61,427 bases of DNA from Terriglobales bacterium (GTDB taxonomy: Bacteria; Acidobacteriota; Terriglobia; Terriglobales; Acidobacteriaceae): positions 1 through 61,427 of the forward strand of contig JAMXLI010000006.1 of assembly GCA_024281115.1 (NCBI GenBank), read 5' to 3'. Both the position numbers and the translations under genes were made by a program. Shown one piece after another: positions 1 to 61,427 of the stretch (within the stretch, counting starts at the first letter, position 1; the number at the start of each line of letters is the position of its first letter). Below the pieces are notes generated by a model. It was not told the origin of the DNA, ran no database searches, and was given only the letters and a program-made list of their open reading frames with translations.

Positions 1-46
1 GCTGGATTTCCTGCTCGGTTGCCCCTTCCGACATGTTGACGATCAT
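1..46 (-). CDS. 5' end of a CDS that runs off the window (MIVNMSEGATEQEIQ...). May be an ACT/ferredoxin-like regulatory N-terminus as on some DAHP synthases.
   Basis: The reverse complement of 1-46 starts with ATG (44-46). GGAG lies 8 nt upstream (54-57). Only 15 codons are visible, so the function is a guess. Confidence 0.25.
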   Translation of the reverse strand, partial: MIVNMSEGATEQEIQ

Positions 47-83
47 TGCTTGGCTCCTCGTTGGTCCGCAAACCGCGCAGAAA

Positions 84-113
84 TAAAAAGCCGCGACCTC
101 GGAAGATCGCGGC
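84..113 (-). terminator. Rho-independent terminator downstream of ilvC
   Basis: The minus strand reads GCCGCGATC-TTCC-GAGGTCGCGGC followed by TTTTTAT. The stem is about 10 bp with a T-run. Confidence 0.6.
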
Positions 114-268
114 GGTTCCGGCTGAACTGTGGTGGGCAGCTAACTCATGTGGCTCGCCCGCGCACGCGCCCGGCGCCGCTTCTCGCCAAAGTAGAAGCGG
201 TAGGAGAAACGCCCGCTAAATCGGAGCGCGTGCATGGCGAACGAATATAGCTGGAAACTGCGGCGCAA

Positions 269-1303
269 TCAAGCCGGAACGGCAGTAGCCTTTTGTTTGA
301 CCTCCACCGGCTGGAGGAACTTCATCATGCCGCGAAGTTGCGCGCCCACCCGCTCCAGCACCTGTTCCTGCTCGCTCGCGCGCCGCGCCTCGAACCATTC
401 GCGCCCGGAACGGTTCTCCGCAATCCACTGCTTCGCGTAAGTGCCGTCCTGGATTTCGCGCAGCATCTGGCGCATGGTGGCGCGCGTTTGCTCGGTGATG
501 ACGCGCGGGCCGCCGGTGTAGTCGCCGTGCTCGGCGGTATCGCTCACCGAGTAGCGCATGTAGTTGAGCCCGCCCCGGTACATCAGGTCCACGATGAGCT
601 TCAGTTCGTGCAGGCATTCAAAGTAGGCAATTTCCGGCTGATACCCCGCTTGCACCAGGGTTTCAAAGCCCGCTTTCACCAGTTCGCTGACCCCACCGCA
701 GAGCACCGCCTGCTCGCCGAACAGGTCGGTTTCCGTTTCCTCGGCGAAGGTGGTCTCAATCACTCCCGCCCGGGTGGCGCCCAGCGCCTTGGCGTAAGAG
801 AGCGCCAGCGCTCTGGCTTTTCCGCTCGAGTCCTGGTGGATGGCCAGCAGCGCCGGTGTGCCGCCGCCTTCGACGAACACCTCGCGCACGCGGTGGCCCG
901 GCGCCTTGGGCGCGATCAGGCTCACGTCCACGTCCGGCGGGGAGGCAATCGTGCCGAAGCGAATGTTGAAGCCGTGCGCGAACATCAGGGTTTTTCCGGC
1001 ACTCAGGTGCGGCCGGATGTGTTGCGCATAGATTTCGGGCTGGCTGGTGTCCGGCGCGAGCACCATGACGACGTCGGCCCAGCGCGCCGCCTCCGCCACC
1101 GTGGTCACGCTCAGTCCGGCCGCCTGCGCGCGCGCCCGCGACGGGCTGAACTCGTGCAGGCCTACCTTCACGTTTACCCCGCTGTCCTTGAGGTTCAGCG
1201 CGTGCGCGTGGCCTTGGGAGCCGTACCCGATAATGGCCACCTTTTTTGTGCGAATCAGCGCCAGGTCAGCGGCGTCGTCGTGGTAAATCGTTGCCATAAT
1301 CAT
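269..1303 (-). CDS. ilvC: Ketol-acid reductoisomerase
   Basis: 344 aa. [22 protein letters not shown] is a Rossmann motif, and the protein is IlvC-like along its full length. It is the last gene of the ilv cluster. Confidence 0.97.
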
Positions 1304-1322
1304 GCCTCGCTTTCATTGTCCT

Positions 1323-1874
1323 TCAGACGGAATAGGAAATTTCGCCGGCGGCCGCGGCTGCAGCCAGTCCGGAGGTAGGGCGTTCGCTCACGGCCGGGCG
1401 GTAACCCCGCCGCATGGCGACGCGCCCGGTGCGCACAATCTCCAGCACGCCGTAGGGCGCGAGCACCTGCAACAAGCCTTCAATCTTGTCTTCAGTGCCG
1501 GTAATTTCGACGATCATCGAGTCCGGCGAGACGTCGCTCACCTTGGCGCGGAACACGCGCACCAGGTCCATGATGTGCGAGCGCTCGGACGCGGTAGCCG
1601 CCACCCGCACCATGGCGAGTTCGCGGAAGACCGCCGGCTGCTCGGTCACGTTCTCCACCAGCAGCACGTTAATCAGCTTGTACAGGTGCGCCTCAATGCG
1701 GCGGGCGCCGAATTCGTCGGTGTCCACCACGATGGTCATGCGCGAGACGCCGGTTTTCTCGGTCGTGCCCACGGTCAGCGAGGTAATGTTGAAGGCGCGC
1801 CTCCGGAACAGCGAGGCCACGCGCGTCAGCACGCCCGGCTTGTCTTCCACGTACACCACGAAAGTGTTGAGCAT
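1323..1874 (-). CDS. ilvN: Acetolactate synthase small (regulatory) subunit
   Basis: 183 aa. The N-terminus VEDKPGVLTRVASLFRRRAFNITSLTVG matches an ACT domain. The gene sits between ilvB and ilvC. Confidence 0.95.
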   Translation of the reverse strand: MLNTFVVYVEDKPGVLTRVASLFRRRAFNITSLTVGTTEKTGVSRMTIVVDTDEFGARRIEAHLYKLINVLLVENVTEQPAVFRELAMVRVAATASERSHIMDLVRVFRAKVSDVSPDSMIVEITGTEDKIEGLLQVLAPYGVLEIVRTGRVAMRRGYRPAVSERPTSGLAAAAAAGEISYSV

Positions 1875-1880
1875 AGGTCC

Positions 1881-3605
1881 TTACCCGTCCTCGGCCGTTT
1901 CCACCAGCACGCTGGGCCGCCGAATCATCGCGTGCAGGTCCGCGCCCGCCGGTACCATGGGGTACACCGAATCTTCCTGCTCCACCTGGAAGTCGAGCAG
2001 TGCGGGTCCGTCGTGCTGGCGCGCCTGCTGGATGGCGGCCTCTACTTCCTGGCGCTGCCGCACGCGGGTGGCGCGCAGTCCGAAAGCCTCGGCGAGCTTG
2101 ACGAAATCCGGATTGAGCAGCGGGGTGGACTGGTAGTTGCGGTCGTAGAAGAATTCCTGCCACTGCCGCACCATTCCGAGATAGCCGTTGTTGATGACCG
2201 CGATGTGGATCTTCAGCTTCTCCTGTACCAGGGTGGCCAGCTCGGGCATGGTCATCTGGAAGCCGCCATCGCCCACCACCACCCACACCTCGGCCTGGGG
2301 GCGCGCCACCTTGGCGCCGATGGCTGCGGGCAACGCAAAGCCCATGGTGCCGAGACCTCCGGACGTGATGAGCGAGCGCGGCGATTCGTGGTGGTAATAC
2401 TGCGCCTCCCACATCTGGTGCTGGCCCACATCGGTGACGATGAGCGCCTGGCCCTGGGTCGCGCGCCACAGGTCATGGATCACGTGGGCGGCATACAGGT
2501 GGCCGCTGTCGGGCAGGTTCTGGATGTCACGCACCGAGGAGTCGCCTTTCAGCGCGCGCAGCCGCTCCAGCCACTCGCCGTGCTCGGCGCCCTGCAGATC
2601 GCGCAGCAGGTTGCGCAGGACCTGGCGAACGTCACCCACCAGGGCTACATCCACCTTCACGTTCTTGTTGATCTCCGAGGGATCAATGTCCACGTGGATT
2701 TTGCGGGCGCGCGCGGCATACGTCCTAAGGTTGCCGGTGACGCGGTCGTCGAAGCGCATGCCCAGCGCAATCAGCAGGTCGGCTTCCTGGATCATGGTGT
2801 TGACCCAGGCTTCGCCGTGCATGCCCATCATCCCCAGGTTCAGGGCATGGGAGGCGGGCAGCGCGCCCAGTCCGAGCAGCGTCAGCGCCACCGGAATGTG
2901 CGCGCGTTCGGCGAAGGCAAGCAGTTCGGCGCTGGCCTGCGCCACCAGGATTCCGTGCCCGGCGAGGATCACGGGCCGGCGCGCGCCGCGAATCAATTGC
3001 AGCGCCTGCTCGTACTCGGCGCCGCTGGGCGAGAGATCGGGCCGGTAGCCCGGGAGCTGGGGAGCGGCCGCTTCCCAGTCGAACTCGCAGGACGACTGCT
3101 GCGCGTCCTTGGTGATGTCAATGAGCACGGGCCCGGGCCGCCCCGACTGCGCGATATAAAAAGCTTCCCGCACGGTGCGGGCGATGTCGCCGGCGTGCGT
3201 CACCAGGTAGTTGTGCTTGGTGATGGGCAGTGTGATGCCGGTGATGTCGGTTTCCTGGAACGCGTCGGAGCCGATCAAGCGGCTGCCCACCTGCCCGGTG
3301 ATGCAGACGATGGGAGAGGAGTCCATCATGGCGGTGGCGATTCCGGTCACCATGTTGGTGGCTCCCGGCCCGGAGGTGGCGATGGCCACGCCAATGCCGC
3401 CGCTGGCCCGCGCGTACCCGTCGGCCATGTGGGTGGCGCCCTGCTCGTGCCGCACCAGCACGTGGTGAATTGCCGAGTGGCGCAAGGCATCGTAGGCGGG
3501 CAGGATGGCGCCCCCGGGATAGCCGAAGACGTGCCGTACGCCTTCGCGCTCCAGGCATTCCCACAGGATTGCCGCGCCCGTTTTCTTTTCCAGAGCCATG
3601 CTCAT
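1881..3605 (-). CDS. ilvB: Acetolactate synthase large (catalytic) subunit, ThDP-dependent
   Basis: 574 aa. Contains the ThDP motif GGLGTMGFALPAAIGAK...GDGGFQM and an AHAS-like N-terminus. Confidence 0.95.
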   Translation of the reverse strand: MSMALEKKTGAAILWECLEREGVRHVFGYPGGAILPAYDALRHSAIHHVLVRHEQGATHMADGYARASGGIGVAIATSGPGATNMVTGIATAMMDSSPIVCITGQVGSRLIGSDAFQETDITGITLPITKHNYLVTHAGDIARTVREAFYIAQSGRPGPVLIDITKDAQQSSCEFDWEAAAPQLPGYRPDLSPSGAEYEQALQLIRGARRPVILAGHGILVAQASAELLAFAERAHIPVALTLLGLGALPASHALNLGMMGMHGEAWVNTMIQEADLLIALGMRFDDRVTGNLRTYAARARKIHVDIDPSEINKNVKVDVALVGDVRQVLRNLLRDLQGAEHGEWLERLRALKGDSSVRDIQNLPDSGHLYAAHVIHDLWRATQGQALIVTDVGQHQMWEAQYYHHESPRSLITSGGLGTMGFALPAAIGAKVARPQAEVWVVVGDGGFQMTMPELATLVQEKLKIHIAVINNGYLGMVRQWQEFFYDRNYQSTPLLNPDFVKLAEAFGLRATRVRQRQEVEAAIQQARQHDGPALLDFQVEQEDSVYPMVPAGADLHAMIRRPSVLVETAEDG

Positions 3606-3620
3606 TTCTTCCTTGTGTCC

Positions 3621-5297
3621 TTACCCGGTGACGGCCCCGTGGGCAGCCGACGACACCTGGCGGGCGTATTTGGCGAATACGCCTCCGGGATAGCGCGGCG
3701 CGGGAGGCTTCCAGGCTTGCAGCCGTTCGGCGACCTGCGCGGGATCCACTTCCAGGCGTAACTGCCGGTGGGCGATATCGATGGCGATGCAATCGCCGTC
3801 GCGCACCACCGCGATAACGCCACCGCTGGCCGCCTCGGGCGCAATGTGGCCGATCATCAGCCCACGCGTCGCGCCGGAGAAGCGGCCATCGGTGATCAGC
3901 GCCACCGATTCTCCCAGTCCCGCTCCCGCCAGCGCCGCGGTCACCGCCAGCATCTCGCGCATCCCGGGACCGCCGCGCGGGCCTTCGTAGCGGATGAGGA
4001 TCACGTCGCCGGCGCGGATCTGGTTGCGCTCCAGCGCAGAGAACGCCGCTTCCTCGGAATCGAACACGCGCGCCGGTCCGCGGAAACCATCGCCATGGTG
4101 GTGCGCGATCTTGAGCACGCATCCTTCCAGGGCCAGGTTGCCGCGCAGGATGGCCAGGCCCCCGGTCGGGCTCAGCGGATTCGACAGCGGCCGTACGACT
4201 TCCTGGCCGGGCGTCTCGCTCGCGGACGCAGCCTCTTCCTCCAGCGTGCGCCCGGAAACGGTGCGGGCGCTGCCCTGCAGGCAGCCCGCCTCGCGCAGGC
4301 GCGCCGCCAGCAAGCGCGTTCCGCCGGCGTGGTACAGGTCGGTGGCCATGAAGCGGCCCGCGGGCTTCAAATCCGCCAACAGCGGAACTTGCCGGCTGAT
4401 GCGGTCGAAATCGTCCATGCCGAGCTCCACTCCGCGCTCCGCGGCGATGGCTAGCAGGTGCAGGACGGCATTGGTGGAGCCCCCCGAGGCGCAAACACTG
4501 GCGATTGCGTTCTCCAGGGCCGCCCGGGTGATGATGCCGCTGGGCCGCAGGTCGCTCCGGTACAGCTCCATCACCTGCGCTCCCGCCTGCCGGCACACTT
4601 CGTTTTTGCGCTCGCAGGCGGCAGGCACGCTGGCGCTGCCCATGGGGGAGATGCCCAAAAACTCGCCCACCATCGCCATCGTATTGGCGGTGAACTGGCC
4701 GCCGCAGGCGCCGGCGCCGGGACAGGCCGCGTCTTCCAGCTCCGCCAGCTCGGCATCGCTCATCGCCCCGCGAGCGTGCGCTCCCACCGCCTCGAAAACG
4801 TCCTGGATGGAAACGTGCTTGCCCCGGAATTGCCCCGGCGCAATCGACCCTCCATAGATCATGAGGGAAGGTATGTCCAGCCGGCAGAGCGCCATGATGG
4901 TCCCGGGCAGGGTCTTATCGCAGCCGGCCAGCGCCACCATGCCGTCGAAGCAGTTGCCCCGGCCCACCAGCTCAATGGAGTCGGCGATGATTTCGCGGCT
5001 CACCAGGGAAGCGCGCATGCCCTCGGTCCCCATGGTGATCCCGTCGGAAATGGAAACGGTGTTGAATTCGAGCGGTGTGCCGCCCGCCTCGCGCACGCCC
5101 CGCTTGATGTGTTCGGCGAGCTCGCGCAGATGAAGATTGCAGGGCCCGATTTCCGTCCAGGTGTTGGCAATGCCGATCAGCGGTTTCTCCAGGTCGGCGC
5201 GGCTGAAGCCGGCGGCGTGCAGCATGGCGCGCGCGGGCGCGCGGCGATTGCCCTCCACCAGCACAGCGCTGCGTTTTGGCGACCTTTCCGGGGGCAT
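3621..5297 (-). CDS. ilvD: Dihydroxy-acid dehydratase
   Basis: 558 aa. Contains IlvD/Edd signatures: [17 protein letters not shown] and [11 protein letters not shown]. Confidence 0.95.
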
Positions 5298-5308
5298 CTG
5301 GGCAGCAA

Positions 5309-5328
5309 CCTTCTTCGGGCAAAGAAGG
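5309..5328 (-). promoter_or_regulatory. Hairpin in the ilvD 5' UTR that includes the Shine-Dalgarno sequence
   Basis: The minus strand reads CCTTCTT-TGCCCG-AAGAAGG. The 3' arm (GAAGG) lies 11 nt upstream of the ilvD ATG at 5297. Confidence 0.25.
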
Positions 5329-5478
5329 CATCATTGCGCAATCCGGGAGAATCAGTCAATCTTATTATTGTTTCTACTTCGATTAGTATTGCTTATGGAA
5401 TCACCCGCGGTTTACGGCCTGGCTCGCTTATACTGGCCGCGCGCGGTTCTCGCCCGCCCGCGCCGGCGGCGAATTTTC

Positions 5479-5868
5479 ATGCTCAAGTCCGGCATTCTCA
5501 ATCCGGCGATCAACGCGCTGCTCAGCCGTGTCCGCCACACCAACACCCTGGTGATCGCCGACCGCGGCTTTCCCTCCTGGCGCGAGATCGAGATCGTCGA
5601 TATCTCCCTGGTGGATGACATCCCCCGCGTGCTGGAGGTGTTGCGTGCGCTGCGCGCCAACTTCACCATCGGACACGCCTACATGGCGGAACAGTTCCGC
5701 TCCAGCAACGATGACGCCACCCGTCGCGCCTTTGAGGAGGCGCTGAGCGGCATTCCCGTGTCCTTTGAGCCTCACGAACACTTCAAGCGTCGCGTCCCCC
5801 AGGCGGTGGGGCTGATCCGCACCGGAGATTCCATTCCGTACGCCAACATGATCCTGGAGTCGGCCTAG
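5479..5868 (+). CDS. fucU: L-fucose mutarotase (RbsD/FucU family)
   Basis: 129 aa starting MLKSGILNPAINALLSRVRHTNTLVIADRGFP, which matches the FucU/RbsD N-terminus. ATG at 5479 is in frame with track ORF 5137..5868. Its stop overlaps the fucP start (TAGTG). Confidence 0.8.
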   Translation: MLKSGILNPAINALLSRVRHTNTLVIADRGFPSWREIEIVDISLVDDIPRVLEVLRALRANFTIGHAYMAEQFRSSNDDATRRAFEEALSGIPVSFEPHEHFKRRVPQAVGLIRTGDSIPYANMILESA

Positions 5869-7169
5869 TGCCTTCCGGCCATAAACTGCTGGCCCGCGAA
5901 CACCTGGCGGCGTTCGTGCTGGTGACTGCCCTGTTCTTTTTGTGGGGGATCCCCAACAACCTCAACGATGTGCTGATCAAGCAGTTCATGAAGTCATTCG
6001 AGATCACCCGGCTGAAGGCCGGGCTGGTGCAATCGGCCTTCTACTTCGGATACTTCGTGCTTTCCCTGCCGGCAGCGCTGACCATGCGCCGTTTCGGCTA
6101 CAAGACCGGCCTGGTGACCGGCTTATTTCTTTACAGCGCGGGCACGCTGCTGTTCTGGCCGGCGGCGCTGATCCGCAGCTATAGCTTCTTTCTCTTCGCG
6201 CTTTTCGTGATCGCCAGCGGGCTGGCGTTCCTGGAGACGGGGGCGAATTCCTTCATCGCGCAGCTGGGCGATCCCGCCAGCTCGGAACGGCGGCTCAATC
6301 TCGCCCAGGCATTCAACCCGCTGGGCTCGATTGCGGGAGTGCTGATCGGCACGGCATTCATTTTTTCCGGGGTGGAGCTCACGGCCGGCCAGGTGAATGG
6401 GCTCAAAGCCAGCGGCGCCTATGACGCTTATTTGCAGCATGAAACCGTGCGCGTCATCCGCCCCTACCTCGCCTTGGGCTGCGCCGTGCTGCTGTGGGCC
6501 CTCCTCATACTGCGTACGAAATTTCCCTCCGTCGGCTACGAGGGAACCTCAGCCGCGAGGCGGGCGGGAAATTTCGCTGAACTATTTCGCCATTCCCACT
6601 TCGTCCAGGCCGTCATCGCGCAGTTCTTCTACGTGGGCGCGCAGGTGGGTACCTGGAGTTACTTCATCCAATACGTGCAGGACTACGTTCACCAGCCGGA
6701 GAAAGTGGCCGGCTACTTTTTGACCGGGACTCTGGTGGCCTTCGGAGTGGGAAGATTTACCGCTACGTATCTGATGAAGTTTGTCGCGCCCAATCGCCTG
6801 ATGGGCAGCTACGCGCTGATCAACATCGGGCTGGTGGGGCTGGCGGTGCTGTTTCCAGGATGGACCGGCGTGTGGGCGATTTTTCTTACCAGCTTCTTCA
6901 TGTCGCTGATGTTCCCCACCATTTTCGCGCTGGGGTTGAAAGGTCTGGGTCCCCAAACCAAGCTGGGCGGATCCCTGATCGTGATGGCGATCATCGGAGG
7001 GGCGGTATTCACGCCGCTGATGGGCCTGGTGTTTGAGATCACGCGCAGCATGGCGCTCGCGATGCTGGTCCCGCTGGCCTGCTACGTCTTTATCGCCTAC
7101 TTTGCCTGGATCGGCTCCGCCGTGCGGCTCCCCGCCCGCATGGCTACGCCCTCGGTTGAATCGGCTTGA
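5868..7169 (+). CDS. fucP: L-fucose:H+ symporter permease (MFS)
   Basis: 433 aa with 12 predicted TM helices. Contains the FucP signature FFLWGIPNNLNDVLIKQFMKSFEITRLKAGLVQSAFYFGYF. Confidence 0.9.
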   Translation: MPSGHKLLAREHLAAFVLVTALFFLWGIPNNLNDVLIKQFMKSFEITRLKAGLVQSAFYFGYFVLSLPAALTMRRFGYKTGLVTGLFLYSAGTLLFWPAALIRSYSFFLFALFVIASGLAFLETGANSFIAQLGDPASSERRLNLAQAFNPLGSIAGVLIGTAFIFSGVELTAGQVNGLKASGAYDAYLQHETVRVIRPYLALGCAVLLWALLILRTKFPSVGYEGTSAARRAGNFAELFRHSHFVQAVIAQFFYVGAQVGTWSYFIQYVQDYVHQPEKVAGYFLTGTLVAFGVGRFTATYLMKFVAPNRLMGSYALINIGLVGLAVLFPGWTGVWAIFLTSFFMSLMFPTIFALGLKGLGPQTKLGGSLIVMAIIGGAVFTPLMGLVFEITRSMALAMLVPLACYVFIAYFAWIGSAVRLPARMATPSVESA

Positions 7170-7171
7170 GC

Positions 7172-10100
7172 ATGCCCGGCCCAGCGCAACCCTGGGACTA
7201 CCTGATCCTCACCGCCGCCCACCCACGCCAGGCCGCCGCCTACTCCGAGCAATTGCGGCTGCGCTGCGACCTGGGACGCTTGCCGCAGGTGCGCCAATGG
7301 TTGTGCGTGCCCGATCCTGAGGGGCAGCGCATCGGTAGCGGCGGCAGCACCCTCGAATGCCTGCGGGACGTGGTGACGCGGGAACTGCTGGCGGGCGCCG
7401 GAAACGCGGGACAGGTGGAGGAAGTCTTCCGGCGAAAGCGCATCCTGATTGTCCACGCGGGCGGCGACTCGCGCCGCTTGCCCGCGTACTCAGCCCTGGG
7501 GAAGATTTTTGTTCCTCTGCCGGGAGACGATTCGTCGGCGCTGCCGCTCACCCTGTTTGACCAACTGGTGCCTCGTTTCCTGGCGCTGCCTTCAACGCAA
7601 CTGGAAGCCGGCCAGATCGTTGTCGCCACGGGTGACGCGCTCATTGAATTCAATCCGGAAGCACTCGACCTGGCCCGGCCCGGCATCAACGTGCTCGCTG
7701 CATATTCCGCGCCGGAAGAGGCTGCCAGGCACGGCGTGTTCTGCGCGGGAGCAGACCGGCAGCTGCGCCTTTATCTGCAGAAGCCCGCTCCCGAGCGGCA
7801 ACGCCAAGCCGGTGCGCTCGACAAGGAGGGCCGCGCCGCGCTCGACCTCGGGGTCATGAGCTTCGATGCGGCTACGGCGCTCCGCTTGCTCCGGGCGTTC
7901 TGCCATCGCGCCGACGACCAGGCTGGGCAGGGAAGCCCTCTGGTCTGGGACCAGGATGCGCTCGCAATTATGCGCACGCGCGGCCTCGATCTTTACCGCG
8001 AAATCTCGTGCGCATTGGGAAGCGAGGCGAACCTGGAGCACTATGCTTACTCCCTGAGCGCCGCCGGGAGCAGCTTGATCAGCCCCGAACTGCTGCGCAA
8101 GTGGTTCGCCGCACTCAACCCTATCCCTGTAAGCGTGCACCTCGTCGATCCTTGCCGCTTTCTGCACTTTGGAACTACTCGCCAGCTCATCAGCAGCGGC
8201 CAGGCGTCGGACGAGGAGGGCGCGCGCGGCCGCCGCGCCGTCATCGTCAACTGCGAGGTGACGGGCGACGGAGAGGTAAAAGGAACCGACGCCTGGCTGG
8301 AGGGGTGCCGCGTGCACGCGCCGCTCGCGCTGCCGGGGCAGAATGTTGTTATCGGGCTGGATGTGGACGTCCCGCTGCAGCTTCCCGCCGGCTCCTGCCT
8401 GGATGTAACACCCGGCCTGTCGCGAACCGGCCAACCGATCTTTTTTGTCCGCTGCTGCGGGGTGGATGACGACTTCAAGCAATCGCTCGCGGGCGATGCA
8501 AGGTTCTGCGGAATCGAGCTGGACGAATGGATGCGGAACGCCGGCGTTACACCGGAGCAGACCTGGCCGGCAGATATTGCGGCGGGCGAGCGCTCCTTGT
8601 GGAACGCGCGCCTGTTTCCCGCCGAAACTCGCCCGGAAGACTTTCTGCGCTGGTTGTGGATGTGGGACGTGGTCCGCGCCACCCCCGGCGACAAGCGGGC
8701 CTACGCCGCAGCGGACCGCTACAGCTGCGCGGAAATCGCCCTGCTCGCCGACAACGAACAGTTTCACCGCCGCCGCTATGCCATACGCGCACGCCACATC
8801 CGCCGCCGCGGCTCCTCCATGTTTGCGGTTTCCAGCGGTTTCTCCGCGCGCGACCTGGCGTTCGCGCTGGAACATGCGGAAGACCGGGCCGGAATGGCCG
8901 CCGATGTTTTCGCCTTGGCCGCTCCCGCGCAACCTGACCGGCGTGGAGAGGGCGACGCCCTCACGCGCTGCCGGATTGCGCATTCGCTGGCCGCGGCGTT
9001 GCGGCTGCTGGCCGCGCGCTCCATCGAAATCGATCTTCCCCGTGGCGCGCTTTCCATTCCCGATCCTGGAGACGCTTCGCCCGGGATGCCGGACGATCCT
9101 CCCGCTCGCTTGCGCCGCTACGCCTTCGAGCTTTTGGCGCAGGCGATCGTCGGCGGAGCCGCTGAGCCTGTGCCCATTCCTCGCCGCTCCTTGCGGCCGG
9201 ACGAATGCGTTTGGGGGCGCGCGCCGGCGCGCATTGAGTTAGGCGGCGGCTGGACGGATACGCCCCCTTACACGCTGGAATTCGGCGGGCATGTCACCAA
9301 TGTGGCCATCAATCTGAATGGGCAGCCTCCCATTCATTGTTACGCTCGAATCACCCCCGATCCCGTGGTTCGCCTGCACTCCACCGATTCCGGCCGGCAC
9401 CTGGAAATCACGCGACTGGAGCAGTTGCTGGACTACCGCAGGCCGGGTGATCCCTTTGCGCTAGCCAAGGCTGCCCTGGCCCTTTCCGGCTTCTCCCCGG
9501 ATTTCGCCCCCTGGCCGGCGGGCGCGACGCTGCCAACCATGCTGGCGGAATTCGGCGGCGGCATCGAGCTGACGACGCTGGTTGGAATCCCCCAGGGCAG
9601 CGGCCTGGGAACCTCGAGCATCCTGGGCGCGGTCATTCTGGCGGTGGTACAGCGCATGTGCGGAAGAGAGTTCCGCCGGCGCGAGTTGTTTCACGACGTG
9701 CTTCGGCTGGAGCAGGCGCTCACCACCGGCGGCGGCTGGCAGGACCAGGTGGGCGGATGCGTGGGCGGCTGCAAGATTACCGCGACCTTGCCCGGCCTCG
9801 TCCCAGATCCGGTGATGGAAGCGCTGCCCAGCACCGTTCTCGATCCCCAGACCAATGGCGGATGCACGCTGCTCTACTACACGGGACTCACCCGCCTGGC
9901 CAAGAACATCCTGCAGGAAATTGTGGGCGCCTGCCTGGACCGCGAACCTGCCATCATGACTGCCCTGGCACAAGAGCACGAGGTGGCGCAGGCCATAGCG
10001 GGGGCCTTGCGCCAGAACGACATGGCCGGGTTGGGCGCGGGGCTGGATGCCGCCTGGGAGTTGCAGAAGCGCCTGTGCGGCGTGGTGACTAATCCGGAGA

Positions 10101-10309
10101 TTGAATCGCTGCTGCGACGGGTACGCCCGCACGTGCACGGCATGCGGATTTCCGGGGCAGGCAGCGGCGGCTTTCTGCTGCTGGTCTGCAAGTCACCGCA
10201 GGATGCCGGCGAGGTGCGCGCGCGCCTCGAGCAGGAGCCGCTCAACCCGCGCGCGCGTTTTTTCGAATTCAGCGTCAATCACGCCGGGCTGGAAGTCACC
10301 GCCTGCTGA
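7172..10309 (+). CDS. fkp: Bifunctional L-fucokinase / fucose-1-phosphate guanylyltransferase (Fkp-like)
   Basis: About 1045 aa. The N-terminus is a nucleotidyltransferase-like fucokinase domain. The C-terminus is a GHMP kinase (GGGWTDTPPY, PQGSGLGTSSILGA, GAGSGGF). ATG at 7172 is preferred over the in-frame TTG at 7166. Confidence 0.85.
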   Translation: MPGPAQPWDYLILTAAHPRQAAAYSEQLRLRCDLGRLPQVRQWLCVPDPEGQRIGSGGSTLECLRDVVTRELLAGAGNAGQVEEVFRRKRILIVHAGGDSRRLPAYSALGKIFVPLPGDDSSALPLTLFDQLVPRFLALPSTQLEAGQIVVATGDALIEFNPEALDLARPGINVLAAYSAPEEAARHGVFCAGADRQLRLYLQKPAPERQRQAGALDKEGRAALDLGVMSFDAATALRLLRAFCHRADDQAGQGSPLVWDQDALAIMRTRGLDLYREISCALGSEANLEHYAYSLSAAGSSLISPELLRKWFAALNPIPVSVHLVDPCRFLHFGTTRQLISSGQASDEEGARGRRAVIVNCEVTGDGEVKGTDAWLEGCRVHAPLALPGQNVVIGLDVDVPLQLPAGSCLDVTPGLSRTGQPIFFVRCCGVDDDFKQSLAGDARFCGIELDEWMRNAGVTPEQTWPADIAAGERSLWNARLFPAETRPEDFLRWLWMWDVVRATPGDKRAYAAADRYSCAEIALLADNEQFHRRRYAIRARHIRRRGSSMFAVSSGFSARDLAFALEHAEDRAGMAADVFALAAPAQPDRRGEGDALTRCRIAHSLAAALRLLAARSIEIDLPRGALSIPDPGDASPGMPDDPPARLRRYAFELLAQAIVGGAAEPVPIPRRSLRPDECVWGRAPARIELGGGWTDTPPYTLEFGGHVTNVAINLNGQPPIHCYARITPDPVVRLHSTDSGRHLEITRLEQLLDYRRPGDPFALAKAALALSGFSPDFAPWPAGATLPTMLAEFGGGIELTTLVGIPQGSGLGTSSILGAVILAVVQRMCGREFRRRELFHDVLRLEQALTTGGGWQDQVGGCVGGCKITATLPGLVPDPVMEALPSTVLDPQTNGGCTLLYYTGLTRLAKNILQEIVGACLDREPAIMTALAQEHEVAQAIAGALRQNDMAGLGAGLDAAWELQKRLCGVVTNPEIESLLRRVRPHVHGMRISGAGSGGFLLLVCKSPQDAGEVRARLEQEPLNPRARFFEFSVNHAGLEVTAC

Positions 10310-10356
10310 GCCGGCAGCCGCAACCCTGGTGGGGGGAGTGTTGGATCGTTATTCAC

Positions 10357-10385
10357 TTGACTTGTTGAACAGTTGAATGTACTTT
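10357..10385 (+). promoter_or_regulatory. Sigma70-like promoter candidate for the GntR gene
   Basis: TTGACT (10357-62), a 17-nt spacer, then TACTTT (10380-85), in a locally AT-rich stretch. Confidence 0.35.
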
Positions 10386-10399
10386 GGCGCCCCCAAAGT
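10381..10399. promoter_or_regulatory. Inverted repeat (candidate GntR operator) overlapping the -10 element and transcription start
   Basis: ACTTTGG-CGCCC-CCAAAGT, with perfect 7-bp arms. It ends 7 nt before the ATG at 10406. Confidence 0.3.
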
Positions 10400-10405
10400 C
10401 TGCGC

Positions 10406-11092
10406 ATGGAACGCGCTCAGATCAACCGGGTGAGTGTCGCCGACCAGGCCGCCGCCATCCTGCGGCAGCGCATTCTCAACGGCGAGCTGCGGCCCGGGAC
10501 CCCCTTGCAGGAGATTCCGCTGGCCGCTTCCCTGGGCGTCTCCCGCAACACCATGCGCGAGGCGGTGCGCATCCTCTGCCTCGAGGGCCTGCTGGTGCGC
10601 AGCGCTCACCGCGGCGTAGCCGTGGAGCGCCTCACCGCGCGCGATGTGCGGGAGATCTATCACTTGCGGCGCATGCTCGAGATCAGCGCCGTGGTGGCCA
10701 CGCGCAAAGCCGATCCCGCGGTTCTCAAGGAGCTGCAGCTCGCGCTGCAGCAGTACGAACAGGCGGTGCGCAACCGCGACTGGCTCACCGCCGTGGGCCA
10801 CGATTTGCACTTCCACACCCTGCTGATTCGCTTTCTCAAGAACCGCCGGCTGGAGGCGTTTTACCGCAAGGTGATCGGGGAATTGCGCATGGGCATGGTG
10901 CTGGTGGACCGCAGCCACGACGATCCTGTCGGGCTGGTGCCCGTGCATCGCAAGGTGTACCAGCTGTTGCTGGCGGGCAAGAACAAGCAATGCGCCGAGG
11001 TTCTGGCCCGCCACCTGGAGGATTCCGAAGCCCGGATCAGCCAGATTGTGGCCCAGACCGCGGCGTCCAAGACCAGCAGCCTCGCGCAGTAG
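10406..11092 (+). CDS. GntR family transcriptional regulator (FadR/FCD subfamily)
   Basis: Winged-HTH LQEIPLAASLGVSRNTMREAVRILCLEGLL plus a helical FCD-like C-terminus. ATG at 10406 is preferred to TTG at 10373, which falls inside the putative promoter. Confidence 0.85.
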   Translation: MERAQINRVSVADQAAAILRQRILNGELRPGTPLQEIPLAASLGVSRNTMREAVRILCLEGLLVRSAHRGVAVERLTARDVREIYHLRRMLEISAVVATRKADPAVLKELQLALQQYEQAVRNRDWLTAVGHDLHFHTLLIRFLKNRRLEAFYRKVIGELRMGMVLVDRSHDDPVGLVPVHRKVYQLLLAGKNKQCAEVLARHLEDSEARISQIVAQTAASKTSSLAQ

Positions 11093-11149
11093 GCGCAGGC
11101 GGGACGCCCTGAGAGTGCCTGGCCAGGAAAAAATGCAAGGAGCAACCAC

Positions 11150-14100
11150 ATGAGGCAGATGCTGAGAAACCTGAAGTCCCACCTGCTGGCCACTCGGCCG
11201 CGCAAGGCTCGCTTCCGCAGCGGTATTCTGACCGTGCTGCTGGCAGCAGGTTGGCTCCCCCTGTTCACCCTGAGCGCGAATGCGCAGGTAACGACGGTGG
11301 CGGTGCAGGGCAGGGTTTACGATTCGACCGGGGCGGCCATCTCCGGCGCCGATGTGACCGCTGCCAATGCGGCCACCGGCATCACGCGCAACGTAAGCGC
11401 GTCTCCTACCGGCGACTACATCATTTCCACGCTGCCTCCCGGCGACTACACCGTGACCGCCGAAAAGGCGGGTTTCCAGAAACAAGCTAAAAGGATCCAG
11501 CTGCAGATCGGCGCCGCCGCCAGCCTGGACTTCACCCTCGCACCCGGGCAGGTGACGCAGCAAGTGAACGTGGAAGACGTGGGCGAGGTGGCGGAGCCTA
11601 CCCGCACCATGATCAGCTCAGTGATCTCGCAGACCGAGATCCACGACCTGCCGGTGAACGGCCGCCAGTTCATTGATTTCGCCCTGCTGGCGCCCGGCGT
11701 CACCATCGGCGACACCACGTCGGGCAGCACCGACGTGATCATCGAGCCGGTGACCAAGCTCTCCTTTGCCGGCCAGAACATTCACTACAACTTCGTGGCC
11801 ATTGACGGAGCGGACAACATGTCCACCGCCTCCGGGATCCAGAAGACCACGCCGTCGCAGGACGCGGTCAGCGAATTCCGCGTGATTAACACGGATTACA
11901 GCGCCGAGTTCGGGCGCGCCGTAGGCGGCATTGTCAACATCATCACCAAGAGCGGCACCAACGATTTTCACGGTTCAGTGTACGAGTTTTTCCGCCATGA
12001 CCGCATGGACGCCAAGAACGCGCTGGCCGCCGCCGGAGGCTTCAACAAGCTGCGCCAGAACCAGTTTGGCGTCACCCTGGGCGGTCCCATCGTCAAGGAC
12101 AAGACCTTCATCTTCGCCAACTATGAGGGCCAGCGGCACAGCGAATCGCCGTTCTACAACTCGACTGTGCTGCAGAACATCGCGGCGATCAATGCGGTGA
12201 AGGTCAACACCTTTGGCCTGCCGCCGGAAAACCTGTTCGTCACCCGCACCATCAATTACGACAACTTCCTGGTGAAGCTCAACCACAACTTCAACCCGCA
12301 CAATTCCATGTTCGTGCGCTACTTCTTCAACGATAACCGCGCGACCAATCTCTCACCGCTCAACGATGGCTTCGACCTGCCCTCCGGCTTCAAGAACAAC
12401 AATTTCCGCGACCAGTCCATCGTCGGGAACCTGACCTCGGTGATTTCCAGTTCCCTGGTCAACCAGGTCAGCCTGCAGTATGCGCACCGGTTTTTTGATT
12501 TCCCGACCACCAGCACGCAGCCCCACCTTGAGGTCTCGAACGTGTTCACGCTGGGCGTAAACCGCGGCAACCCGGATTTTTACGAGGAAGGCCGCTTCGA
12601 GATCGTGGACAGCGTGACCAAGACCCTGGGCCGCCATACCCTGATGTTCGGCGGCGACTATAACCACGTGAACACCACCGAGTCCTTTCCTTTGTTCTAT
12701 CCCTTCGAAGCGGACTTCGGCAGCCTCAACGCTTTCCTGGGCACCGATTTTGTGGGCGCTCCCCATCCCTTCGTGATCTTCTTTGAGCGCTTCGACAAGG
12801 CTTCCGGATTCAACGAGCCCTCGTTCAGCACCTCGGTCTACCAGGGCAGCGCCATCCCATCGGCGGTGCGCAACGAAGCCCGGGGCGAACTGGGCCACAC
12901 CTACCAGGGCGCGTTCATCCAGGACAAATGGCGGGTAAGTAACAACCTGACGCTCAACTACGGGCTGCGCTGGGAAGGCGAGAACTGGCCGAAGGCCGCC
13001 ATCAACAGCCCCAACAAGAATTTCGATCCGCGCGCCGGCTTTTCCTATGCGCTGGGAACTTCGCGCAACCTGGTGCTCCGCGCCGGCGGCGGCTTGTTTC
13101 ACGGTACCATTCCGTCGCCGCTGCTGATGTGCCAGTTGCCTTCCTGCGGGGGCGTGATCGGCAAGTTTCCGGGCCGCGAGAACATCCAGGACAACCTGAA
13201 TGCCAACACCCGGCTTTCCGCTTTCGGGGCGGACCCCTTCACCATGGCCACCGCTTTCTCACAAATGGTGGGCCCGGGCCTGGCCACGGCCACGTATCCG
13301 GCGGGGTCGCTCGACGCCACCATCGTGCGCTTCGCGCAGAACCACAAGCCCCCCTACGGCGCCCAGGTAAGCGCGAGCCTCGAGTTCCAGCCGACCCGCG
13401 ACACGGTGGTGGACATCACCGGGCTGCACGTGCGCAGCATCCATCTGGGCAGCTTCTACAACGTGAATCAGCCCAACCCCAGCGGCCAACTACCGTTCCA
13501 CGACTCGCGCGGCGACCTCGGCCTGAAGAACATGTATTGCGCCAACTTCCCCTGCTTCCCGCCGGTGATCGCGCCGGGCGTGCGCTGCGCGGTGTTTACC
13601 GGCTGCCCGGTCCCGCCCGGTTTCCTGGGCTTCGCCGTGGATTTCGAAGCGGACTCGCGCTGGGATGCGCAGTGGGACGGCCTGCTAATCACGTTCAACA
13701 AGCGGGTGACGCACCATTTCGGTTTCGGCACCAGTTACACCTGGGGCAAGGGAATCGACGACGGCCCCAATCCCAGCTTTGTGTTGATCCCGCAGGACAG
13801 CTCCAACTTCCGCGCCGAGCGCGCCATCTCGGCGGACTACGTCAAGCACCGCTTCGTGGGCAATGCCACCTTTACCGGGCCGGAGCACATGAACGCTGTG
13901 GTGAACGGATGGCAGCTGGGGCTCATCATGACCTTCGAATCGCCCCACTACTTCACCAAGTTTGCGGGCTTCGATGCCAACGGCGACATTTTCGGCAACA
14001 ACGACCGCGTGGGCATCGAGCCGCGCAACACCTTCCGGGGCGACACCTACCAGACCATCGACCTGCGGGTGTCGCGGACCTTCGCGGTGAAGGAGCGCAC

Positions 14101-14323
14101 CCGGCTGGAGGCCCTGGTGGAAGCCTTCAACCTGTTCAATACCCTGAATGTGCACTACTACAACACGGCGTATGGGGCTTCCGACTTCTGCCCGGCGGGC
14201 GGCCCCACGTACTGCGGCACCGGTCCGTTTTACATCGAGGGCTCTCCCAACCCCTCCTACGGGACGCCGCGCGCATTATTCAATCCGCGCCAGTTGCAGC
14301 TGGCCTTGCGCCTGACGTGGTAA
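11150..14323 (+). CDS. TonB-dependent receptor with N-terminal carboxypeptidase-regulatory-like domain
   Basis: 1057 aa with a signal peptide. CarboxypepD_reg-like GRVYDSTGAAISGADVTA...GDYTVTAEKAGF, then plug and barrel, ending in a terminal aromatic (LRLTW). AAGGAG RBS. Confidence 0.85.
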   Translation: MRQMLRNLKSHLLATRPRKARFRSGILTVLLAAGWLPLFTLSANAQVTTVAVQGRVYDSTGAAISGADVTAANAATGITRNVSASPTGDYIISTLPPGDYTVTAEKAGFQKQAKRIQLQIGAAASLDFTLAPGQVTQQVNVEDVGEVAEPTRTMISSVISQTEIHDLPVNGRQFIDFALLAPGVTIGDTTSGSTDVIIEPVTKLSFAGQNIHYNFVAIDGADNMSTASGIQKTTPSQDAVSEFRVINTDYSAEFGRAVGGIVNIITKSGTNDFHGSVYEFFRHDRMDAKNALAAAGGFNKLRQNQFGVTLGGPIVKDKTFIFANYEGQRHSESPFYNSTVLQNIAAINAVKVNTFGLPPENLFVTRTINYDNFLVKLNHNFNPHNSMFVRYFFNDNRATNLSPLNDGFDLPSGFKNNNFRDQSIVGNLTSVISSSLVNQVSLQYAHRFFDFPTTSTQPHLEVSNVFTLGVNRGNPDFYEEGRFEIVDSVTKTLGRHTLMFGGDYNHVNTTESFPLFYPFEADFGSLNAFLGTDFVGAPHPFVIFFERFDKASGFNEPSFSTSVYQGSAIPSAVRNEARGELGHTYQGAFIQDKWRVSNNLTLNYGLRWEGENWPKAAINSPNKNFDPRAGFSYALGTSRNLVLRAGGGLFHGTIPSPLLMCQLPSCGGVIGKFPGRENIQDNLNANTRLSAFGADPFTMATAFSQMVGPGLATATYPAGSLDATIVRFAQNHKPPYGAQVSASLEFQPTRDTVVDITGLHVRSIHLGSFYNVNQPNPSGQLPFHDSRGDLGLKNMYCANFPCFPPVIAPGVRCAVFTGCPVPPGFLGFAVDFEADSRWDAQWDGLLITFNKRVTHHFGFGTSYTWGKGIDDGPNPSFVLIPQDSSNFRAERAISADYVKHRFVGNATFTGPEHMNAVVNGWQLGLIMTFESPHYFTKFAGFDANGDIFGNNDRVGIEPRNTFRGDTYQTIDLRVSRTFAVKERTRLEALVEAFNLFNTLNVHYYNTAYGASDFCPAGGPTYCGTGPFYIEGSPNPSYGTPRALFNPRQLQLALRLTW

Positions 14324-14387
14324 ACCGTTTTTCGGGGCGGAGTGTATCCCGCCCCGCCCTCCCCCTTTGGATTCGACGGAGAGCACC

Positions 14388-15471
14388 ATGCGCTTCGGCA
14401 TTTACTGCGAGATGCAGTCCCCGCCGGGCAAATCGCATTACGACTTGACCTGGGAAATCATGCGCCAGATCGAGCACGCCGATGCGGTGGGCTTCGACGT
14501 GTACTCCATCATCGATCATCACTTCTTTCCCAAATTTTCCATCTCGGCGAATCCGCTGGCCATGTTCGCGGCCGCCGCGCAGCGCACGCGCCGCATCCGC
14601 TTTCGGACGGCGCTGCACACACTGCCGCTGGAGAATCCCATGCGCCTGGCCGGCATGATTGCCGAAGCCGACATCCTGACCGGCGGCCGGCTGGAGTGCG
14701 GGCTGGGACGCGGCCATGCCTGGCTGTTCGCTCCGTCCGCGCTGCCGCTGGAGGAAAGCCGGCCGCGTTACAACGAGGCCATCGACATCCTGGAACTGGC
14801 TTTTACCAAGGAGAAATTCTCTTACGACGGCCAGTTCTACAAGATCAAGGACGTAAGCGTGGTCCCGCAGCCGCTGCAGAAACCGCATCCCAAGTTCTAC
14901 ACGGGGGGCACCAGCGATGTGACCTACCAGATGGCGGGCGAGAGAGGCTGGGGCATTTTCGTTCCGCCCCTGCTGCCCTGGAAGGTGCTGGAGGCGCCGC
15001 TCAACATTTACAAGAAAGCCTGCGCCGCCCGCGGCCATACTCCCGACATCGTCTACATCCGCCCCGTTTACCTGGACGAAGACGAAAAACTCGTGCGCAA
15101 GGAAGTGGAAACGGCGCTGCACAATTTTCTGGCGTTCAACGCGTCGCCGGTCGATTCCCTGCAAGAAGAGGCGGTGAAGGCGGAGCTGCGCGCCAAGGGA
15201 TATGGCTTTTATGCCAGCGGGGGCCCTGGAATCGCTCACCCGGCTCCGTTACGAGGAGATCGTGGAGCAGGAGATCGGCTTCATCGGCACCCCCGACAAG
15301 GTGGTGCGCCAGGTTCGCGATCTGCAGGCGAAAGGCGGGATTGGCGAATTAGCCATCGTGGCCAACTTCGGCGGGCTGGAGCATTGGAAAAGCATCAAGA
15401 CCCAACAGTTGTTCGCCCAGCACGTGATGCCCGCATTCCGCCAGCAGGGCACTCCGGCCGCGGCGGACTAG
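14388..15471 (+). pseudogene. LLM-class (luciferase-like) flavin-dependent oxidoreductase, interrupted by a +1 frameshift in a G5 run
   Basis: The N-terminal 277 codons are in the frame of ORF 14367..15560. The family-typical C-terminus (ALESLTRLRYEEIVEQEIGFIGTPDKVV...FAQHVMPAFR) is in ORF 15202..15471. Deleting one G at 15219-15223 joins them as ...YASGALESLT.... Length is 3n+1. Confidence 0.8.
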
Positions 15472-15546
15472 CGAAGGCAAACGCGAGATGGCGGACTCAT
15501 GTGTGTATGGGAAAGTACAGTAGCTGCCAACCAGGTGAAGGGGACG

Positions 15547-15759
15547 ATGCCTATTCTTAAGTTCGGTGCTCTCACTTGCGCGATCTATTTGCTAATCATC
15601 CTGTTGCTTGAGCTCGGAACGGTCTTTGTCGCGCGTCTGTTTGGAGGGGTGATTTTAGGCGGCCGGCCTTGGGGGATTGCTGTGTTCTTTGCCTCCATCT
15701 GGCTTTTGTCGTATTCCATTGCTCAGTATGCGTTTCGGTTTCCTCCCATTAGCCGTTAG
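15547..15759 (+). CDS. Small hydrophobic protein (2 TM), hypothetical
   Basis: 70 aa starting MPILKFGALTCAIYLLIILLLELG.... AAGGGG lies 4-9 nt upstream. The gene is markedly lower in GC than its neighbours. An alternative in-frame ATG is at 15499. Confidence 0.4.
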   Translation: MPILKFGALTCAIYLLIILLLELGTVFVARLFGGVILGGRPWGIAVFFASIWLLSYSIAQYAFRFPPISR

Positions 15760-15870
15760 CTCGGACGGGAGACCCGATTGGCACCAGATGTCGTAGGCCG
15801 CAAACAACGGGCCTTACTGTTGTGAATGCCGCATCTGTAGTCGCTCCTTTCAAGCAGATTACGTCCTGCG

Positions 15871-16971
15871 ATGGCGATCGGAACCATAACCAGCGCGCCC
15901 GCCCATTCCTTCGCGCCCATGAGCGCGCAGCGGCTGCTGGTATTTGGCGGGATCGCATTGATCGTGGGCGGCATGCTGTTCGGCGACATTTTTGCCGTTT
16001 TTGTGCTGCACCAGAATGCCGGCAGCACAGGCGCGGCTTTGCTGGCGGCGGCGCAGGCGGCGGCGGCGCGCCAACCGGCGCAGGTGCGCGACATCTTCAG
16101 CGGCGTCGGCGGATTGCTGGAGGACCGCGGGACCAAGGTGGACGCGCACGTCCACATGACCGATGGCGGCTACCTGGCGCTCCTGCTGGCCCTGGTGCAG
16201 CCTTACGTGGCCTTTTCCCCGCAGCGCAAGAAGCTGCTGGCACGCTTATTTCTGGCCGGGGGAGTCTTTTTGCCGGTTGGGATCTTCCTCATCCACTATG
16301 TCGGGCTGGCCCACAGCCCTTCGCCCGTCATCGGGTGGGCCAGCGTGCTGGCTGATTTTGCGGGGGCGCTGATGATCATCGCCCTCGTCGCCGAAGGCTG
16401 GGGACTGGCGCGGTGCCTGCGCGCAGGTTTTCCGGGCACCCAACCTACGGCAGCGAAGGATTCCTGGTGCGAGCGCACATTGCTGGCCGGCGGCACCGCG
16501 CTGATTTTGATCGGATTTCTGTTCGGCGCCTGGTACTCGGCCCGCGATCTCTATCGGCAGGAAACCGAGGAAGGGCACATCCTGGGCTCGTTGGCAGCCG
16601 CCGCAGCGAGCGCCCGTGCCGCCGACCTGCCTGATCGAGTGAATGCCTTCGGCATGCTGCAGGCCGACAAAGCGGTCAAGATTGCCGCCCATTCCCACAT
16701 CATTGAGTTCGGAATCCTGGCCACCCTGCTGGCCTTCGTTCAGCCCTATGTATTCCTGAGCGAGCGGTGGCGGAGGCGCTGGGTTGTGCTCCTGCTGGCC
16801 GGTTCGGTGGTTTTGCCTGTTTTTGTCCTGCTGGAACTGCGGCTGGGACTGCTGGCGGGCGGCATTGCCGATGGCGGCGGCCTTCTCGTCATCCTTGCGC
16901 TGGTCGGGATGCTAGTCGGAGTCGTGAGATATAGCGGGCGCGCCGACGCGGAGTTGGAGCCGGTGGAATGA
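15871..16971 (+). CDS. Integral membrane protein made of two tandem ~165-aa four-TM modules with an AHxH motif; no recognised family
   Basis: 366 aa. The two halves align (LLALVQPYVAFSPQRKK vs LLAFVQPYVFLSERWRR; KVDAHVH vs KIAAHSH). An alternative start is at 15919 (MSAQRLL). The stop overlaps the next start (ATGA). Confidence 0.6.
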   Translation: MAIGTITSAPAHSFAPMSAQRLLVFGGIALIVGGMLFGDIFAVFVLHQNAGSTGAALLAAAQAAAARQPAQVRDIFSGVGGLLEDRGTKVDAHVHMTDGGYLALLLALVQPYVAFSPQRKKLLARLFLAGGVFLPVGIFLIHYVGLAHSPSPVIGWASVLADFAGALMIIALVAEGWGLARCLRAGFPGTQPTAAKDSWCERTLLAGGTALILIGFLFGAWYSARDLYRQETEEGHILGSLAAAAASARAADLPDRVNAFGMLQADKAVKIAAHSHIIEFGILATLLAFVQPYVFLSERWRRRWVVLLLAGSVVLPVFVLLELRLGLLAGGIADGGGLLVILALVGMLVGVVRYSGRADAELEPVE

Positions 16972-17456
16972 GCGTCGCGCGCAAACTGCTCCTCTTCGGC
17001 GGCTTGGGTTTGGCGGCCGTGGGCATGCTGTACGGCCTCTATTACGCGCTGTTTGGCGAACACCAGGCGCTGGGGGCCATGGGCGGCCATCTTACAGGTG
17101 CGTTCGTGAGCGCAGCGCAACGCGAGCCGGCGCAGAGCCAAGCGGCAATCGCCTCGTATGCTGCCGCACGATACAGGTACGTGCGCCAGGTAGACGCGCA
17201 CTCCCACTGGATCGGACTGGCCATGCTGCTGATCGTGCTGGGAGCGGCTTTCGACCGGGTCGCATTTTCCGATCGCACGCGCCTGCTGATCGCCACCGGG
17301 CTGCTGTCGGGTTCCGTTGTCTTTCCTGCCGGCGTCATCCTGCAAACCTGCGCGTGCGCCGCGGCGACCGCCACCGCCCTGGCTATCCTGGGCGCCGGAC
17401 TGGTCACCGCGTCGCTGGCGCTGACGCTGGTTGGGTTCTTGCGCTCTCCGGCGTGA
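16968..17456 (+). CDS. Integral membrane protein, single copy of the same four-TM AHxH module
   Basis: 162 aa. KLLLFGGLGLAAVGMLYG...QVDAHSHW...VAFSDRTRLL aligns with both repeats of the upstream gene. It is translationally coupled to that gene. Confidence 0.6.
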   Translation: MSVARKLLLFGGLGLAAVGMLYGLYYALFGEHQALGAMGGHLTGAFVSAAQREPAQSQAAIASYAAARYRYVRQVDAHSHWIGLAMLLIVLGAAFDRVAFSDRTRLLIATGLLSGSVVFPAGVILQTCACAAATATALAILGAGLVTASLALTLVGFLRSPA

Positions 17457-17460
17457 GCGG

Positions 17461-18219
17461 TTACCGCTCCCGCTCCTGGTCGCGCGCGACCAGTTCATTG
17501 TCCACCGAGAAGGCGCCAAACACCTGGTTGGCGCGCATGCCGGCCACCTGCTTATCCAGGGTGTTGTCTACCATGCCGTACAGCGTCACATGGCCGCGGT
17601 CCACGATAATGCGAATGGGTGCCTGCGGGTCCATGGCGTAACGCGAGAGAACCGGGTCTCCGTAGATGGCGCGCAACGTGCGGATTCTCACGTCGTCGTC
17701 AAAGGGCGACGTGGGCAGCACCCGGACGCGGTCCACCACGTCCTTCACGCCTGGCTGGTTCTGCACGATGCTGAGAGCGGAGTCGCGGTCCGGCTGGTTC
17801 AGCACTTCTCCCGCAACCGTAACCACCCCGTTCTTCACATTCAATGCCAACGCGTTGAAGACGTGTCCGAAGCCGATGCGATCGTAGGCCAGCTTGCGTG
17901 CCAGCCGGTCCTGAAGCACCGCGTCGGGCACGGTTTGGCCGGCAACCTCAATCTCGTCCCTGACAGCAGCCACGTGCCCGCTGTGGCGAGCCTCGCGCTC
18001 CGCTTTGAGCTTGTCGGCGTAGCGCTCGACGGTGCCTTGCAGAGTGATCGCGCCGTCGTCCGCCGCCGCGCGCACATTCGTTAATTTCTTGTCCTGCTGC
18101 AACTTACGAGTGATTTTGGCGGCCAGCTCGGGCCCCGAAAACGGCTGCGTGTCGGCGAATGCGCCGGCCGCGGCCAGAGCGAGCGCCAGCCCAAAAAATA
18201 GTGTGATTTGTCGCTTCAT
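17461..18219 (-). CDS. Periplasmic BON-domain protein (three BON repeats)
   Basis: Signal peptide MKRQITLFFGLALALAAAGAFA. There are three repeats of the ...V.V.NGVVTL.G.V...... type. GAGGA lies 5 nt upstream of the ATG at 18219. Confidence 0.85.
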   Translation of the reverse strand: MKRQITLFFGLALALAAAGAFADTQPFSGPELAAKITRKLQQDKKLTNVRAAADDGAITLQGTVERYADKLKAEREARHSGHVAAVRDEIEVAGQTVPDAVLQDRLARKLAYDRIGFGHVFNALALNVKNGVVTVAGEVLNQPDRDSALSIVQNQPGVKDVVDRVRVLPTSPFDDDVRIRTLRAIYGDPVLSRYAMDPQAPIRIIVDRGHVTLYGMVDNTLDKQVAGMRANQVFGAFSVDNELVARDQERER

Positions 18220-18541
18220 AATCCTCAACCTCTCCAATTAACTGTCTGGTTAATTAGATGTCGAGGGGTGCGCGAGGATGCAACTTAGCATTCCCGGTCT
18301 GCCGCGAAATCTCGGGCGCGTACAACACTGCCGGCGGGCACCAGCATCACTGGCAATGTGCAATTCGGGACTGCGCAAAGAACATTTGGCTAAACTGTTC
18401 ACCATCGAACCAAAGAAGCCTGTCAGAAAAAGCAAGGTACGAGTCTCCTCTTTGAAACCCAAGCGGACGGGCGGAGCGCAAAAGCGTTCCCCCGCCAGCC
18501 AGCCCGCCGCGAATGCGCCCGCCCAGGCACTCGCGGCGCCC

Positions 18542-19114
18542 ATGGCGGAAGCCGACGCCATCCGGGGAGCGCAAACGGGAAACTCCGCCTGCTTTGAGCT
18601 TCTATATCAGCAGTACAAGCGCCGGGTGTACTCGCTTTGCCTGCGCATGATCAGCGAGCCCGCCGAGGCGGAAGAGCTGGCGCAAGAAGCTTTCCTGCAG
18701 GTGTACCGCAAGATCCACACGTTTCGGGGCGAGTCGGCTTTTTCCACCTGGTTACACCGCCTGGTCGTGAATGTGGTGCTCATGCACCTGCGGAAAAAAG
18801 TGCTGCCCCAACTGCCGCTCGAGGAAGTGCTACAGCCGCGCGGGGAAGATGAGCCGCGGCGGGAATTCGGAGAACAGGATTCCACCCTGCGGGTGGCCAA
18901 TGAGCGGGTGTTGCTGGAACGCGCCATCGCTTACCTGCCGCCGGGCTACCGGCTGATTTTCGTTCTGCACGACGTGGAAGGGTACGAGCACAAAGAGATT
19001 GCCGACATGCTGGGCTGCACGGTGGGCAATTCCAAGTCGCAGCTGCACAAGGCGCGGCTGCGCCTGCGCCTTTTGCTGAAGCAGGGAGCCGTGGAAGCAC
19101 CCGCCGCAGCCTGA
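18542..19114 (+). CDS. ECF-type RNA polymerase sigma-70 family factor
   Basis: Region 2 (FELLYQQYKRRVYSLCLRM...AQEAFLQVYRKIHTFRGESAFSTWLHRLVVN) and region 4 (LPPGYRLIFVLHDVEGYEHKEIADMLGCTVGNSKSQLHKAR). The open frame extends upstream to 18278, so the start is uncertain. Confidence 0.85.
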   Translation: MAEADAIRGAQTGNSACFELLYQQYKRRVYSLCLRMISEPAEAEELAQEAFLQVYRKIHTFRGESAFSTWLHRLVVNVVLMHLRKKVLPQLPLEEVLQPRGEDEPRREFGEQDSTLRVANERVLLERAIAYLPPGYRLIFVLHDVEGYEHKEIADMLGCTVGNSKSQLHKARLRLRLLLKQGAVEAPAAA

Positions 19115-19144
19115 GCCGCCACTTCCGCAGCCAGCACTCCCCGC

Positions 19145-21505
19145 CTATTTCGTTTTCATCACGAAGACGCCGTCCCAGCCCTCAGCCGGCGACGCTTGCA
19201 TCAGTTCTCGGCTGCGCTGCAGGAAGACCCGGGTGGGCCCATCGGAGGGATATTGTTGGAGGAGCCGCTCGAACATCTCCGCGGCTTGTGCCCAGCTCTG
19301 CTCGCGGTAGGCCGCCAGGGCAGCAGCAAAGTCATTCAGCAGCGGGGCGCATTCCGGGTGGCGCGAGGCGGGCCCGAGCAGTTCATAAATGTTGACGGCC
19401 TGGTTCTTGCCCTTGACGCGGATCCGGTCGAGTTGGCGGCACACGTAATCGTTGCTCACCGCCAGGTAAGTGGCCTCGCTGATCAAAATGCGCACGCCGT
19501 ATTCCTTGGTCAGTCCCTCGAGCCGCGAAGCCAGATTGACGTTGTCGCCCATCACCGTCCAGGAGAAGCGCCGCTCCGATCCCATATTGCCCACGTTCAC
19601 CGGGCCGGTGTTGATGCCGATCCCCACCTGCATGGGTTTGCGGCCGTCGGCCGTCCAGCGCGAGTTCAGGTAAGCAAGATCGTCCTGCATCTGCAGGGCG
19701 CATTTGCAGGCGTTGGCGGCGTGCTCGGGTTGGGGGTACGGAGAGCCCCAAAATGCCATGATGGCGTCGCCGATGTATTTATCGAGCGTGCCCTGGTTGG
19801 CGAAGAGGATGTCGGTCATCGTGCCCAGGTACTCATTCAACCAGTGGACGAGTTCGTCGGGCGCCAGGCCCTCCGAGAGCGTGGTGAAGTTGCGGATATC
19901 GGTGAACATCACCGTGAGTTCTTTGGTCTCGCCGCCCGGCCGGAAGTATTTGCCCGGCTCCTTTTCCATGAGCGTGATCACGCCCGGCGAAAGGTACTGG
20001 GCGAAGGTCTTGCGGATGCGCCGCTTCTCGCCTTCCTCAAAGATCATGCGAAAACTGGTGATGGAGGCGTAGGTGGCTACCAGCGTGAGCGAGGGAATCA
20101 CGAAGCTGAGCCAACGCCCGTACTGCGCGAAAGCTAGGTAGACCAGCAGGGAGAACGCCGCCAGGGCGCCCATGGCCGACAGGGTAGAGACCAGCGGCTT
20201 GGTGCGGCCAAACCAGGAGCCAAAGCCCAGGCCGAAAATCACGATCACCGCGATGTCGATCATCTCCTCGTTGAAGCCACGCGCCAGGAAGCCGCGTCCC
20301 CGGTCTTCCAGGTGAAGCAAGTTGTCGAGAATGTTGGCGTGGACCTCCACTCCCATGTAGCCGGTGTCCTGCTTCTGCAGGGGGGTACTGCGCAGATCGC
20401 CAATGCCCAGCGCCGTTCCCCCCACCAGCACAATCTTGTCGCGAAAGGTGCCGGGGGCCACCGCGCCGGAGACGACGTCGTACATCGAGTAGTGGGTATA
20501 GGTGCGATACGGCCCGGTGTAGTTGATGAGAGCGGTGCCGTCATGTCCGGTCGCGATAACGTGATGGCCGAGTTGCAGGCGTTCCAGGCCGTTCTCCGAC
20601 ACGTAGGCGGCCATGTCCTGGTCGGGAATGTTCTCGTACACGCGCAGGATCTGCACGGCCAGGGAAGGGAAGAAGTCCTGGTCCCGGTAGCGCATCACCA
20701 GCACGGCGCGGCGCAGGGTTCCGTCGGCGTCAGGGTTGTTGTTGAAATATCCGAAGGAGCGCGCTGCCTGGGCCAGGGGCGGGATGTTGGCTTCCACGCC
20801 ATACGCCACCAGGCCCTGATTGTTGCGCCAGGCGGCATCCAGGTCGAAGTCGCGGCCCCGCGCCTTCACTTTCAGCACCTGCGGGAAGGCGTGCGCCCAC
20901 ACTACGTTGTAGTACTCCTCGGCCAGCTTCGGATCGGATGCTTGCGCGCGGTCGCGGTCGAGGAACAGGTGGCCGAGCACCACATTCCCGCTGCTCTTGA
21001 CCGCCTCGGCAAACTGAGCGTCCTGGTCGGCTTGAGCTTCGAGCCCCTGAATCTTCATTTCCAGCGACGGCAGCGGTTTAGCCAGGGGGCGCAGATCGCG
21101 CAGCACGGAGAGCGCGGCATTGGATTGCGGGGTGGGAAAGCTCTCGTCAAAAGCCACCAGGCGGGCGCCGTCCTGGTGCAAGCGCTCGAGCATGCGCGCG
21201 TAGGCGCCGCGCGGCACGGGAAACGAACCCAGTTTCTGCAACGTGCCCTCGTCAATGCCCACGATGACAATGCGCTCATCGTGGGGGCGCGCGCCGCGCA
21301 GCGCAAAGCGCAGGTCCAGGGAGCGCAGCTCGATGTTCTGCAAGAAGGAGAAGCCCGCGCGCGCGTTGCCGCCGATGTTGACGTAGGAAAACAGCACCAG
21401 GCCGGCGGCGGTGGCAAGCAGCGCCAGCGCCAGGTCGGCATAGTGTGCCGGGGCGTGCCGCCACCAGGCGCGCCAGCGGGAGCGGGACTTGGCCTCTGAT
21501 TTCAT
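19145..21505 (-). CDS. CHASE2-sensor class III adenylate/guanylate cyclase
   Basis: N-terminal TM helix, periplasmic CHASE2-like region, three TM helices, then a cyclase domain (LTVMFTDIRNFTTLSE, GDAIMAFWG, MGDNVNLASRLE) and a TPR-like tail. An in-frame GTG at 21568 is an alternative start. Confidence 0.9.
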   Translation of the reverse strand: MKSEAKSRSRWRAWWRHAPAHYADLALALLATAAGLVLFSYVNIGGNARAGFSFLQNIELRSLDLRFALRGARPHDERIVIVGIDEGTLQKLGSFPVPRGAYARMLERLHQDGARLVAFDESFPTPQSNAALSVLRDLRPLAKPLPSLEMKIQGLEAQADQDAQFAEAVKSSGNVVLGHLFLDRDRAQASDPKLAEEYYNVVWAHAFPQVLKVKARGRDFDLDAAWRNNQGLVAYGVEANIPPLAQAARSFGYFNNNPDADGTLRRAVLVMRYRDQDFFPSLAVQILRVYENIPDQDMAAYVSENGLERLQLGHHVIATGHDGTALINYTGPYRTYTHYSMYDVVSGAVAPGTFRDKIVLVGGTALGIGDLRSTPLQKQDTGYMGVEVHANILDNLLHLEDRGRGFLARGFNEEMIDIAVIVIFGLGFGSWFGRTKPLVSTLSAMGALAAFSLLVYLAFAQYGRWLSFVIPSLTLVATYASITSFRMIFEEGEKRRIRKTFAQYLSPGVITLMEKEPGKYFRPGGETKELTVMFTDIRNFTTLSEGLAPDELVHWLNEYLGTMTDILFANQGTLDKYIGDAIMAFWGSPYPQPEHAANACKCALQMQDDLAYLNSRWTADGRKPMQVGIGINTGPVNVGNMGSERRFSWTVMGDNVNLASRLEGLTKEYGVRILISEATYLAVSNDYVCRQLDRIRVKGKNQAVNIYELLGPASRHPECAPLLNDFAAALAAYREQSWAQAAEMFERLLQQYPSDGPTRVFLQRSRELMQASPAEGWDGVFVMKTK

Positions 21506-21545
21506 CGGCGATGAGCGACCGAGCGCCGCAGCGGACGGGCCAGCG

Positions 21546-22424
21546 TCACGGCAAGCGCGGCGCTCCACATTGGGTGGGCGGGCACCGCGTCGGCGGCTGC
21601 GGTATGAAGATCGGGCCGATGAACCGCGGCGTGCCGTTCTGAGTGGTGCTGCCCACCACCGCTCCGCTCACCGCGCCTACCACCGCGATGCCGACCAGGG
21701 TGTGCAGCAGTGCATGCGACCCGGCCACCACACCCGCCGCCTCGCCGCCGATATTGGTGGCCGACATGCTCGCCTGCTGCACCCCGCGGGGTGTGGGCTG
21801 AACCGCCGCCGCAACCTCCGGCCCGACGTCCACCATCTGGCCGGCGCTAACGGTAAGCGTATTCGAAGCCGGTGAAGTGGCTGCGGTCCCTTGCGTGCCC
21901 GCCGTATTGCCGACGTTCTGCTGGTTCAGAACGCGCGACGCGCCCAGCGGGGTGACGCTCACCGTCCCGGTGTAGCAGATGACGCGCGTGCGGTCCGGCA
22001 TCACGTCCACGTAGAAATCGGTGCCGATCACGCCGATCACCGCATGGGGTGTGCGCACTTCGTATTTGCCGCCCGGCTGGGTGATCTTGACCACCTGGCT
22101 GCGAAGTTTGCCGAACCCGAGCTCCAGGGACGTCTGCTGCGACTTGTTGTCGTGCTGCACCACGCGCAGCTGGCTGTTGGAACCCACGCTCAGCATGGAA
22201 CCGTCGAGGAGGCCGACCCGCATGCGGCCGGCGTTCTCCGTTTTCAGCAAGTCGTTCCAGTCCACTTCCTCCTTCACCTTGGCGAGCCGGTCGTTGCGGG
22301 ACCCTTGCGGGATCAGCGCGTTGATCTGCCCCGCCTGCTGGGATGACCCGGACTGCGCCAGCAGGGAAGGCAAGGGAGAAAGCATCAGGGCAAGAACGAG
22401 AGACAGCAGACGCCTCAGGAACAT
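21546..22424 (-). CDS. FecR-domain secreted/anchored protein
   Basis: Signal peptide MFLRRLLSLVLALMLSPLPSLLA. FecR-like beta region (RMRVGLLDGSMLSVGSNSQLRVV...YEVRTPHAVIGVIGTDFYV). Gly/Ala-rich hydrophobic C-terminus. It lies directly upstream of the cyclase. Confidence 0.8.
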   Translation of the reverse strand: MFLRRLLSLVLALMLSPLPSLLAQSGSSQQAGQINALIPQGSRNDRLAKVKEEVDWNDLLKTENAGRMRVGLLDGSMLSVGSNSQLRVVQHDNKSQQTSLELGFGKLRSQVVKITQPGGKYEVRTPHAVIGVIGTDFYVDVMPDRTRVICYTGTVSVTPLGASRVLNQQNVGNTAGTQGTAATSPASNTLTVSAGQMVDVGPEVAAAVQPTPRGVQQASMSATNIGGEAAGVVAGSHALLHTLVGIAVVGAVSGAVVGSTTQNGTPRFIGPIFIPQPPTRCPPTQCGAPRLP

Positions 22425-22660
22425 GGTTCTCCTCGCATGCATGCAGGTGAGTGTCACGATTTTGTGGGGGATCGGGCGGAAAAGCAATTGTCCGCCAGGG
22501 CTCGTCCGGACGCGGCTTGACCAGCAGGGTGCTTGCGTGCTGCCGCCTGCGCGCCGCACCACCCGATGCACTAGACAGTCCTGCTGCCTCGCATAGACTG
22601 GTCGCAAGTTGATGCCGTCGCGACGCGGATGGGCGGTCGCGCAGCGAACCGGGAGGTGCG

Positions 22661-22855
22661 ATGTCAGTTAAAAAGGTGGTTCTCTACTTCGATCGGCAGG
22701 AAGATGCCCTGCACTTCACGCTCGCGGCCGGTTCCATGCTGGCAGCCGACCTGGCCTCCATCGGGCTGGAACAGCGGACCAGCGTGATCCAGGAAATGGG
22801 CCGCGCGTCGCGCATCAACTTTCACACCGAGGACGAGCCGGAACTAGTCGGATAA
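22661..22855 (+). CDS. Hypothetical small protein
   Basis: 64-aa ORF with GGGAGG upstream and no recognisable motif. Confidence 0.35.
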   Translation: MSVKKVVLYFDRQEDALHFTLAAGSMLAADLASIGLEQRTSVIQEMGRASRINFHTEDEPELVG

Positions 22856-22952
22856 GCTTCCGGCGCAGCCGCGTGGGCGTCGCACATCTACGCGCAGGTC
22901 CGCTCCTTGCTCGTTGCTGACAGCCACTCTCCCCGGCCGCTACCATGGCGGA

Positions 22953-23327
22953 ATGCACGATACGGGCAGCTCTCCTTTTTCTGCGCTGCGCGGGCACAAA
23001 TACCTCAGCCTGGCCAGCTTCCGCCGCAACGGCCAACCCGTCGATACCCCGGTATGGTTCGCGGAAGCGGACGGCAGGGTATACATCATGACGCGCAACG
23101 ATTCGGGGAAATACAAGCGCATCCGCAACAACCCGCGCGTGCGCGTCGCTCCCTGCACCATGCGCGGGCGGCGGCTGGGTCCGGAAGCGGAGGCGCGCGC
23201 CCGGGTGCTCGAGCGCGCGGATTTTGGGCGCGCCCGTGACCTTCTGGCGCGCAAGTACTGGCTGATGCAGCTTCCCTTCTTGTGGAGCCGGCACAACGTG
23301 TTTCTGGAACTGACGGCGGGCGGCTAG
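22953..23327 (+). CDS. PPOX-class (pyridoxamine 5'-phosphate oxidase-like) probable F420/FMN-binding protein
   Basis: YLSLASFRRNGQPVDTPVWFAEADGRVYIMTRNDSGKYKRIRNNPRVRVAPC is typical of the PPOX split-barrel family. ATG at 22953; an in-frame TTG at 22914 is also possible. Confidence 0.75.
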   Translation: MHDTGSSPFSALRGHKYLSLASFRRNGQPVDTPVWFAEADGRVYIMTRNDSGKYKRIRNNPRVRVAPCTMRGRRLGPEAEARARVLERADFGRARDLLARKYWLMQLPFLWSRHNVFLELTAGG

Positions 23328-23338
23328 CGGCCGGCAAC

Positions 23339-25627
23339 TCAGACGCCGGTCACCGCCGCCGCTGCCCACGAAGGCGCGTGCTGGTCGGCATCCACCACGG
23401 CGATGGTGGCGATGTGGACGATGTCCTCCACCTCGGCGCCGCGCGGCAGCACGTACACCGGTTTGGACATTCCCATCAGCACCGGCCCTATGGCCTCGGC
23501 GCCACCCGCGCGCATCAGCAGCTTGTAGGCGATGTTGGCCGAGTTCAGGTCGGGGAAGATGAGCACGTTGGCCGCCTGGCGCAGCGTGGAGAAGGGGTAA
23601 TCGCGCTGCACGATCTCCGGCACCAGCGCGGTGTCGGCCATCATTTCACCGTCCACCACCAGGTAGGGATCCACTTGCTTCACCAGCTCGGTGGCGCGCC
23701 GCACCTTCTCGCAACTGGGATGCTTGGTGCTGCCGAAGTTGGAAAACGACAGCATGGCCACCCGCGGCTCGACTTCGAAATTGCGGGCGGCGCGCGCGGC
23801 GCACAGCGCGATCTCCGCCAGGTCCTCCGCCGAGGGATCGATGTTCACGCTGCAATCGGCCAGGAACAGCAGGTCGCCGGTGCGGGTGATGAGAACGTAG
23901 AGGCCGGACACGCGGTGCGTGCCATCCTGGGTCTTGATGACTTCGAGCGCGGGGCGGATGGTGTCGGGATAATGCTGCGTAATGCCCGAGACTAGCGCCT
24001 CCGCGTCCCCCAGGTGCACCATCAGCGAACCGAAGTAGTTGGGATTGGCAATCAGTTGGTTGGCTTCCGCGAGGGTGACCCCGCGGCGTTGACGCAGGCG
24101 GAACAGTTCGCGAGCATACGCCTCGCGTTGGGGCGAGACGCCCGGGTCCACGATTTCCACGCCGCTAAGCGATAGCCCGAGTTCCTGGGCAAGAGCGCAG
24201 ATGGCACTCTCCTTGCCCAGCAGGACAGGCCGCGCAACCTGCTCCTCCACCAGCCGATGGGAGGCGCGCAGCACCTTTTCGTGCTGCCCCTCGGGGAAAA
24301 CCACGCGTTTGGGCGAAGCTTGCGCCTTGTGGATCATCATGCGCACGATCTCGCGCGCCTTGCCCAGCCGCGATTCCAGGCTTTCGCGGTACTGAACGAT
24401 CTCGACCGGCTCCTGCGCCACACCGCTTTCCATGGCGGCGCGCGCCACGGCCGACGCCTCCCACACCAGGACGCGCGCATCGAAGGGCTTGGGAATGATG
24501 TAGTCCGGGCCGAAGCGGAGCCGCGCGACCCCGTAGGCGCGGCACACCGAGTCGGGAACATCTTCTTTCGCCAGCGACGCCAAAGCGCGGGTGGCCGCCA
24601 GCTTCATCTCCGAGTTGATGGCGGTGGCGCGCACGTCGAGCGCCCCGCGAAAGATGAAGGGGAATCCCAGGACATTATTCACCTGGTTGGGATAATCGGA
24701 ACGGCCGGTGGCCATGATGAGATCGGGGCGCGCGCTGCGCGCCTCCTCAAACGCAATCTCCGGGTCCGGGTTTGCCATGGCAAAAACAATGGGCTTGGCC
24801 GCCATCGCCTTAATCATGGCGGGGGTGAAGGCGCCCTTCACCGAGCACCCGACCAGCACGTCGCATCCGCGCACCGCCTCTTCCAGCGTCCGCTGGTCGG
24901 TTGGCCGGGCAAAGCGCGCCTTGTAGGGATTCATGCCGGTGGTGCGGCCCTCGTAGATCACCCCTTGCGTATCCACCAAGGTGATGTTTTCTCGTCGCAC
25001 CCCCAACAGCACGTAATGCTCGGCGCAGGCGATGCCCGAAGCTCCCGCCCCATTGAACACCACCTTCAGCTTGCTGAGGTCCTTGCCCACAATTTCCACG
25101 GCGTTCAGAAGAGCAGCCCCGGAGATGATGGCGGTACCGTGCTGGTCATCATGGAAGACCGGGATCTTCATGGTGCGGCGCAGGGTCTCCTCGATGTAGA
25201 AGCACTCCGGTGCCTTGATGTCTTCCAGGTTGATGCCGCCGAACGTGGGTTCAAGAAGCTGGCAAAGGCGGATGACTTCGTCGGGGTTCTTGCTGTCTAT
25301 CTCGAGGTCGAAGACGTCAATGTCGGCGAACCGCTTGAAGAGCACGCCCTTGCCCTCCATGACGGGCTTGCCGGCGAGCGCCCCGATGTCGCCCAGGCCC
25401 AGCACGGCGGTGCCATTGCTGACCACCGCGACCAGGTTGCCCCGGGCCGTGTACTTGAAGGCATCGTGGGGATTGTCGCGAATTTCCAGGCAGGGCACCG
25501 CCACACCCGGCGTGTAGGCCAGGCTCAGTTCGCGTTGCGTGCGGCAGGGCTTGGTGGGCACAACCGAGATCTTTCCCGGGCGCGAGCCAAAGTGATAATC
25601 GAGGGTTTCCTGCTTGGTAATAGCCAT
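23339..25627 (-). CDS. maeB: NADP-dependent malic enzyme with C-terminal phosphotransacetylase-like domain
   Basis: 762 aa. Malic enzyme N-terminus ([32 protein letters not shown]) plus a PTA-like C-terminal half. Confidence 0.93.
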
Positions 25628-25863
25628 GGCGAGTTCCTCTCCGCGCCTGCGGGCGCAGGATGGCGCACCTCCTAGAATTGGCAATTGGTTCGCCAAGGCG
25701 CAAGGACCCAGTAGATGCTGAGAGAGCAGGAGTTACCATTCAGGGAAGGCGTGGAGGCGCTGCGGCGCTGCTGAATATCACGACCTCAAGTGGGGGAAAT
25801 CACCACGGCGGACGTGCCGCGGAGGGCTGTGGCGACTTTCAACAGCGCCCGGACAAGTTCTCT

Positions 25864-25892
25864 TTGACTTGCATTTTCAGCCAGTCTAAGAT
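25864..25892 (+). promoter_or_regulatory. Sigma70-like promoter candidate for small ORF A
   Basis: TTGACT (25864-69), a 17-nt spacer, then TAAGAT (25887-92). It lies 40 nt upstream of the ATG at 25932. Confidence 0.35.
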
Positions 25893-25931
25893 GCAGCCAC
25901 GTTATTTCCCATCAGTGAGGATGCCGTTCTA

Positions 25932-26096
25932 ATGCGTAACGTGTATGAAGTTCTGAGGGATAAAGAAGCCCAACTCCGCCAGGTCCAGGTTGAAGTCGAG
26001 GCGCTGCGCCTTGCTGCACCCCTGTTGGCCGATGAGGCCGACGGCCCGGAACTGGTGACCCGCGGCTCGCACAAGGCCGAAGCGAAAGGGCGCTAA
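25932..26096 (+). CDS. Small ORF A (54 aa), MRNxYExL family, hypothetical
   Basis: MRNVYEVLRDKEAQLRQVQVEVEALRLAAPLLADE.... It is too short for the ORF track. It is a paralogue of 26163..26351, and many differences between the two are synonymous. Confidence 0.6.
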   Translation: MRNVYEVLRDKEAQLRQVQVEVEALRLAAPLLADEADGPELVTRGSHKAEAKGR

Positions 26097-26162
26097 GCAG
26101 CGCCCGGTTACCCGGAAAATCAGAGGCCACTACGGCCCGGGCAGGAGGCGTTCGCAGTGCCT

Positions 26163-26351
26163 TCAGTGGGCGCCGGCGTAGTTGCGCCCGGGCAGGACCA
26201 CCAGGCGTGGCTCGGCCGCGGCGCCGGTCTGAGTGGCCAGGTCCGCATGTTCTCCCAGCAAAGGAGCGACGGCGCGCAGCGCCTCCACCTCTTTGCGGAC
26301 GCGTTGCAGCTGTTTTTCTTTCTCGTAGAGCAGTTCGTAAGCGTTGCGCAT
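26163..26351 (-). CDS. Small ORF B (62 aa), MRNxYExL family, hypothetical
   Basis: MRNAYELLYEKEKQLQRVRKEVEALRAVAPLLGEH.... About 20 of the first 33 residues are identical to ORF A. The frame stays open upstream to 26531 through the PESAWELAP repeats, so the start is uncertain. Confidence 0.6.
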   Translation of the reverse strand: MRNAYELLYEKEKQLQRVRKEVEALRAVAPLLGEHADLATQTGAAAEPRLVVLPGRNYAGAH

Positions 26352-26407
26352 GATAGTGATCGGCGGGCTGCTTGCCAGCCGAGCACGATTCTGGGTCCGC
26401 GACAGCG

Positions 26408-26505
26408 CCGGCGCCAGTTCCCAGGCTGATTCCGGCACCCCCCGCGGCACCGGCGCCAGTTCCCAGGCTGATTCCGGCCCGGCCGGCGGCACCGATTCCG
26501 GCACC
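26408..26505. repeat. 42-nt-period tandem repeat (2 full copies plus a partial third)
   Basis: CCGGCGCCAGTTCCCAGGCTGATTCCGGC occurs identically at 26408-26436 and 26450-26478. GATTCCGGCAC recurs at ~26494. Confidence 0.9.
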
Positions 26506-26729
26506 GCTCTCCGCTTTGTGACGCGTATCACATACCTCGGTGGGGAGGGTCACAGCACACAGCATGGTGAGGGCCGACACTAACCTCGTGTTCATGCGGG
26601 TGGCAGCGCCTTCCAGCAGCAGCCGGGACGTCGGCGGCCCGGAGACGCGCCAGCGGCTTGCAAGGGACACGATCTGCAGCTGGCGACGGGTGGGCTCGCG
26701 CCGCGGCTGCACGTCACACGGAGGTGTGC

Positions 26730-27449
26730 GTGCTCTCACCCTACGGTTTGGATATTGTTGAAAGCTGTCTCACGTGCAAGCTGCGCGCCGATCGCATCTT
26801 CTGCGATTTACCCGCCCCCGCACTGCAGAACCTGGAAAATATCAAGTACGCGGCTGCCTACCCCAAAGGCGCGGTGCTGTTCGTCGAGGGCCAGAGCCCG
26901 CGCGGGATTTTCATGCTGTGCAAGGGCCGGGTGAAGCTGTCGGTATGCTCGACCGACGGCAAAACCCTGATCCTGAAAATTGCCGAGCCGGGAGAGGTGC
27001 TGGGCTTGAGCGCCGCGATCTCCGGCAAGCCTTACGAGTTGACCGCCGAGACGGTGGACCCCTGCCAGGTGAATTTCATTAAACGCGAAGATTTTCTGCG
27101 CTTCCTGAGGGAGCATGCCGAAGCGTGCTTCCGGGTGGCCGAGCAGCTCAGCGAGAAATACAACAATGCCTGCCACGAAGTGCGCGCGCTGGGCCTGTCG
27201 CATTCCGCCGCGGAGAAGCTGGCCCGGCTGCTGCTGGAGTGGAGTTCCAAGAACGGCGAAGCCGCCAAGCAGGAGCCCCGGGTGAAGCTGGCGCTTACCC
27301 ACGAGGAGATCGCGCAGATGATCGGCACCTCACGCGAGACGGTGACGCGGCTGTTCGCCGATTTGAAAAAGCGGCAAGTCATCCAATCCAAGGGCTCCAC
27401 GCTGCTCATCCGGAACAAGGGGGCGCTGAAGTCCATCGCCGGCGCGTAA
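26730..27449 (+). CDS. Crp/Fnr family transcriptional regulator with N-terminal C-x2-C-x8-C motif
   Basis: cNMP-binding beta-roll plus HTH (THEEIAQMIGTSRETVTRLFADLKKRQVI). The N-terminus contains CLTCKLRADRIFC. A GTG at 26730 sits 5 nt after GGAGG; the track ORF begins at 26658. Confidence 0.85.
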   Translation: MLSPYGLDIVESCLTCKLRADRIFCDLPAPALQNLENIKYAAAYPKGAVLFVEGQSPRGIFMLCKGRVKLSVCSTDGKTLILKIAEPGEVLGLSAAISGKPYELTAETVDPCQVNFIKREDFLRFLREHAEACFRVAEQLSEKYNNACHEVRALGLSHSAAEKLARLLLEWSSKNGEAAKQEPRVKLALTHEEIAQMIGTSRETVTRLFADLKKRQVIQSKGSTLLIRNKGALKSIAGA

Positions 27450-27485
27450 AGCTTGCCGCCCCTGTGCGGGGTGTCACGCAAAACC

Positions 27486-27499
27486 GTGACTCGAGTCAC
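27486..27499. promoter_or_regulatory. CRP/FNR-type palindrome GTGA-N6-TCAC (site 1)
   Basis: GTGACTCGAGTCAC is a perfect 14-nt palindrome centred ~40 nt upstream of the ATG at 27533. An extra GTCAC half-site is at 27473-77. Confidence 0.5.
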
Positions 27500-27532
27500 T
27501 GCCGCGTTCCCGCCAGGGGGCTATCAAAGGGC

Positions 27533-28027
27533 ATGGAGCGCGCCACTATGAGCTGCTTCGATTGCTCGCTGCGTCCCGCGCGCACGTTTTGCGACCTGCC
27601 GGCAGATGCCCTGAAAGCCTTCGACTCGATCAAGAGCGCGTCGCTCTACGCTCGCGGCGCGACCTTGTTCCAGGAAGGGCGGCCTGCGCGGGGAGTTTTT
27701 CTGCTGTGCGATGGCCGGGCCAAGCTTACCGTGTGCTCTCCCAGCGGCAAGCGCCTGATTCTTCGCATCGCAGGGCCGGGCGAAATCCTGGGCTTGAGCG
27801 CGGTGCTGACGGGCGAGCCCTACGAGGTGACGGCGGAACTCCTGGAAACTTCCCAGGTAGCCTTCATAAAGCGCAAAGACCTGGTCCGCTTTCTCCGGCA
27901 ATACCGCGATGCCTGCCTGCAGGTCGTGCACGCGCTGAGCGCCGACCTGCACACCGCCTACGATCGGGTGCGCGCGGTCGGGCTGGCGCGCACGCGGCGG
28001 CCGCGAGTCGGCAGCCTGGTCCACTAG
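27533..28027 (+). CDS. Crp/Fnr paralogue truncated after the dimerisation helix: sensor domain only, no HTH
   Basis: 164 aa. It has the same C-x2-C-x8-C motif (CFDCSLRPARTFC) and beta-roll as the upstream gene. It ends at ...RVRAVGLARTRRPRVGSLVH*, where the paralogue continues into its HTH. Confidence 0.7.
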   Translation: MERATMSCFDCSLRPARTFCDLPADALKAFDSIKSASLYARGATLFQEGRPARGVFLLCDGRAKLTVCSPSGKRLILRIAGPGEILGLSAVLTGEPYEVTAELLETSQVAFIKRKDLVRFLRQYRDACLQVVHALSADLHTAYDRVRAVGLARTRRPRVGSLVH

Positions 28028-28134
28028 CGCTGTTGCCATCCGGCGGAGCGCGCTCACGCGGAAAATCGTAAACCGCCTGGCTTCCGCAGCCCCGTTTTGA
28101 AACGCCCACGCGCCGCTGCCGCGCACAAACCCAT

Positions 28135-28150
28135 CGTGATTTGAATCACG
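28135..28150. promoter_or_regulatory. CRP/FNR-type palindrome GTGA-N6-TCAC (site 2)
   Basis: CGTGATTTGAATCACG (14 of 16 positions palindromic), centred ~100 nt upstream of the cytochrome ATG at 28242. Confidence 0.5.
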
Positions 28151-28241
28151 TCCGCAGGTGAGAGGCCGCACTGCGCCCGTCGCAGGCCACCGGCAACAAT
28201 CAATCGTTCAGCAGGTGGCTGTCGGGGAGGGCGGGTTGCCC

Positions 28242-30311
28242 ATGAAAGACACCGCGGAAGGCGATGGCGCCGTACATCGCCCGGGATTGTGGAAACTGAC
28301 GCTGGCGGCAAGCCTGTTGCTGGTCGCATGGGTCGCCGCTCCGGCGCTGGCCGCGCCGCGGGTAAACCCAGTCCCGGCCAAGCTCACCAGCGCGGATTGT
28401 CTTGCCTGCCACAATGACGCCACCCTGAGCAAGGACGTGAATGGCAAGGCCGAGAGCCTGTACGTCAACGAAACGCAGTTTGCAGGTTCCATTCACGGCG
28501 TTCTCAGCTGCACCGACTGTCACGCGGATGTGAAGGCGGTCCCGCACGAGAGCGCGCCGGCGAAGCCCAATTGCAGCTCCTGTCACGCCGAGCAGCAAGC
28601 TTCCTACGATCACGGAATTCATGCGCAGGCGCTGAAGCAGGGAGATGGCAAGGCGGCGGGCTGCGTGGATTGCCACGGGAGCCCGCACGGCATCCTGGCC
28701 GCGTCCGACCCAAAATCGCAAGTGCATCGTTCCCGAATTCCCGCGACCTGCGGCTCCTGCCACGGGCAGAAGTTTGTGATGGCGGCGAGCGGCCACAGCT
28801 CGCAAACCTACGTCTCCTACCAGGAAAGCGTGCACGGCCGTGCGGTGGCGGCAGGTTCGAAAACGGCGGCCGTGTGCACCGATTGCCACAACGCGCACAA
28901 CATCCTGCGCGCCAGCGACCCGCAATCGCCGATCTTCAAGTTCAACGTGCCCGCCACCTGCGCCCGCTGCCACGGGACGGCAAAGGCGGAGTACGTGCAA
29001 AGCATCCATGGCCAGGCGGTGGCGCGCGGCAACTGGCAGGCGCCGGTGTGCACCGACTGCCACGGCATTCACTCCATCAAGTCTCATGTTGACCCGCAGT
29101 CCTCGGTGGCCGCCCAGGCCCTGGCCCGCACCACCTGCGCCCGTTGCCACGAGGGAGTGCGGCTGTCGCAAGAGTTCAGCATGCCCGACCGCCGGGCCAC
29201 TACCTATCTGGAGAGCTATCACGGCCTGGCGTCCAAGCTGGGTTCGAACGTGGTAGCCAATTGCGCCAGCTGCCATGGCGTGCACAACATCCTGCCTTCT
29301 TCCGACCCGCGTTCCACCATCAGCCGCGCGCACCTGGTGGAGACCTGCGGAAAATGCCACCCGGGCGTGACCGAGAAGTTCGCGCTGGGCAAGGTGCATG
29401 TGGACGACCCGCTCTCCGCCGACTTCAGCAGCGTGGCCGTGCGCTGGGTGCGGCAGGCCTACGTGGGCATGATCCTGGCGGTGATCGGCGCCATGCTGCT
29501 GCACAACTTCCTGATCTGGCGGCGCAAGGCAGTGGAACGCCGCCGCCAGACGCCGGACCGCGTGGTGGTCCGGATGAGCGGCAACCAGCGCGCGCAGCAC
29601 CTGGTGCTGCTGCTCAGCTTCTTCGTGCTGGTGATCACGGGATTCGCGCTCAAGTATCCGGAATCGTGGTTTGCCGCCGGCCTAGGCATGGGAGAGAAGG
29701 CGCGCGGCGTCCTGCACCGGGTGGCGGCTGCGGCCCTGATCGCCGCGGGCTGCTACCACGTCCTCTACCTTGCGATCACAGGAGAAGGACGCAAGCTGAT
29801 TCGCGCCCTGGTTCCAGTGTTGCACGATGCTCGCGACCTCAGGGACACGATGCGCTACTACCTGGACGGCGGCGTTGCCCGGCCGCGCTACGCGCGCTTC
29901 AGCTATGCGGAAAAAATGGAGTACTGGGCGCTGGTTTGGGGCATGCTGGTGATGGCCAGCACGGGTGTGATGTTGTGGGCCAAGGTCACGTTCGGCCACT
30001 TCCTGCCCCGCTGGTTGTTCGATGTGGCCACTGCCGTGCACTTTTATGAAGCCATTCTGGCGACCCTGGCCATTGTCGTCTGGCATTTCTACCAGGTGTT
30101 CTTCGATCCCGACGTGTACCCGATGAATTGGGCGTGGTTCGACGGCAAGATGTCGCTGCACCACTACCGCGAGGAGCACGCTCTCGATCCGGCCATCCCG
30201 CTTGCGGCCAGTCCCGCGGAGACGGTGAGCGTGGCTTCCGGCGACTCGCCGGAGAAAGAGGAAGAAGAAACGGGGGAGCAGGAGGAAGAACTGACTGCTT
30301 CCCGGCCCTGA
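28242..30311 (+). CDS. Inner-membrane fusion cytochrome: periplasmic 11-haem c domain plus FdnI/HydC-type b-cytochrome membrane domain (CbcL-like architecture)
   Basis: Signal peptide, then 11 CxxCH sites (CLACH, CTDCH, CSSCH, CVDCH, CGSCH, CTDCH, CARCH, CTDCH, CARCH, CASCH, CGKCH) with paired-CXXCH periodicity. It continues with ~5 TM helices carrying conserved His (QHLVLL, LHRVAA, AVHFYE, VWHFY) and an acidic tail. A GGGGAGG RBS precedes the ATG at 28242. Confidence 0.85.
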   Translation: MKDTAEGDGAVHRPGLWKLTLAASLLLVAWVAAPALAAPRVNPVPAKLTSADCLACHNDATLSKDVNGKAESLYVNETQFAGSIHGVLSCTDCHADVKAVPHESAPAKPNCSSCHAEQQASYDHGIHAQALKQGDGKAAGCVDCHGSPHGILAASDPKSQVHRSRIPATCGSCHGQKFVMAASGHSSQTYVSYQESVHGRAVAAGSKTAAVCTDCHNAHNILRASDPQSPIFKFNVPATCARCHGTAKAEYVQSIHGQAVARGNWQAPVCTDCHGIHSIKSHVDPQSSVAAQALARTTCARCHEGVRLSQEFSMPDRRATTYLESYHGLASKLGSNVVANCASCHGVHNILPSSDPRSTISRAHLVETCGKCHPGVTEKFALGKVHVDDPLSADFSSVAVRWVRQAYVGMILAVIGAMLLHNFLIWRRKAVERRRQTPDRVVVRMSGNQRAQHLVLLLSFFVLVITGFALKYPESWFAAGLGMGEKARGVLHRVAAAALIAAGCYHVLYLAITGEGRKLIRALVPVLHDARDLRDTMRYYLDGGVARPRYARFSYAEKMEYWALVWGMLVMASTGVMLWAKVTFGHFLPRWLFDVATAVHFYEAILATLAIVVWHFYQVFFDPDVYPMNWAWFDGKMSLHHYREEHALDPAIPLAASPAETVSVASGDSPEKEEEETGEQEEELTASRP

Positions 30312-30341
30312 GGCTTTGAGGCACAATTCACCCGGTCATCT

Positions 30342-31877
30342 ATGAACAACCCACACGACGCGCCGCCGGTTGGGGGAAATGGCAGGTTGAGGGCGCATTT
30401 GCGCCATCCGATCACCTTGATCGGCGCGGCCCTCGCCCTGGTCAGCCTGGCCAACATCCTCTTCCTGTTTCTGATTGACCTCTTTTCCGTCCAGTCGAGC
30501 CCGTACATCGGGATCCTGGCCTACATGGTGCTGCCGGCCTTCCTGGTCGTGGGACTCATCATGATGCCCATCGGCATGTGGCTGGACCGGCGCCAGCGCC
30601 GTCGCCTGGGCCGCACTTCCGAGGAAAGCGTTTATCCCCGGCTGGATTTGAACGATGCCGGTCAGCGCAGCGTGCTTGGCTTCTTTTTCGCCTTCGTGAT
30701 CGTTTTCGTCATGTTGAGCGCGGTGGGCAGCTATCGCGCCTACGAGTACACCGACTCGGTGCAGTTCTGCGGCCAGCTCTGCCACTCGGTGATGAACCCG
30801 GAGTTCACCGCGTACCAGCTCTCCCCGCACGCGCGCGTCGCCTGCGTGGACTGCCACGTGGGCTCGGGCGCGAACTGGTATGTTCGCTCCAAGCTTTCGG
30901 GGGCGCGCCAGGTTTACGCCACCGCCTTCAAGCGCTTTCCCCGGCCTATTCCCACCCCGGTCGAGAACCTGCGTCCGGCGCAGGAAACCTGCGAACAGTG
31001 CCACTGGCCCAAGAAGTTTCACGGGGCGCAGCTGAAGGTGATCACCCACTTCGGGAGCGACGAAAAGAACACGCCCCGGCAGATCCGGCTCCTCATCAAA
31101 ACCGGCGGCGGAGATCCCACCGTCGGCATGGTCGCGGGCATTCACTGGCACATGAACATCGCCAACGAGATCTCCTACGTCACCACCGATGCCCGGCGGC
31201 AGAACATCCCTTACGTCCGCCTAAAAGACCTGCAGGGACGGGTGACGGAGTACAGGGCCAAAGACGCCTCCCTGAGCCCCGCCCAACTGGAGCGGCTGCC
31301 GCACCGGCGCATGGATTGCGTGGACTGCCACAATCGCCCCACGCACATCTATGTTCCCCCGGACCGGGCGGTGGACGAATCGCTCTTGGCGCGGCGCATT
31401 GACCCGGAGTTGCCCTTCGTCAAGCAGCAGGCGGTCGCCGCGCTTACCGCCAGCTACAACACCACCGATGCCGCCATGCAGGGGATCGCGACCGCCCTGC
31501 GGAATTTTTACAGCTCCAAATATCCAGACCTGGAAAACCGGAAGGGGCTGGAACTGCGTAATGCCGTCGCCGAGGTACAGAGAATCTATCGCTCGACCAC
31601 GTTTCCGGAGATGAAGCTGGACTGGCGGACCCATCCCAACAACGTCGGGCATTTTTACTTTGCCGGCTGTTTCCGCTGCCACGATGGGCAGCACGTCAGC
31701 CAGGAAGGACGCGTGATCAGCAAGGACTGCGAGATTTGCCACACCGTTCTGGGACAGGAGGAGGGCGGGACGCCGATTACGTCGGTGAAGGGCATGGCCT
31801 TCCAACATCCGGTGGACCTGGGCGACATTTCGCAGGCCACCTGCAGCGACTGCCATACCGGGGGAGCCAGCCCCTAG
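30342..31877 (+). CDS. Membrane-anchored NapC/NirT-like multihaem cytochrome c (6 CxxCH + 1 CxxxCH)
   Basis: Three N-terminal TM helices. The NapC-like core is FCGQLCHSVM...ACVDCHV...SKLSGARQVY. Further sites are CEQCH, CVDCH, CFRCH, CEICH and CSDCH. Confidence 0.8.
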   Translation: MNNPHDAPPVGGNGRLRAHLRHPITLIGAALALVSLANILFLFLIDLFSVQSSPYIGILAYMVLPAFLVVGLIMMPIGMWLDRRQRRRLGRTSEESVYPRLDLNDAGQRSVLGFFFAFVIVFVMLSAVGSYRAYEYTDSVQFCGQLCHSVMNPEFTAYQLSPHARVACVDCHVGSGANWYVRSKLSGARQVYATAFKRFPRPIPTPVENLRPAQETCEQCHWPKKFHGAQLKVITHFGSDEKNTPRQIRLLIKTGGGDPTVGMVAGIHWHMNIANEISYVTTDARRQNIPYVRLKDLQGRVTEYRAKDASLSPAQLERLPHRRMDCVDCHNRPTHIYVPPDRAVDESLLARRIDPELPFVKQQAVAALTASYNTTDAAMQGIATALRNFYSSKYPDLENRKGLELRNAVAEVQRIYRSTTFPEMKLDWRTHPNNVGHFYFAGCFRCHDGQHVSQEGRVISKDCEICHTVLGQEEGGTPITSVKGMAFQHPVDLGDISQATCSDCHTGGASP

Positions 31878-31911
31878 GCGCCGGGCGCGGCCGGCTGCCG
31901 ACCGGCGGAAT

Positions 31912-31927
31912 TGTGATGGCCGTCACA
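31912..31927. promoter_or_regulatory. CRP-consensus palindrome TGTGA-N6-TCACA (site 3)
   Basis: TGTGATGGCCGTCACA, centred ~106 nt upstream of the ATG at 32026. Confidence 0.5.
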
Positions 31928-32025
31928 GTCGCCGGTGATAATCATCCTCGCGGCTCCGAGGCCTCCCTTCTATTTTGAAGGTGCGGGCGGAGGCTGCATT
32001 GTGGCCTGCCCGGGGAGGGTTGCAG

Positions 32026-33256
32026 ATGCCGCAGGGCAACGGTGCAGCGAGCAAGGCAACGAGCCAGTTCGTTCCCCGCCTGATTTTCTGGGAAGTTACC
32101 AAGGGCTGCAACCTGCGTTGCATTCACTGCCGCGCCAGCGCCACCGAGCTCAGTTCGCCCACCGACCTCCCCACCAGCACGGCGCTCGGCGTGATTGACC
32201 AGATCGCCTCTTTTGCCAGCCCGATCCTGGTGCTGAGCGGCGGCGAGCCGTTGTATCGCTCCGACATCTTCCAGCTGGCGCGCTACGCCACCGATCGCGG
32301 GTTGCGTGTGGCGCTGGCCACCAACGGCACCCTGGTCACGAAAGAAGTAGCGCGCATGATCGTGGACTCGGGCGTGCGCCGCGTTTCCATTAGCCTGGAC
32401 GGGGCGGACGCCGTTACCCACGACGCTTTCCGCGGCATTCCCGGCGCGTTCGAGGCGGCGGTCCAGGGTCTGCGCAACCTGCGCGAGCGCGGGATGTCGG
32501 TGCAGCATGACCATCGCGCGCCACAATGCCAGCCAGTTGCCCGACGTGCTGGAACTGGCGCGTACGCTGGGCGCTGACGCATTGCATACGTTCCTGCTCG
32601 TGCCGGTGGGCTGCGGGGTGGACATTGCCGCCGAGCAGATGGTGGCCCCGGAAGAGTACGAGGCCATGCTCCACTGGTTCTACGATCGCTCGCTGGAAGG
32701 CGGCATTGAGCTGAAGGCCACCTGCGCCCCGCACTATTTCCGCGTGGTGCGCCAGCGCCGGGCCGAGGAGCGCCGCGCCGGCGGAACCTATGGCCACACG
32801 GCTGTGACCGCGCCCGCCAACGGTTCCGGTGGCATCGGCCCGGTGGAGATAACCATGCCGGGCGCTACCGGGATCAATCTGCGACCCTCGCCGGCAGCGC
32901 ACAGCGGGCATCCTGGAGGGCACCCCGGCGGGATGAATGCCATGACCAAGGGCTGCCTGGCGGGCACCGGCGTGTGCTTCATCTCACACCAGGGCGAAAT
33001 TTATCCCTGCGGCTACCTGCCGGTGCTGGCGGGCAGCTTGCAGCAGCAGAGCTTCGCGGAGATCTGGCAGCACGCCGCCGTTTTTGAGCAGCTCCGCGAA
33101 ACCGACAACCTGGAAGGGAAATGCGGCTGCTGCGAGTTCAAGAATGTGTGCATGGGATGCCGGGCGCGCGCCTTCGCCGCCACCGGGAATTTCCTGGCGG
33201 AAGAGCCCTTCTGTGTGTACGAACCGCGTGCAAAGGCCGGCACGCGGGGAGTTTAA
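32026..33256 (+). pseudogene. Radical SAM/SPASM enzyme of the AhbC/AhbD/NirJ (haem/haem d1 maturation) type, split by a +1 frameshift near 32503-32509
   Basis: The N-terminal half (FWEVTKGCNLRCIHC; ORF 31975..32577) and the C-terminal SPASM half (TIARHN..., CLAGTGVCFISHQGEIYPCGY, GKCGCCEFKNVCMGCRARAF; ORF 32507..33256) are in adjacent frames. Length is 3n+1. GGGGAGGG RBS. Confidence 0.75.
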
Positions 33257-33336
33257 GGATCGCGGCAGCCCACGAGCCTCGATGAAATGGAAGGGCGCCG
33301 TCTGGCCAGCGCCCTCGCCAAATGTACTTCCGGCGC

Positions 33337-33684
33337 TCAGTGGCGGCGCTGGGTCTCGCGCAACACGGTAGAGAAGGACCTTCCGCCAAAACTGAACGTG
33401 CTGGCGACGCGCCCCGTTACTGCCACCTTGGCGCCCTTGCTGGGCACGCCGTAGTTCTCGCTGAGCACCCACATTCTGCCGGTACCGTCGTCCACCTGAA
33501 ACATGCCGGTGCCCAAAGCACCGAATGTGCTCACCACGTTGCCCGCGATGGTGACTTCCTTGTTGGCGTACTTGCCGGGATCGCGCTGAATGTCGGCGAT
33601 GCTTTTGCGCGGCGGACAGCCAGTTAACAACACCACGCACGCCATCAGCGATAACACGGCCAGGGCCGCTGCCTTTCTGCTCAT
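33337..33684 (-). CDS. Lipoprotein, OB-fold (BOF/YgiW-like) hypothetical
   Basis: Lipobox MSRKAAALAVLSLMACVVLLTGC. The pattern KEVTIAGNVV...FQVDDGTGRMWV...GAKVAVTGRV resembles bacterial OB-fold proteins. Confidence 0.6.
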   Translation of the reverse strand: MSRKAAALAVLSLMACVVLLTGCPPRKSIADIQRDPGKYANKEVTIAGNVVSTFGALGTGMFQVDDGTGRMWVLSENYGVPSKGAKVAVTGRVASTFSFGGRSFSTVLRETQRRH

Positions 33685-33829
33685 GAAACCTCCGATCGCG
33701 GGGAGCGCGCGTTCCTGCTGGTGGGCGGCTCCGCCGTTTCTGTATAACCCCGTCCCAGGAACTTTGATGCGGGATAGCGGGTGCATAAAAGGTCGCGGCC
33801 CAGCGGGAGGCGGGAGTAATCTGGTAGGG

Positions 33830-34018
33830 ATGCCGGACACCGTCGTCGTGAGCGAGTGGGATGCCGAGCTTTTTCACCAGCGCGTGCTCGAGTTGGAAAG
33901 GGAAGGTTATGTGGCGCGACGGGAAAGTTACCGCATTACGGCGGAGATGAATCCCGAGACGGGTCTCGTGAGCCACGTCCACAGCATGGAGTTGTGGCGG
34001 GAAAGCGACGCGGGCTAG
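33830..34018 (+). CDS. Hypothetical small protein
   Basis: 62 aa starting MPDTVVVSEWDAELFHQRVLELEREGYVARRES.... GGGAGG lies upstream. Its stop overlaps the convergent M16 stop within the palindrome CTAG (34015-34018). Confidence 0.4.
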   Translation: MPDTVVVSEWDAELFHQRVLELEREGYVARRESYRITAEMNPETGLVSHVHSMELWRESDAG

Positions 34019-35292
34019 CAGGCGAGCTGGTCGCGCGAGATTTTCAGCCCGTTCAAGTTGCCTAGAACGGTGACTGCAATCCACTCCTGGCGGAAGAATT
34101 CTTCGGCGATGCGCTTCAAGTCCGGGGCTTCGACCGCCTCGATGTTCTCGATCAGCTCATCCAATCCGGCGAAGCGGTCGAAATACATTTCCTGCCGCGC
34201 CAGGTTCGACATGCGCGAGGTGCTCGATTCCAGTCCCAGCATCAAGCTGCCCTTGAGCTGGTCCTTGGCGCGCCGCAATTCGTCGGCCGGCACCAGCTCG
34301 GTTTTCAGCTTGCGCAGCTCGGCGACGATGGACTGCACCACCTTGGGCGCGGATTCCTTCGAGGTTCCCGCGTAGATGGAGAGGCAGCCGGTATCGCGGT
34401 AGGGATTCAGGTCGCTGTAGATGGCATAGACCAGGCCCTGGCGCTCGCGCACGTTCTGGAAAAGCCGCGAACTCATCCCGCCGCCCAGCACCGTGTTCAG
34501 GACGTAGGAGGAATAGCGCTTCTCGTGGGCAATGGGGTAGGCGGGCACCCCGACGCAGATCTGCACCTGCTCGAGCGCCTTCTTGTTGCGCATGATGATG
34601 CGCGAATTAGTGCGCGGCGGAGCGGTGTGATAGCCGTTCTGCACCGGTTTGAGGTGCTGGAATTTTTCCGCCACCAGGTCCACAAATTGCTTGTGGTTCA
34701 GGTGGCCGGCGGCGCAGATGACCATGTTGCTGGGATTGAAGCGCTGGCCCCAATAATCGAAGATCACCGGCTGCTCGAAGCGGCGCACGGTTTCCTTGGT
34801 CCCCAGGATGGGCTTGCCCAGGGGATGGTCCTTCCAGAAGTTCTGGGTGAAGATCTCGTGGACGAGGTAGTCGGGATTGTCCTCATCCATCTTGATCTCC
34901 TCCAGGATCACGCTGCGCTCGCGGGTGATGTCCTTGGTCTCAAAGACCGGGTTCAGCACCAGGTCGGAGAGCACGTCCATGGCGATCGGCAGGTGGTCAT
35001 CCAAAACCTTGATGTTGAAGCAGATGGTCTCCTTGGCGGTAAAGGCGTCCATGTTGCCGCCGATCGAGTCCACCTGGCGCGCGATGTCTTCGGCGCTCCG
35101 GTGCTTGGTGCCCTTGAACACCATGTGCTCGACGAAGTGGGAGATGCCGTTCCAGTGGGGGTCTTCGTCGCGCGACCCGCTCTTGATCCAGATCCCGATG
35201 GAAACCGAGCGGATGTGCTGCATCTCCTCGCTGATGACAACCAGGCCGTTGGGCAAAACGGCGCGTTCGATATTGCGGACTTCCTGAACCAT
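34015..35292 (-). CDS. M16 family (pitrilysin/insulinase-like) zinc peptidase
   Basis: 425 aa with the inverted zincin motif HFVEHMVFKGT. Confidence 0.9.
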   Translation of the reverse strand: MVQEVRNIERAVLPNGLVVISEEMQHIRSVSIGIWIKSGSRDEDPHWNGISHFVEHMVFKGTKHRSAEDIARQVDSIGGNMDAFTAKETICFNIKVLDDHLPIAMDVLSDLVLNPVFETKDITRERSVILEEIKMDEDNPDYLVHEIFTQNFWKDHPLGKPILGTKETVRRFEQPVIFDYWGQRFNPSNMVICAAGHLNHKQFVDLVAEKFQHLKPVQNGYHTAPPRTNSRIIMRNKKALEQVQICVGVPAYPIAHEKRYSSYVLNTVLGGGMSSRLFQNVRERQGLVYAIYSDLNPYRDTGCLSIYAGTSKESAPKVVQSIVAELRKLKTELVPADELRRAKDQLKGSLMLGLESSTSRMSNLARQEMYFDRFAGLDELIENIEAVEAPDLKRIAEEFFRQEWIAVTVLGNLNGLKISRDQLAC

Positions 35293-35493
35293 GGTGAGCG
35301 GCTACCCAGAAAGAGGAGGGCGGACGGAACTGCCGAGTACAAGCATCATTTTGACACAGGAGACCGCTCTTCGCATCTGCATACAACTCACCTGTTTTCT
35401 TTAACTTGCGGGAAATTCAGGGAAAACGGGACGAAAACCCCCTCCAACCCGGTTGGCCACCCATTTCAGTACAATTGGGGTGCAGCCGGAACG

Positions 35494-36606
35494 ATGAGAT
35501 GCATGCCGAGCAAATCACAACCAACTTTGTTAGGTCTTAGTATTCAAGAGCTTACCGAGATTGTGGACGAGAGCGGCGAGCCCGCTTATCGGGCCCGGCA
35601 GCTGTTTGAGGCGCTTTATCGCCAGCGAGTGCTCTCAATAGAGGCGGTCTCCACCTTTCCTACTGCATTGCGGGGTGAACTGGCGCGCCGTTTTGCCCTG
35701 GGAACGCCGCGCATCGCCGGCAGGTTCGCTTCTGGCGATGGAACCGTGCGCTACCTGGTGGGCTACGAAGATGGGGAGAGCGTCGAGACCGTGTGGATGC
35801 CGAACGGCGACGGCGGCGAAGCCGGCGACGGTTCCGCAGCGGGCGCCAGCGAAGAGACGGGAAGAACTCCCAGCCGGGGCACCATCTGCGTTTCCAGCCA
35901 GGTGGGATGCGCGGTGGATTGCAAGTTTTGCCTTACCGCGCTGCTGGGCGTACGACGCAACCTGACTGCGGGCGAGATTGTGGGCCAGGTGCTGGCGGTT
36001 CTGCATGATCAGCGGCTCGAGCCCGGACGTGACCGCATCAACCTGGTATTCATGGGGATGGGAGAGCCTTTCCTCAATTACGACAACTTCATGAAGGCGG
36101 TGCGCCTGCTGGCAGAGGGGGTGGGGATCGCGGAAGCGCGCATGACGGTCTCGACGGCCGGGGTTGTCCCGCGCATTCGCGACTTCGGGCAGGAGCCGGT
36201 ACGCCCCAAGCTGGCCATCTCCCTGAATGCGCCCACGCAGGAGTTGCGCAGCCGCCTGATGCCGATCACGCGCAAGTGGACGCTGGAGATGCTGCTGGCG
36301 GCGGCGCGGGAGTTTCCGCTGCGAACGCGCGAGCGGCTGACCTTCGAGTACGTCCTGCTTCGCGATGTCAACGATGACCGAGGAAATGCTCAAGCAGTCG
36401 TTGAGCTGCTACGCGGAATCCGGGCCAAGGTGAACCTGATTGCGCTGAACCCAGGGGCGGGAATCGAGTTCGCGATGCCGCAGCCGGAGCGGGTGCTCGC
36501 CTTCCAGGACGTGCTCATCCGGGCGGGCATTCCCACCTTCGTTCGTCGTCCCCGAGGGCGCGACATCTACGCCGCCTGCGGCCAGCTCAAGCGAACCGTC
36601 GCGTGA
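35494..36606 (+). CDS. rlmN: 23S rRNA (adenine2503-C2)/tRNA methyltransferase, radical SAM
   Basis: YRARQLFEALY at the N-terminus, VSSQVGCAVDCKFCLTA, MGMGEPFLN and a C-terminal AACGQL. It carries a Gly/Ala/Glu-rich insertion before the cluster motif. The track ORF 34525.. is an upstream read-through. Confidence 0.9.
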   Translation: MRCMPSKSQPTLLGLSIQELTEIVDESGEPAYRARQLFEALYRQRVLSIEAVSTFPTALRGELARRFALGTPRIAGRFASGDGTVRYLVGYEDGESVETVWMPNGDGGEAGDGSAAGASEETGRTPSRGTICVSSQVGCAVDCKFCLTALLGVRRNLTAGEIVGQVLAVLHDQRLEPGRDRINLVFMGMGEPFLNYDNFMKAVRLLAEGVGIAEARMTVSTAGVVPRIRDFGQEPVRPKLAISLNAPTQELRSRLMPITRKWTLEMLLAAAREFPLRTRERLTFEYVLLRDVNDDRGNAQAVVELLRGIRAKVNLIALNPGAGIEFAMPQPERVLAFQDVLIRAGIPTFVRRPRGRDIYAACGQLKRTVA

Positions 36607-36760
36607 ATCTTGCGCCGCGCCCGGTCCGATAAAAGAAGACAACCTCTTCCTGCCCCCTCGCAACTTTACGTGTTGATTCCCTGAACCGAGAACACCGGAC
36701 ACTCCCACTCTGGCGCGGCCGCGAAAGGTGCTGCCGCCCAGTTTTTCCTTAGGAGGAATG

Positions 36761-37357
36761 ATGGCAGAGAAGAATCTGAGCGGAATTCGAGTGGCCATCC
36801 TGGCCACCGACCTGTTTGAAGAATCCGAATTGGTGAAGCCGAAAGAGGCGCTGGATCGGGCGGGCGCGCAGACTACGGTGATTGCGCCGCATGCAGGCGA
36901 GATCCAGGCGGTGCAGCACGACACCAAGACGCAGAAGATCAAGGTGGACCAGACGCTGGACGAGGCCAGGTTCGGGGATTTTGATGCAGTCCTGCTGCCC
37001 GGCGGGGCGCTCAACGCCGACGCGCTCCGGGTAGAGCGGAAGGCGCAGCAGTTCGTGCAGGAGATGGACCGCGCGGGTAAGCCGATTGCCGTGATTTGTC
37101 ACGGGCCCTGGCTGCTGATTTCGGCGGGCCTGGCGCGGGGACGGAAGCTGACCAGCTATCACACCATCCAGGACGACTTGAAGAATGCAGGGGCAAACTG
37201 GCAGGACAGCGAGGTAGTGCGGGACCGCAACTGGGTGTCGAGCCGGCAGCCCTCCGACCTTCCCGCGTTCAATCGCGAGGTGGTGAGCCTGTTCGCGGAA
37301 GTAAGCGGCGCCAAGGTGCAGTCCCAGGGTGGACCTAAGAGTAGCGAGGCCGCCTGA
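36761..37357 (+). CDS. DJ-1/PfpI family protein (type 1 glutamine amidotransferase-like)
   Basis: VAILATDLFEESEL and the nucleophile elbow AVICHGPWLL. An AGGAGG RBS is at 36751-56. Confidence 0.88.
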   Translation: MAEKNLSGIRVAILATDLFEESELVKPKEALDRAGAQTTVIAPHAGEIQAVQHDTKTQKIKVDQTLDEARFGDFDAVLLPGGALNADALRVERKAQQFVQEMDRAGKPIAVICHGPWLLISAGLARGRKLTSYHTIQDDLKNAGANWQDSEVVRDRNWVSSRQPSDLPAFNREVVSLFAEVSGAKVQSQGGPKSSEAA

Positions 37358-37387
37358 GCGCGACCTGGCCAGCAGAGGAGGATTGGC

Positions 37388-38620
37388 ATGAAAGCTGTAG
37401 TGTTCCACGAAGTAGGCGATATTCGCGTGGACACGGTCCCCGAACCGAAGATTCGAGAGAAGACAGACGCGATCGTGCGCCTGACGGCCAGCGCGATTTG
37501 CGGGACGGATCTGCACATGGTCCGGGGAACGATGCCGGGAATGAAGGATGGCACGATTCTCGGCCATGAAGGGGTGGGCGTAATAGAGGATGTGGGCGCG
37601 GAGGTGCGCAACTTCAAACGTGGCGACCGCGTGGTGATTCCGTCCACGATTGCGTGCGGGTACTGCTCGTATTGCCGCGCCGGCTTTTACGCGCAGTGTG
37701 ATGTGGCTAACCCGAACGGGTCGCTGGCCGGAACGGCGTTCTTCGGGGGGCCCCCGGATTCGGGCGCCTTCGACGGCTTGCAGGCGGAGTTCGCGCGGGT
37801 CCCCTTTGCGAATGTCGGGCTGGTCAAGCTGCCGGATGAGGTCAGCGACGACCAGGCCATCCTGTTGTCCGACATTTTTCCTACCGGGTACATGGCAGCT
37901 GAAATGGCGGAGACGCATCCCGGGCACACGGTCGCGGTATTTGGCTGCGGGCCGGTGGGGCAATTTGTGATCGCCAGCCTGAAGTTGCTGGGCGTCGGCC
38001 GCATCTTCGCCGTGGACACGATTCCGTCGCGACTGCAGATGGCCTCCGAGCAGGGCGCGGAAACCATCGATTTCAACCAGGAAGACCCGGTAGAAGCGTT
38101 GCGGCGACTCACCGGCGGTATCGGGGTGGATCGCGTGATCGACGCGGTGGGAGTGGACGCGGTGGCGCCGCATTCCGGGCCAGCAACTCGCCTGGCGCGA
38201 GAGAAGCGACGCCAGTTCAAGCAGGACCTGGAGCAGGTGGCGCCCAAGACCCATCCGGAAGATGGCAACTGGGAACCGGGAGACGCGCCCTCCATCGTCA
38301 GCCAGTGGGCGGTGGACGGCGTAGCCAAGGCGGGCACCATCTCCATCATCGGCGTCTTCCCGCCCACCGCCAAGACGTATCCGATCGGCGAGGCGATGAA
38401 CAAGAACCTGACAATCCGCATGGGAAACTGCCACCACCGTAAATATCTGCCCAAGCTGGTGGAACTGGTGCGCACGGGCGCGGTGAATGCGGCGGAAATC
38501 CTTACCCACGTGGGACCTTTGACGGGCGCAATTGAGGCCTATAAGAGCTTCGACAAACGCCAGGAAGGGTGGATCAAGGTGATGCTGGAGCCGGCGGCGC
38601 CCTCGGCGCTAGCGGCGTAG
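37388..38620 (+). CDS. Zinc-dependent alcohol/formaldehyde dehydrogenase family oxidoreductase
   Basis: CGTDLH...GHEGVGVIEDVG (catalytic Zn), CGYCSYCRAGFYAQC (structural Zn) and the GCGPVG Rossmann motif. Confidence 0.88.
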   Translation: MKAVVFHEVGDIRVDTVPEPKIREKTDAIVRLTASAICGTDLHMVRGTMPGMKDGTILGHEGVGVIEDVGAEVRNFKRGDRVVIPSTIACGYCSYCRAGFYAQCDVANPNGSLAGTAFFGGPPDSGAFDGLQAEFARVPFANVGLVKLPDEVSDDQAILLSDIFPTGYMAAEMAETHPGHTVAVFGCGPVGQFVIASLKLLGVGRIFAVDTIPSRLQMASEQGAETIDFNQEDPVEALRRLTGGIGVDRVIDAVGVDAVAPHSGPATRLAREKRRQFKQDLEQVAPKTHPEDGNWEPGDAPSIVSQWAVDGVAKAGTISIIGVFPPTAKTYPIGEAMNKNLTIRMGNCHHRKYLPKLVELVRTGAVNAAEILTHVGPLTGAIEAYKSFDKRQEGWIKVMLEPAAPSALAA

Positions 38621-38636
38621 CCGGGCGCTACCCAAC

Positions 38637-38667
38637 GGGCCCCGCCGCGGCGGGGCCCTTATTTTTT
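38637..38667 (+). terminator. Rho-independent terminator
   Basis: GGGCCCCG-CCGCGG-CGGGGCCC (8-bp GC stem) followed by TTATTTTTT. Confidence 0.75.
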
Positions 38668-38796
38668 GCGCACACCCGACGTTGCAGTACGCAAATTTCG
38701 GACGCGAGTGTCGGGTTTCCGCCTGTCGCTGAAATCACCGATTTGTTTCCGGAGCCCGCGCTCAGGCACAATGAACGGTTTGGAGGAAAAAGCCCC

Positions 38797-39978
38797 GTGC
38801 GCATTGACCTGTTCAAGATGGAGAGAAACCAGTCGCAGCACGAAAACCGCGTGGACTACAACCTGTCGGAAAGCGGCGTGCAGCCCCTGACGTTGGCGGA
38901 GGTGCTGACCGGCTCTTCCATGACCCCGGAGCAGTTCCTGGCGCTGGACCTCAAATATCCCCAGAGCAACGGAACAGAAGAGCTGCGGGAGCGCATCGGG
39001 TCCTTCTACGGGGCCCAGGCAGAGAACGTGGTGGTGACCAATGGCGGTTCGGAAGCGAACTACACCAGCTTATGGGGCCTGCTGGAAAAGGGCGACCGGG
39101 TGGCCGTCATGCTGCCCAATTACATGCAGGCCTGGGGACTGGCGCGGGCGTATGGCGCGGCTGCCGACCCGTTCTGGCTGACCGAGCAGACACAGGATGG
39201 GAAGGCGCGCTGGGGGTTAGATGTTGACGGCCTGCACCGGGCAGTCAACAAGAAGACCAAACTCATCGTCGTGACCAATCCTAACAACCCCACCGGCGGA
39301 GTCCTCACGGAAGAGGAAATGGCGGAAGTTGTACGGGTGGCCCGCAAAGCCAATGCGTGGTTGCTGGCGGACGAGATCTATCGCGGCGCCGAGATCGAAG
39401 GGACGACCACCCCCACCTTCTGGGGAAGGTACGACAAGGTGCTGATTACGTCGGGCCTGTCGAAGGCCTTTGGGCTTCCGGGACTGCGCATCGGCTGGAT
39501 CGTGGGTCCGCCGAGCAATATCGCCCGGCTATGGTCGTATCGCGATTACACCACGTTATCGCCGAATTTGGTGTCGGAGCGCTTATCCTGGATCGCCATG
39601 GAGCCGCAGCGGCGCGACGCCATCCTGGCGCGCACCCGGGGTATCCTGCGGGCCCACCTGCCGCGCCTGGAGAGTTGGATCCGGCGGCACGACGACATCT
39701 TCAGCTACATTCCACCCGTGGCCGGCGCCATCGCCTACATTCGCTATCGGCTGGGAATATCTTCGAGCACGCTGTGCTCGCGGTGGCGCGACGAGCATTC
39801 CGTGCTGATCAATCCCGGAGACCACTTCGGGGGTGGGAAGTATCTCCGAGTCGGCTTCGGCTACGACATCGAGTACACGCTGCGCGGGCTGGAACGCGCC
39901 GACACGCTGCTGAATGAGCTGACGAAGGCCGGCTCGCGTCCCTCGCTGACGCGTGCAGCGCGCCGCGGCGCCGCCTGA
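38797..39978 (+). CDS. Class I/II PLP-dependent aminotransferase
   Basis: NLSESGV, VTNPNNPTGG and the PLP-lysine motif SGLSKAFGLPGLRIGW. A GTG at 38797 is preferred; an in-frame ATG is at 38818. Confidence 0.85.
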   Translation: MRIDLFKMERNQSQHENRVDYNLSESGVQPLTLAEVLTGSSMTPEQFLALDLKYPQSNGTEELRERIGSFYGAQAENVVVTNGGSEANYTSLWGLLEKGDRVAVMLPNYMQAWGLARAYGAAADPFWLTEQTQDGKARWGLDVDGLHRAVNKKTKLIVVTNPNNPTGGVLTEEEMAEVVRVARKANAWLLADEIYRGAEIEGTTTPTFWGRYDKVLITSGLSKAFGLPGLRIGWIVGPPSNIARLWSYRDYTTLSPNLVSERLSWIAMEPQRRDAILARTRGILRAHLPRLESWIRRHDDIFSYIPPVAGAIAYIRYRLGISSSTLCSRWRDEHSVLINPGDHFGGGKYLRVGFGYDIEYTLRGLERADTLLNELTKAGSRPSLTRAARRGAA

Positions 39979-40018
39979 GGCGCTGCTCCGGGGGATCTGC
40001 CGAACGCAGGGATCGAGG

Positions 40019-40279
40019 CTAGCTGCTGGCGCGACCTCGAACGAAGTTCCTTTGGGCCAAGCCAGCCTTGTGACGGCTGGCGGGGGACTTAGAGCCTCCG
40101 AAATTATCCTCCTCGTCCGGTTCATCTTCCTCGGCGACGTGACCGTTGGCCCGCAACTCCTGGAAGATCATGGTCACCAGGCTGCTGCCCCGAATTCCCT
40201 CGTCGGTTTGCAGCTTGTGCTTCTCAATGGCGCGATTGATGGAGCGCCGCACTTTTCCCCAACGCAGCGGATCATCCAT
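40019..40279 (-). CDS. Hypothetical small protein with acidic centre and basic tail
   Basis: 86 aa starting MDDPLRWGKVRRSINRAIEKHKLQTDEG...EEDEPDEEDN.... No family recognised. Confidence 0.4.
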   Translation of the reverse strand: MDDPLRWGKVRRSINRAIEKHKLQTDEGIRGSSLVTMIFQELRANGHVAEEDEPDEEDNFGGSKSPASRHKAGLAQRNFVRGRASS

Positions 40280-40476
40280 GATGAGCTCCCTTGCTTGGCA
40301 TGTATGAATAGTGCAGGGTAGTGCAGCATCTACATACACGCAAACGCAGCGGCGCGGTTTCGCGAAGAAACCCAGGCGCCTCCTCGGCCGCGCTGGGCAA
40401 AGGCGCCGAGTACGCTCGGGGCCAATTGTTGCGTCCCCCGCAATGCGCTATGCTGCTATGCACTTGGAGCGTGGAA

Positions 40477-41133
40477 ATGTCGAGTGTTGCGAGTGCCCCT
40501 ACGGTTCGTCCCCGGTCTCGATCGCAGGCGAAGTTGTGGTTTTTCATCGTGTTCTTCGCGGCGACGGCGTTCGTCACCTACATGAAGAACGCGCAGATTT
40601 TCCAGCCGGACTCTCCCATCGCGCGGCATTTCGCGCCCGGGATGATGTTTCTTATTCCACATGCAATCTTCGCCGGGCTGGCGCTGGCCATGGGAGCGTT
40701 CCAGTTTTCCAACCGGCTGCGCGCCCGCTATCTGGGCGTGCATCGCGCGCTGGGGTATGCCTACGTGGTCTGCGTGGCGATCGGGGCGCCGATGGGCATT
40801 CCGCTGGCTATGCGGACGGCAACTCCGTCGCTGGTGGCGGCCTCGGTGGTGCAGTCGTTCGGCTGGATGCTGTGCACCGGCATCGCGCTGTATTGCATTC
40901 GCACCGGCAACGTCCGGCAGCACCGCCGCTGGATGATTCGGGGATATCCGTTCGCGACCGTGTTTACGGTGGCGCGGCTCATCATTTCTCTTCCGGCAGT
41001 CAGGAATATGGGATTTACCGGAATCGAAATCGTGGTGTGGTCCGCGATTGCGCTGGCCGCCTTCTTGCCGAGCGTTGTACTGGAGTGGCCGTCCGCCGTC
41101 CGGGCTCCCGCGGCGGCGAAAGCCAACGCCTGA
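40477..41133 (+). CDS. DUF2306-like integral membrane protein
   Basis: About 6 TM helices, with HAIFAGLALAMGAFQFSNRLRARYLGVHRALGYAY typical of DUF2306. Confidence 0.65.
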   Translation: MSSVASAPTVRPRSRSQAKLWFFIVFFAATAFVTYMKNAQIFQPDSPIARHFAPGMMFLIPHAIFAGLALAMGAFQFSNRLRARYLGVHRALGYAYVVCVAIGAPMGIPLAMRTATPSLVAASVVQSFGWMLCTGIALYCIRTGNVRQHRRWMIRGYPFATVFTVARLIISLPAVRNMGFTGIEIVVWSAIALAAFLPSVVLEWPSAVRAPAAAKANA

Positions 41134-41295
41134 TTCGAGGCGCGGGATCCATCCAGCCGCAGGCGTAAACAGAAAGCAAGCGGGTGCGGCGCGGCGAACA
41201 AGTGGTTCTTCGCTGCGTGTATCAGCCGTTCACCTGTGGAAAAAGACGCCGCTCCCGAACCTGAAACCCGAGAGTATCGTGCCCTGAGGAGCAGC

Positions 41296-42063
41296 ATGAA
41301 ATCGCAAAACTCAGTGTTCCGCTTCAAGCGTGGGGACCATACCTGTGTTTTCTACCACAAGCCCGACGACCTGCTCGGAATCCTGGAGCCCTATATCCTC
41401 GAAGGTTTGCGGCAAGGGGAGAAATGCTTTTGTGCGCAGACCGCGGCCATGGCGAAGCACCTCGAGGCGGGGCTGGAGCGCGCCGGAGTGGACGTGGCCC
41501 GGGAGAAGAAGCGCGGCGCATTGCAGATTATTTCGGAAAAAGAGACCTATTTCCCCCAGGGCAGGTTCGACTGCGCCCGATTAGTCCAGCTGCTGGAGCG
41601 CTCGATAGAACTGGCGGTCAAGGATGGTTTCAGCGGATTCAGAACTGCCGGGGAATTGCGGTGGGCTGCATCCGGGATGTGCGATTGCGACCAGCTGGTC
41701 GAGTACGAACAGATGGTCGAAGCATTGTTTCCGGAACGGGGCGCAGTGGGGATCTGCCAATACCCGCTAGACGCGTTCGCTCCCGAGAACTTGCAGCGCG
41801 TTCTCGAAGCGCATCGCATTGCCGTTTCCCAGACCATGGGCCAGGCCAAGCACTCCAGTTACTATGTTCGCCGCGGTAAGTTTGCCGCCGACATTGTTGC
41901 CGACCGCCACAATCCTGCCTCGCGTTACTACTACGTCGTTCAACCGCATGGAACTGCGGACATCATCGGCTGGGGTTTCGAAGACAGCTTTGAGGCGGCG
42001 ATGAGTTCGAGCGAGTGCACAATCGCCGATATGGAACGACACGGGCGCGTGCCTCTCTCCTAA
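41296..42063 (+). CDS. Stand-alone MEDS-domain protein
   Basis: GDHTCVFYHKPDDLLGILEPYILEGLRQGEKC...GFRTAGELRW...YEQMVEALF...GICQYPLDAF matches the MEDS pattern. An extra ~90-aa C-terminal region has no recognised family. Confidence 0.65.
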   Translation: MKSQNSVFRFKRGDHTCVFYHKPDDLLGILEPYILEGLRQGEKCFCAQTAAMAKHLEAGLERAGVDVAREKKRGALQIISEKETYFPQGRFDCARLVQLLERSIELAVKDGFSGFRTAGELRWAASGMCDCDQLVEYEQMVEALFPERGAVGICQYPLDAFAPENLQRVLEAHRIAVSQTMGQAKHSSYYVRRGKFAADIVADRHNPASRYYYVVQPHGTADIIGWGFEDSFEAAMSSSECTIADMERHGRVPLS

Positions 42064-42274
42064 TCCTCCAGTAATTTAAAGACCCACCAGGCACTGCTCC
42101 AGCCGTGCAGCTCATTCCGAGAAGTTCGGCAGCGCATCAATGAGCCGCTGGTTCGAAGGTGGATCCAGAGAGCGTGAGCGCAACCCCGGGATTGACACTG
42201 CACCAGAAGCAGAGCACAATGCCGTCTGCCGTAAGTGCAGCATCGGAGTGACTGCCTTGCTTCCTCTGCCCAGT

Positions 42275-42631
42275 ATGCCCAGCCGCGTCCTGCTGGTGAT
42301 TGATGATCGAGCGGTGGGCGAGCTCTTCGCGCGTCGCCTGATGGCGGAAGGTCACGAGGTGCGATGGGCGCATGACACGGTGGAGGCGCGGTGGGTGTGG
42401 ATGCGTAATTACTTCCAGTCTGTGATCGTGTGCGCGCAGGGCGCCACCGGATTTGTGCGTCATATCAGGAAGGAAGCTCCGACGCAAAGCATCGCGGTCG
42501 TAACAGCCGATGAACTCCTTGCGGCCACGAAGAAGCCTGTTGCCAGCGTTAGTTCTATTTCCGACCGCTCTCTCAATAAAAAGCGAAGCAAGGTCCTGGA
42601 GATGCCCCGCCGCAGAAGCGTGCGACCCTGA
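42275..42631 (+). CDS. Receiver-like (pseudo-receiver) protein lacking the phospho-acceptor Asp
   Basis: RVLLVIDDRAVGELFARRLMAEGHEV... is CheY-like beta1/alpha1. The beta3 end reads SVIVCAQG, with no Asp. The C-terminal tail is basic. Confidence 0.4.
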   Translation: MPSRVLLVIDDRAVGELFARRLMAEGHEVRWAHDTVEARWVWMRNYFQSVIVCAQGATGFVRHIRKEAPTQSIAVVTADELLAATKKPVASVSSISDRSLNKKRSKVLEMPRRRSVRP

Positions 42632-42757
42632 CTGGAGCGACCGGGGGCGCCGCCGCGCGGTTTCCTTGTTGATCTTTCAGAGCTGGACCCTTGCGGTCTC
42701 GCGGGTACGTCTGCTGCGAACTGACGCGGTGGAACTTGTAAATAGGGGCGACGGCAA

Positions 42758-42827
42758 GGGCGGTTAGCTCAGCTGGTCAGAGCGCGAGCAGATCAACCTC
42801 AGCTGTTTAGAGCGCGAGTAGATCAAC
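42758..42827 (+). repeat. tRNA-Val 5'-half fragment followed by a tandem duplication of its D-arm segment (pseudo-tRNA)
   Basis: GGGCGGTTAGCTCAGCTGGTCAGAGCGCG matches 28 of the first 29 nt of the tRNA at 43516. The 30-nt unit CTCAGCTGGTCAGAGCGCGAGCAGATCAAC (42768-97) repeats at 42798-827 (27/30). There is no T-arm or acceptor 3' half. Confidence 0.75.
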
Positions 42828-42828
42828 A

Positions 42829-43293
42829 TCAGTAGTGCTCCCAAGTCACCCTCCAGTGCTCGTCCTGCCGTGAAGAATGCAGGATAAGTCGCCTGCCCGA
42901 AAAGGTGTACACGCGGGTAAGTTGTTTCCCCACCAGCGTTTTTACCAGCGCCCCTTCGACGTGGTGAGTAACGGTACCTGACTTTTCGTCCACGGTGTAG
43001 GTGCCGAAGTAAGCCTCGTACCCGCCTTGCGCGTACTGAATCGGCCCCGCCGCAGATCTTGCAGATTGGTCTGCGGATTGAATCTGGACGGCCATGTGCC
43101 CATCCCGCGTGTACATGATCGTGCCCACAGTTGCGGCGGTGAGTAGCTTACCATCGGGCCCCGGCTCCTCCGACGAGACAAGCCTCCAAGCCCCGATCAG
43201 CCTGTCCCGCACACTTCCTGATCCTGATCGGGTTTGACCTGCAGCGGGCAAGATAAACAACAAGGTTAGGGCGAGCGTCAGCAACTTTCGCAT
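42829..43293 (-). CDS. Secreted lipocalin-like domain protein
   Basis: Signal peptide MRKLLTLALTLLFILPAAG. LIGAWRLVS...GTIMYTRDGHMAVQI...YFGTYTVDEKSGTVTHHVEG is typical of the lipocalin-like (DUF1579-type) family. Confidence 0.7.
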   Translation of the reverse strand: MRKLLTLALTLLFILPAAGQTRSGSGSVRDRLIGAWRLVSSEEPGPDGKLLTAATVGTIMYTRDGHMAVQIQSADQSARSAAGPIQYAQGGYEAYFGTYTVDEKSGTVTHHVEGALVKTLVGKQLTRVYTFSGRRLILHSSRQDEHWRVTWEHY

Positions 43294-43515
43294 CTGTGAT
43301 CCTCTTTCTGCTCTGTCGCGTGCCGCGGCAGAGTACACTCGCGCAAGCGAAGCCGCAAGCAGCCAGGCTGCCCGGCTCTTTCGCAGCAGTGCTGGAGGGC
43401 TCAGAAGAAATCAAAGGCGCAGTGTAACTAGAGGGCCTTTTCCAGTTCACAGACGACGCCACGAAGGATGGCAATGTCCGCGGCAACACGTTATGATTGA
43501 TCGCGGTATCTCCTC

Positions 43516-43592
43516 GGGCGGTTAGCTCAGCTGGTTAGAGCGCGTGCCTTACAAGCACGAGGTCGCAGGTTCGAGCCCTGCACTGCCCACCA
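43516..43592 (+). tRNA. tRNA-Val: tRNA-Val (anticodon TAC), CCA encoded
   Basis: Manual cloverleaf: acceptor GGGCGGT/ACTGCCC, D-arm GCTC-AGCTGGTTA-GAGC, anticodon arm CGTGC-CTTACAA-GCACG, T-arm GCAGG-TTCGAGC-CCTGC, then ACCA. Confidence 0.93.
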
Positions 43593-43839
43593 GCCTTAAC
43601 AGCTCAGCAACGGTGCGGTCTCTCTGCGAACCTGGTTAAGTGCCACCCTCAATCAATGAACTGAATACGGTCGCGCCGGCTGCCGGTTGAAACGTCCGTC
43701 TCCATTTGGCACCACGCTGACCTGTAATGCTGCTGGAGGCTTCAGAGCCGACAACGCTCCGCGTAATGGAACCTCGCAGACGAATCATTGCCATGGCACG
43801 CGAGGGCTTTCAATCCCCTGAGATAACGGCGGTGAGGGC

Positions 43840-43849
43840 GGGGGGGGGG
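43840..43849. repeat. G10 homopolymer in the promoter region of the second TonB-dependent receptor
   Basis: Ten consecutive G lie 81-90 nt upstream of the TTG start at 43930, immediately 5' of TGTATAGA (-10-like). Confidence 0.9.
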
Positions 43850-43861
43850 CATCTGTATAGA

Positions 43862-43908
43862 ATCGTATAGTTATCGAGCAAGCACATGCTGCTTGTATAC
43901 AATACGAT
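43862..43908. promoter_or_regulatory. 47-nt imperfect palindrome (candidate operator) in an AT-rich leader
   Basis: Outer arms ATCGTATAGT / ACAATACGAT (9/10 complementary). Inner arms GCAAGCA / TGCTTGT (6/7). The centre is ~43885, about 45 nt upstream of the start codon. Confidence 0.35.
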
Positions 43909-43929
43909 ATCTTTCCAGGAGGCCCCGTA

Positions 43930-46900
43930 TTGCAGCGTCGTCGAACTATCGCTCTGGGAATCGCCTGCCTGCTGTGCCTGTCAGGCGCGCTGGTCTCTGC
44001 GCAGGTATCGGCCGCCATCTCAGGTGTCGTTTCCGACCAGTCGGGCGCTGCCGTGTCCTCAGCCATTGTGACCGCCACCAATCTCGACACCAACGAATCG
44101 CGCTCCGTTGTTTCCGGCGAAGCGGGCACGTATCGGTTGCTGGCGTTGCCTCTGGGACCATACGAGGTCCGGGCTGAAAAAGACGGATTCGCTCAATCGA
44201 TCCGCCGAGGGATTCGCCTGGTTGTAGGGCAAGAGGCAAAGGTCGATCTGCGGTTGGCCGTGGGAGAGGTCCGGGAGCAGGTTGAAGTTACCGGCGACGC
44301 CCCGGTTGTGAGTGTCACAACCCAAGACATCTCGGGCGTCGTAAACGAGAGACAGGTAAAAAATCTGCCGCTGAACGGGCGAAGTTACGACTTGCTCGTG
44401 ACGTTGAATCCGGGAATTGTCAATTTCACTTGGGAGAAAACCGGGGGGACCGGGGTTTCGAACTCGACCACCGGGAACAACTTTGAGGTCTCAGGCAATC
44501 GTCCACAACAGAATCTGTTCCTGCTGAACGGGGTCGAGTTCACAGGAGCGGCGGAGAACAACATGCAGCCTGGCGGATCGAGCCAGGAGTTACTGGGCGT
44601 GGAGGCCGTCCGCGAGTTCAACGTTCTGCGGGATACGTATGGGGCTGAGTATGGCAAGCGGCCTGGAGGCCAGGTGGTCATTGCGACTCAGTCGGGGAGT
44701 AATCAATTCCACGGCAGTGTCTATGAGTTTCTTAGGATCAGCGCCCTCGATGCTCCCAATTTCTTCGACCAGGGTTCCGCTCCGCCGTTTCAACGGAACC
44801 AGTTCGGAACCGCATTCGGCGGTCCAATTTCTAAAGGAAACACTTTCGTCTTCGCGAACTATGAGGGATTGCGTCAGCACCTGCATCAGACTTCCGCTGC
44901 GTTTGTACCCGACGCCGCTTCGCGTGCTGCCGCTGCCCCAAGCGTTCGTCCGCTGTTGAATTTGTGGCCTGTGGCTCCCGCCGGGGCTCCCGATTTCAAC
45001 GGAATTGCCCAAGTCTTCAGCAGCCCGCTGCAGACGATCAGGGAGGATTTTGGGACGCTGCGGTTGGACCACATCATATCCTCGGGTGATTCGCTCTCGC
45101 TGACCTATACCATTGACGACGGCGCTGACGTCACAGCCACGACTGTGAATCCTTTCAGCACCGATCTCCTCAACCTGCGGGAGCAGGTTTTCAGCCTGGA
45201 AGAGACGCACGCCATCTCGACATCTACGGTGAACGTTGCACGACTGGGTTTCTCGCGCGCAGGCTACTTCTTTACGGGTGAACCAACGCCCGCAACACCG
45301 GCGGCCAAGGTTGCCGGTTTTCTCCTGGGACACCAGGTGGGTGCGGTCGTGGTGGGTGGCAGCGCCGCCTCGAATCCGCAGGCGCAGATTGGGTTAGCCG
45401 GCAGCAACAATGGCAGCAACCTCCGGATCGCGAGAAACCTGTACACCTTGGAAGACCGGGTTTTGCTCAACCGTGGCAAACATCAATTCACGCTAGGAGC
45501 ATGGCTGCAGCCGTTTCAGTCGAACGAAACGATCGCTCTCAGCCAGTTCGGGCAGGCCACATTCGCCAGCCTCGATTCCTTCCTCCAGGGCAAGATGTCG
45601 AGCTTTCTTTTTGATGCTTCACCCAGTGCAATGAACTGGAGATCGTTGTTTGGAGCCTGGTATGCACAGGATGCGGTTCGCGTGCTGCCGAATTTGACCT
45701 TATCGCTCGGATTTCGAGCCGAATCCTCCACGGGGTGGAACGAAGCGCACGGAAGGGCCGCCAATTACACATTCACGGATGGAGTGATTTCGTCACAACC
45801 GCGTGTCGGAAGCTCTTTGTTCACTGTCAACCATGCAATATTTCTGCCCGAGCCGCGAGTTGGGTTGGCCTGGAGTCCGCTGAGCAGCAAAACCGTGATA
45901 CGTGCCGGCTTCGGGGTGTACAACGAATTGCAGGATGCGCTCGGTTACCGCACCGATCAGAATGCCCCGTTCAACCCGGTGTATAGCATTTCAGGATTGA
46001 AGGTATCATCGCTTCCCATTGACCCCGCCGCCCCGGTATCAAAAACTGCAAAACTGGTTCCGGGCGGGGTTCAGCCCGATTTGCAGACACCCACCCTGAT
46101 CTCCTGGTCTCTTCGCGTTCAGCAGGAGCTTTCACCTAACACTGCGCTGACCATCGGCTACGTGGGATCGCATGGCTACCATGAAATCATCGGCATCGAT
46201 GCCAATGAGCCCCTTCCCACCGTTTGTCCGGCTTCACCCTGCCCCACAAGGTTTCCGAGTTCGTTCCCGGGCGCGCTAGCCAACGCGCCGATTCCGGCGG
46301 GCACATTTTTTATCCCGGCCGGAAGGCCCAAGGCCAATCCTAGACTGGCGAATACCTGGACCTGGTTCTCACGTGGCGACAGCAATTACAACGCGCTGCA
46401 ACTCGATGTGAATCGGCGCGTCAGCCATGGACTTTCCTTGCGTTGTGTTTACACCTGGTCGAAGGCACTGGACGACGGCGACTCCCTCAACGGCACTGCG
46501 GCAGCCAACGCCCCCGGACTGGTCTCGAACCCCTTCGATCTGCATGCCGACTACGGTCTGGCTACTTATGACGTGAGACACGTGGCGGTGATCAGCGCCC
46601 TTTACCGTCTGCCGTTCGGAAGAGGGCAGGCCCTGGCGAACGGCCTTGAAGGCTGGCGCAATCAGTTGGTCAGTGGATGGTCTGTAAACAGCATTGTGAC
46701 GGCGCAGAGCGGATTCCCGTTCACTCCGCAGCTCAGCTACAATCCCTCCAATAACGGCGACACGCGCAATCCCGTGCGGCCGTTTGTGAATCCCGCATTT
46801 ACCGGACCGGTGATTCTCGGCAAGCCCGGCCAGTGGTTCGACCCGAACGCGTTTTTGGCTCCGCCGCCCAACAGCGGCTTTTACGGCAACCTCGGCAGGG

Positions 46901-47142
46901 ATACCTTGATCGGCCCGGGACTGGCGACCTGGGATTTTTCGACCCTGAAAGACACTTGGTTGCGTGAACGGCTGAACCTGCAATTCCGCGCCGAAATTTT
47001 CAATCTGCTGAATCGGGCGAACTTCAATACGCCTAATCTCATTACGTTCACGCCCACCGGGGTATCGGGAACCGCTGGCGCGATCACCAGCACATCCACG
47101 ACCTCACGGCAAATACAGTTCGGGCTGAAAATGATCTGGTAA
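43930..47142 (+). CDS. TonB-dependent receptor with N-terminal carboxypeptidase-regulatory-like domain (second copy)
   Basis: 1070 aa. TTG start 8 nt after AGGAGG, then a signal peptide. Contains GVVSDQSGAAVSSAIVTA...GPYEVRAEKDGF and ends in a terminal aromatic (LKMIW). It is a paralogue of 11150..14323. Confidence 0.85.
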   Translation: MQRRRTIALGIACLLCLSGALVSAQVSAAISGVVSDQSGAAVSSAIVTATNLDTNESRSVVSGEAGTYRLLALPLGPYEVRAEKDGFAQSIRRGIRLVVGQEAKVDLRLAVGEVREQVEVTGDAPVVSVTTQDISGVVNERQVKNLPLNGRSYDLLVTLNPGIVNFTWEKTGGTGVSNSTTGNNFEVSGNRPQQNLFLLNGVEFTGAAENNMQPGGSSQELLGVEAVREFNVLRDTYGAEYGKRPGGQVVIATQSGSNQFHGSVYEFLRISALDAPNFFDQGSAPPFQRNQFGTAFGGPISKGNTFVFANYEGLRQHLHQTSAAFVPDAASRAAAAPSVRPLLNLWPVAPAGAPDFNGIAQVFSSPLQTIREDFGTLRLDHIISSGDSLSLTYTIDDGADVTATTVNPFSTDLLNLREQVFSLEETHAISTSTVNVARLGFSRAGYFFTGEPTPATPAAKVAGFLLGHQVGAVVVGGSAASNPQAQIGLAGSNNGSNLRIARNLYTLEDRVLLNRGKHQFTLGAWLQPFQSNETIALSQFGQATFASLDSFLQGKMSSFLFDASPSAMNWRSLFGAWYAQDAVRVLPNLTLSLGFRAESSTGWNEAHGRAANYTFTDGVISSQPRVGSSLFTVNHAIFLPEPRVGLAWSPLSSKTVIRAGFGVYNELQDALGYRTDQNAPFNPVYSISGLKVSSLPIDPAAPVSKTAKLVPGGVQPDLQTPTLISWSLRVQQELSPNTALTIGYVGSHGYHEIIGIDANEPLPTVCPASPCPTRFPSSFPGALANAPIPAGTFFIPAGRPKANPRLANTWTWFSRGDSNYNALQLDVNRRVSHGLSLRCVYTWSKALDDGDSLNGTAAANAPGLVSNPFDLHADYGLATYDVRHVAVISALYRLPFGRGQALANGLEGWRNQLVSGWSVNSIVTAQSGFPFTPQLSYNPSNNGDTRNPVRPFVNPAFTGPVILGKPGQWFDPNAFLAPPPNSGFYGNLGRDTLIGPGLATWDFSTLKDTWLRERLNLQFRAEIFNLLNRANFNTPNLITFTPTGVSGTAGAITSTSTTSRQIQFGLKMIW

Positions 47143-47460
47143 CACGAAGCGGTGTGGACCACTGGCCCCGCTAAGTCAATGCGCTGAGGTATGACTCAAG
47201 AGGAACGAGCGCGCCCGAAAAAGTGCGGGAAGCGCTCAATTGTGAGGGCTATCGCGTTAATGGGCAGTAGTTGCTGATGGGCGGCCCTGGCGTGCAGGAT
47301 CCTTGTTAGTAAGGGCCAACGATCAAGAGAAGATCCTGAATGAGGGTGCCGGCGCACAGCGCCTCTCCGGGTTAGCAGCGGGAGCCGGTGATGACTTCGG
47401 TCACCTTTTCGAACAGGGCTCGGCGGCCCTACCGTATCTTCGGGGCGGAGTGTGCCGGGC

Positions 47461-48435
47461 ATGTTACGAGCTACCACTTGGTTCGTCTTGGCAGTCTTCA
47501 TCGTGCTGCTCCACCTCTTTGTATCCTTCCTGGCGCCGAATAGTTACGGGCTGCACGTTTTTGGCGACGGGTTGCAGGCTGCACTCCTGCTTTGCTGTTA
47601 CGTCTTCACCCTTCCCAACCAAGTGGGACGGAATCGCGCCAGCGGCTTTTGGACGCTGGTGTCGGTGGGATTCGCTCTCTGGCTGTTGAACCAGGCTCTG
47701 TGGACGTTCTTCGAGGTCGTGTTGCAAAAGGCGCCCACGCCGGGGTTCTGGGGCGACATCGTTTTGTTTCTACACCCGATTCCGATGATCATGGCAGTGG
47801 TGGCGGGAGCGCGTTTTGGTCGTAAGACCATTCTCAGCGCTGTGAGTGTGATGGTGCTCTGGCTCTACCTGTACATTGTTTTTGTAGGCGCGTGGCAATA
47901 CGTGGTTTTCGACAATGAGGTGTACGGCCGCAACTTTAACGTGGTCTACGGCGGCGCGAATCTCAGCCTGGCTTTGCTCGCTGCCCTTCGTAGTTGCTTC
48001 ACACGCGGAAGGTGGCGCGGGGTGTTCCTCCACTTGCTGGGCGCGTCCTCGGTGTACGCCCTGGCTTCGTACCTCGCAAGTTCAGCTATCGACAATGGAG
48101 GCTACTACACCGGCAGCGTGTACGACGTTCCCCTGGTGTGCTCGCTCCTTTGGTTCGCCGCCACGCCTTTGGTCGGCATTAACATCGCACCCGGGGACGC
48201 GTGCGCGCCCATGGACAATCACTGGGAAAGGTGGCCTGTCTGCGGCGCTCTGGCCGCAGTCATTTGTGCCGGCGCGGCACTCAGCCTAACCTCCAAGGCG
48301 CCCCCACAAATTGCGGTGTTGCGCATCGTTGCGACTGTTGCGGCAGGCATAATCCTCAGCCTGCTCCTGATCGCGCTGCTTACGCTTGATGGAAAGAGCT
48401 TGCACGTGAGAAGCCCCAAGCTGTCCCAGTCGTGA
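47461..48435 (+). CDS. Polytopic membrane protein (about 8-9 TM), hypothetical
   Basis: Hydrophobic throughout, with no soluble domain or recognisable motif. An in-frame GTG at 47452 is also possible. Confidence 0.5.
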   Translation: MLRATTWFVLAVFIVLLHLFVSFLAPNSYGLHVFGDGLQAALLLCCYVFTLPNQVGRNRASGFWTLVSVGFALWLLNQALWTFFEVVLQKAPTPGFWGDIVLFLHPIPMIMAVVAGARFGRKTILSAVSVMVLWLYLYIVFVGAWQYVVFDNEVYGRNFNVVYGGANLSLALLAALRSCFTRGRWRGVFLHLLGASSVYALASYLASSAIDNGGYYTGSVYDVPLVCSLLWFAATPLVGINIAPGDACAPMDNHWERWPVCGALAAVICAGAALSLTSKAPPQIAVLRIVATVAAGIILSLLLIALLTLDGKSLHVRSPKLSQS

Positions 48436-48680
48436 CCGCTTGCCCGGGTAGGGGGGGATTTGACAATTCCACACGCCGGCCCACGCTTGCTGGCAACAAC
48501 GCACGGGAACCATCGTGACGCCAATTACGGGATTCAGCGCTGCCGGGCTGATGAGTGAAGTTCACCCTTGCGACATGCGACCGCTAAGCGCTCTCGCGAC
48601 GCAACCGGCCACACGAGCACTCTTGCTGAAACAACGTTTTCGGGCTGACCGCAATCAGGGAATGACAGGTTTACCGAGGC

Positions 48681-48716
48681 AAAAAAATCCGAGGCGCCTG
48701 GCACGGACGCCTCGGA
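48681..48716 (-). terminator. Rho-independent terminator for 48739..49848
   Basis: The minus strand reads TCCGAGGCG-(11-nt loop)-CGCCTCGGA followed by TTTTTTT, 22 nt after the stop codon. Confidence 0.7.
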
Positions 48717-48738
48717 CCAGCGAGCACACATTCGACGC

Positions 48739-49848
48739 TCAGTTACAGGGCGGCGGCGGGGAGGTTAACTTGGGCGGACTGATATAGGAATATTGCTGAT
48801 TCAATCCGATCGACGGTATCTGGTGTGCAAACCACGAGAAAAAGGCGATGTCCTGTGGGTGGTACACCTGGCCATTGAGAGTAACTGGGAAAACTGATGG
48901 ATTGAAGACCTCCAGCGGATCTCCCACTTCCAGAAGGTCCGAAGCGCAGGACGATGTGCTCGGATGCTTCCCGGGGAAACCCCAGGGTGGAACCACGTTG
49001 CCGATCAGCGGATCGTTCATCCACTCGGCGACCTCGTGACTGGTGATGGTGATATCCGCTACCCCACCGGCGAAAATGTTCGGGCTGCTGTAGGCAGTGT
49101 AGGTAAACGTCAGGACCTGGCCGGCTCCATTCGGTGTGGCGCTGTGGAAACCACCGATGCAGCAGTTGCTGGGAGTATTAATGTACTCGTAAACATCGCC
49201 CACCAGAAGAAACAGGAATTTTCCGGAGTTGAAGGACTGCGAGGCAAGCACATTGTTGAGCGCGGCACTTAGGTAATTGATATCGACCAAACCGATCGGC
49301 GTGCCATTCACGAGGGTGGTAAATCCCGAGGTAGAAGGCACGTGCAGAGTAATGGCCGATAGGACTTGGGGCGCGCCCAGCAGCACGTGATAATTGTTGC
49401 CATGGTTGCTGATTGGGCCGTGAAAGTTTGCCTGCTGGATTACATCGGCAAACTGACCAACCCCGCTGGGAAAGGTCGCGCTTTTGAAGATGGGCGAGTT
49501 GGCCAGCGGCTTAACCTTGCTTGTACCGTCAATGACCACCCCATCTGAGAATACGATTTTCAGGGGCAGGATAATGGTGCCCACTGTGGTTGTGCCCGGG
49601 CCTACAAAGGGACTGGTACCCACCATCGTGTAGGGATATTTGGCGCCGGCAAACGTGAACGAGCTCGACCAGTGCGCCACCGTCGCTACATTGCTCGTCG
49701 CCGCGGCAGCGCCCGCGGAGGGACTCAATGGGAAAGCCTTGTAATACGGACCTGGCAGATACTGTGGTCCCGCCCCGAATGCAGGTATTGCCAAGCAGGC
49801 GATGAGGCTGGACGCAATCAGCAACAGAAACCGTCGTAAATGCACCAT
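48739..49848 (-). CDS. Secreted protein of unknown function
   Basis: Signal peptide MVHLRRFLLLIASSLIACLAIPAFGA. Ser/Thr/Gly/Pro-rich and beta-type in composition. Contains a SHEVAEWMNDP segment and ends PPPPCN. The gene is low in GC. The track ORF starts at 49968. Confidence 0.55.
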   Translation of the reverse strand: MVHLRRFLLLIASSLIACLAIPAFGAGPQYLPGPYYKAFPLSPSAGAAAATSNVATVAHWSSSFTFAGAKYPYTMVGTSPFVGPGTTTVGTIILPLKIVFSDGVVIDGTSKVKPLANSPIFKSATFPSGVGQFADVIQQANFHGPISNHGNNYHVLLGAPQVLSAITLHVPSTSGFTTLVNGTPIGLVDINYLSAALNNVLASQSFNSGKFLFLLVGDVYEYINTPSNCCIGGFHSATPNGAGQVLTFTYTAYSSPNIFAGGVADITITSHEVAEWMNDPLIGNVVPPWGFPGKHPSTSSCASDLLEVGDPLEVFNPSVFPVTLNGQVYHPQDIAFFSWFAHQIPSIGLNQQYSYISPPKLTSPPPPCN

Positions 49849-50237
49849 AACGTTTCCCTCGTGGGAAAAACTGTTCATCCCAAGGGGAAGAAGTGTCCTG
49901 ATTTTTGGAATTCGCGTCAAGTGTGAAATTCTGCGCTCTTCAGCCATGACCCGGCTCCGGCTGGGCATGGTATTGAGGGAGGATGCGGAACCAAACGGTC
50001 GAACCGGTTGGAACCGTCAGCGAGGGCCACATGCGGCCCATTGGCTTCAGCTTTTTCGCGGCGGTTTAGGGGAAATTGCTGATTGAAGGGCTCCGCACAA
50101 CCCCCTATAGTTACCCGAGTTTGATGGGGCTCAGCGAAGCTTCACCGCCTCGCCTTCTGCCCCGTTGGTCTCCAGCCTGCAAGTAGTTCGGCAGCGGAGT
50201 GTCTGCAGAGCCGCTGATTTACCTTTGGAGGGCGGCT

Positions 50238-51992
50238 TTGCGCACACGTATAGCCCCATGGGGCTGTTCTCTGCTCGTTCTCGTTTGTTGCCTGACCGGT
50301 GTAAGTCCCGCTGCAACCACCATCTACTCACCTCATGGAGTCACCACGATTCCGCATACGTATTTCGGAATCCACGGCTGGGGCTTCGAGAGCGGCCACA
50401 CCCCGTGGCCGCTTGCCTTGATCGGCGCGTATCGGACCTGGGATTCGGGAGCGGTGTGGAGTTCGATGGAACTCTCGCGCGGAAACTACGATTGGTCGAA
50501 GCTCGATTCGATTGTGGAATACATGCAAGGCAAGGGGGTGGACTTGCTGTTCACCTTCGGACGAACTCCGCAATGGGCGTCATCCAGCCCGGCGCAGAAC
50601 TGCGCCGGCGGACCGGGGCAATGCGCGCCGCCGTCGGATTTCAACGACTGGGCAACTTTTGTGCAGGCGATTGCCAGCCGCTACAAGGGAAGAATCAAGT
50701 ACTACGAGCTCTGGAACGAGCCCGATGCGGAGAGGTTCTGGACCGGAACCACGGTGCAGTTGGTACAGATGGCCAAGCTCGCCTACCCCATCATCAAACA
50801 GGCGGACCCGGCCGCCCAGGTGCTTACGCCGGCGCCGCAGGGGGTGAACGGATACCTCTGGATGGAGGGCTATTTTGCCGCTGGTGGCCAGCAGTATGCC
50901 GATACCGTGGCTTTTCACGGCTATCCCGGGTACGACGGCCAGAATCGCGCAAATGCCCCGGAAACCTGGATCAAGATCCTGCTCAATATGAACTCCGCCC
51001 TGGCGTACTACAACGTGCACAAGCCGTTGTGGGACACAGAATTCAGCTGGGAGTTCAACGATCGACTGGCCGATCCCACGCAGCAGGCGGCATTCGTGGC
51101 GCGAATGTACGTTCTGCATTGGCTGTATGGAGTGGACCGTGCCTACTGGGATATGTGGGACGGTTCGACGGGGACGTTGTGGATGGGGCAGGAAACTCCA
51201 GCGGGCACAGCTTACGAGGTCATGACACGCTGGCTAGCGGGCGCATCGCTGGATACCTGCAAGCACGACGACCAGGGTACATGGACCTGCCACCTGGCGC
51301 GGGCGAACGGGCTTCAGAGTTGGATCCTGTGGAACGTTAATGGTCCCGCCGAGGTGCAGCCGGACGGCGACTGGGCCTTGCACACGGAATACGATCTGGC
51401 GGGCCGCAACCACGAAATTTCCGCCAGCGCTCCGGTGGAGATATCCACCTTGCCGGTAATGGTGGAGGGCGCTCCCGCTTCCACGGGACCTGATTTTTAT
51501 CTGGCCGTGTCGCCCAATTCGGCGCTGATTACAGGAAACGGTTCGGCGGAATTCAAGGTGACCCTCACGCCAACCGCCGGCTTCCACCAGAGCGTAAACC
51601 TGAGCTGCACCGGAGGGCCTACGACTCAGAGTTGCGCGGTGTCACCCCCGACTGTGGCAATGAACGGCACGTCGCCGATGACCGTCATTTATACGGTAAC
51701 GTCCTCGAGCGCATTTGCGAAAGCAATGGCGCCGCTGTCGGCTCCATTTGCCGCCAGCGTGCTCGGCTTGCTGCTGGTTCCAGGCAGTTTTCCCAGGCAA
51801 CGCTTCATTCTACGGTTTGGCCTGGGCGTGATGCTGGTTGCGTTGCTGTTGCTCGGCGCGTGTGGAGGCAACCCCACCCGTGCCCAGAAGTCCAGCGGCG
51901 ACATTCCCACCGTGGGCTCCTACACGCTGACGCTGGCTGCCGGGGCGGGCAAGATCAGCCACGGAACCTATGTAACCCTTGACGTGCAGTGA
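50238..51992 (+). CDS. Secreted clan GH-A (beta/alpha)8 glycoside hydrolase with C-terminal Ig-like region
   Basis: YYELWNEPD (acid/base NEP motif) and WDTEFSW (nucleophile-like). A TTG at 50238 sits 6 nt after GGAGG and yields the signal peptide MRTRIAPWGCSLLVLVCCLTGVSPA. The track start is 50199. Confidence 0.7.
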   Translation: MRTRIAPWGCSLLVLVCCLTGVSPAATTIYSPHGVTTIPHTYFGIHGWGFESGHTPWPLALIGAYRTWDSGAVWSSMELSRGNYDWSKLDSIVEYMQGKGVDLLFTFGRTPQWASSSPAQNCAGGPGQCAPPSDFNDWATFVQAIASRYKGRIKYYELWNEPDAERFWTGTTVQLVQMAKLAYPIIKQADPAAQVLTPAPQGVNGYLWMEGYFAAGGQQYADTVAFHGYPGYDGQNRANAPETWIKILLNMNSALAYYNVHKPLWDTEFSWEFNDRLADPTQQAAFVARMYVLHWLYGVDRAYWDMWDGSTGTLWMGQETPAGTAYEVMTRWLAGASLDTCKHDDQGTWTCHLARANGLQSWILWNVNGPAEVQPDGDWALHTEYDLAGRNHEISASAPVEISTLPVMVEGAPASTGPDFYLAVSPNSALITGNGSAEFKVTLTPTAGFHQSVNLSCTGGPTTQSCAVSPPTVAMNGTSPMTVIYTVTSSSAFAKAMAPLSAPFAASVLGLLLVPGSFPRQRFILRFGLGVMLVALLLLGACGGNPTRAQKSSGDIPTVGSYTLTLAAGAGKISHGTYVTLDVQ

Positions 51993-52022
51993 AGTAGAAA
52001 CCGTTCTCGGCCGGTCATCTGC

Positions 52023-53207
52023 TCAGGGCTGAGAACACGTTTCTTGCAGCGTTCCGGGCTGATACTCTGCACCAGCCCGGGAGGCAGCGAAGATGTAATA
52101 GCCAAGCACTCCAGCGGCGCACACGGTCATGCCGGCGGCATCCCCATAGCGCAGCACGAAACCCAAGGAAGCCGCGAAGTTGCCGAGAAGCCAGGCCGCG
52201 GCCGGCTTGCGCATCAGCGGGAGCGAGGTACACTGCACGGCGACCGGCAGCAGCGCAACCAGCAGCACCACTTCATCAAAGGGCCATCCGTACGCGGCGG
52301 TGAGTACGGAAACAGTTACCAGCAGGGGCAAGCGATCGCTCCAATGCCACGCCAGCCGGTATTTGCGCCAGTACCAGGCCAGCGCCGCCAGGCCAGGTAA
52401 CATAGGCAAAAACTGGAGCGCGTGGCTCTGATCTTGCAGCAAGCCCCTTAACACGCCTCCCAAGCCGGAGTTGTACTTCCAAACATAGTCGCTACGCACC
52501 AGGGTTGCGTATTGTGAAAGCGCGGCCGGATCGAGGAGCAGGGCCACGGCCATCCCGATGCCGATGGCGGCGGCTGCTCCCAACAGCACTCGGAACCCAC
52601 GCCGCTGAACGCTCCACAGCAGGAGCGCCAGCCAGACTAAATAGAAGAGGTGGGGCTTGAAGGTGGTGAGCGCGAGGGCAGCGCCGGCCAAGAATAAATG
52701 CCCGCGCCGTTCCAGCCAGAGGAAGCCGACGATCCCCAGCAGCAAAAGCGGTCCGATCTGAGCGACCGCCAGGCAGTGCCAGACGGGAAAAAACAGCGCG
52801 GCGACCCCCACGGAGATCCACTTCTGGCGTTCGCAGCCCCCATAAAGACGCCACAAAGCGAAGCATTCCAGCACGAACATCCCCGCACTGACGACCAACC
52901 AAAGCAACCGGGCCAGGGAGTAGGAATGCAGGAGAGCCAGGGGCATCAGCAATGGCAGGAAGTGCGGTGGCGACATGACCACCAGCGGTTCGGGCTCGCT
53001 CCATCCCAAAGCGCGCTGGAGTGGCAGCATGTCCGCAACCGAATAGGGATTGTGGTGGGAGGCCAGAGCGTGGGCGGCGGTCCAGTACTCGACAAAATCG
53101 TGCAAGGGAACATAGCGAAAGAACAACGCCGTTATGGCGACAGCTCCCGCCGCGGCGAGCACATGACGTGCCCGCATCCTTGGCCGCATCTGGGCTTGGA
53201 TGCGCAT
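52023..53207 (-). CDS. GT87/DUF2029-like polytopic glycosyltransferase
   Basis: DFVEYWTAAHALASHHNPYS at the N-terminus, TFKPH, and ~10 TM helices. Confidence 0.7.
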   Translation of the reverse strand: MRIQAQMRPRMRARHVLAAAGAVAITALFFRYVPLHDFVEYWTAAHALASHHNPYSVADMLPLQRALGWSEPEPLVVMSPPHFLPLLMPLALLHSYSLARLLWLVVSAGMFVLECFALWRLYGGCERQKWISVGVAALFFPVWHCLAVAQIGPLLLLGIVGFLWLERRGHLFLAGAALALTTFKPHLFYLVWLALLLWSVQRRGFRVLLGAAAAIGIGMAVALLLDPAALSQYATLVRSDYVWKYNSGLGGVLRGLLQDQSHALQFLPMLPGLAALAWYWRKYRLAWHWSDRLPLLVTVSVLTAAYGWPFDEVVLLVALLPVAVQCTSLPLMRKPAAAWLLGNFAASLGFVLRYGDAAGMTVCAAGVLGYYIFAASRAGAEYQPGTLQETCSQP

Positions 53208-53305
53208 TTCACGCGTTGGTGGCAGTTGCAGGCTCTCTCGGGGCCGTTCCCGGTTGACGGGAAGCCGGACCCCACGTATTTTTTTCGCCGTCGGCGAGGA
53301 GGGTG

Positions 53306-53716
53306 ATGACCAACATTGCCAAGCTGCGCGAATTCGCCCGTCGCTATACGGCGGCCTGGTGCAGCGGACAGCCGGAGCGCGTGGCCGAATTTTATGCGCC
53401 CGAGGGCTCGCTGGCCATCAACGGCGGCCCGCCCTCGGTGGGCCGAGCCGCCATCGCCCAGGCGGCGCGTGGGTTCATGGAAGCGTTTCCAGATCTGAGT
53501 GTCCGCATGGATGACGTGATGGTGCAGAAGGGCCGGATTGAATATCACTGGACGCTGACCGGAACCAATCGCGGGCCTGGCGCGTCGGGGAAGCAGGTGC
53601 GCATCTGCGGCTTCGAGTCCTGGATCCTCAGCGACGGCCGGCTGATTTCAAAGTCCGAAGGCACGTTCGATGCCACCGAGTACCAGCGCCAGCTCGAATC
53701 GGGTTACGGTGGCTAA
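53306..53716 (+). CDS. SnoaL-like / NTF2-fold protein (ester cyclase-like)
   Basis: About 136 aa with YTAAWCSGQPERVAEFYAPEGSLAING...FMEAFPDL...YHWTLTGTN. Confidence 0.7.
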   Translation: MTNIAKLREFARRYTAAWCSGQPERVAEFYAPEGSLAINGGPPSVGRAAIAQAARGFMEAFPDLSVRMDDVMVQKGRIEYHWTLTGTNRGPGASGKQVRICGFESWILSDGRLISKSEGTFDATEYQRQLESGYGG

Positions 53717-53861
53717 GATACAAACTGAAGCACAAGCGAGGATTATCGAGCCAGTTTTCCGAAACGGCCGCCGCTGCTAGGGAAGCGACAACGCATCGCC
53801 AAGACGAGTTCACCCGCGACAGCCAGCCGCCAGCCACGTACACTGTTTCGGGATTTCGAGC

Positions 53862-54494
53862 ATGAGGGCCCTTCTGCAGCGAGCGGGGAGTCGTTCTGGG
53901 CGGGGAATTACTTTCTGGTTCCGGCATTTGGGCGTGTTTGGCCTGTTCCTGCTCGCGATCCTCGACAGCTCTCCTATTCCCACATTTGGCGGCCCAGACA
54001 TTCTGCTGGCCATTTTGGCGGCGACTCACCGCAGCCCCTGGTACCTGTGCGCTGGGGCAGCCACTGCGGGTTCGGTGCTGGGCGCCTTTCTCACCTTCCG
54101 TCTGGCGCGCCATGCAGGCTCCACATATGTAGAAAAGAAGTTCAAGCGGGGGAATGTCCGCGCGATGCTGCGCTTGTTCCGCGAACATGGCACGGGGACG
54201 CTGATTGCGTCCTCGGCGGTGCCTTTTCCTTTTCCCACCAGCGTAGTCTTCGCGGCAGCCGGCGCCTCGAAGTACAAGACCGCGAAGTACCTGGCCGTAG
54301 TCACGGCCGCGCGCGCCGCCCGCTACACCATCATTGCGCTGGCGGCGGAGCACTACGGGCGTCATCTGATTCGCGTACTGCGCCATCCCACGCAATATTG
54401 GGGCTGGTTGCTGCTGTTCGCCTTGCTCATCTTCCTGCTGATCGGGGGAAGCGTCGTGGTGAGCCGCCGTTGGGACCCTTCGACCGCCGGATGA
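53862..54494 (+). CDS. DedA/VTT (YqaA-like) family membrane protein
   Basis: FGLFLLAILDSSPIPTFGGPDILLAILA...PFPFPTSVVFAAAGASKY pattern. Confidence 0.65.
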   Translation: MRALLQRAGSRSGRGITFWFRHLGVFGLFLLAILDSSPIPTFGGPDILLAILAATHRSPWYLCAGAATAGSVLGAFLTFRLARHAGSTYVEKKFKRGNVRAMLRLFREHGTGTLIASSAVPFPFPTSVVFAAAGASKYKTAKYLAVVTAARAARYTIIALAAEHYGRHLIRVLRHPTQYWGWLLLFALLIFLLIGGSVVVSRRWDPSTAG

Positions 54495-54642
54495 GGTAAG
54501 TCGTGGCACGCGCTATGTGGGCGAGAGAAGGACTCCTGCGGCCCACGGAGCCTGGCGTTGTAAACAAATTTTTACAAAACTTTCAACCCGCCCGCATTGA
54601 CAGCTCGTTGAGCCTGTTTTTAAATCGCCGAAGGAGGAAATC

Positions 54643-55137
54643 ATGGCACCTACAACGAAGCCCATTCCCGAGGGGCATCATAGCGTGACGCCGCACCTGG
54701 TGGTGCGCAATGCCGCCCAAGCGATTGAGTTTTACAAAAAGGCATTCGGCGCGCAGGAACTTATGCGCATGGAGGGTCCGGGCGGGAAAATCGGGCACGC
54801 TGAAATCAAGATCGGCGATTCCGTCATTTTTCTTGCCGACGAATTTCCCCAGGCGCCCTGCAAGTCTCCCCAGAGCCTGGGCTCCACCACCTGCACCTTG
54901 AACCTTTACCTGGAGAATGTGGACAAAACCTATGACACGGCAGTGAAGGCGGGCGGCAAGGTGGCCATGCCCCTGGCCGACATGTTCTGGGGCGACCGCT
55001 ATGGCCAGATCACCGATCCTTTTGGGCATGTCTGGGGGCTGGCCACGCATATCGAGGACGTGAGCCCACAGGAGATGGAGAAACGCGCCAAGGCTTTCTG
55101 GGAGAGCATGGCGCAACACCATGCCAAGTCGGCCTGA
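54643..55137 (+). CDS. VOC (glyoxalase/PhnB-like) family protein
   Basis: VTPHLVVRNAAQAIEFYKKAFGA...GHAEIKIGDSVIFLADEFP...MFWGDRYGQITDPFGHVWGLATH. Confidence 0.85.
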   Translation: MAPTTKPIPEGHHSVTPHLVVRNAAQAIEFYKKAFGAQELMRMEGPGGKIGHAEIKIGDSVIFLADEFPQAPCKSPQSLGSTTCTLNLYLENVDKTYDTAVKAGGKVAMPLADMFWGDRYGQITDPFGHVWGLATHIEDVSPQEMEKRAKAFWESMAQHHAKSA

Positions 55138-55162
55138 CTGGCCAGGCGGAACTTAGACATCC

Positions 55163-55189
55163 AGCGGGGGCTTTCAGCTCCCGCTTTTT
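55163..55189 (+). terminator. Rho-independent terminator
   Basis: AGCGGGGGCT-TTC-AGCTCCCGCT (one mismatch) running into TTTTT. Confidence 0.55.
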
Positions 55190-55336
55190 GTTGTGCCAGG
55201 CAAAATTTTTGGTTCGCGGGCGCGTATTACCGTATCAGTTACAAGGGCAGCGATGGGCAAGCGATCCTGTCGTCTAAAATGGGGTACTCGGCCTGGGGAA
55301 CCTAGCGCCATCCTTGAGGGGCAGCGGCACAATCTT

Positions 55337-56485
55337 ATGACGCGCTTGCAGTTTGTGACAAAGAACGCGCTGCGCAACAAGCGCCGGACACTGCTCACCA
55401 TGGGCAGCATCGGCTTTTCTTTGCTTCTGCTGACCCTCATGATCACGATCTGGCGCAACTTCTATGACACCGAGCCCAGCGAGGCCGCAGCGCAGCGCCT
55501 CATTGTGCGCCACAAGGTGTCGCTGGCTTTCTACCTGCCGGCCTATTACCGCCAGAAGATCCGCGCGATCCCGGGCGTGCGCCACGTGGTGAACTCGAGT
55601 TGGTTCGGCGGCAAGTACAAGGATGACAGGCCGGAAAACTTTTTCGCCCAGTTCGCCACCGATCCGGCCGAGTTCTTCGACGTCTACACCGATTTCAAGA
55701 TTCCGCCGGACCAGCTGCAAGCCTGGCAGAAAGACCGCGCGGGCGCGGTGGTGGATGCGGAACTGGCACAAAAGCACGGCTGGAAGATCGGGGACAAGCT
55801 GAACATTACCGGTGTCATTTTCCCGCTCAACCTGGAGCTGACGATTCGTGGCATGTATACCGCCCCGCAGCCCACGCAAGCGGTCTATTTCAACAACGTG
55901 TACCTGGACGAAGGCTATCCGGATGTGAAGGGGCATGCCGGCTTCTTTGCCGTGCTGGTGAACTCGCCTTCCGACGTGAGCCGGGTTGCCAGCGCGGTGG
56001 ATGACGAGTTCCGCAACGTGGAGCGACCCACCAAGTCGGAGAGCGAGCACGCCTTCCAGTTGGGGTTCCTGGCCATGCTGGGGAATGTGAAGGCCTTCAT
56101 CCTCAGCATCTGCGCGGCGGTGGTGTTCGCCATTTTGCTGGTGTCGGCCAATACGATGGCTATGTCGGTGCGCGAGCGGGTGCGCGAGGTCGCGGTGCTC
56201 AAGACGCTGGGTTTCACCCGGCAGTCCATTCTGGCGCTGTTCGTAAGCGAAGCGGTGACCATCGCTTTCACCGGCGGCGTGCTGGGCGTTCTGGCCGCGG
56301 TAGGGCTGATCAGCGCGGTCAGCAAGTCGCCGTCGCTGGGATTTTTCGGCAACTTTCATGTGACCGCCGCCAGCATCATCATCTCGCTGGTAATCGCGGC
56401 ACTGGTGGGACTGGGCAGCGCGTTTGTGCCGTCGTACCACGCCTCCCGAATGAATATTGTGGAAGGATTGCGGCACGTTGGGTAG
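55337..56485 (+). CDS. ABC transporter permease, MacB/FtsX-like
   Basis: N-terminal TM helix, periplasmic MacB-like core, then a C-terminal FtsX 3-TM bundle (VREVAVLKTLGFT). ATG at 55337 (MTRLQFVTKNALRNKRRT). Confidence 0.85.
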   Translation: MTRLQFVTKNALRNKRRTLLTMGSIGFSLLLLTLMITIWRNFYDTEPSEAAAQRLIVRHKVSLAFYLPAYYRQKIRAIPGVRHVVNSSWFGGKYKDDRPENFFAQFATDPAEFFDVYTDFKIPPDQLQAWQKDRAGAVVDAELAQKHGWKIGDKLNITGVIFPLNLELTIRGMYTAPQPTQAVYFNNVYLDEGYPDVKGHAGFFAVLVNSPSDVSRVASAVDDEFRNVERPTKSESEHAFQLGFLAMLGNVKAFILSICAAVVFAILLVSANTMAMSVRERVREVAVLKTLGFTRQSILALFVSEAVTIAFTGGVLGVLAAVGLISAVSKSPSLGFFGNFHVTAASIIISLVIAALVGLGSAFVPSYHASRMNIVEGLRHVG

Positions 56486-56491
56486 CTAGTG

Positions 56492-57655
56492 ATGGCGATT
56501 CCGATCCGCTACAACATTCGTAACCTGAAGCTGCGCCGGGGCGCAACCATCATGACCGCGCTGGGGATTGCGCTCACGGTGACAACCGCCATCTTCATCA
56601 TGGCCTTGCTCGCCGGGTTGAAGCATGCCTTCACCACCACCGGCGATCCGCTGAACGTGCTGGTGCTGCGCAAAGGGTCGGCGGCGGAGTTGTCCGCCGG
56701 CGGCGTCTCGCGCGAGACGCTGCAGACGCTGCGCAACCTGAATGGAATCGCCAAGGACAGCCAGGGCAATCCGGAGGTATCGGGAGAAATCGTGCTGGTC
56801 ATTGTGCTGCCGCGGCGCGACGGGACGGGCGAGGTGAACGTCACCACCCGCTTCCTGACTCCGACCGGCATCCAGATGCGGCCTGAGATCAAGCTGGCGG
56901 AGGGACGCTGGTTCACGCCGGGGCAGCGCGAGATCGTGGTCAGCAAGCCCATCCACGAGCGCTTCGCGCACGCCAATCTGGGCGACGAGATCCGGATTGG
57001 CAAAGGCCCCTGGAAGGTGGTGGGCGTCTTCGATCCGGCTTCAACCGCACACGGTTCGGAGATCTGGGGCGACATCAACCAGCTGGCCACCGACTTCGAC
57101 CGGACGGTGCTCTCGTCGGTGCTGCTGCGGGCCACCGATCCGCTGGCGGCCGAGGCCTTGAAAAACCGCGTGAACGACGATCAGAGGTTAAAGCTCAGCG
57201 GCATGCTGGAACGCGAGTATTACGCCAACCAGACCAAGTCGGGGGCGCCCATCCAGTTCGTGGGCACGCTGGTGGCCATCATCATGGCGGTAGGTTCGTG
57301 CTTTGCTGCCATGAATACCATGTACGCTGCCGTGGCTTACCGGGCGCGGGAGATCGCGACCTTGCGCATCATCGGCTTCGCCCGCAGCAGCATTCTCACC
57401 TCGTTCGTACTGGAATCCGTCCTGCTCTCGCTGCTGGGGGCGGTGGTCGGGATCGCGCTCATGCTGCCGTTCAACGGCATGACCACCGGCACGCAGAACG
57501 TGGTCACCTTCAGCGAGGCCGTCTTCAGCCTGCGCATGACACCCAGCGTAGTGATTACCGCGGTTTTGTTCGCCGTTTTCATGGGACTGTTCGGCGGTGT
57601 CCCGCCGGCGTGGCACGCCTCGCGCGGCGATATCCTGACAGCGCTGCGCGATTAG
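56492..57655 (+). CDS. ABC transporter permease, MacB/FtsX-like (second)
   Basis: IRYNIRNLKLRRGATIMTALGIAL...REIATLRIIGF. It is a paralogue of the upstream permease. Confidence 0.85.
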   Translation: MAIPIRYNIRNLKLRRGATIMTALGIALTVTTAIFIMALLAGLKHAFTTTGDPLNVLVLRKGSAAELSAGGVSRETLQTLRNLNGIAKDSQGNPEVSGEIVLVIVLPRRDGTGEVNVTTRFLTPTGIQMRPEIKLAEGRWFTPGQREIVVSKPIHERFAHANLGDEIRIGKGPWKVVGVFDPASTAHGSEIWGDINQLATDFDRTVLSSVLLRATDPLAAEALKNRVNDDQRLKLSGMLEREYYANQTKSGAPIQFVGTLVAIIMAVGSCFAAMNTMYAAVAYRAREIATLRIIGFARSSILTSFVLESVLLSLLGAVVGIALMLPFNGMTTGTQNVVTFSEAVFSLRMTPSVVITAVLFAVFMGLFGGVPPAWHASRGDILTALRD

Positions 57656-57686
57656 GAGACGGTTGGTCTGAGCGGAAACTACTCTT

Positions 57687-59054
57687 ATGCCTGTTGATAC
57701 CCGAGACGCGGACCTGCACGGCCTCAGGATTGATCGGTCCGACCGCGGCAGCGCCGGGCCGGAAGGGCCGAGATGGGCGCGGCGCACCATCGTGGCCGGC
57801 ATCGCGCTGGTGCTGCTGCTGGGCCTGGTCGCCCTGGCTTACCGTTTGCTGGCTGCCCGAATCCCCGAAGTGGAGGTGGCGCGGGCCACGGCGGAGAGCG
57901 CCAACCAGCCCGGCACCGTGCTCTCGGCCGGCGGCTACATTGTGGCCCATCATAAGATCAACGTGAATTCCAAGGTCACCGGGCGCGTGGCCTGGATCGG
58001 GGTGGAGAAAGGGGACAAGGTGAAGCAAGGCCAGCCCCTGGTGCGCCTGGAAGACGAAGAGTTCCGAGCCAATGTGAAGCAGGCGGAAGGCGCTGCGGCC
58101 ACGGCGCGTGCCTACCTGCAACAGCTGCAAGCCGGCTCGCGCCCGCAGGAGATTGAGCAAACCCAGCACAACGTCTCGGAAGCGGAAGCCACCCTCGCCA
58201 ACGACCGCATCACGCTGGATCGGACCCGCACGCTGGTGCAGCAAGGTGTGATGTCGCGGTCGCAGCTTGATGACGCCCAGGCGAAGTTTGAGGCCGACCA
58301 GCAGCGGGCCAATTCACTGCGGCAATCCTATGAGCTGGCCAGGCTGGGACCGCGGCGGGAGGAGATCGAGCGCGCGCGTGGCAGCCTGCTGCAAGCCGAG
58401 GGGCAGCTCGCCTATGCGCGGGCGCAACTGGAAGCCACCGTCATCCGCGCGCCGGTGAGCGGCACCATCCTGGAGCGGACGGCGGAAAAAGGCGAGCTGA
58501 TCACCTCGCAGTTTGCCAGCCAGGCCGAGGGCGGACCAGTGGGATCGGTGGTCTCGCTCGCCGACCTCAATGACCTGCAGGTGGAACTGGACATCAGCCA
58601 GGACGACTTTGCCAAGCTCTCGCCCAAGCAGCGCGGAGTGGTGACCACGGATGCCTTTCCCGACCGCAAGTACGATGGGATCATCGCGGAGATCGCGCCC
58701 GAGGCCAACCGCCAGAAAGCCACTGTGCAAGTGAAAGTTCAGATCCTCAATCCTGATTCTTACCTTCGGCCGGAGATGAACGCGACCGTGAAGTTCATTG
58801 CCAGTGAGGCGGCGGCCGCCACTTCCGGGTCCTCAGGGGTATTGGTGCCGGCCTCGGCAGTGCGCGAGCGCGGAGGAAAGAAGGTGGTGCTGGTTGCGTT
58901 CGGGGGAAAAGCGGTAGAGCGCGAAGTGCGCGTTCTGGCGCAGCGCAGCAACGGCACCCTGGTTGACGGGTTGACCGGCGGCGAAGATGTGATCACCGCG
59001 GGCCCCGCCGATTTGAAGGACGGAGAAAAGATCAAGGTGAAGGGACAGTCATGA
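57687..59054 (+). CDS. Efflux periplasmic adaptor (HlyD/MacA-type membrane fusion protein)
   Basis: TM anchor, lipoyl, coiled-coil ([27 protein letters not shown]...) and beta-barrel regions. Confidence 0.88.
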
Positions 59055-59752
59055 GCACCCAGGCAGTGACCACCACTAAGCAGGTTGTGCAGGTGCGGAA
59101 CGTCAGCAAAGTATTCCGGCGCGATGCTTTCGAGGTGAAAGCGCTGGAAGACGTTTCCCTCAATATTGCCGAGGGCGAGTTTTTGGCCCTGATGGGCCCC
59201 TCGGGCTCAGGCAAGACGACGCTGCTGAACATGATCGCCGCCATCGACCGTCCCACCAGCGGCGAACTGCTGGTGATGGGTCAGAACATCTTCCAGCTGA
59301 GCGACAAGCAGACGGCGCACTGGCGCAACGAGCACATCGGGTACGTATTCCAGACGTTCAACCTGATTCCGGTGCTGACCGCGTTTGAAAACGTCGAGTT
59401 GCCGCTCCTGCTCAGCAAGCTCACGCAGCAGCAGCGCCGGGACCACGTGATGACGGCGCTGCGGCTGGTGGGACTGGAAGAGCGCGTGAATCATCTCCCG
59501 AAGCAGCTATCCGGAGGCCAGGAGCAGCGGGTCGCAATCGCGCGCGCCATTGTAAGCGATCCCACGCTGGTGCTGGCAGACGAGCCCACCGGCGACCTGG
59601 ACAGCCACTCCGCTACCGAAATCCTCGAGATTCTGAAACGCCTGAACGAGAGCTTTAAAAAAACAGTGGTGATGGTGACGCACGATCCCCACGCGGCGGC
59701 TTACGCGCACACCACCCGCCACCTGGAAAAGGGCATGCTGCTGCCGCAATAG
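59051..59752 (+). CDS. ABC transporter ATP-binding protein (MacB/LolD-type)
   Basis: Walker [10 protein letters not shown], signature LSGGQEQRV, Walker [13 protein letters not shown]. An ATGA overlap joins it to the adaptor gene. Confidence 0.92.
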
Positions 59753-59808
59753 CGGCCCAGCCGTCCCTGTTCTCGGCCGCGGGCGGCGCGCCGCTCTCTC
59801 GGCAATGA

Positions 59809-60786
59809 TTAAGGGCTAACCCGCACCTTCACGCGCGCCCCCTCGGGCAGCTTGCCGCCACCCACCAGCACGATCACGCCGTTGCTTACCACGCCGTCCA
59901 CTTCGCCGGCCGCACCGGCGCCGCCCAGGCCGGGAGTCGAGGAGGGGAACTGCTTGGCGAATTCCTGCTCGTTCACCGCTTTCGCGAAGCGGTCATCCAG
60001 AGTCTGGCCCCCTTTCGACATGGTTGCGATGATGGAATCGAGCGCGGACACCCGTTCGGGAAGTGGCGGGTGGGTGGAGCCCCAGAGTCCCAGGGCGCGC
60101 TTGTTGTCCGGGACCTCGGAGGCCTTGGCCAGAACCTGCAGGAAATCGCGAAGTCCGGCGGGATCGTAGCCCGCCTTGGCCGAGTATTGCAGCCCGTTGC
60201 GATCGGCTTCCAGTTCCTTATCGCGGCTGTAGCGCAGGGTGAGGGCCCGGGTAACGATTTCGCCGGCCAGATTCACCAGTTCCGCTCCGGCGGGAATGTG
60301 CGAGGCGGCCTCGGTCTTGGCAAATTGCGAACTCTTTTGCGTGCGCACCTCTTTTTCCAGGTGGCGTCCGTCCACGTGGGCAATCTCGTGGCCCAGCACG
60401 CCCGCCAATTGGGCCTCGCTGCTCATGTTAATCAAGGCGCCGCGAGTGACGAACACGTAGCCGCCGGGCATGGACATGGCGGTGACGGCGTCGCTGTCGA
60501 GAATGGCAAAGTGGTAGGTGACGTCGCGCGGCGCCTGCCGCGCCACCGCGTTGCCCACCAGGTTGACGTAACGCACCATGTCGGGATTCTGATACAGGCC
60601 GAAAATGTTGATCAGCTTAGCCGCCGAAGCTTCCCCGATGGTGGACTCCTGCGCCGGCGACCAGACCTGGTAGATGTCGTAGCCCTGCTTGATTTTTTTC
60701 GCCTTGTTGATGAGGCCGCCCAGCTGCGCGTAGGAAGAACCGGCCATGGCCGCCAGCACGAGGAACATTAAAAGAAGTTTGCGCAT
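59809..60786 (-). CDS. M48 family metallopeptidase (secreted)
   Basis: Signal peptide, zincin motif GHEIAHVDGRH and a downstream ELEADRNG. Confidence 0.85.
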   Translation of the reverse strand: MRKLLLMFLVLAAMAGSSYAQLGGLINKAKKIKQGYDIYQVWSPAQESTIGEASAAKLINIFGLYQNPDMVRYVNLVGNAVARQAPRDVTYHFAILDSDAVTAMSMPGGYVFVTRGALINMSSEAQLAGVLGHEIAHVDGRHLEKEVRTQKSSQFAKTEAASHIPAGAELVNLAGEIVTRALTLRYSRDKELEADRNGLQYSAKAGYDPAGLRDFLQVLAKASEVPDNKRALGLWGSTHPPLPERVSALDSIIATMSKGGQTLDDRFAKAVNEQEFAKQFPSSTPGLGGAGAAGEVDGVVSNGVIVLVGGGKLPEGARVKVRVSP

Positions 60787-60797
60787 GATGGTCGCTC

Positions 60798-61241
60798 CTA
60801 TTGTTTGCTCGCCGGGGTGGAAGCCTGCTTGGGCGCGGCTTGCTGGTTGAGCTTGCCTTCCTGGAGAAATGTGGACAGCTCGGAGGAATCCACCCGATAG
60901 CGGGCCACCTCCTCAGCTTTGAGGGTATCGCCCGTGCCTGCCGGCGAATTCAGCGCGGCCTTCTGCACCTGCCCATTGGGATCGAGGCCATTGAAGCCGA
61001 GCGTGGCCGAGTCCTTGGACTGGCGCGACGATTTGAGGTTCAGTGATCCGCCAAACAGCGGCTGCGGCTTGTCGTTGGCGGCTGCCGGTTTGGGCTTGTC
61101 TTTATCCTTGTCCTTGTCGCTTTTCTTCTTGTTCTTATCCTGGCCCTGGGCGGCAGGTGGCTGCTGTTGCTGCTGGACAGCAGCCAGACCGGCCAGGCAG
61201 AGCGTGGCCGCAAACGCGGCCGTGAGCATTGCGAGACGCAT
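60798..61241 (-). CDS. Secreted hypothetical protein with Lys/Asp-rich low-complexity segment
   Basis: Signal peptide MRLAMLTAAFAATLCLAGLAA, then QQQQQPPAAQGQDKNKKKSDKDKDKDKPKP. It lies 11 nt upstream of the M48 gene. Confidence 0.5.
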   Translation of the reverse strand: MRLAMLTAAFAATLCLAGLAAVQQQQQPPAAQGQDKNKKKSDKDKDKDKPKPAAANDKPQPLFGGSLNLKSSRQSKDSATLGFNGLDPNGQVQKAALNSPAGTGDTLKAEEVARYRVDSSELSTFLQEGKLNQQAAPKQASTPASKQ

Positions 61242-61271
61242 CGTTTGTCCTCCGGAAGACGGCATAGTAAC

Positions 61272-61427
61272 TCAGTCGGCGTGCGTGTTGTTAAGCACGG
61301 GAACCGGTTCGGCGGGTGTTTCCGCCGGCTTCAATCCGCGTAATTCGAAAACCGTGGTTTCGGTGGTTTTGCCCTTGACCTTGACCCCGCCCAGCAGACG
61401 CACTTCGGCTTCCTCGCCCAACAGGTC
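61272..61427 (-). CDS. 3' end of a CDS entering from beyond the window; the tail resembles a class III nucleotidyl cyclase C-terminus
   Basis: The reverse-strand translation is ...DLLGEEAEVRLLGGVKVKGKTTETTVFELRGLKP...HAD*. The VKGK-x5-V-x-EL pattern is typical of cyclase domain ends. Only 51 codons are visible. Confidence 0.35.
   Translation of the reverse strand, partial: DLLGEEAEVRLLGGVKVKGKTTETTVFELRGLKPAETPAEPVPVLNNTHAD

Follow-up and report, generated by a model that had tools for sequence, protein, structure and literature searches.

A triplicated four-helix membrane module with remote similarity to styrene oxide isomerase in an acidobacterial genome

Two coupled genes for three copies of one membrane module

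The window analysed here, a stretch of 61,427 nucleotides from a Terriglobales bacterium (assembly GCA_024281115.1, contig JAMXLI010000006.1, positions 1 to 61,427), contains two overlapping genes that encode a membrane module of about 165 amino acids with four transmembrane (TM) helices. Two copies of the module make up ORF A, and the third is ORF B:

15871–16971, plus strand: ORF A, 366 aa, modules 1 and 2 of a membrane protein similar to styrene oxide isomerase (SOI)
15919–16440, plus strand: module 1 (ORF A residues 17–190), with TM1 at 15934–16008, TM2 at 16165–16215, TM3 at 16246–16308 and TM4 at 16345–16410
16441–16968, plus strand: module 2 (ORF A residues 191–366), with TM1 at 16480–16542, TM2 at 16708–16758, TM3 at 16783–16854 and TM4 at 16873–16926
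16968–16971, plus strand: ATGA start/stop overlap of ORF A and ORF B, translational coupling
16968–17456, plus strand: ORF B, 162 aa, module 3, with TM1 at 16986–17054, TM2 at 17208–17252, TM3 at 17283–17348 and TM4 at 17376–17441

Both ORFs and their ATGA overlap are present as described in a first-pass annotation of the same DNA. Conservation among the homologues of ORF A, of which there are more than 2,800, begins only at 'MSAQR', so the true start of this gene may be the ATG at 15919. Residues 47–98 of module 1 are modelled as a periplasmic helical hairpin.

The first-pass annotation had interpreted the two genes as three copies of a single four-TM module and had proposed a formal test of repeat significance. 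The similarity between the copies is far above chance. Smith-Waterman alignments, each compared with 500 shuffles, scored 216 for modules 1 and 2 (z = 30), 180 for modules 1 and 3 (z = 19) and 123 for modules 2 and 3 (z = 14), and a tblastn search of the organism's own genome with ORF B recovered module 1 at E = 3.4e-14 and module 2 at E = 2.1e-7. Alignments of the module types matched one another in hhalign with probabilities of 99.7–99.9% (E from 1e-26 to 1e-36). At 28–35% identity, the three modules are diverged paralogues. AlphaFold2 models show four long helices per module, with a pLDDT of 96.5 for ORF B and, for a homologue with all three modules fused, a pLDDT of 85.3 and a pTM of 0.85.

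All 52 positive genomes have the three modules next to one another and in an identical order. They are encoded by three separate genes (1+1+1) in locus L112, by two genes (2+1) in 42 loci, and by a single fused gene in 15 sequence clusters. Conservation of the 2+1 arrangement had been suggested as a further check, and a 4-nt (A/G)TGA overlap is kept in all 42 split loci examined. A pseudo-trimer, raised as a question in the first-pass annotation, is the likely assembly in view of modules that always occur together and are fused in 15 sequence clusters.

When 52 sequences covering the three module types (20–50% identity) are aligned, only three columns are invariant, namely one glycine in TM1 and the two histidines of an HxH motif:

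15982–15984, plus strand: TM1 glycine of module 1 (ORF A G38), aligned with the invariant Gly24 of SOI
16525–16527, plus strand: TM1 glycine of module 2 (ORF A G219), equivalent of G38
17034–17036, plus strand: TM1 glycine of module 3 (ORF B G23), equivalent of G38
16147–16155, plus strand: HxH of module 1 (H93-V-H95), first histidine aligned with the SOI haem ligand His58
16690–16698, plus strand: HxH of module 2 (H274-S-H276), AAHSH aligned to RAHSG of SOI
17199–17207, plus strand: HxH of module 3 (ORF B H78-S-H80)

The sequence blocks aligned in the first-pass annotation are all present, although its ranges for HxH begin one or two codons inside the heptapeptides that it quoted. Its claim of a histidine pair conserved in every copy extends to the homologues: exactly two HxH motifs occur in 230 of 237 two-module proteins (three of the others have one and four have three), at least one occurs in 170 of 171 single-module proteins, and all 15 fused proteins have one per module. 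The TM2–TM3 loops are strongly basic (QRKK, RWRRRW and DRTR), which places HxH at the periplasmic boundary of the membrane, as is also the case for His58 of SOI (PMC11374702). Together with a histidine at the end of TM1, which is not conserved in module 2, the motif forms a conserved histidine group at this boundary in module 1 (H47, H93 and H95) and module 3 (H32, H78 and H80). The pair had been proposed to bind a metal or haem. As a candidate cofactor ligand it stands, with haem favoured, but one HxH is not a single chelating pair because histidines two residues apart on a helix point to opposite sides.

Remote relationship to styrene oxide isomerase

SOI (StyC) is a 169-aa, four-TM protein that forms homotrimers, with haem b bound between the subunits via His58; the reference protein is that of Pseudomonas sp. 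VLB120 (PDB 8PNU/8PNV, Pfam PF26512, NCBIfam NF045734) (PMC11374702). Neither Pfam nor NCBIfam gave a meaningful match when ORF A, ORF B and 39 homologues were scanned, and a phmmer search of PDB with ORF A returned only chance matches to sterol carrier protein. A module profile running from HxH to the end was compared with 177,635 PDB sequences (HMMER); its best match was SOI (8pnu_G, E = 0.044), and a second SOI, 30tw_A, was also among the matches. The first histidine of HxH falls on residue 72 of the 8pnu_G chain, which is native His58 (numbering checked against PMC11374702), and it falls on His58 in all the alignments made. A profile of the full module had matched protein A domains; these matches were false, arose from the Ala-rich periplasmic hairpin and disappeared once the profile was cut to the part from HxH to the end.

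When the 52 modules were compared with 49 SOI sequences in hhalign, the alignment covered 147 columns and all four helices and had a probability of 84.3% (E = 7.2e-6), as against 1.2% and 0.8% for reversed profiles and at most 1.6% for 30 column shuffles. With only four SOI sequences the probability was 64.8%. Single module types reached only 12–68%, so the sequence-profile support is moderate and not conclusive. In this comparison G23, H78 and H80 of ORF B align with the invariant G24, H58 and G60 of SOI. Foldseek likewise ranked SOI first for the ORF B model (8pnu_A, probability 1.00, TM-scores 0.61/0.63, rmsd 4.3 Å, E = 0.12). None of the similarity scores, the HMMER and Foldseek E-values among them, is significant taken singly. 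Precomputed matches to the Pfam SOI family (PF26512) exist for some relatives, being weak on the L117 gene and ungraded for P0338 and P0389. Family members also carry faint or weak precomputed matches to DUF8059 (PF26248) and Aq_1264_TM (PF27139), two uncharacterised families.

Judged from these profile, hhalign and Foldseek comparisons, the module is a remote relative of SOI. The relationship is confined to the superfamily level and gives no ground for assigning the function of SOI to the module. The view of the first-pass annotation that it belongs to no recognisable family is not supported.

The two proteins share a unit of about 165 aa with four TM helices, a cytoplasmic N-terminus and a short basic TM2–TM3 loop, a histidine at the periplasmic start of TM2, a TM1 glycine equivalent to Gly24, and three units per assembly, the last being a prediction for the protein described here. 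In contrast to SOI, where one gene gives rise to a homotrimer, this locus encodes diverged paralogues in 2+1 genes. The second invariant histidine of the modules stands where SOI has the invariant Gly60. In the modules, periplasmic loop 1 forms a helical hairpin some 45 residues long, compared with a loop of 21 residues in SOI, and periplasmic loop 2 is shorter than in SOI.

The differences extend to residues required for catalysis. N64, D95, N99 and Y103 are invariant or nearly so in the 49 SOI sequences, and mutants at these positions are impaired or inactive (PMC11374702). In the hhalign register their counterparts in ORF B are L84, G115, F119 and V123. Because the SOI catalytic residues are missing, the product of the locus is not a styrene oxide isomerase. 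The StyC model NF045734 (curated cut-off 150 bits) had no match in the whole genome at E ≤ 10, nor was StyC detected at E ≤ 1 when ORF A and ORF B were scanned against NCBIfam, and styA, styB and styD are absent among the neighbouring genes.

Two other membrane protein folds were suggested by the structural searches. The model of the fused homologue had as its top Foldseek matches subunit I of cbb3, aa3 and bo3 oxidases and of qNOR (E from 3e-3 to 5e-2, probability up to 0.99), as might be expected of a 12-helix redox enzyme akin to haem-copper oxidase or NO reductase subunit I, with three four-helix arcs and histidine ligands. However, the TM-scores of these matches are only 0.17–0.23 with an rmsd of about 23 Å, no COX1 Pfam match was found even at E ≤ 1, and the single module is far closer to SOI. 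We regard a kinship with these enzymes as very improbable, and a TM-score of about 0.2 rules out the identification of the fused model as a haem-copper oxidase.

The MAPEG family (mPGES-1, MGST and LTC4 synthase) consists of homotrimeric enzymes that have four helices per subunit and active sites between the subunits, and a pseudo-trimeric, glutathione-dependent membrane enzyme of this kind is suggested by the resemblance of the ORF B model to mPGES-1 (4al1, 5t36 and 4wab, TM-scores 0.41–0.61, reaching 0.55–0.61). This resemblance is one of fold, with no detectable sequence similarity: in Foldseek MAPEG proteins come after SOI, the PDB sequence-profile matches include none of them, and no MAPEG Pfam match was found at E ≤ 1. 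These enzymes depend on glutathione rather than haem, and to our knowledge HxH has no counterpart in them. A MAPEG-like enzyme is thus scarcely to be expected here.

Conserved gene neighbourhood

Comparison with 45 related loci revealed a conserved set of genes around the modules, including three that lie upstream of ORF A:

10373–11092, plus strand: GntR/FCD regulator, conserved in 31 of 45 loci
11150–14323, plus strand: CarboxypepD_reg / TonB-dependent-type outer-membrane protein, conserved in 39 of 45 loci
14367–15471, plus strand: luciferase-like (LLM) oxidoreductase directly upstream of ORF A, read in two frames with a frameshift near 15219

An LLM gene is directly upstream of the modules in 33 of the 45 loci. 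Since cof genes are found near about half of the loci, the LLM protein may be F420-dependent. Directly downstream, 34–36 of the 45 loci have genes for a Mo-hydroxylase of the xanthine dehydrogenase family in a block that includes CoxG. Its large and FAD subunits score best against models of glyceraldehyde dehydrogenase and CODH-like proteins. A Mo-hydroxylase also follows the modules in L112, a lineage only 33% identical. Much of the 45-locus set comes from one bacterial family, so the synteny may partly reflect shared descent.

In the genome studied here, the Mo-hydroxylase block is located on another contig and is not adjacent to ORF A and ORF B. A frame at 1302–3761 (plus strand), considered as a Mo-hydroxylase gene, had no Pfam match; one real gene in this region, KARI (269–1303), is on the minus strand. 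In a second subfamily, the modules are translationally coupled to a secreted MBL hydrolase, a partner that fits chemistry on the periplasmic side.

The first-pass annotation had read the neighbouring BON protein and ECF sigma factor as a sign of envelope or redox stress. Neither is a conserved neighbour in the 45 related loci, and their position next to ORF A and ORF B is incidental. Nor is there conservation of the small hydrophobic ORF upstream. Two small ORFs beside relatives (6273–6924 in L065 and 6729–6917 in L003), inspected as possible additional modules, encode unrelated soluble proteins.

The frequent outer-membrane receptor gene and the histidine cluster at the periplasmic boundary would suit a protein that binds or transports a metal ion (Cu, Ni, Zn or Fe), with the periplasm-facing histidines of the TM1 end, HxH and TM3 taking the ion from the TonB-dependent-type receptor. 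In the models, however, HxH lies on a continuous helix, where its i and i+2 histidines point to opposite sides and are unable to chelate one ion, and the variable TM1-end histidine of module 2 also argues against such a site. No metal-transporter family was matched in Pfam or NCBIfam, and the sole relative found by sequence and fold is a haem enzyme. We therefore consider metal binding or transport unlikely.

Alternatively, the close association with the Mo-hydroxylase block and its CoxG, combined with the loss of the SOI catalytic residues, might indicate a structural subunit that retains the SOI fold without a cofactor, for example as an anchor for the Mo-hydroxylase, with histidines serving for packing only. 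Against this, only two histidines and one glycine remain invariant down to 20% identity, a pattern better suited to ligands than to packing. The genes also persist without a Mo-hydroxylase block in the window and in the MBL-coupled subfamily, and SOI itself requires haem for folding and trimer stability (PMC11374702). A scaffold role thus appears quite unlikely.

Predicted assembly and role

By analogy with SOI, the product of ORF A and ORF B is likely to be a pseudo-heterotrimeric haem b protein. The analysis shows the triplication of the module, its conservation and remote similarity to SOI, the joint occurrence and fusion of its copies and their gene neighbourhoods; how the trimer is arranged, the binding of haem, the second histidine's role and the reaction are inferred. 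In the explanation that we consider the most probable, and on balance expect to be correct, sequence, models and this analogy combine to suggest a 12-helix inner-membrane protein in which three diverged copies of the SOI fold form a hard-wired trimer with haem b at the interfaces. The trimer would be fixed because ORF A carries modules 1 and 2 and ORF B module 3, and the ATGA overlap would allow the two proteins to be made in a fixed ratio. As in SOI, each of the three interfaces between modules would bind one haem b, close to the periplasmic side of the membrane. H93 and H274 of ORF A and H78 of ORF B, the first histidines of the three HxH motifs, would be the axial ligands; they are at the position equivalent to SOI His58. 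The second histidine is predicted to face the other side of TM2, toward the pocket of its own module, where it could either complete a bis-His coordination of the haem as its sixth ligand or take part in catalysis as a distal residue.

The substrate and reaction are expected to be unlike those of styrene oxide isomerisation, because the distal residues N64, D95, N99 and Y103 of SOI are missing. The order LLM, modules, Mo-hydroxylase, the last being close to aldehyde-oxidising members of its family, points to a haem-dependent catabolic step. Such a step might act on a membrane-soluble intermediate, in a logic like that of StyAB, StyC and StyD. The styABCD cluster encodes an epoxidase, an isomerase and an aldehyde dehydrogenase, and most relatives have a similar order of LLM, SOI-fold protein and Mo-hydroxylase; however, StyA, StyB and StyD have no homologues among their partner enzymes.

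A more specific version of this proposal, which is doubtful, envisages a new class of tri-haem membrane enzymes in which triplication has made the SOI homotrimer asymmetric. Each haem would then be held between the first histidine of one module and the second histidine of its neighbour. The enzyme would catalyse the middle step of a catabolic route in soil Acidobacteria: oxygenation by the LLM protein, possibly with F420, would be followed by a haem-catalysed rearrangement in the membrane and by oxidation of an aldehyde or heterocycle by the Mo-hydroxylase. This route would be a functional counterpart of styABCD with unrelated partners, and the modules coupled to the secreted MBL hydrolase would constitute a sister subfamily.

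With three non-identical modules fixed by fusion or coupling, a second invariant histidine and no SOI catalytic residues, the family appears to put the SOI fold to a different use. If haem binding is true, this fold becomes a superfamily and the locus a natural case of a homotrimer turned heterotrimer, with three sites that can be altered separately; it would also point to a new membrane step in a conserved LLM and Mo-hydroxylase catabolic operon of soil bacteria that are very common but poorly understood. The family, which is uncharacterised and finds no mention in the literature searched, is large, comprising thousands of sequence clusters; it is abundant in soil metagenomes, and within one acidobacterial family roughly every sixth genome carries it.

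Three modules in two overlapping genes

Three copies of a ~165-aa unit of four transmembrane helices (TM), each with a conserved His pair (HxH) at the start of TM2, are encoded by two genes joined by an ATGA overlap:

15871-16971, + strand: ORF A, 366 aa, modules 1 and 2
16968-17456, + strand: ORF B, 162 aa, module 3

The first-pass annotation had reported three copies of one module here, and this observation is confirmed. With ORF A cut at residue 190, pairwise Smith-Waterman comparison of its two modules and ORF B gave scores of 216, 180 and 123 (z = 30, 19 and 14), as opposed to ~35-40 +/- 6-7 for 500 shuffles. In tblastn against its own genome, ORF B matched this locus only (module 1, E = 3.4e-14; module 2, E = 2.1e-7), and profile-profile comparison of the module alignments with one another gave 99.7-99.9%. 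The triplication is therefore genuine and formally significant.

The 2+1 arrangement is kept elsewhere: the two-module and one-module genes share a 4-nt (A/G)TGA overlap in all 42 split loci (42/42). In 15 clusters, a single chain of 520-566 aa carries the full set of three modules, each with its HxH, and in a distant lineage (locus L112) the modules occupy three separate, overlapping genes (4935-6519; 198, 164 and 172 aa). Modules 1, 2 and 3 are adjacent and in constant order in all positive sampled genomes. Since this order is kept whatever the gene boundaries, there is strong evidence that the modules operate as one three-part unit.

Homologous clusters number more than 2,800 for ORF A and ~1,600 for ORF B; the few named by source are labelled Terriglobales or Acidobacteria, and the annotation is nearly always 'hypothetical'. 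Searched against 1.8 billion representatives, ORF B returned 194 clusters at 50% identity; the three-module family is abundant but its diversity is not very high. In whole-genome sampling, 2 of 301 genomes drawn from across the phylum had the genes; within the window's family they were present in 52 of 301 genomes, from 34 of 142 genera. Essentially every module copy retains HxH; when 52 sequences covering the three module types (20-50% identity) were aligned, no column was invariant except those of a TM1 Gly and the two His. In module 3, DxHxH is often replaced by HxHxH (e.g. EVHFHGH), with a third His one turn ahead of the invariant pair, as in P0152 and the distant single-module homologues P0133, P0139, P0155, P0170 and P0179.

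Probable relationship to styrene oxide isomerase

The best reading of ORF A and ORF B is a pseudo-heterotrimeric membrane protein with the fold of styrene oxide isomerase (SOI, StyC), a homotrimeric four-TM haem b enzyme. Pfam and NCBIfam scans matched the module to no family, and the first-pass annotation had considered it unassignable. However, SOI (8pnu_G, E = 0.044) was the best PDB match of a profile running from HxH to the module end, and a second SOI, 30tw_A, was among the matches. The first His of HxH aligned with residue 72 of the 8pnu chain, which is the haem ligand His58 after a 14-residue tag, a numbering verified on translated styC of plasmid pSTY (A57-H58-S-G-P-A-L-N64). In hhalign, the 52-module alignment matched 49 collected SOI sequences at 84.3% (E = 7.2e-6) over 147 columns and all four helices, as opposed to 1.2% and 0.8% for reversed profiles and <=1.6% for 30 column shuffles. 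Individual module types gave 42.6% (module 1), 67.9% (module 2) and 11.9% (module 3), so the kinship suggested by these profiles is probable rather than certain. Precomputed matches to Pfam PF26512 ('SOI') were found for the L117 gene (weak) and for clusters P0338 and P0389 (ungraded).

AlphaFold2 predicted four long helices per module in P0123, a fused homologue that shares ~57% identity with ORF A and 38% with ORF B (pLDDT 85.3, pTM 0.85), and helices 3-50, 54-97, 102-125 and 129-159 in ORF B itself (pLDDT 96.5). In Foldseek, a line of evidence independent of the profiles, 8pnu_A ranked first for the ORF B model (prob 1.00, TM 0.61/0.63, rmsd 4.3 A). In the model, TM1 and TM2 run on into a ~45-residue helical hairpin. 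Strongly basic loops link TM2 to TM3, and the positive-inside rule therefore places the hairpin and HxH, the latter at the membrane boundary, on the periplasmic side.

ORF B G23, H78 and H80, invariant in the module, align with SOI-invariant G24, H58 and G60, whereas the distal and catalytic residues N64, D95, N99 and Y103 align with L84, G115, F119 and V123 and are not conserved. Nor did the window's genome yield a match to the NCBIfam StyC model at E<=10. The protein is therefore read as an SOI-fold relative and not as a styrene oxide isomerase.

By analogy with SOI, each module would probably bind haem b via the first His of its HxH. Side chains at i and i+2 of a helix are turned ~200 degrees from one another, so both His of one pair cannot share a centre. 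In SOI, His58 extends into the pocket of the neighbouring subunit, and N64 (i+6, ~240 degrees) lines its own. From this helix geometry, the second His (i+2) probably points into the pocket of its own module, roughly level with the iron, where it could serve as the sixth ligand or have a distal catalytic role.

Conserved gene neighbourhood

We compared 45 loci: that of the window, 40 taken from genomes of its family and four from metagenomes.

Genes accompanying the module genes (loci of 45)
CarboxypepD_reg outer-membrane receptor: 39
GntR/FCD regulator: 31
Luciferase-like oxidoreductase (LLM), directly upstream: 33
FAD subunit, directly downstream: 36
2Fe-2S subunit: 36
CoxG: 35
Mo subunit: 34
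ApbA-like reductase: 30
M24 peptidase: 27
M20 peptidase: 27
Divergent F420 biosynthesis genes (cofC/D/E/GH): 22-24

In the best reading, the three-module protein would act on a membrane-soluble intermediate, and this conserved operon would be catabolic. The Mo large and FAD subunits scored best, below cut-off, with glyceraldehyde dehydrogenase and CODH-like models. Given the nearby F420 genes, the LLM may depend on F420; about half of the related loci (e.g. L066, 1-3858) have cofC, cofD, cofE and a cofG/H-type radical SAM gene upstream of the GntR gene and divergent from it. They are absent from the window, where fucose salvage genes take their place.

In most relatives the Mo-hydroxylase (Mo) block directly follows the three modules; here the break comes precisely after ORF B, where the gene for the FAD subunit would follow. 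The block of this genome, 66-78% identical to that of L002, is on another contig:

C154 ~6092-13959 (L111): FAD, 2Fe-2S, CoxG, Mo subunit, ApbA, M24, M20

The envelope or redox stress context formerly suggested from neighbours that include the BON and ECF genes is not supported, as these two lie 3' of ORF B here and are not conserved neighbours in related loci. Nor is the small hydrophobic ORF (15499-15759) conserved: absent from the census, it lies in a low-GC pocket directly 5' of ORF A, where relatives have a gap of 80-240 nt without a called gene, and looks like a window-specific insertion rather than an accessory subunit. The LLM gene (14367-15471) is in two frames, an intact orthologue matching 14388-15224 and 15196-15465 separately in tblastn; this could be a MAG sequencing error or a true pseudogene. 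Farther away, a ketol-acid reductoisomerase gene was confirmed (269-1303, - strand), and two long minus-strand ORFs beyond it (1881-3605 and 3621-5297) agree in size and order with the genes for acetolactate synthase and dihydroxy-acid dehydratase near the fused homologue at L065.

A subfamily coupled to MBL-fold hydrolases

In a second subfamily, ~28-34% identical to ORF B (L004, L112, L113, L114-116 and L117), the module gene is preceded by a gene for an MBL-fold hydrolase, whose stop overlaps the module-gene start by 4-14 nt at four of five junctions checked; L112 has a 115-nt gap. Two genomes of the window's family (L085, L105) have, beside the other subfamily, a second copy that belongs to this type. 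The MBL proteins matched SoxH-related 'quinoprotein relay system zinc metallohydrolase' models at 1e-39 to 1e-47, below cut-offs, and four of the five examined have clear signal peptides. That the partner is secreted is consistent with a cofactor site close to the periplasmic side of the membrane. At L112, Mo-hydroxylase genes again lie 3' of the three modules, so this association recurs outside the window's lineage; these genes look fragmented, possibly through assembly errors.

Follow-up and report, generated by a model that had tools for sequence, protein, structure and literature searches.

A block of five same-strand units (26730-33256, plus strand) in DNA of an uncultured Terriglobales soil bacterium (Acidobacteriota) is proposed, at a probability of roughly 0.6, to be an O2-limitation regulon with a core operon of two Geobacter-type inner-membrane quinol-oxidising cytochromes. 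The whole stretch of DNA that was analysed, 61,427 bp in length, is called the window throughout. A single conserved block would hold both of the inner-membrane cytochromes that Geobacter uses to export respiratory electrons, apparently under an FNR-like switch, and could offer 'aerobic' soil bacteria, which are very abundant, a testable way of respiring without oxygen. Soil Fe(III)-reduction gene pools are dominated by Acidobacteriia (PMC7980381). The operon and its regulation appear to be undescribed; acidobacterial ImcH homologues were catalogued in 2014 and 2018 (PMC6295460), so that an earlier note on this DNA was fair in calling the arrangement little characterised in Acidobacteriota, with the qualification that its ImcH homologues were already listed.

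Organization of the block

The units lie in the order crp1, sensor-only gene, cbcL-like, imcH-like and a split ahbD-like gene. The block of five consecutive genes on one strand reported in the earlier note is real; what had to be revised were the DNA-binding domain of the second Crp/Fnr paralogue, the integrity of ahbD and the number of box-preceded units.

26730..27449, plus strand: Crp1, full-length Crp/Fnr regulator, 239 aa (PF00027, 67 bits; PF13545, 67 bits)
27533..28027, plus strand: HTH-less Crp/Fnr paralogue, 164 aa (PF00027 only, 70 bits)
28242..30311, plus strand: predicted CbcL/MtoC/MtrH-type fusion protein, 689 aa (PF01292, CXXCH motifs)
30342..31877, plus strand: predicted ImcH homologue, 511 aa (three TM helices, motif spacing, PF03264)
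32026..33256, plus strand: disrupted gene for an AhbD-like haem b synthase of the radical SAM/SPASM type (TIGR04545, Radical_SAM, SPASM)

Pfam annotation of about 40 window ORFs revealed no ccm gene, terminal reductase or porin-cytochrome, and no CxxCH motif was found in the other window ORFs of at least 90 aa that passed a coding-composition filter. This agrees with the earlier claim that the window carries no terminal reductase, outer-membrane cytochrome/porin or ccm gene; the acceptor-side parts (periplasmic or outer-membrane cytochrome, porin, reductase) are absent from it.

The ImcH homologue and the CbcL-type protein

The imcH-like gene begins 30 nt after the cbcL-like stop codon and lacks a separate box. 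A CX3CH motif was located at residue 143 of its 511-aa product and CX2CH motifs at residues 168, 217, 326, 443, 463 and 501, and the N-terminal region matched NapC/NirT (PF03264, 49 bits), bearing out the earlier description of a 3-TM NapC/NirT-like protein with six CxxCH and one CxxxCH. The protein also matched the NrfH structure 2j7a at 1e-7, its membrane-proximal region being NrfH/NapC-like. An NrfH, NapC or TorC identity, and with it the placement of the cytochromes in a known nitrite or sulfite pathway that the earlier note had considered, was rejected, as these models scored far below their cutoffs.

In G. sulfurreducens, ImcH is a seven-haem menaquinol oxidase of the inner membrane, and extracellular acceptors of high potential cannot be used without it. 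Non-Geobacter ImcH homologues have published identities of 31.5-49%, and the 511-aa protein was compared through published features rather than pairwise identity. Like ImcH (GSU3259, 507 aa), it has three N-terminal TM helices, a CX3CH directly after TM3 followed by six CX2CH, and an NrfH-like quinol-site region. The motif spacings are 25, 49, 109, 117, 20 and 38, compared with 24, 49, 106, 117, 20 and 38 in GSU3259, and Lys and Gln at +36 and +42 from the CX3CH (haem-1) His correspond to K173 and Q179. The differences are an N-terminus longer by 11 residues, Asp in place of E127 and Phe in place of Y188 at unchanged offsets, a gene that immediately follows one of cbcL type and stands behind a Crp/Fnr box, and a host that is an acidobacterium without a known EET phenotype. 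The protein agreed with all of the published ImcH criteria that could be tested and, judged by its sequence, is an ImcH homologue.

In the 689-aa protein, a signal anchor and 11 CXXCH motifs (residues 53-369) are combined with an FdnI/HydC-like dihaem cytochrome b domain at the C-terminus, where five TM helices are predicted; Ni_hydr_CYTB (PF01292) scored 45.9 bits for this domain against a cutoff of 30.1. The fusion of 11 CxxCH sites to an FdnI/HydC-type b-cytochrome had been claimed before and was confirmed. Four His align with FdnI H18, H57, H155 and H169, which are all four of the b-haem ligands. Its order of domains (periplasmic multihaem, then membrane b-cytochrome), the PF01292 match, the FdnI-type His ligands and a TM spacing pattern resembling that of CbcL (GSU0274) assign the protein, on motif and domain evidence, to the CbcL/MtoC/MtrH type. 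It differs from GSU0274 in having 11 rather than 9 CXXCH, 689 rather than 619 aa, five rather than six C-terminal TM helices by hydropathy, and an acidic tail at its end. The protein has over 7900 homologues, and most of the nearest belong to Terriglobales; a 2018 survey listed only two CbcL homologues in Acidobacteria and thus largely missed the Terriglobales clade, whose protein may be a parallel fusion rather than a CbcL orthologue. The pair provides 18 c-haem and 2 b-haem sites. With two quinol-dehydrogenase-type multihaem proteins behind a putative redox-sensing regulator, the parallel previously drawn with the Imc/Cbc gates of Geobacter holds.

The Crp/Fnr pair

Crp1 comprises a sensor domain with eight conserved Cys and an HTH_Crp_2 domain. 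Both paralogues carry N-terminal Cys motifs, CLTCKLRADRIFC and CFDCSLRPARTFC, and beta-roll cysteines (LCKG..SVC and LCDG..TVC), so the shared Cys motifs of the two tandem paralogues were correctly observed; the second is, however, not a full Crp/Fnr protein with a DNA-binding domain, since Pfam profile search found PF00027 and no HTH domain. This 164-aa protein consists of a cNMP-binding-type sensor domain and the C-helix. When 23 Crp1 and 26 sensor-only orthologues are aligned, it shows six of the conserved Cys of Crp1 and no equivalent of FNR C122. All 25 cluster-adjacent sensor-only orthologues are 159-181 aa long with PF00027 alone, as are all of the best 120 of 1215 database relatives (E<=1e-10). 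The sequences thus place it in a conserved sensor-only family of about 165 aa, and truncation damage as the origin of the missing HTH was ruled out by this uniformity. By domain content, only Crp1 of the two is predicted to be able to bind DNA.

E. coli FNR is a [4Fe-4S] O2-sensing activator of the Crp/Fnr family. Crp1 resembles it in combining a cluster of N-terminal Cys with one in the beta-roll, with C13, C16 and C113 aligning to FNR C20, C23 and C122. The third N-terminal Cys is offset (C-x2-C-x8-C compared with C-x2-C-x5-C in FNR), and with the x8 spacing the fourth ligand, C29, has no aligned Cys in Crp1. The recognition helix is of the CRP type (R-E..R, where FNR has E..SR): SRETVTR aligns with CRP SRETVGR, and the three contact residues are equal. 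At these residues it is the TGTGA-reading helix of CRP, in agreement with the boxes described below. The cAMP-binding R82 and S83 of CRP are replaced by Y and E. Because the overall sequence is nearer to the CRP/GlxR group (best PDB match 1e-19) than to FNR (3e-7), Fe-S binding by Crp1 is only putative, and the protein is best described from its predicted features as FNR-like by cysteines and CRP-like by DNA recognition. It further differs from FNR in its operator (TGTGA-N6-TCACA compared with TTGAT-N4-ATCAA) and in being paired with a conserved HTH-less paralogue. An additional likeness is that its apparent regulon holds anaerobic functions including O2-independent haem synthesis, for which the control of hemN by FNR/FixK is a parallel. 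Crp1 orthologues are 83-87% identical between species in which ImcH identity is only 57-68%.

GTGA-N6-TCAC boxes

Exactly four GTGA-N6-TCAC sites were found in the 61,427 bp, with 0.77 expected. All four lie in intergenic regions of the block, and none of 100 shuffles reached this number.

26517..26532, plus strand: Box 1, TGTGACGCGTATCACA, perfect GTGA-N6-TCAC upstream of crp1
27486..27499, plus strand: Box 2, GTGACTCGAGTCAC, perfect 14-bp palindrome upstream of the sensor-only gene, from the GTGA-N6-TCAC search
28136..28149, plus strand: Box 3, GTGATTTGAATCAC, 93 nt before the cbcL-like start codon
31913..31926, plus strand: Box 4, GTGATGGCCGTCAC, about 100 nt before ahbD, TGTGA...TCACA when the flanks are included

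The earlier note had correctly seen these palindromes and assigned them to three units; the units preceded are four, namely crp, sensor-only, cbcL-imcH and ahbD. Box 1 has a weaker partner 22 nt downstream (26539-26554, two mismatches) and Box 2 one 22 nt upstream (27463-27478). Sixty box pairs spaced exactly 22 nt were present in related loci. These loci contained 358 perfect boxes in 1.57 Mb, 213 of them within 350 nt upstream of block genes. The sensor-only gene was box-preceded in 24 of 25 orthologues, and in 24 of the 25 the distance from the box centre to the codon of the first conserved Cys was 62-72 nt; in the window it is 61.5 nt. All 33 cluster ahbD genes were box-preceded, and in each of 34 AhbD orthologues a box lay 106-184 nt before the CNLRC motif. 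A perfect box lay at most 350 nt upstream of cbcL in 32 of 70 orthologues, and upstream of crp genes in only 8 of 21. Other box-preceded genes in relatives encode pyruvate:ferredoxin oxidoreductase (PFOR; 15 species), a universal stress protein (3) and ScdA/hemerythrin (1). With PFOR and AhbD among its members, the box-marked set has an apparent anaerobic flavour.

Conservation in relatives and proposed mechanism

Relatives of the ImcH protein occur in at least 594 GTDB species representatives. Koribacter versatilis, which is in culture, is one carrier (locus Acid345_2712). The earlier note had raised the chance that the block is not conserved; cbcL-imcH was kept in most of 84 related Terriglobales loci, with cbcL directly upstream of imcH in about 70. 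Of the 84, about 22 have the regulator and sensor-only pair next to the cluster and about 33 have ahbD there.

A class-I monohaem cytochrome c (110 aa, PF13442, c6/CcoP-like) accompanies the operon in 31 of the 84 loci, just upstream of cbcL in most of them, and in 24 species a box stands before the gene of this small periplasmic protein. Electrons from such cytochromes usually go to oxidases or N-oxide reductases, not to extracellular acceptors. The cbcL-imcH pair could on this basis act as a quinol:cytochrome c oxidoreductase that serves periplasmic or micro-oxic respiration instead of extracellular electron transfer, the soluble cytochrome feeding a high-affinity oxidase, N-oxide reductase or peroxidase encoded elsewhere; FixK/FnrL-type micro-oxic regulons are a precedent. 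The NrfH-like quinol site of ImcH is consistent with this, as is one relative whose genes for a Rieske/cytochrome b/multihaem c complex and for ScdA/hemerythrin, which repairs NO damage, carry these boxes as well. We nevertheless consider it unlikely: no oxidase or N-oxide reductase genes were found in the window or in the gene calls of three relatives listed in full, the NrfH, NapC and TorC equivalog models did not support it, and box control of PFOR indicates full anoxia rather than micro-oxia. The sole genetic data on ImcH and CbcL tie them to extracellular acceptors (PMC6295460).

In five of the 84 loci, a monohaem cytochrome fused to an apparent beta-barrel ending in an aromatic residue lies next to the cluster. 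No family model matched this fusion, which from its sequence pattern looks Cyc2-like. CbcL/MtoC/MtrH homologues occur in Fe(III) reducers and Fe(II) oxidisers alike (PMC6295460), and both observations would suit a module run in reverse for electron uptake: Fe(II) or reduced humics would donate the electrons, an outer-membrane cytochrome-porin and a periplasmic cytochrome c would carry them inwards, and the CbcL/MtoC-type protein would reduce quinone, as proposed for MtoC in Fe(II) oxidisers. This is judged very improbable, given that the Cyc2-like genes are confined to those five loci and absent from the window, that ImcH has so far been implicated in quinol oxidation only (PMC6295460), and that an FNR-type anaerobic switch co-regulating PFOR suits the need for an electron sink, not a donor.

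Under the preferred reading, an O2-limitation regulon for electron export, Crp1 would hold an O2-labile (or NO-labile) Fe-S cluster on its FNR-like Cys set. When O2 is scarce it would dimerise and bind the boxes through its CRP-type helix, often as two dimers 22 nt apart, and activate cbcL-imcH. ImcH and CbcL would then oxidise menaquinol and hand electrons to periplasmic carriers, and these to an external or periplasmic acceptor encoded outside the window, with Fe(III) or humic substances as the leading candidates; analogy is the only basis for where the electrons go and in which direction. The box-controlled HTH-less paralogue most likely modulates Crp1 through its retained dimerisation helix, either as feedback by a non-productive heterodimer or as a second sensory input.

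The AhbD-like gene

AhbD is an O2-independent coproheme decarboxylase, found in coproporphyrin-pathway organisms without other Ahb enzymes (PMC13564367). In the proposed regulon it would make haem b from coproheme without O2 for the haem-hungry cytochrome pair. TIGR04545 was the best model for both halves of the window gene (192 and 264 bits), which retains the CNLRCIHC radical SAM motif and the SPASM domain. The radical SAM/SPASM domains of the AhbC/AhbD/NirJ-type gene named earlier were therefore recovered, and are specifically AhbD-like; the gene is, however, frameshifted rather than intact, and no further ahb genes lie nearby. Intact orthologues scored 481 and 469 bits, just below the equivalog cutoff of 500, owing to an insert of about 60 residues before SPASM.

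The split into two ORFs in different frames (32026-32577 and 32507-33256) results from a 5-nt deletion (ATCAA) between 32505 and 32506, identified against an intact 426-aa orthologue by tblastn and DNA alignment. The downstream half starts at an in-frame ATG. The same deletion is present in a MAG contig that is 99.78% identical along its whole 15.6-kb length. With ahbD broken, the box regulon is not intact in this organism, and the haem b branch of this lineage probably either does not work or draws on genes located elsewhere in the genome. A lesion shared by two closely related assemblies could mark the whole block as the decaying remnant of a disused module. That seems improbable, as it is the single one visible and leaves the downstream half with its own start codon. 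All four boxes are perfect, and the ORFs of crp1, of the sensor-only gene and of cbcL and imcH are unbroken with all motifs preserved, their products being 99-100% identical between the two assemblies.

Gene content of the block and its surroundings

Taken together, the genes observed in the block, the family features of their products, their conservation in relatives and the statistics of the operator were best explained by an O2-limitation regulon driving the putatively quinol-oxidising cytochromes encoded by cbcL and imcH, a reading to which a probability of about 0.6 was assigned. The block consists of five units on the same strand.

Genes of the block (window coordinates)
26730-27449, + strand: Crp/Fnr regulator (Crp1), full length, with cNMP_binding and HTH_Crp_2 domains
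27533-28027, + strand: sensor-only paralogue, 164 aa, with the cNMP-type sensor domain alone
28242-30311, + strand: CbcL-like protein, 689 aa, with 11 CXXCH and a C-terminal Ni_hydr_CYTB domain
30342-31877, + strand: ImcH-like protein, 511 aa, with 3 TM helices, one CX3CH, six CX2CH and a NapC/NirT-type N-terminal region
32026-32577 and 32507-33256, + strand: radical SAM/SPASM gene (ahbD-like), coding split over two frames

The block (26.5-33.3 kb) is flanked by housekeeping genes, namely a malic enzyme upstream and an M16 peptidase and RlmN downstream. Pfam annotation of approximately 40 ORFs of the window returned housekeeping functions only, the annotated ORFs including ilv genes, transporters, outer-membrane beta-barrel proteins, a CHASE2 cyclase and an ABC/MacB system. 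This bore out the earlier note, which had found no ccm genes, reductase or outer-membrane cytochrome in the window, and every sequence motif quoted there was present in the block proteins. Among window ORFs of at least 90 aa that passed the coding-composition filter, no CxxCH was found outside the block. The sole Rfam match in the whole window was the tRNA at 43516-43589, with no riboswitch or leader within the block. A scan of 26300-33500 for sigma-70 promoters and intrinsic terminators gave counts not above those of shuffled sequences and was therefore uninformative on transcript boundaries.

Assignment of the two multihaem cytochromes

The published criteria for ImcH are three N-terminal TM helices, an adjoining atypical CX3CH, six CX2CH and a length of 495-519 aa (PMC6295460). 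Hydropathy peaks of the window protein at residues 27-45, 56-74 and 111-129 indicated three N-terminal TM helices, which in G. sulfurreducens ImcH (GSU3259) are at 13-35, 45-67 and 100-122 (Table S3, PMC6295460). The CX3CH (CGQLCH) is at residue 143, followed by CX2CH at 168, 217, 326, 443, 463 and 501. The haem-motif spacing was accordingly 25, 49, 109, 117, 20 and 38, versus 24, 49, 106, 117, 20 and 38 in GSU3259, and also matched that of Acid345_2712 from Koribacter versatilis (24, 49, 108, 117, 20 and 39). In Geobacter, the haem-1 pocket residues K173 and Q179, the latter being the distal ligand of haem 1 in GSU3259, are 36 and 42 residues past the CX3CH His; Lys (His+36) and Gln (His+42) of the window protein sit at offsets identical to those of Geobacter, as counted along the sequence rather than from an alignment to GSU3259. 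By the same residue offsets, the positions of E127 and Y188 of GSU3259 are occupied by Asp and Phe, respectively.

Residues 111-198 matched PF03264 (49.1 bits, cutoff 24.1) and residues 133-232 matched NrfH (2j7a, E=1.1e-7), which is the sole solved relative of the window protein, as it is of Geobacter ImcH. The prospect, raised beforehand, that homology might place the cytochromes in a nitrite or sulfite pathway was not realized, as the ImcH-like protein scored far under the NrfH, NapC and TorC equivalog cutoffs.

The CbcL-like protein carries 11 CXXCH between residues 53 and 369, behind a signal anchor at 19-37. Its C-terminal domain matched PF01292 (45.9 bits, cutoff 30.1) and FdnI (1kqf_C), with His residues aligned to the FdnI haem ligands H18, H57, H155 and H169. 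A Kyte-Doolittle scan, based on hydropathy only, placed five TM helices within 402-621 in addition to the N-terminal anchor. Members of the CbcL/MtoC/MtrH family have 3-23 haem motifs and mostly six TM helices. As judged from these features, the architecture of the 689-aa protein is that of CbcL/MtoC/MtrH; GSU0274, the CbcL of G. sulfurreducens, differs in having nine haem motifs and 619 aa. Membership of both the ImcH and CbcL groups was assigned from published motif tables and residue offsets, as opposed to alignment to GSU3259 or GSU0274.

Conservation and neighbouring genes in relatives

Thousands of homologues were found for each cytochrome. The nearest were 60-79% identical and came almost exclusively from Terriglobales, Acidobacteriia or 'Ca. 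Sulfotelmatobacter' MAGs, and GTDB species representatives contained at least 594 ImcH relatives. The earlier note had allowed that the block might not be conserved in relatives, which proved not to be the case: in about 70 of 84 non-redundant loci, imcH was directly preceded by cbcL. The genes for Crp1 and the sensor-only protein adjoined the cluster in about 22 of the 84, and ahbD (70-79% identical) lay directly downstream in about 33. In a second clade, a more distant radical SAM gene accompanied a regulator gene on the opposite strand, the regulator being ~55% identical to Crp1. A further variant had an extra, split CbcL paralogue, a 703-aa multihaem protein plus a 315-aa cytochrome b. This second unit, in the order multihaem protein (~703 aa) then separate cytochrome b (~315 aa), was located directly upstream of the fused cbcL (L004:4706-7709; also the related loci L023, L038, L043, L051 and L073) and suggests gene fission or fusion inside the family.

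A 110-aa class-I monohaem cytochrome c (PF13442; c6/CcoP-like) was present in 31/84 loci (L029:7567-7899 and 30 others) and absent from the window; it usually lay directly upstream of cbcL and was box-preceded (see below) in 24 species. A conserved 137-aa Cys-rich protein was found near the cluster in 18 loci (L025:5203-5616(-) and 17 others). Neither this nor a 130-aa protein of the relatives matched any Pfam or NCBIfam model.

Beside the cytochrome c-cbcL-imcH cluster, five 'Sulfotelmatobacter'-like relatives encoded a protein of 469-515 aa (L030:5524-6933(-), L039:4295-5842(-), L032, L038 and L060) with a signal peptide, one N-terminal CXXCH and a long region with an aromatic end (…IIF, …FVY). 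No Pfam or NCBIfam model matched this putative cytochrome-porin. Going by its sequence pattern alone, it is possibly a Cyc2-like cytochrome-porin fusion, and might form the pathway's outer-membrane terminus. The presence of such genes beside the cluster in five relatives would also suit reverse electron uptake through Cyc2-like porin-cytochromes, a reading that was considered highly improbable.

A regulator with mixed features and a sensor-only paralogue

Eight Cys are conserved in Crp1 (23 orthologues), six of which also occur in the sensor-only paralogue. Against the sequence of E. coli FNR, C13, C16 and C113 of Crp1 aligned exactly with C20, C23 and C122, three of the four Cys that bind the [4Fe-4S] cluster, and the third N-terminal Cys was three residues beyond the position of C29. 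The equivalent of C122 is absent from the sensor-only paralogue. The E..SR helix and TTGAT-N4-ATCAA operator of the FNR subgroup were not found for Crp1, whose recognition helix is instead SRETVTR (R-E..R), the boxes of the block being GTGA-N6-TCAC.

The CRP subgroup is marked by Arg82 and Ser83 (and Glu72), which bind the cAMP phosphate, and by the operator TGTGA-N6-TCACA. Relative to the E. coli CRP sequence, SRETVTR of Crp1 aligned to SRETVGR (R180-E181..R185), which accounts for the TGTGA-type operator, while the cAMP-contacting R82 and S83 were replaced by Tyr and Glu. The closest solved structures overall were of the Crp/GlxR type, with FNR further off. Crp1 is therefore an imperfect member of either subgroup, and from its motifs is best described as FNR-like for sensing and CRP-like for DNA reading. 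It was 83-87% identical across genomes in which ImcH identity was only 57-68%, indicating that Crp1 is under strong constraint.

An 840-aa adenylate/guanylate cyclase with a CHASE2 domain (19145-21667) and a FecR-domain protein are encoded within 19145-22667(-), at a distance of 4-7 kb upstream of the two Crp/Fnr genes. Control of Crp1 by cAMP via this cyclase was rejected, since Crp1 is without the cAMP-binding Arg and Ser and the cyclase was not among the cluster-flanking genes of the three more distant relatives for which these were fully listed. A functional link between the cyclase and the Crp/Fnr pair is unlikely.

The second gene had been described as a Crp/Fnr paralogue, but it lacks a DNA-binding domain; the ORF ends past the C-helix, without a continuation in any other frame. 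In relatives, a PF00027-only gene of 164-168 aa likewise follows the regulator gene. All 26 extracted orthologues, taken as Crp1-query matches covering 55-72% of Crp1, shared the same end point. Relatives at E<=1e-10 numbered 1215, and the best 120 of these were all 159-181 aa with PF00027 only. A truncated pseudogene was ruled out by this conserved family of 159-181 aa proteins, a widespread paralogue that is labelled a transcription factor in genome annotations.

Operator boxes

GTGA-N6-TCAC occurred four times in the window (26518, 27486, 28136 and 31913), in each case intergenic, compared with an expectation of 0.77; none of 100 shuffles reached four. Such palindromes had been noticed before three of the units. 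They do precede block genes, four in all: crp, the sensor-only gene, cbcL and ahbD. Two of the four were perfect TGTGA-N6-TCACA, and boxes 1 and 2 had weaker partners 22 nt off. Across 1.57 Mb of related loci, 358 perfect boxes were found versus about 20 when scaled from the window rate (0.77 per 61 kb), and 213 of them were within 350 nt upstream of block genes. Pairs exactly 22 nt apart numbered 60.

A box was found upstream of ahbD in 33/33 related loci (34/34 counting the window's own copy) and upstream of the sensor-only gene in 24/25, its centre there being 62-72 nt before the first Cys codon. This would put the sensor-only box about 35-45 nt before the start codon, a class II-like geometry. 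No box precedes imcH itself, which begins 30 nt past cbcL, so that cbcL and imcH are likely to be co-transcribed. In relatives, boxes also preceded the genes for PFOR (15 species), the 137-aa Cys-rich protein (12), a Pat-like acyl-CoA synthetase/GNAT (10), TonB (6) and Usp (3).

In one related locus (L001), boxes were present between ahbD and a divergent operon at 14597-17520(-) encoding a Rieske protein, a cytochrome b and a 456-aa multihaem c. In the same locus, a box preceded a ScdA/hemerythrin (iron-centre repair) gene at 19933-20664(+), which hints that the regulon may also respond to NO or nitrosative stress. Both this gene, seen in a single genome, and the class-I cytochrome c associated with the cluster would be in keeping with a different role for the pair, acting in micro-oxic or N-oxide respiration as a quinol:cytochrome c oxidoreductase; this was regarded as unlikely.

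The ahbD-like gene

The radical SAM/SPASM gene reported in the earlier note was indeed present and is AhbD-like; its reading frame is disrupted. TIGR04545 (haem b synthase) was the best model for both halves in the window, with 192 and 264 bits against an equivalog cutoff of 500. Intact AhbD orthologues also scored under this cutoff (481.5 and 469.4 bits), with TIGR04545 more than 100 bits ahead of the next-best model (364 bits). When set against the intact 426-aa orthologue (...SVQINMTIARHN...), which comes from a forest-soil contig 79% related to the window, 5 nt (ATCAA) are missing here between 32505 and 32506.

The same deletion was found in the MAG contig JBPYEN010000772.1 (GCA_051985295.1), which over window 19145-34708 shows 32 mismatches (99.78% identity). 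Random assembly error was called unlikely because the deletion is of 5 nt with no homopolymer slip and is common to a separate contig with 32 differences. Its presence in this second contig argues against an assembly slip, and the lesion looks real for the population. That the module as a whole is decaying in this lineage was also considered and judged very unlikely.

AhbD is an O2-independent coproheme decarboxylase and occurs in coproporphyrin-pathway organisms without other Ahb enzymes (PMC13564367). The universal ahbD box fits an O2-limitation regulon that would make haem for a pair of proteins with 18 c-haem and two b-haem sites.

Proposed mechanism and significance

For the O2-limitation regulon, we infer both the signal and the direction of regulation: when O2 is limiting, Fe-S-loaded Crp1 would bind the boxes and activate cbcL-imcH. 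The ImcH-like and CbcL-like proteins would oxidise menaquinol and deliver the electrons to the periplasm, a proposed path past the inner membrane. The ahbD gene would be co-induced, as would PFOR in relatives, and the sensor-only paralogue may modulate Crp1 via the common dimerisation helix.

With its ~165 aa, six conserved Cys, intact dimerisation helix and own box at a fixed distance, the sensor-only paralogue is a candidate for a new partner-switch, forming DNA-binding-incompetent heterodimers with Crp1 or bringing in a second signal (NO or redox). ImcH/CbcL would then have a two-input gate, and the gated module would be the anoxic Fe(III)/humics route of 'aerobic' soil Terriglobales. This extension is tentative and rather unlikely. 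If true, the module would be a long-sought respiratory route placing electrons onto Fe(III) or humics in anoxia.

Terriglobales rank among the most abundant bacteria of soil and peat, and are known in culture as aerobes. The module makes anaerobic electron disposal in these organisms directly testable, the experimental handles being a sharp GTGA-N6-TCAC operator (often doubled at 22 nt), a regulator with FNR-type Cys and CRP-type DNA reading, and the sensor-only paralogue. In Geobacter, ImcH serves high-potential and CbcL low-potential acceptors (PMC6295460), and few genomic markers for extracellular electron transfer are regarded as better than these two (bioRxiv 10.1101/2025.11.06.686851). 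Based on metagenomic data, Acidobacteriia have been claimed to dominate soil Fe(III)-reduction gene pools and proposed as the dominant soil Fe(III) reducers (PMC7980381); an O2-responsive ImcH/CbcL regulon would give these claims a concrete, testable mechanism.

The cytochromes themselves are not new and will not surprise a specialist. Levar et al. described acidobacterial ImcH homologues in 2014, and a tabulation of 2018 gave 19 ImcH versus only two CbcL (PMC6295460). In the literature searched, no description was found of a conserved cbcL-imcH operon or its GTGA-N6-TCAC regulon, nor of the hybrid FNR/CRP regulator, the HTH-less paralogue family or the ahbD link. The locus tags ACP_0476, Acid345_2712 and Acid_0432 gave no literature match, and the 25 best-ranked matches contained no joint mention of ImcH and a Terriglobia-level taxon name.

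Minor features of the window

Immediately upstream of box 1 is a 42-bp tandem repeat (26408-26494; 2.1 copies, 91% match). It is overlapped by a minus-strand ORF (26163-26531) of 122 aa that encodes a repeated PESAWELAP motif and had no Pfam or NCBIfam match. As this ORF is divergent from crp, box 1 could serve it too.

Directly downstream of ahbD, a small ORF at 33337-33840(-) (167 aa as listed, 115 aa as called in relatives) was without a Pfam or NCBIfam match; its position was kept in two relatives (L007 and L008).

The stretch 42000-50000 has a lower G+C (0.58 versus ~0.64) and may be a horizontally acquired segment. Within it are the tRNA at 43516-43589, two ORFs without a family match (47452-48435 and 48739-49968) and, at 43930-47142, the gene for a large CarboxypepD_reg/OMP beta-barrel protein; a MEDS-domain protein (41236-42063) flanks the stretch.
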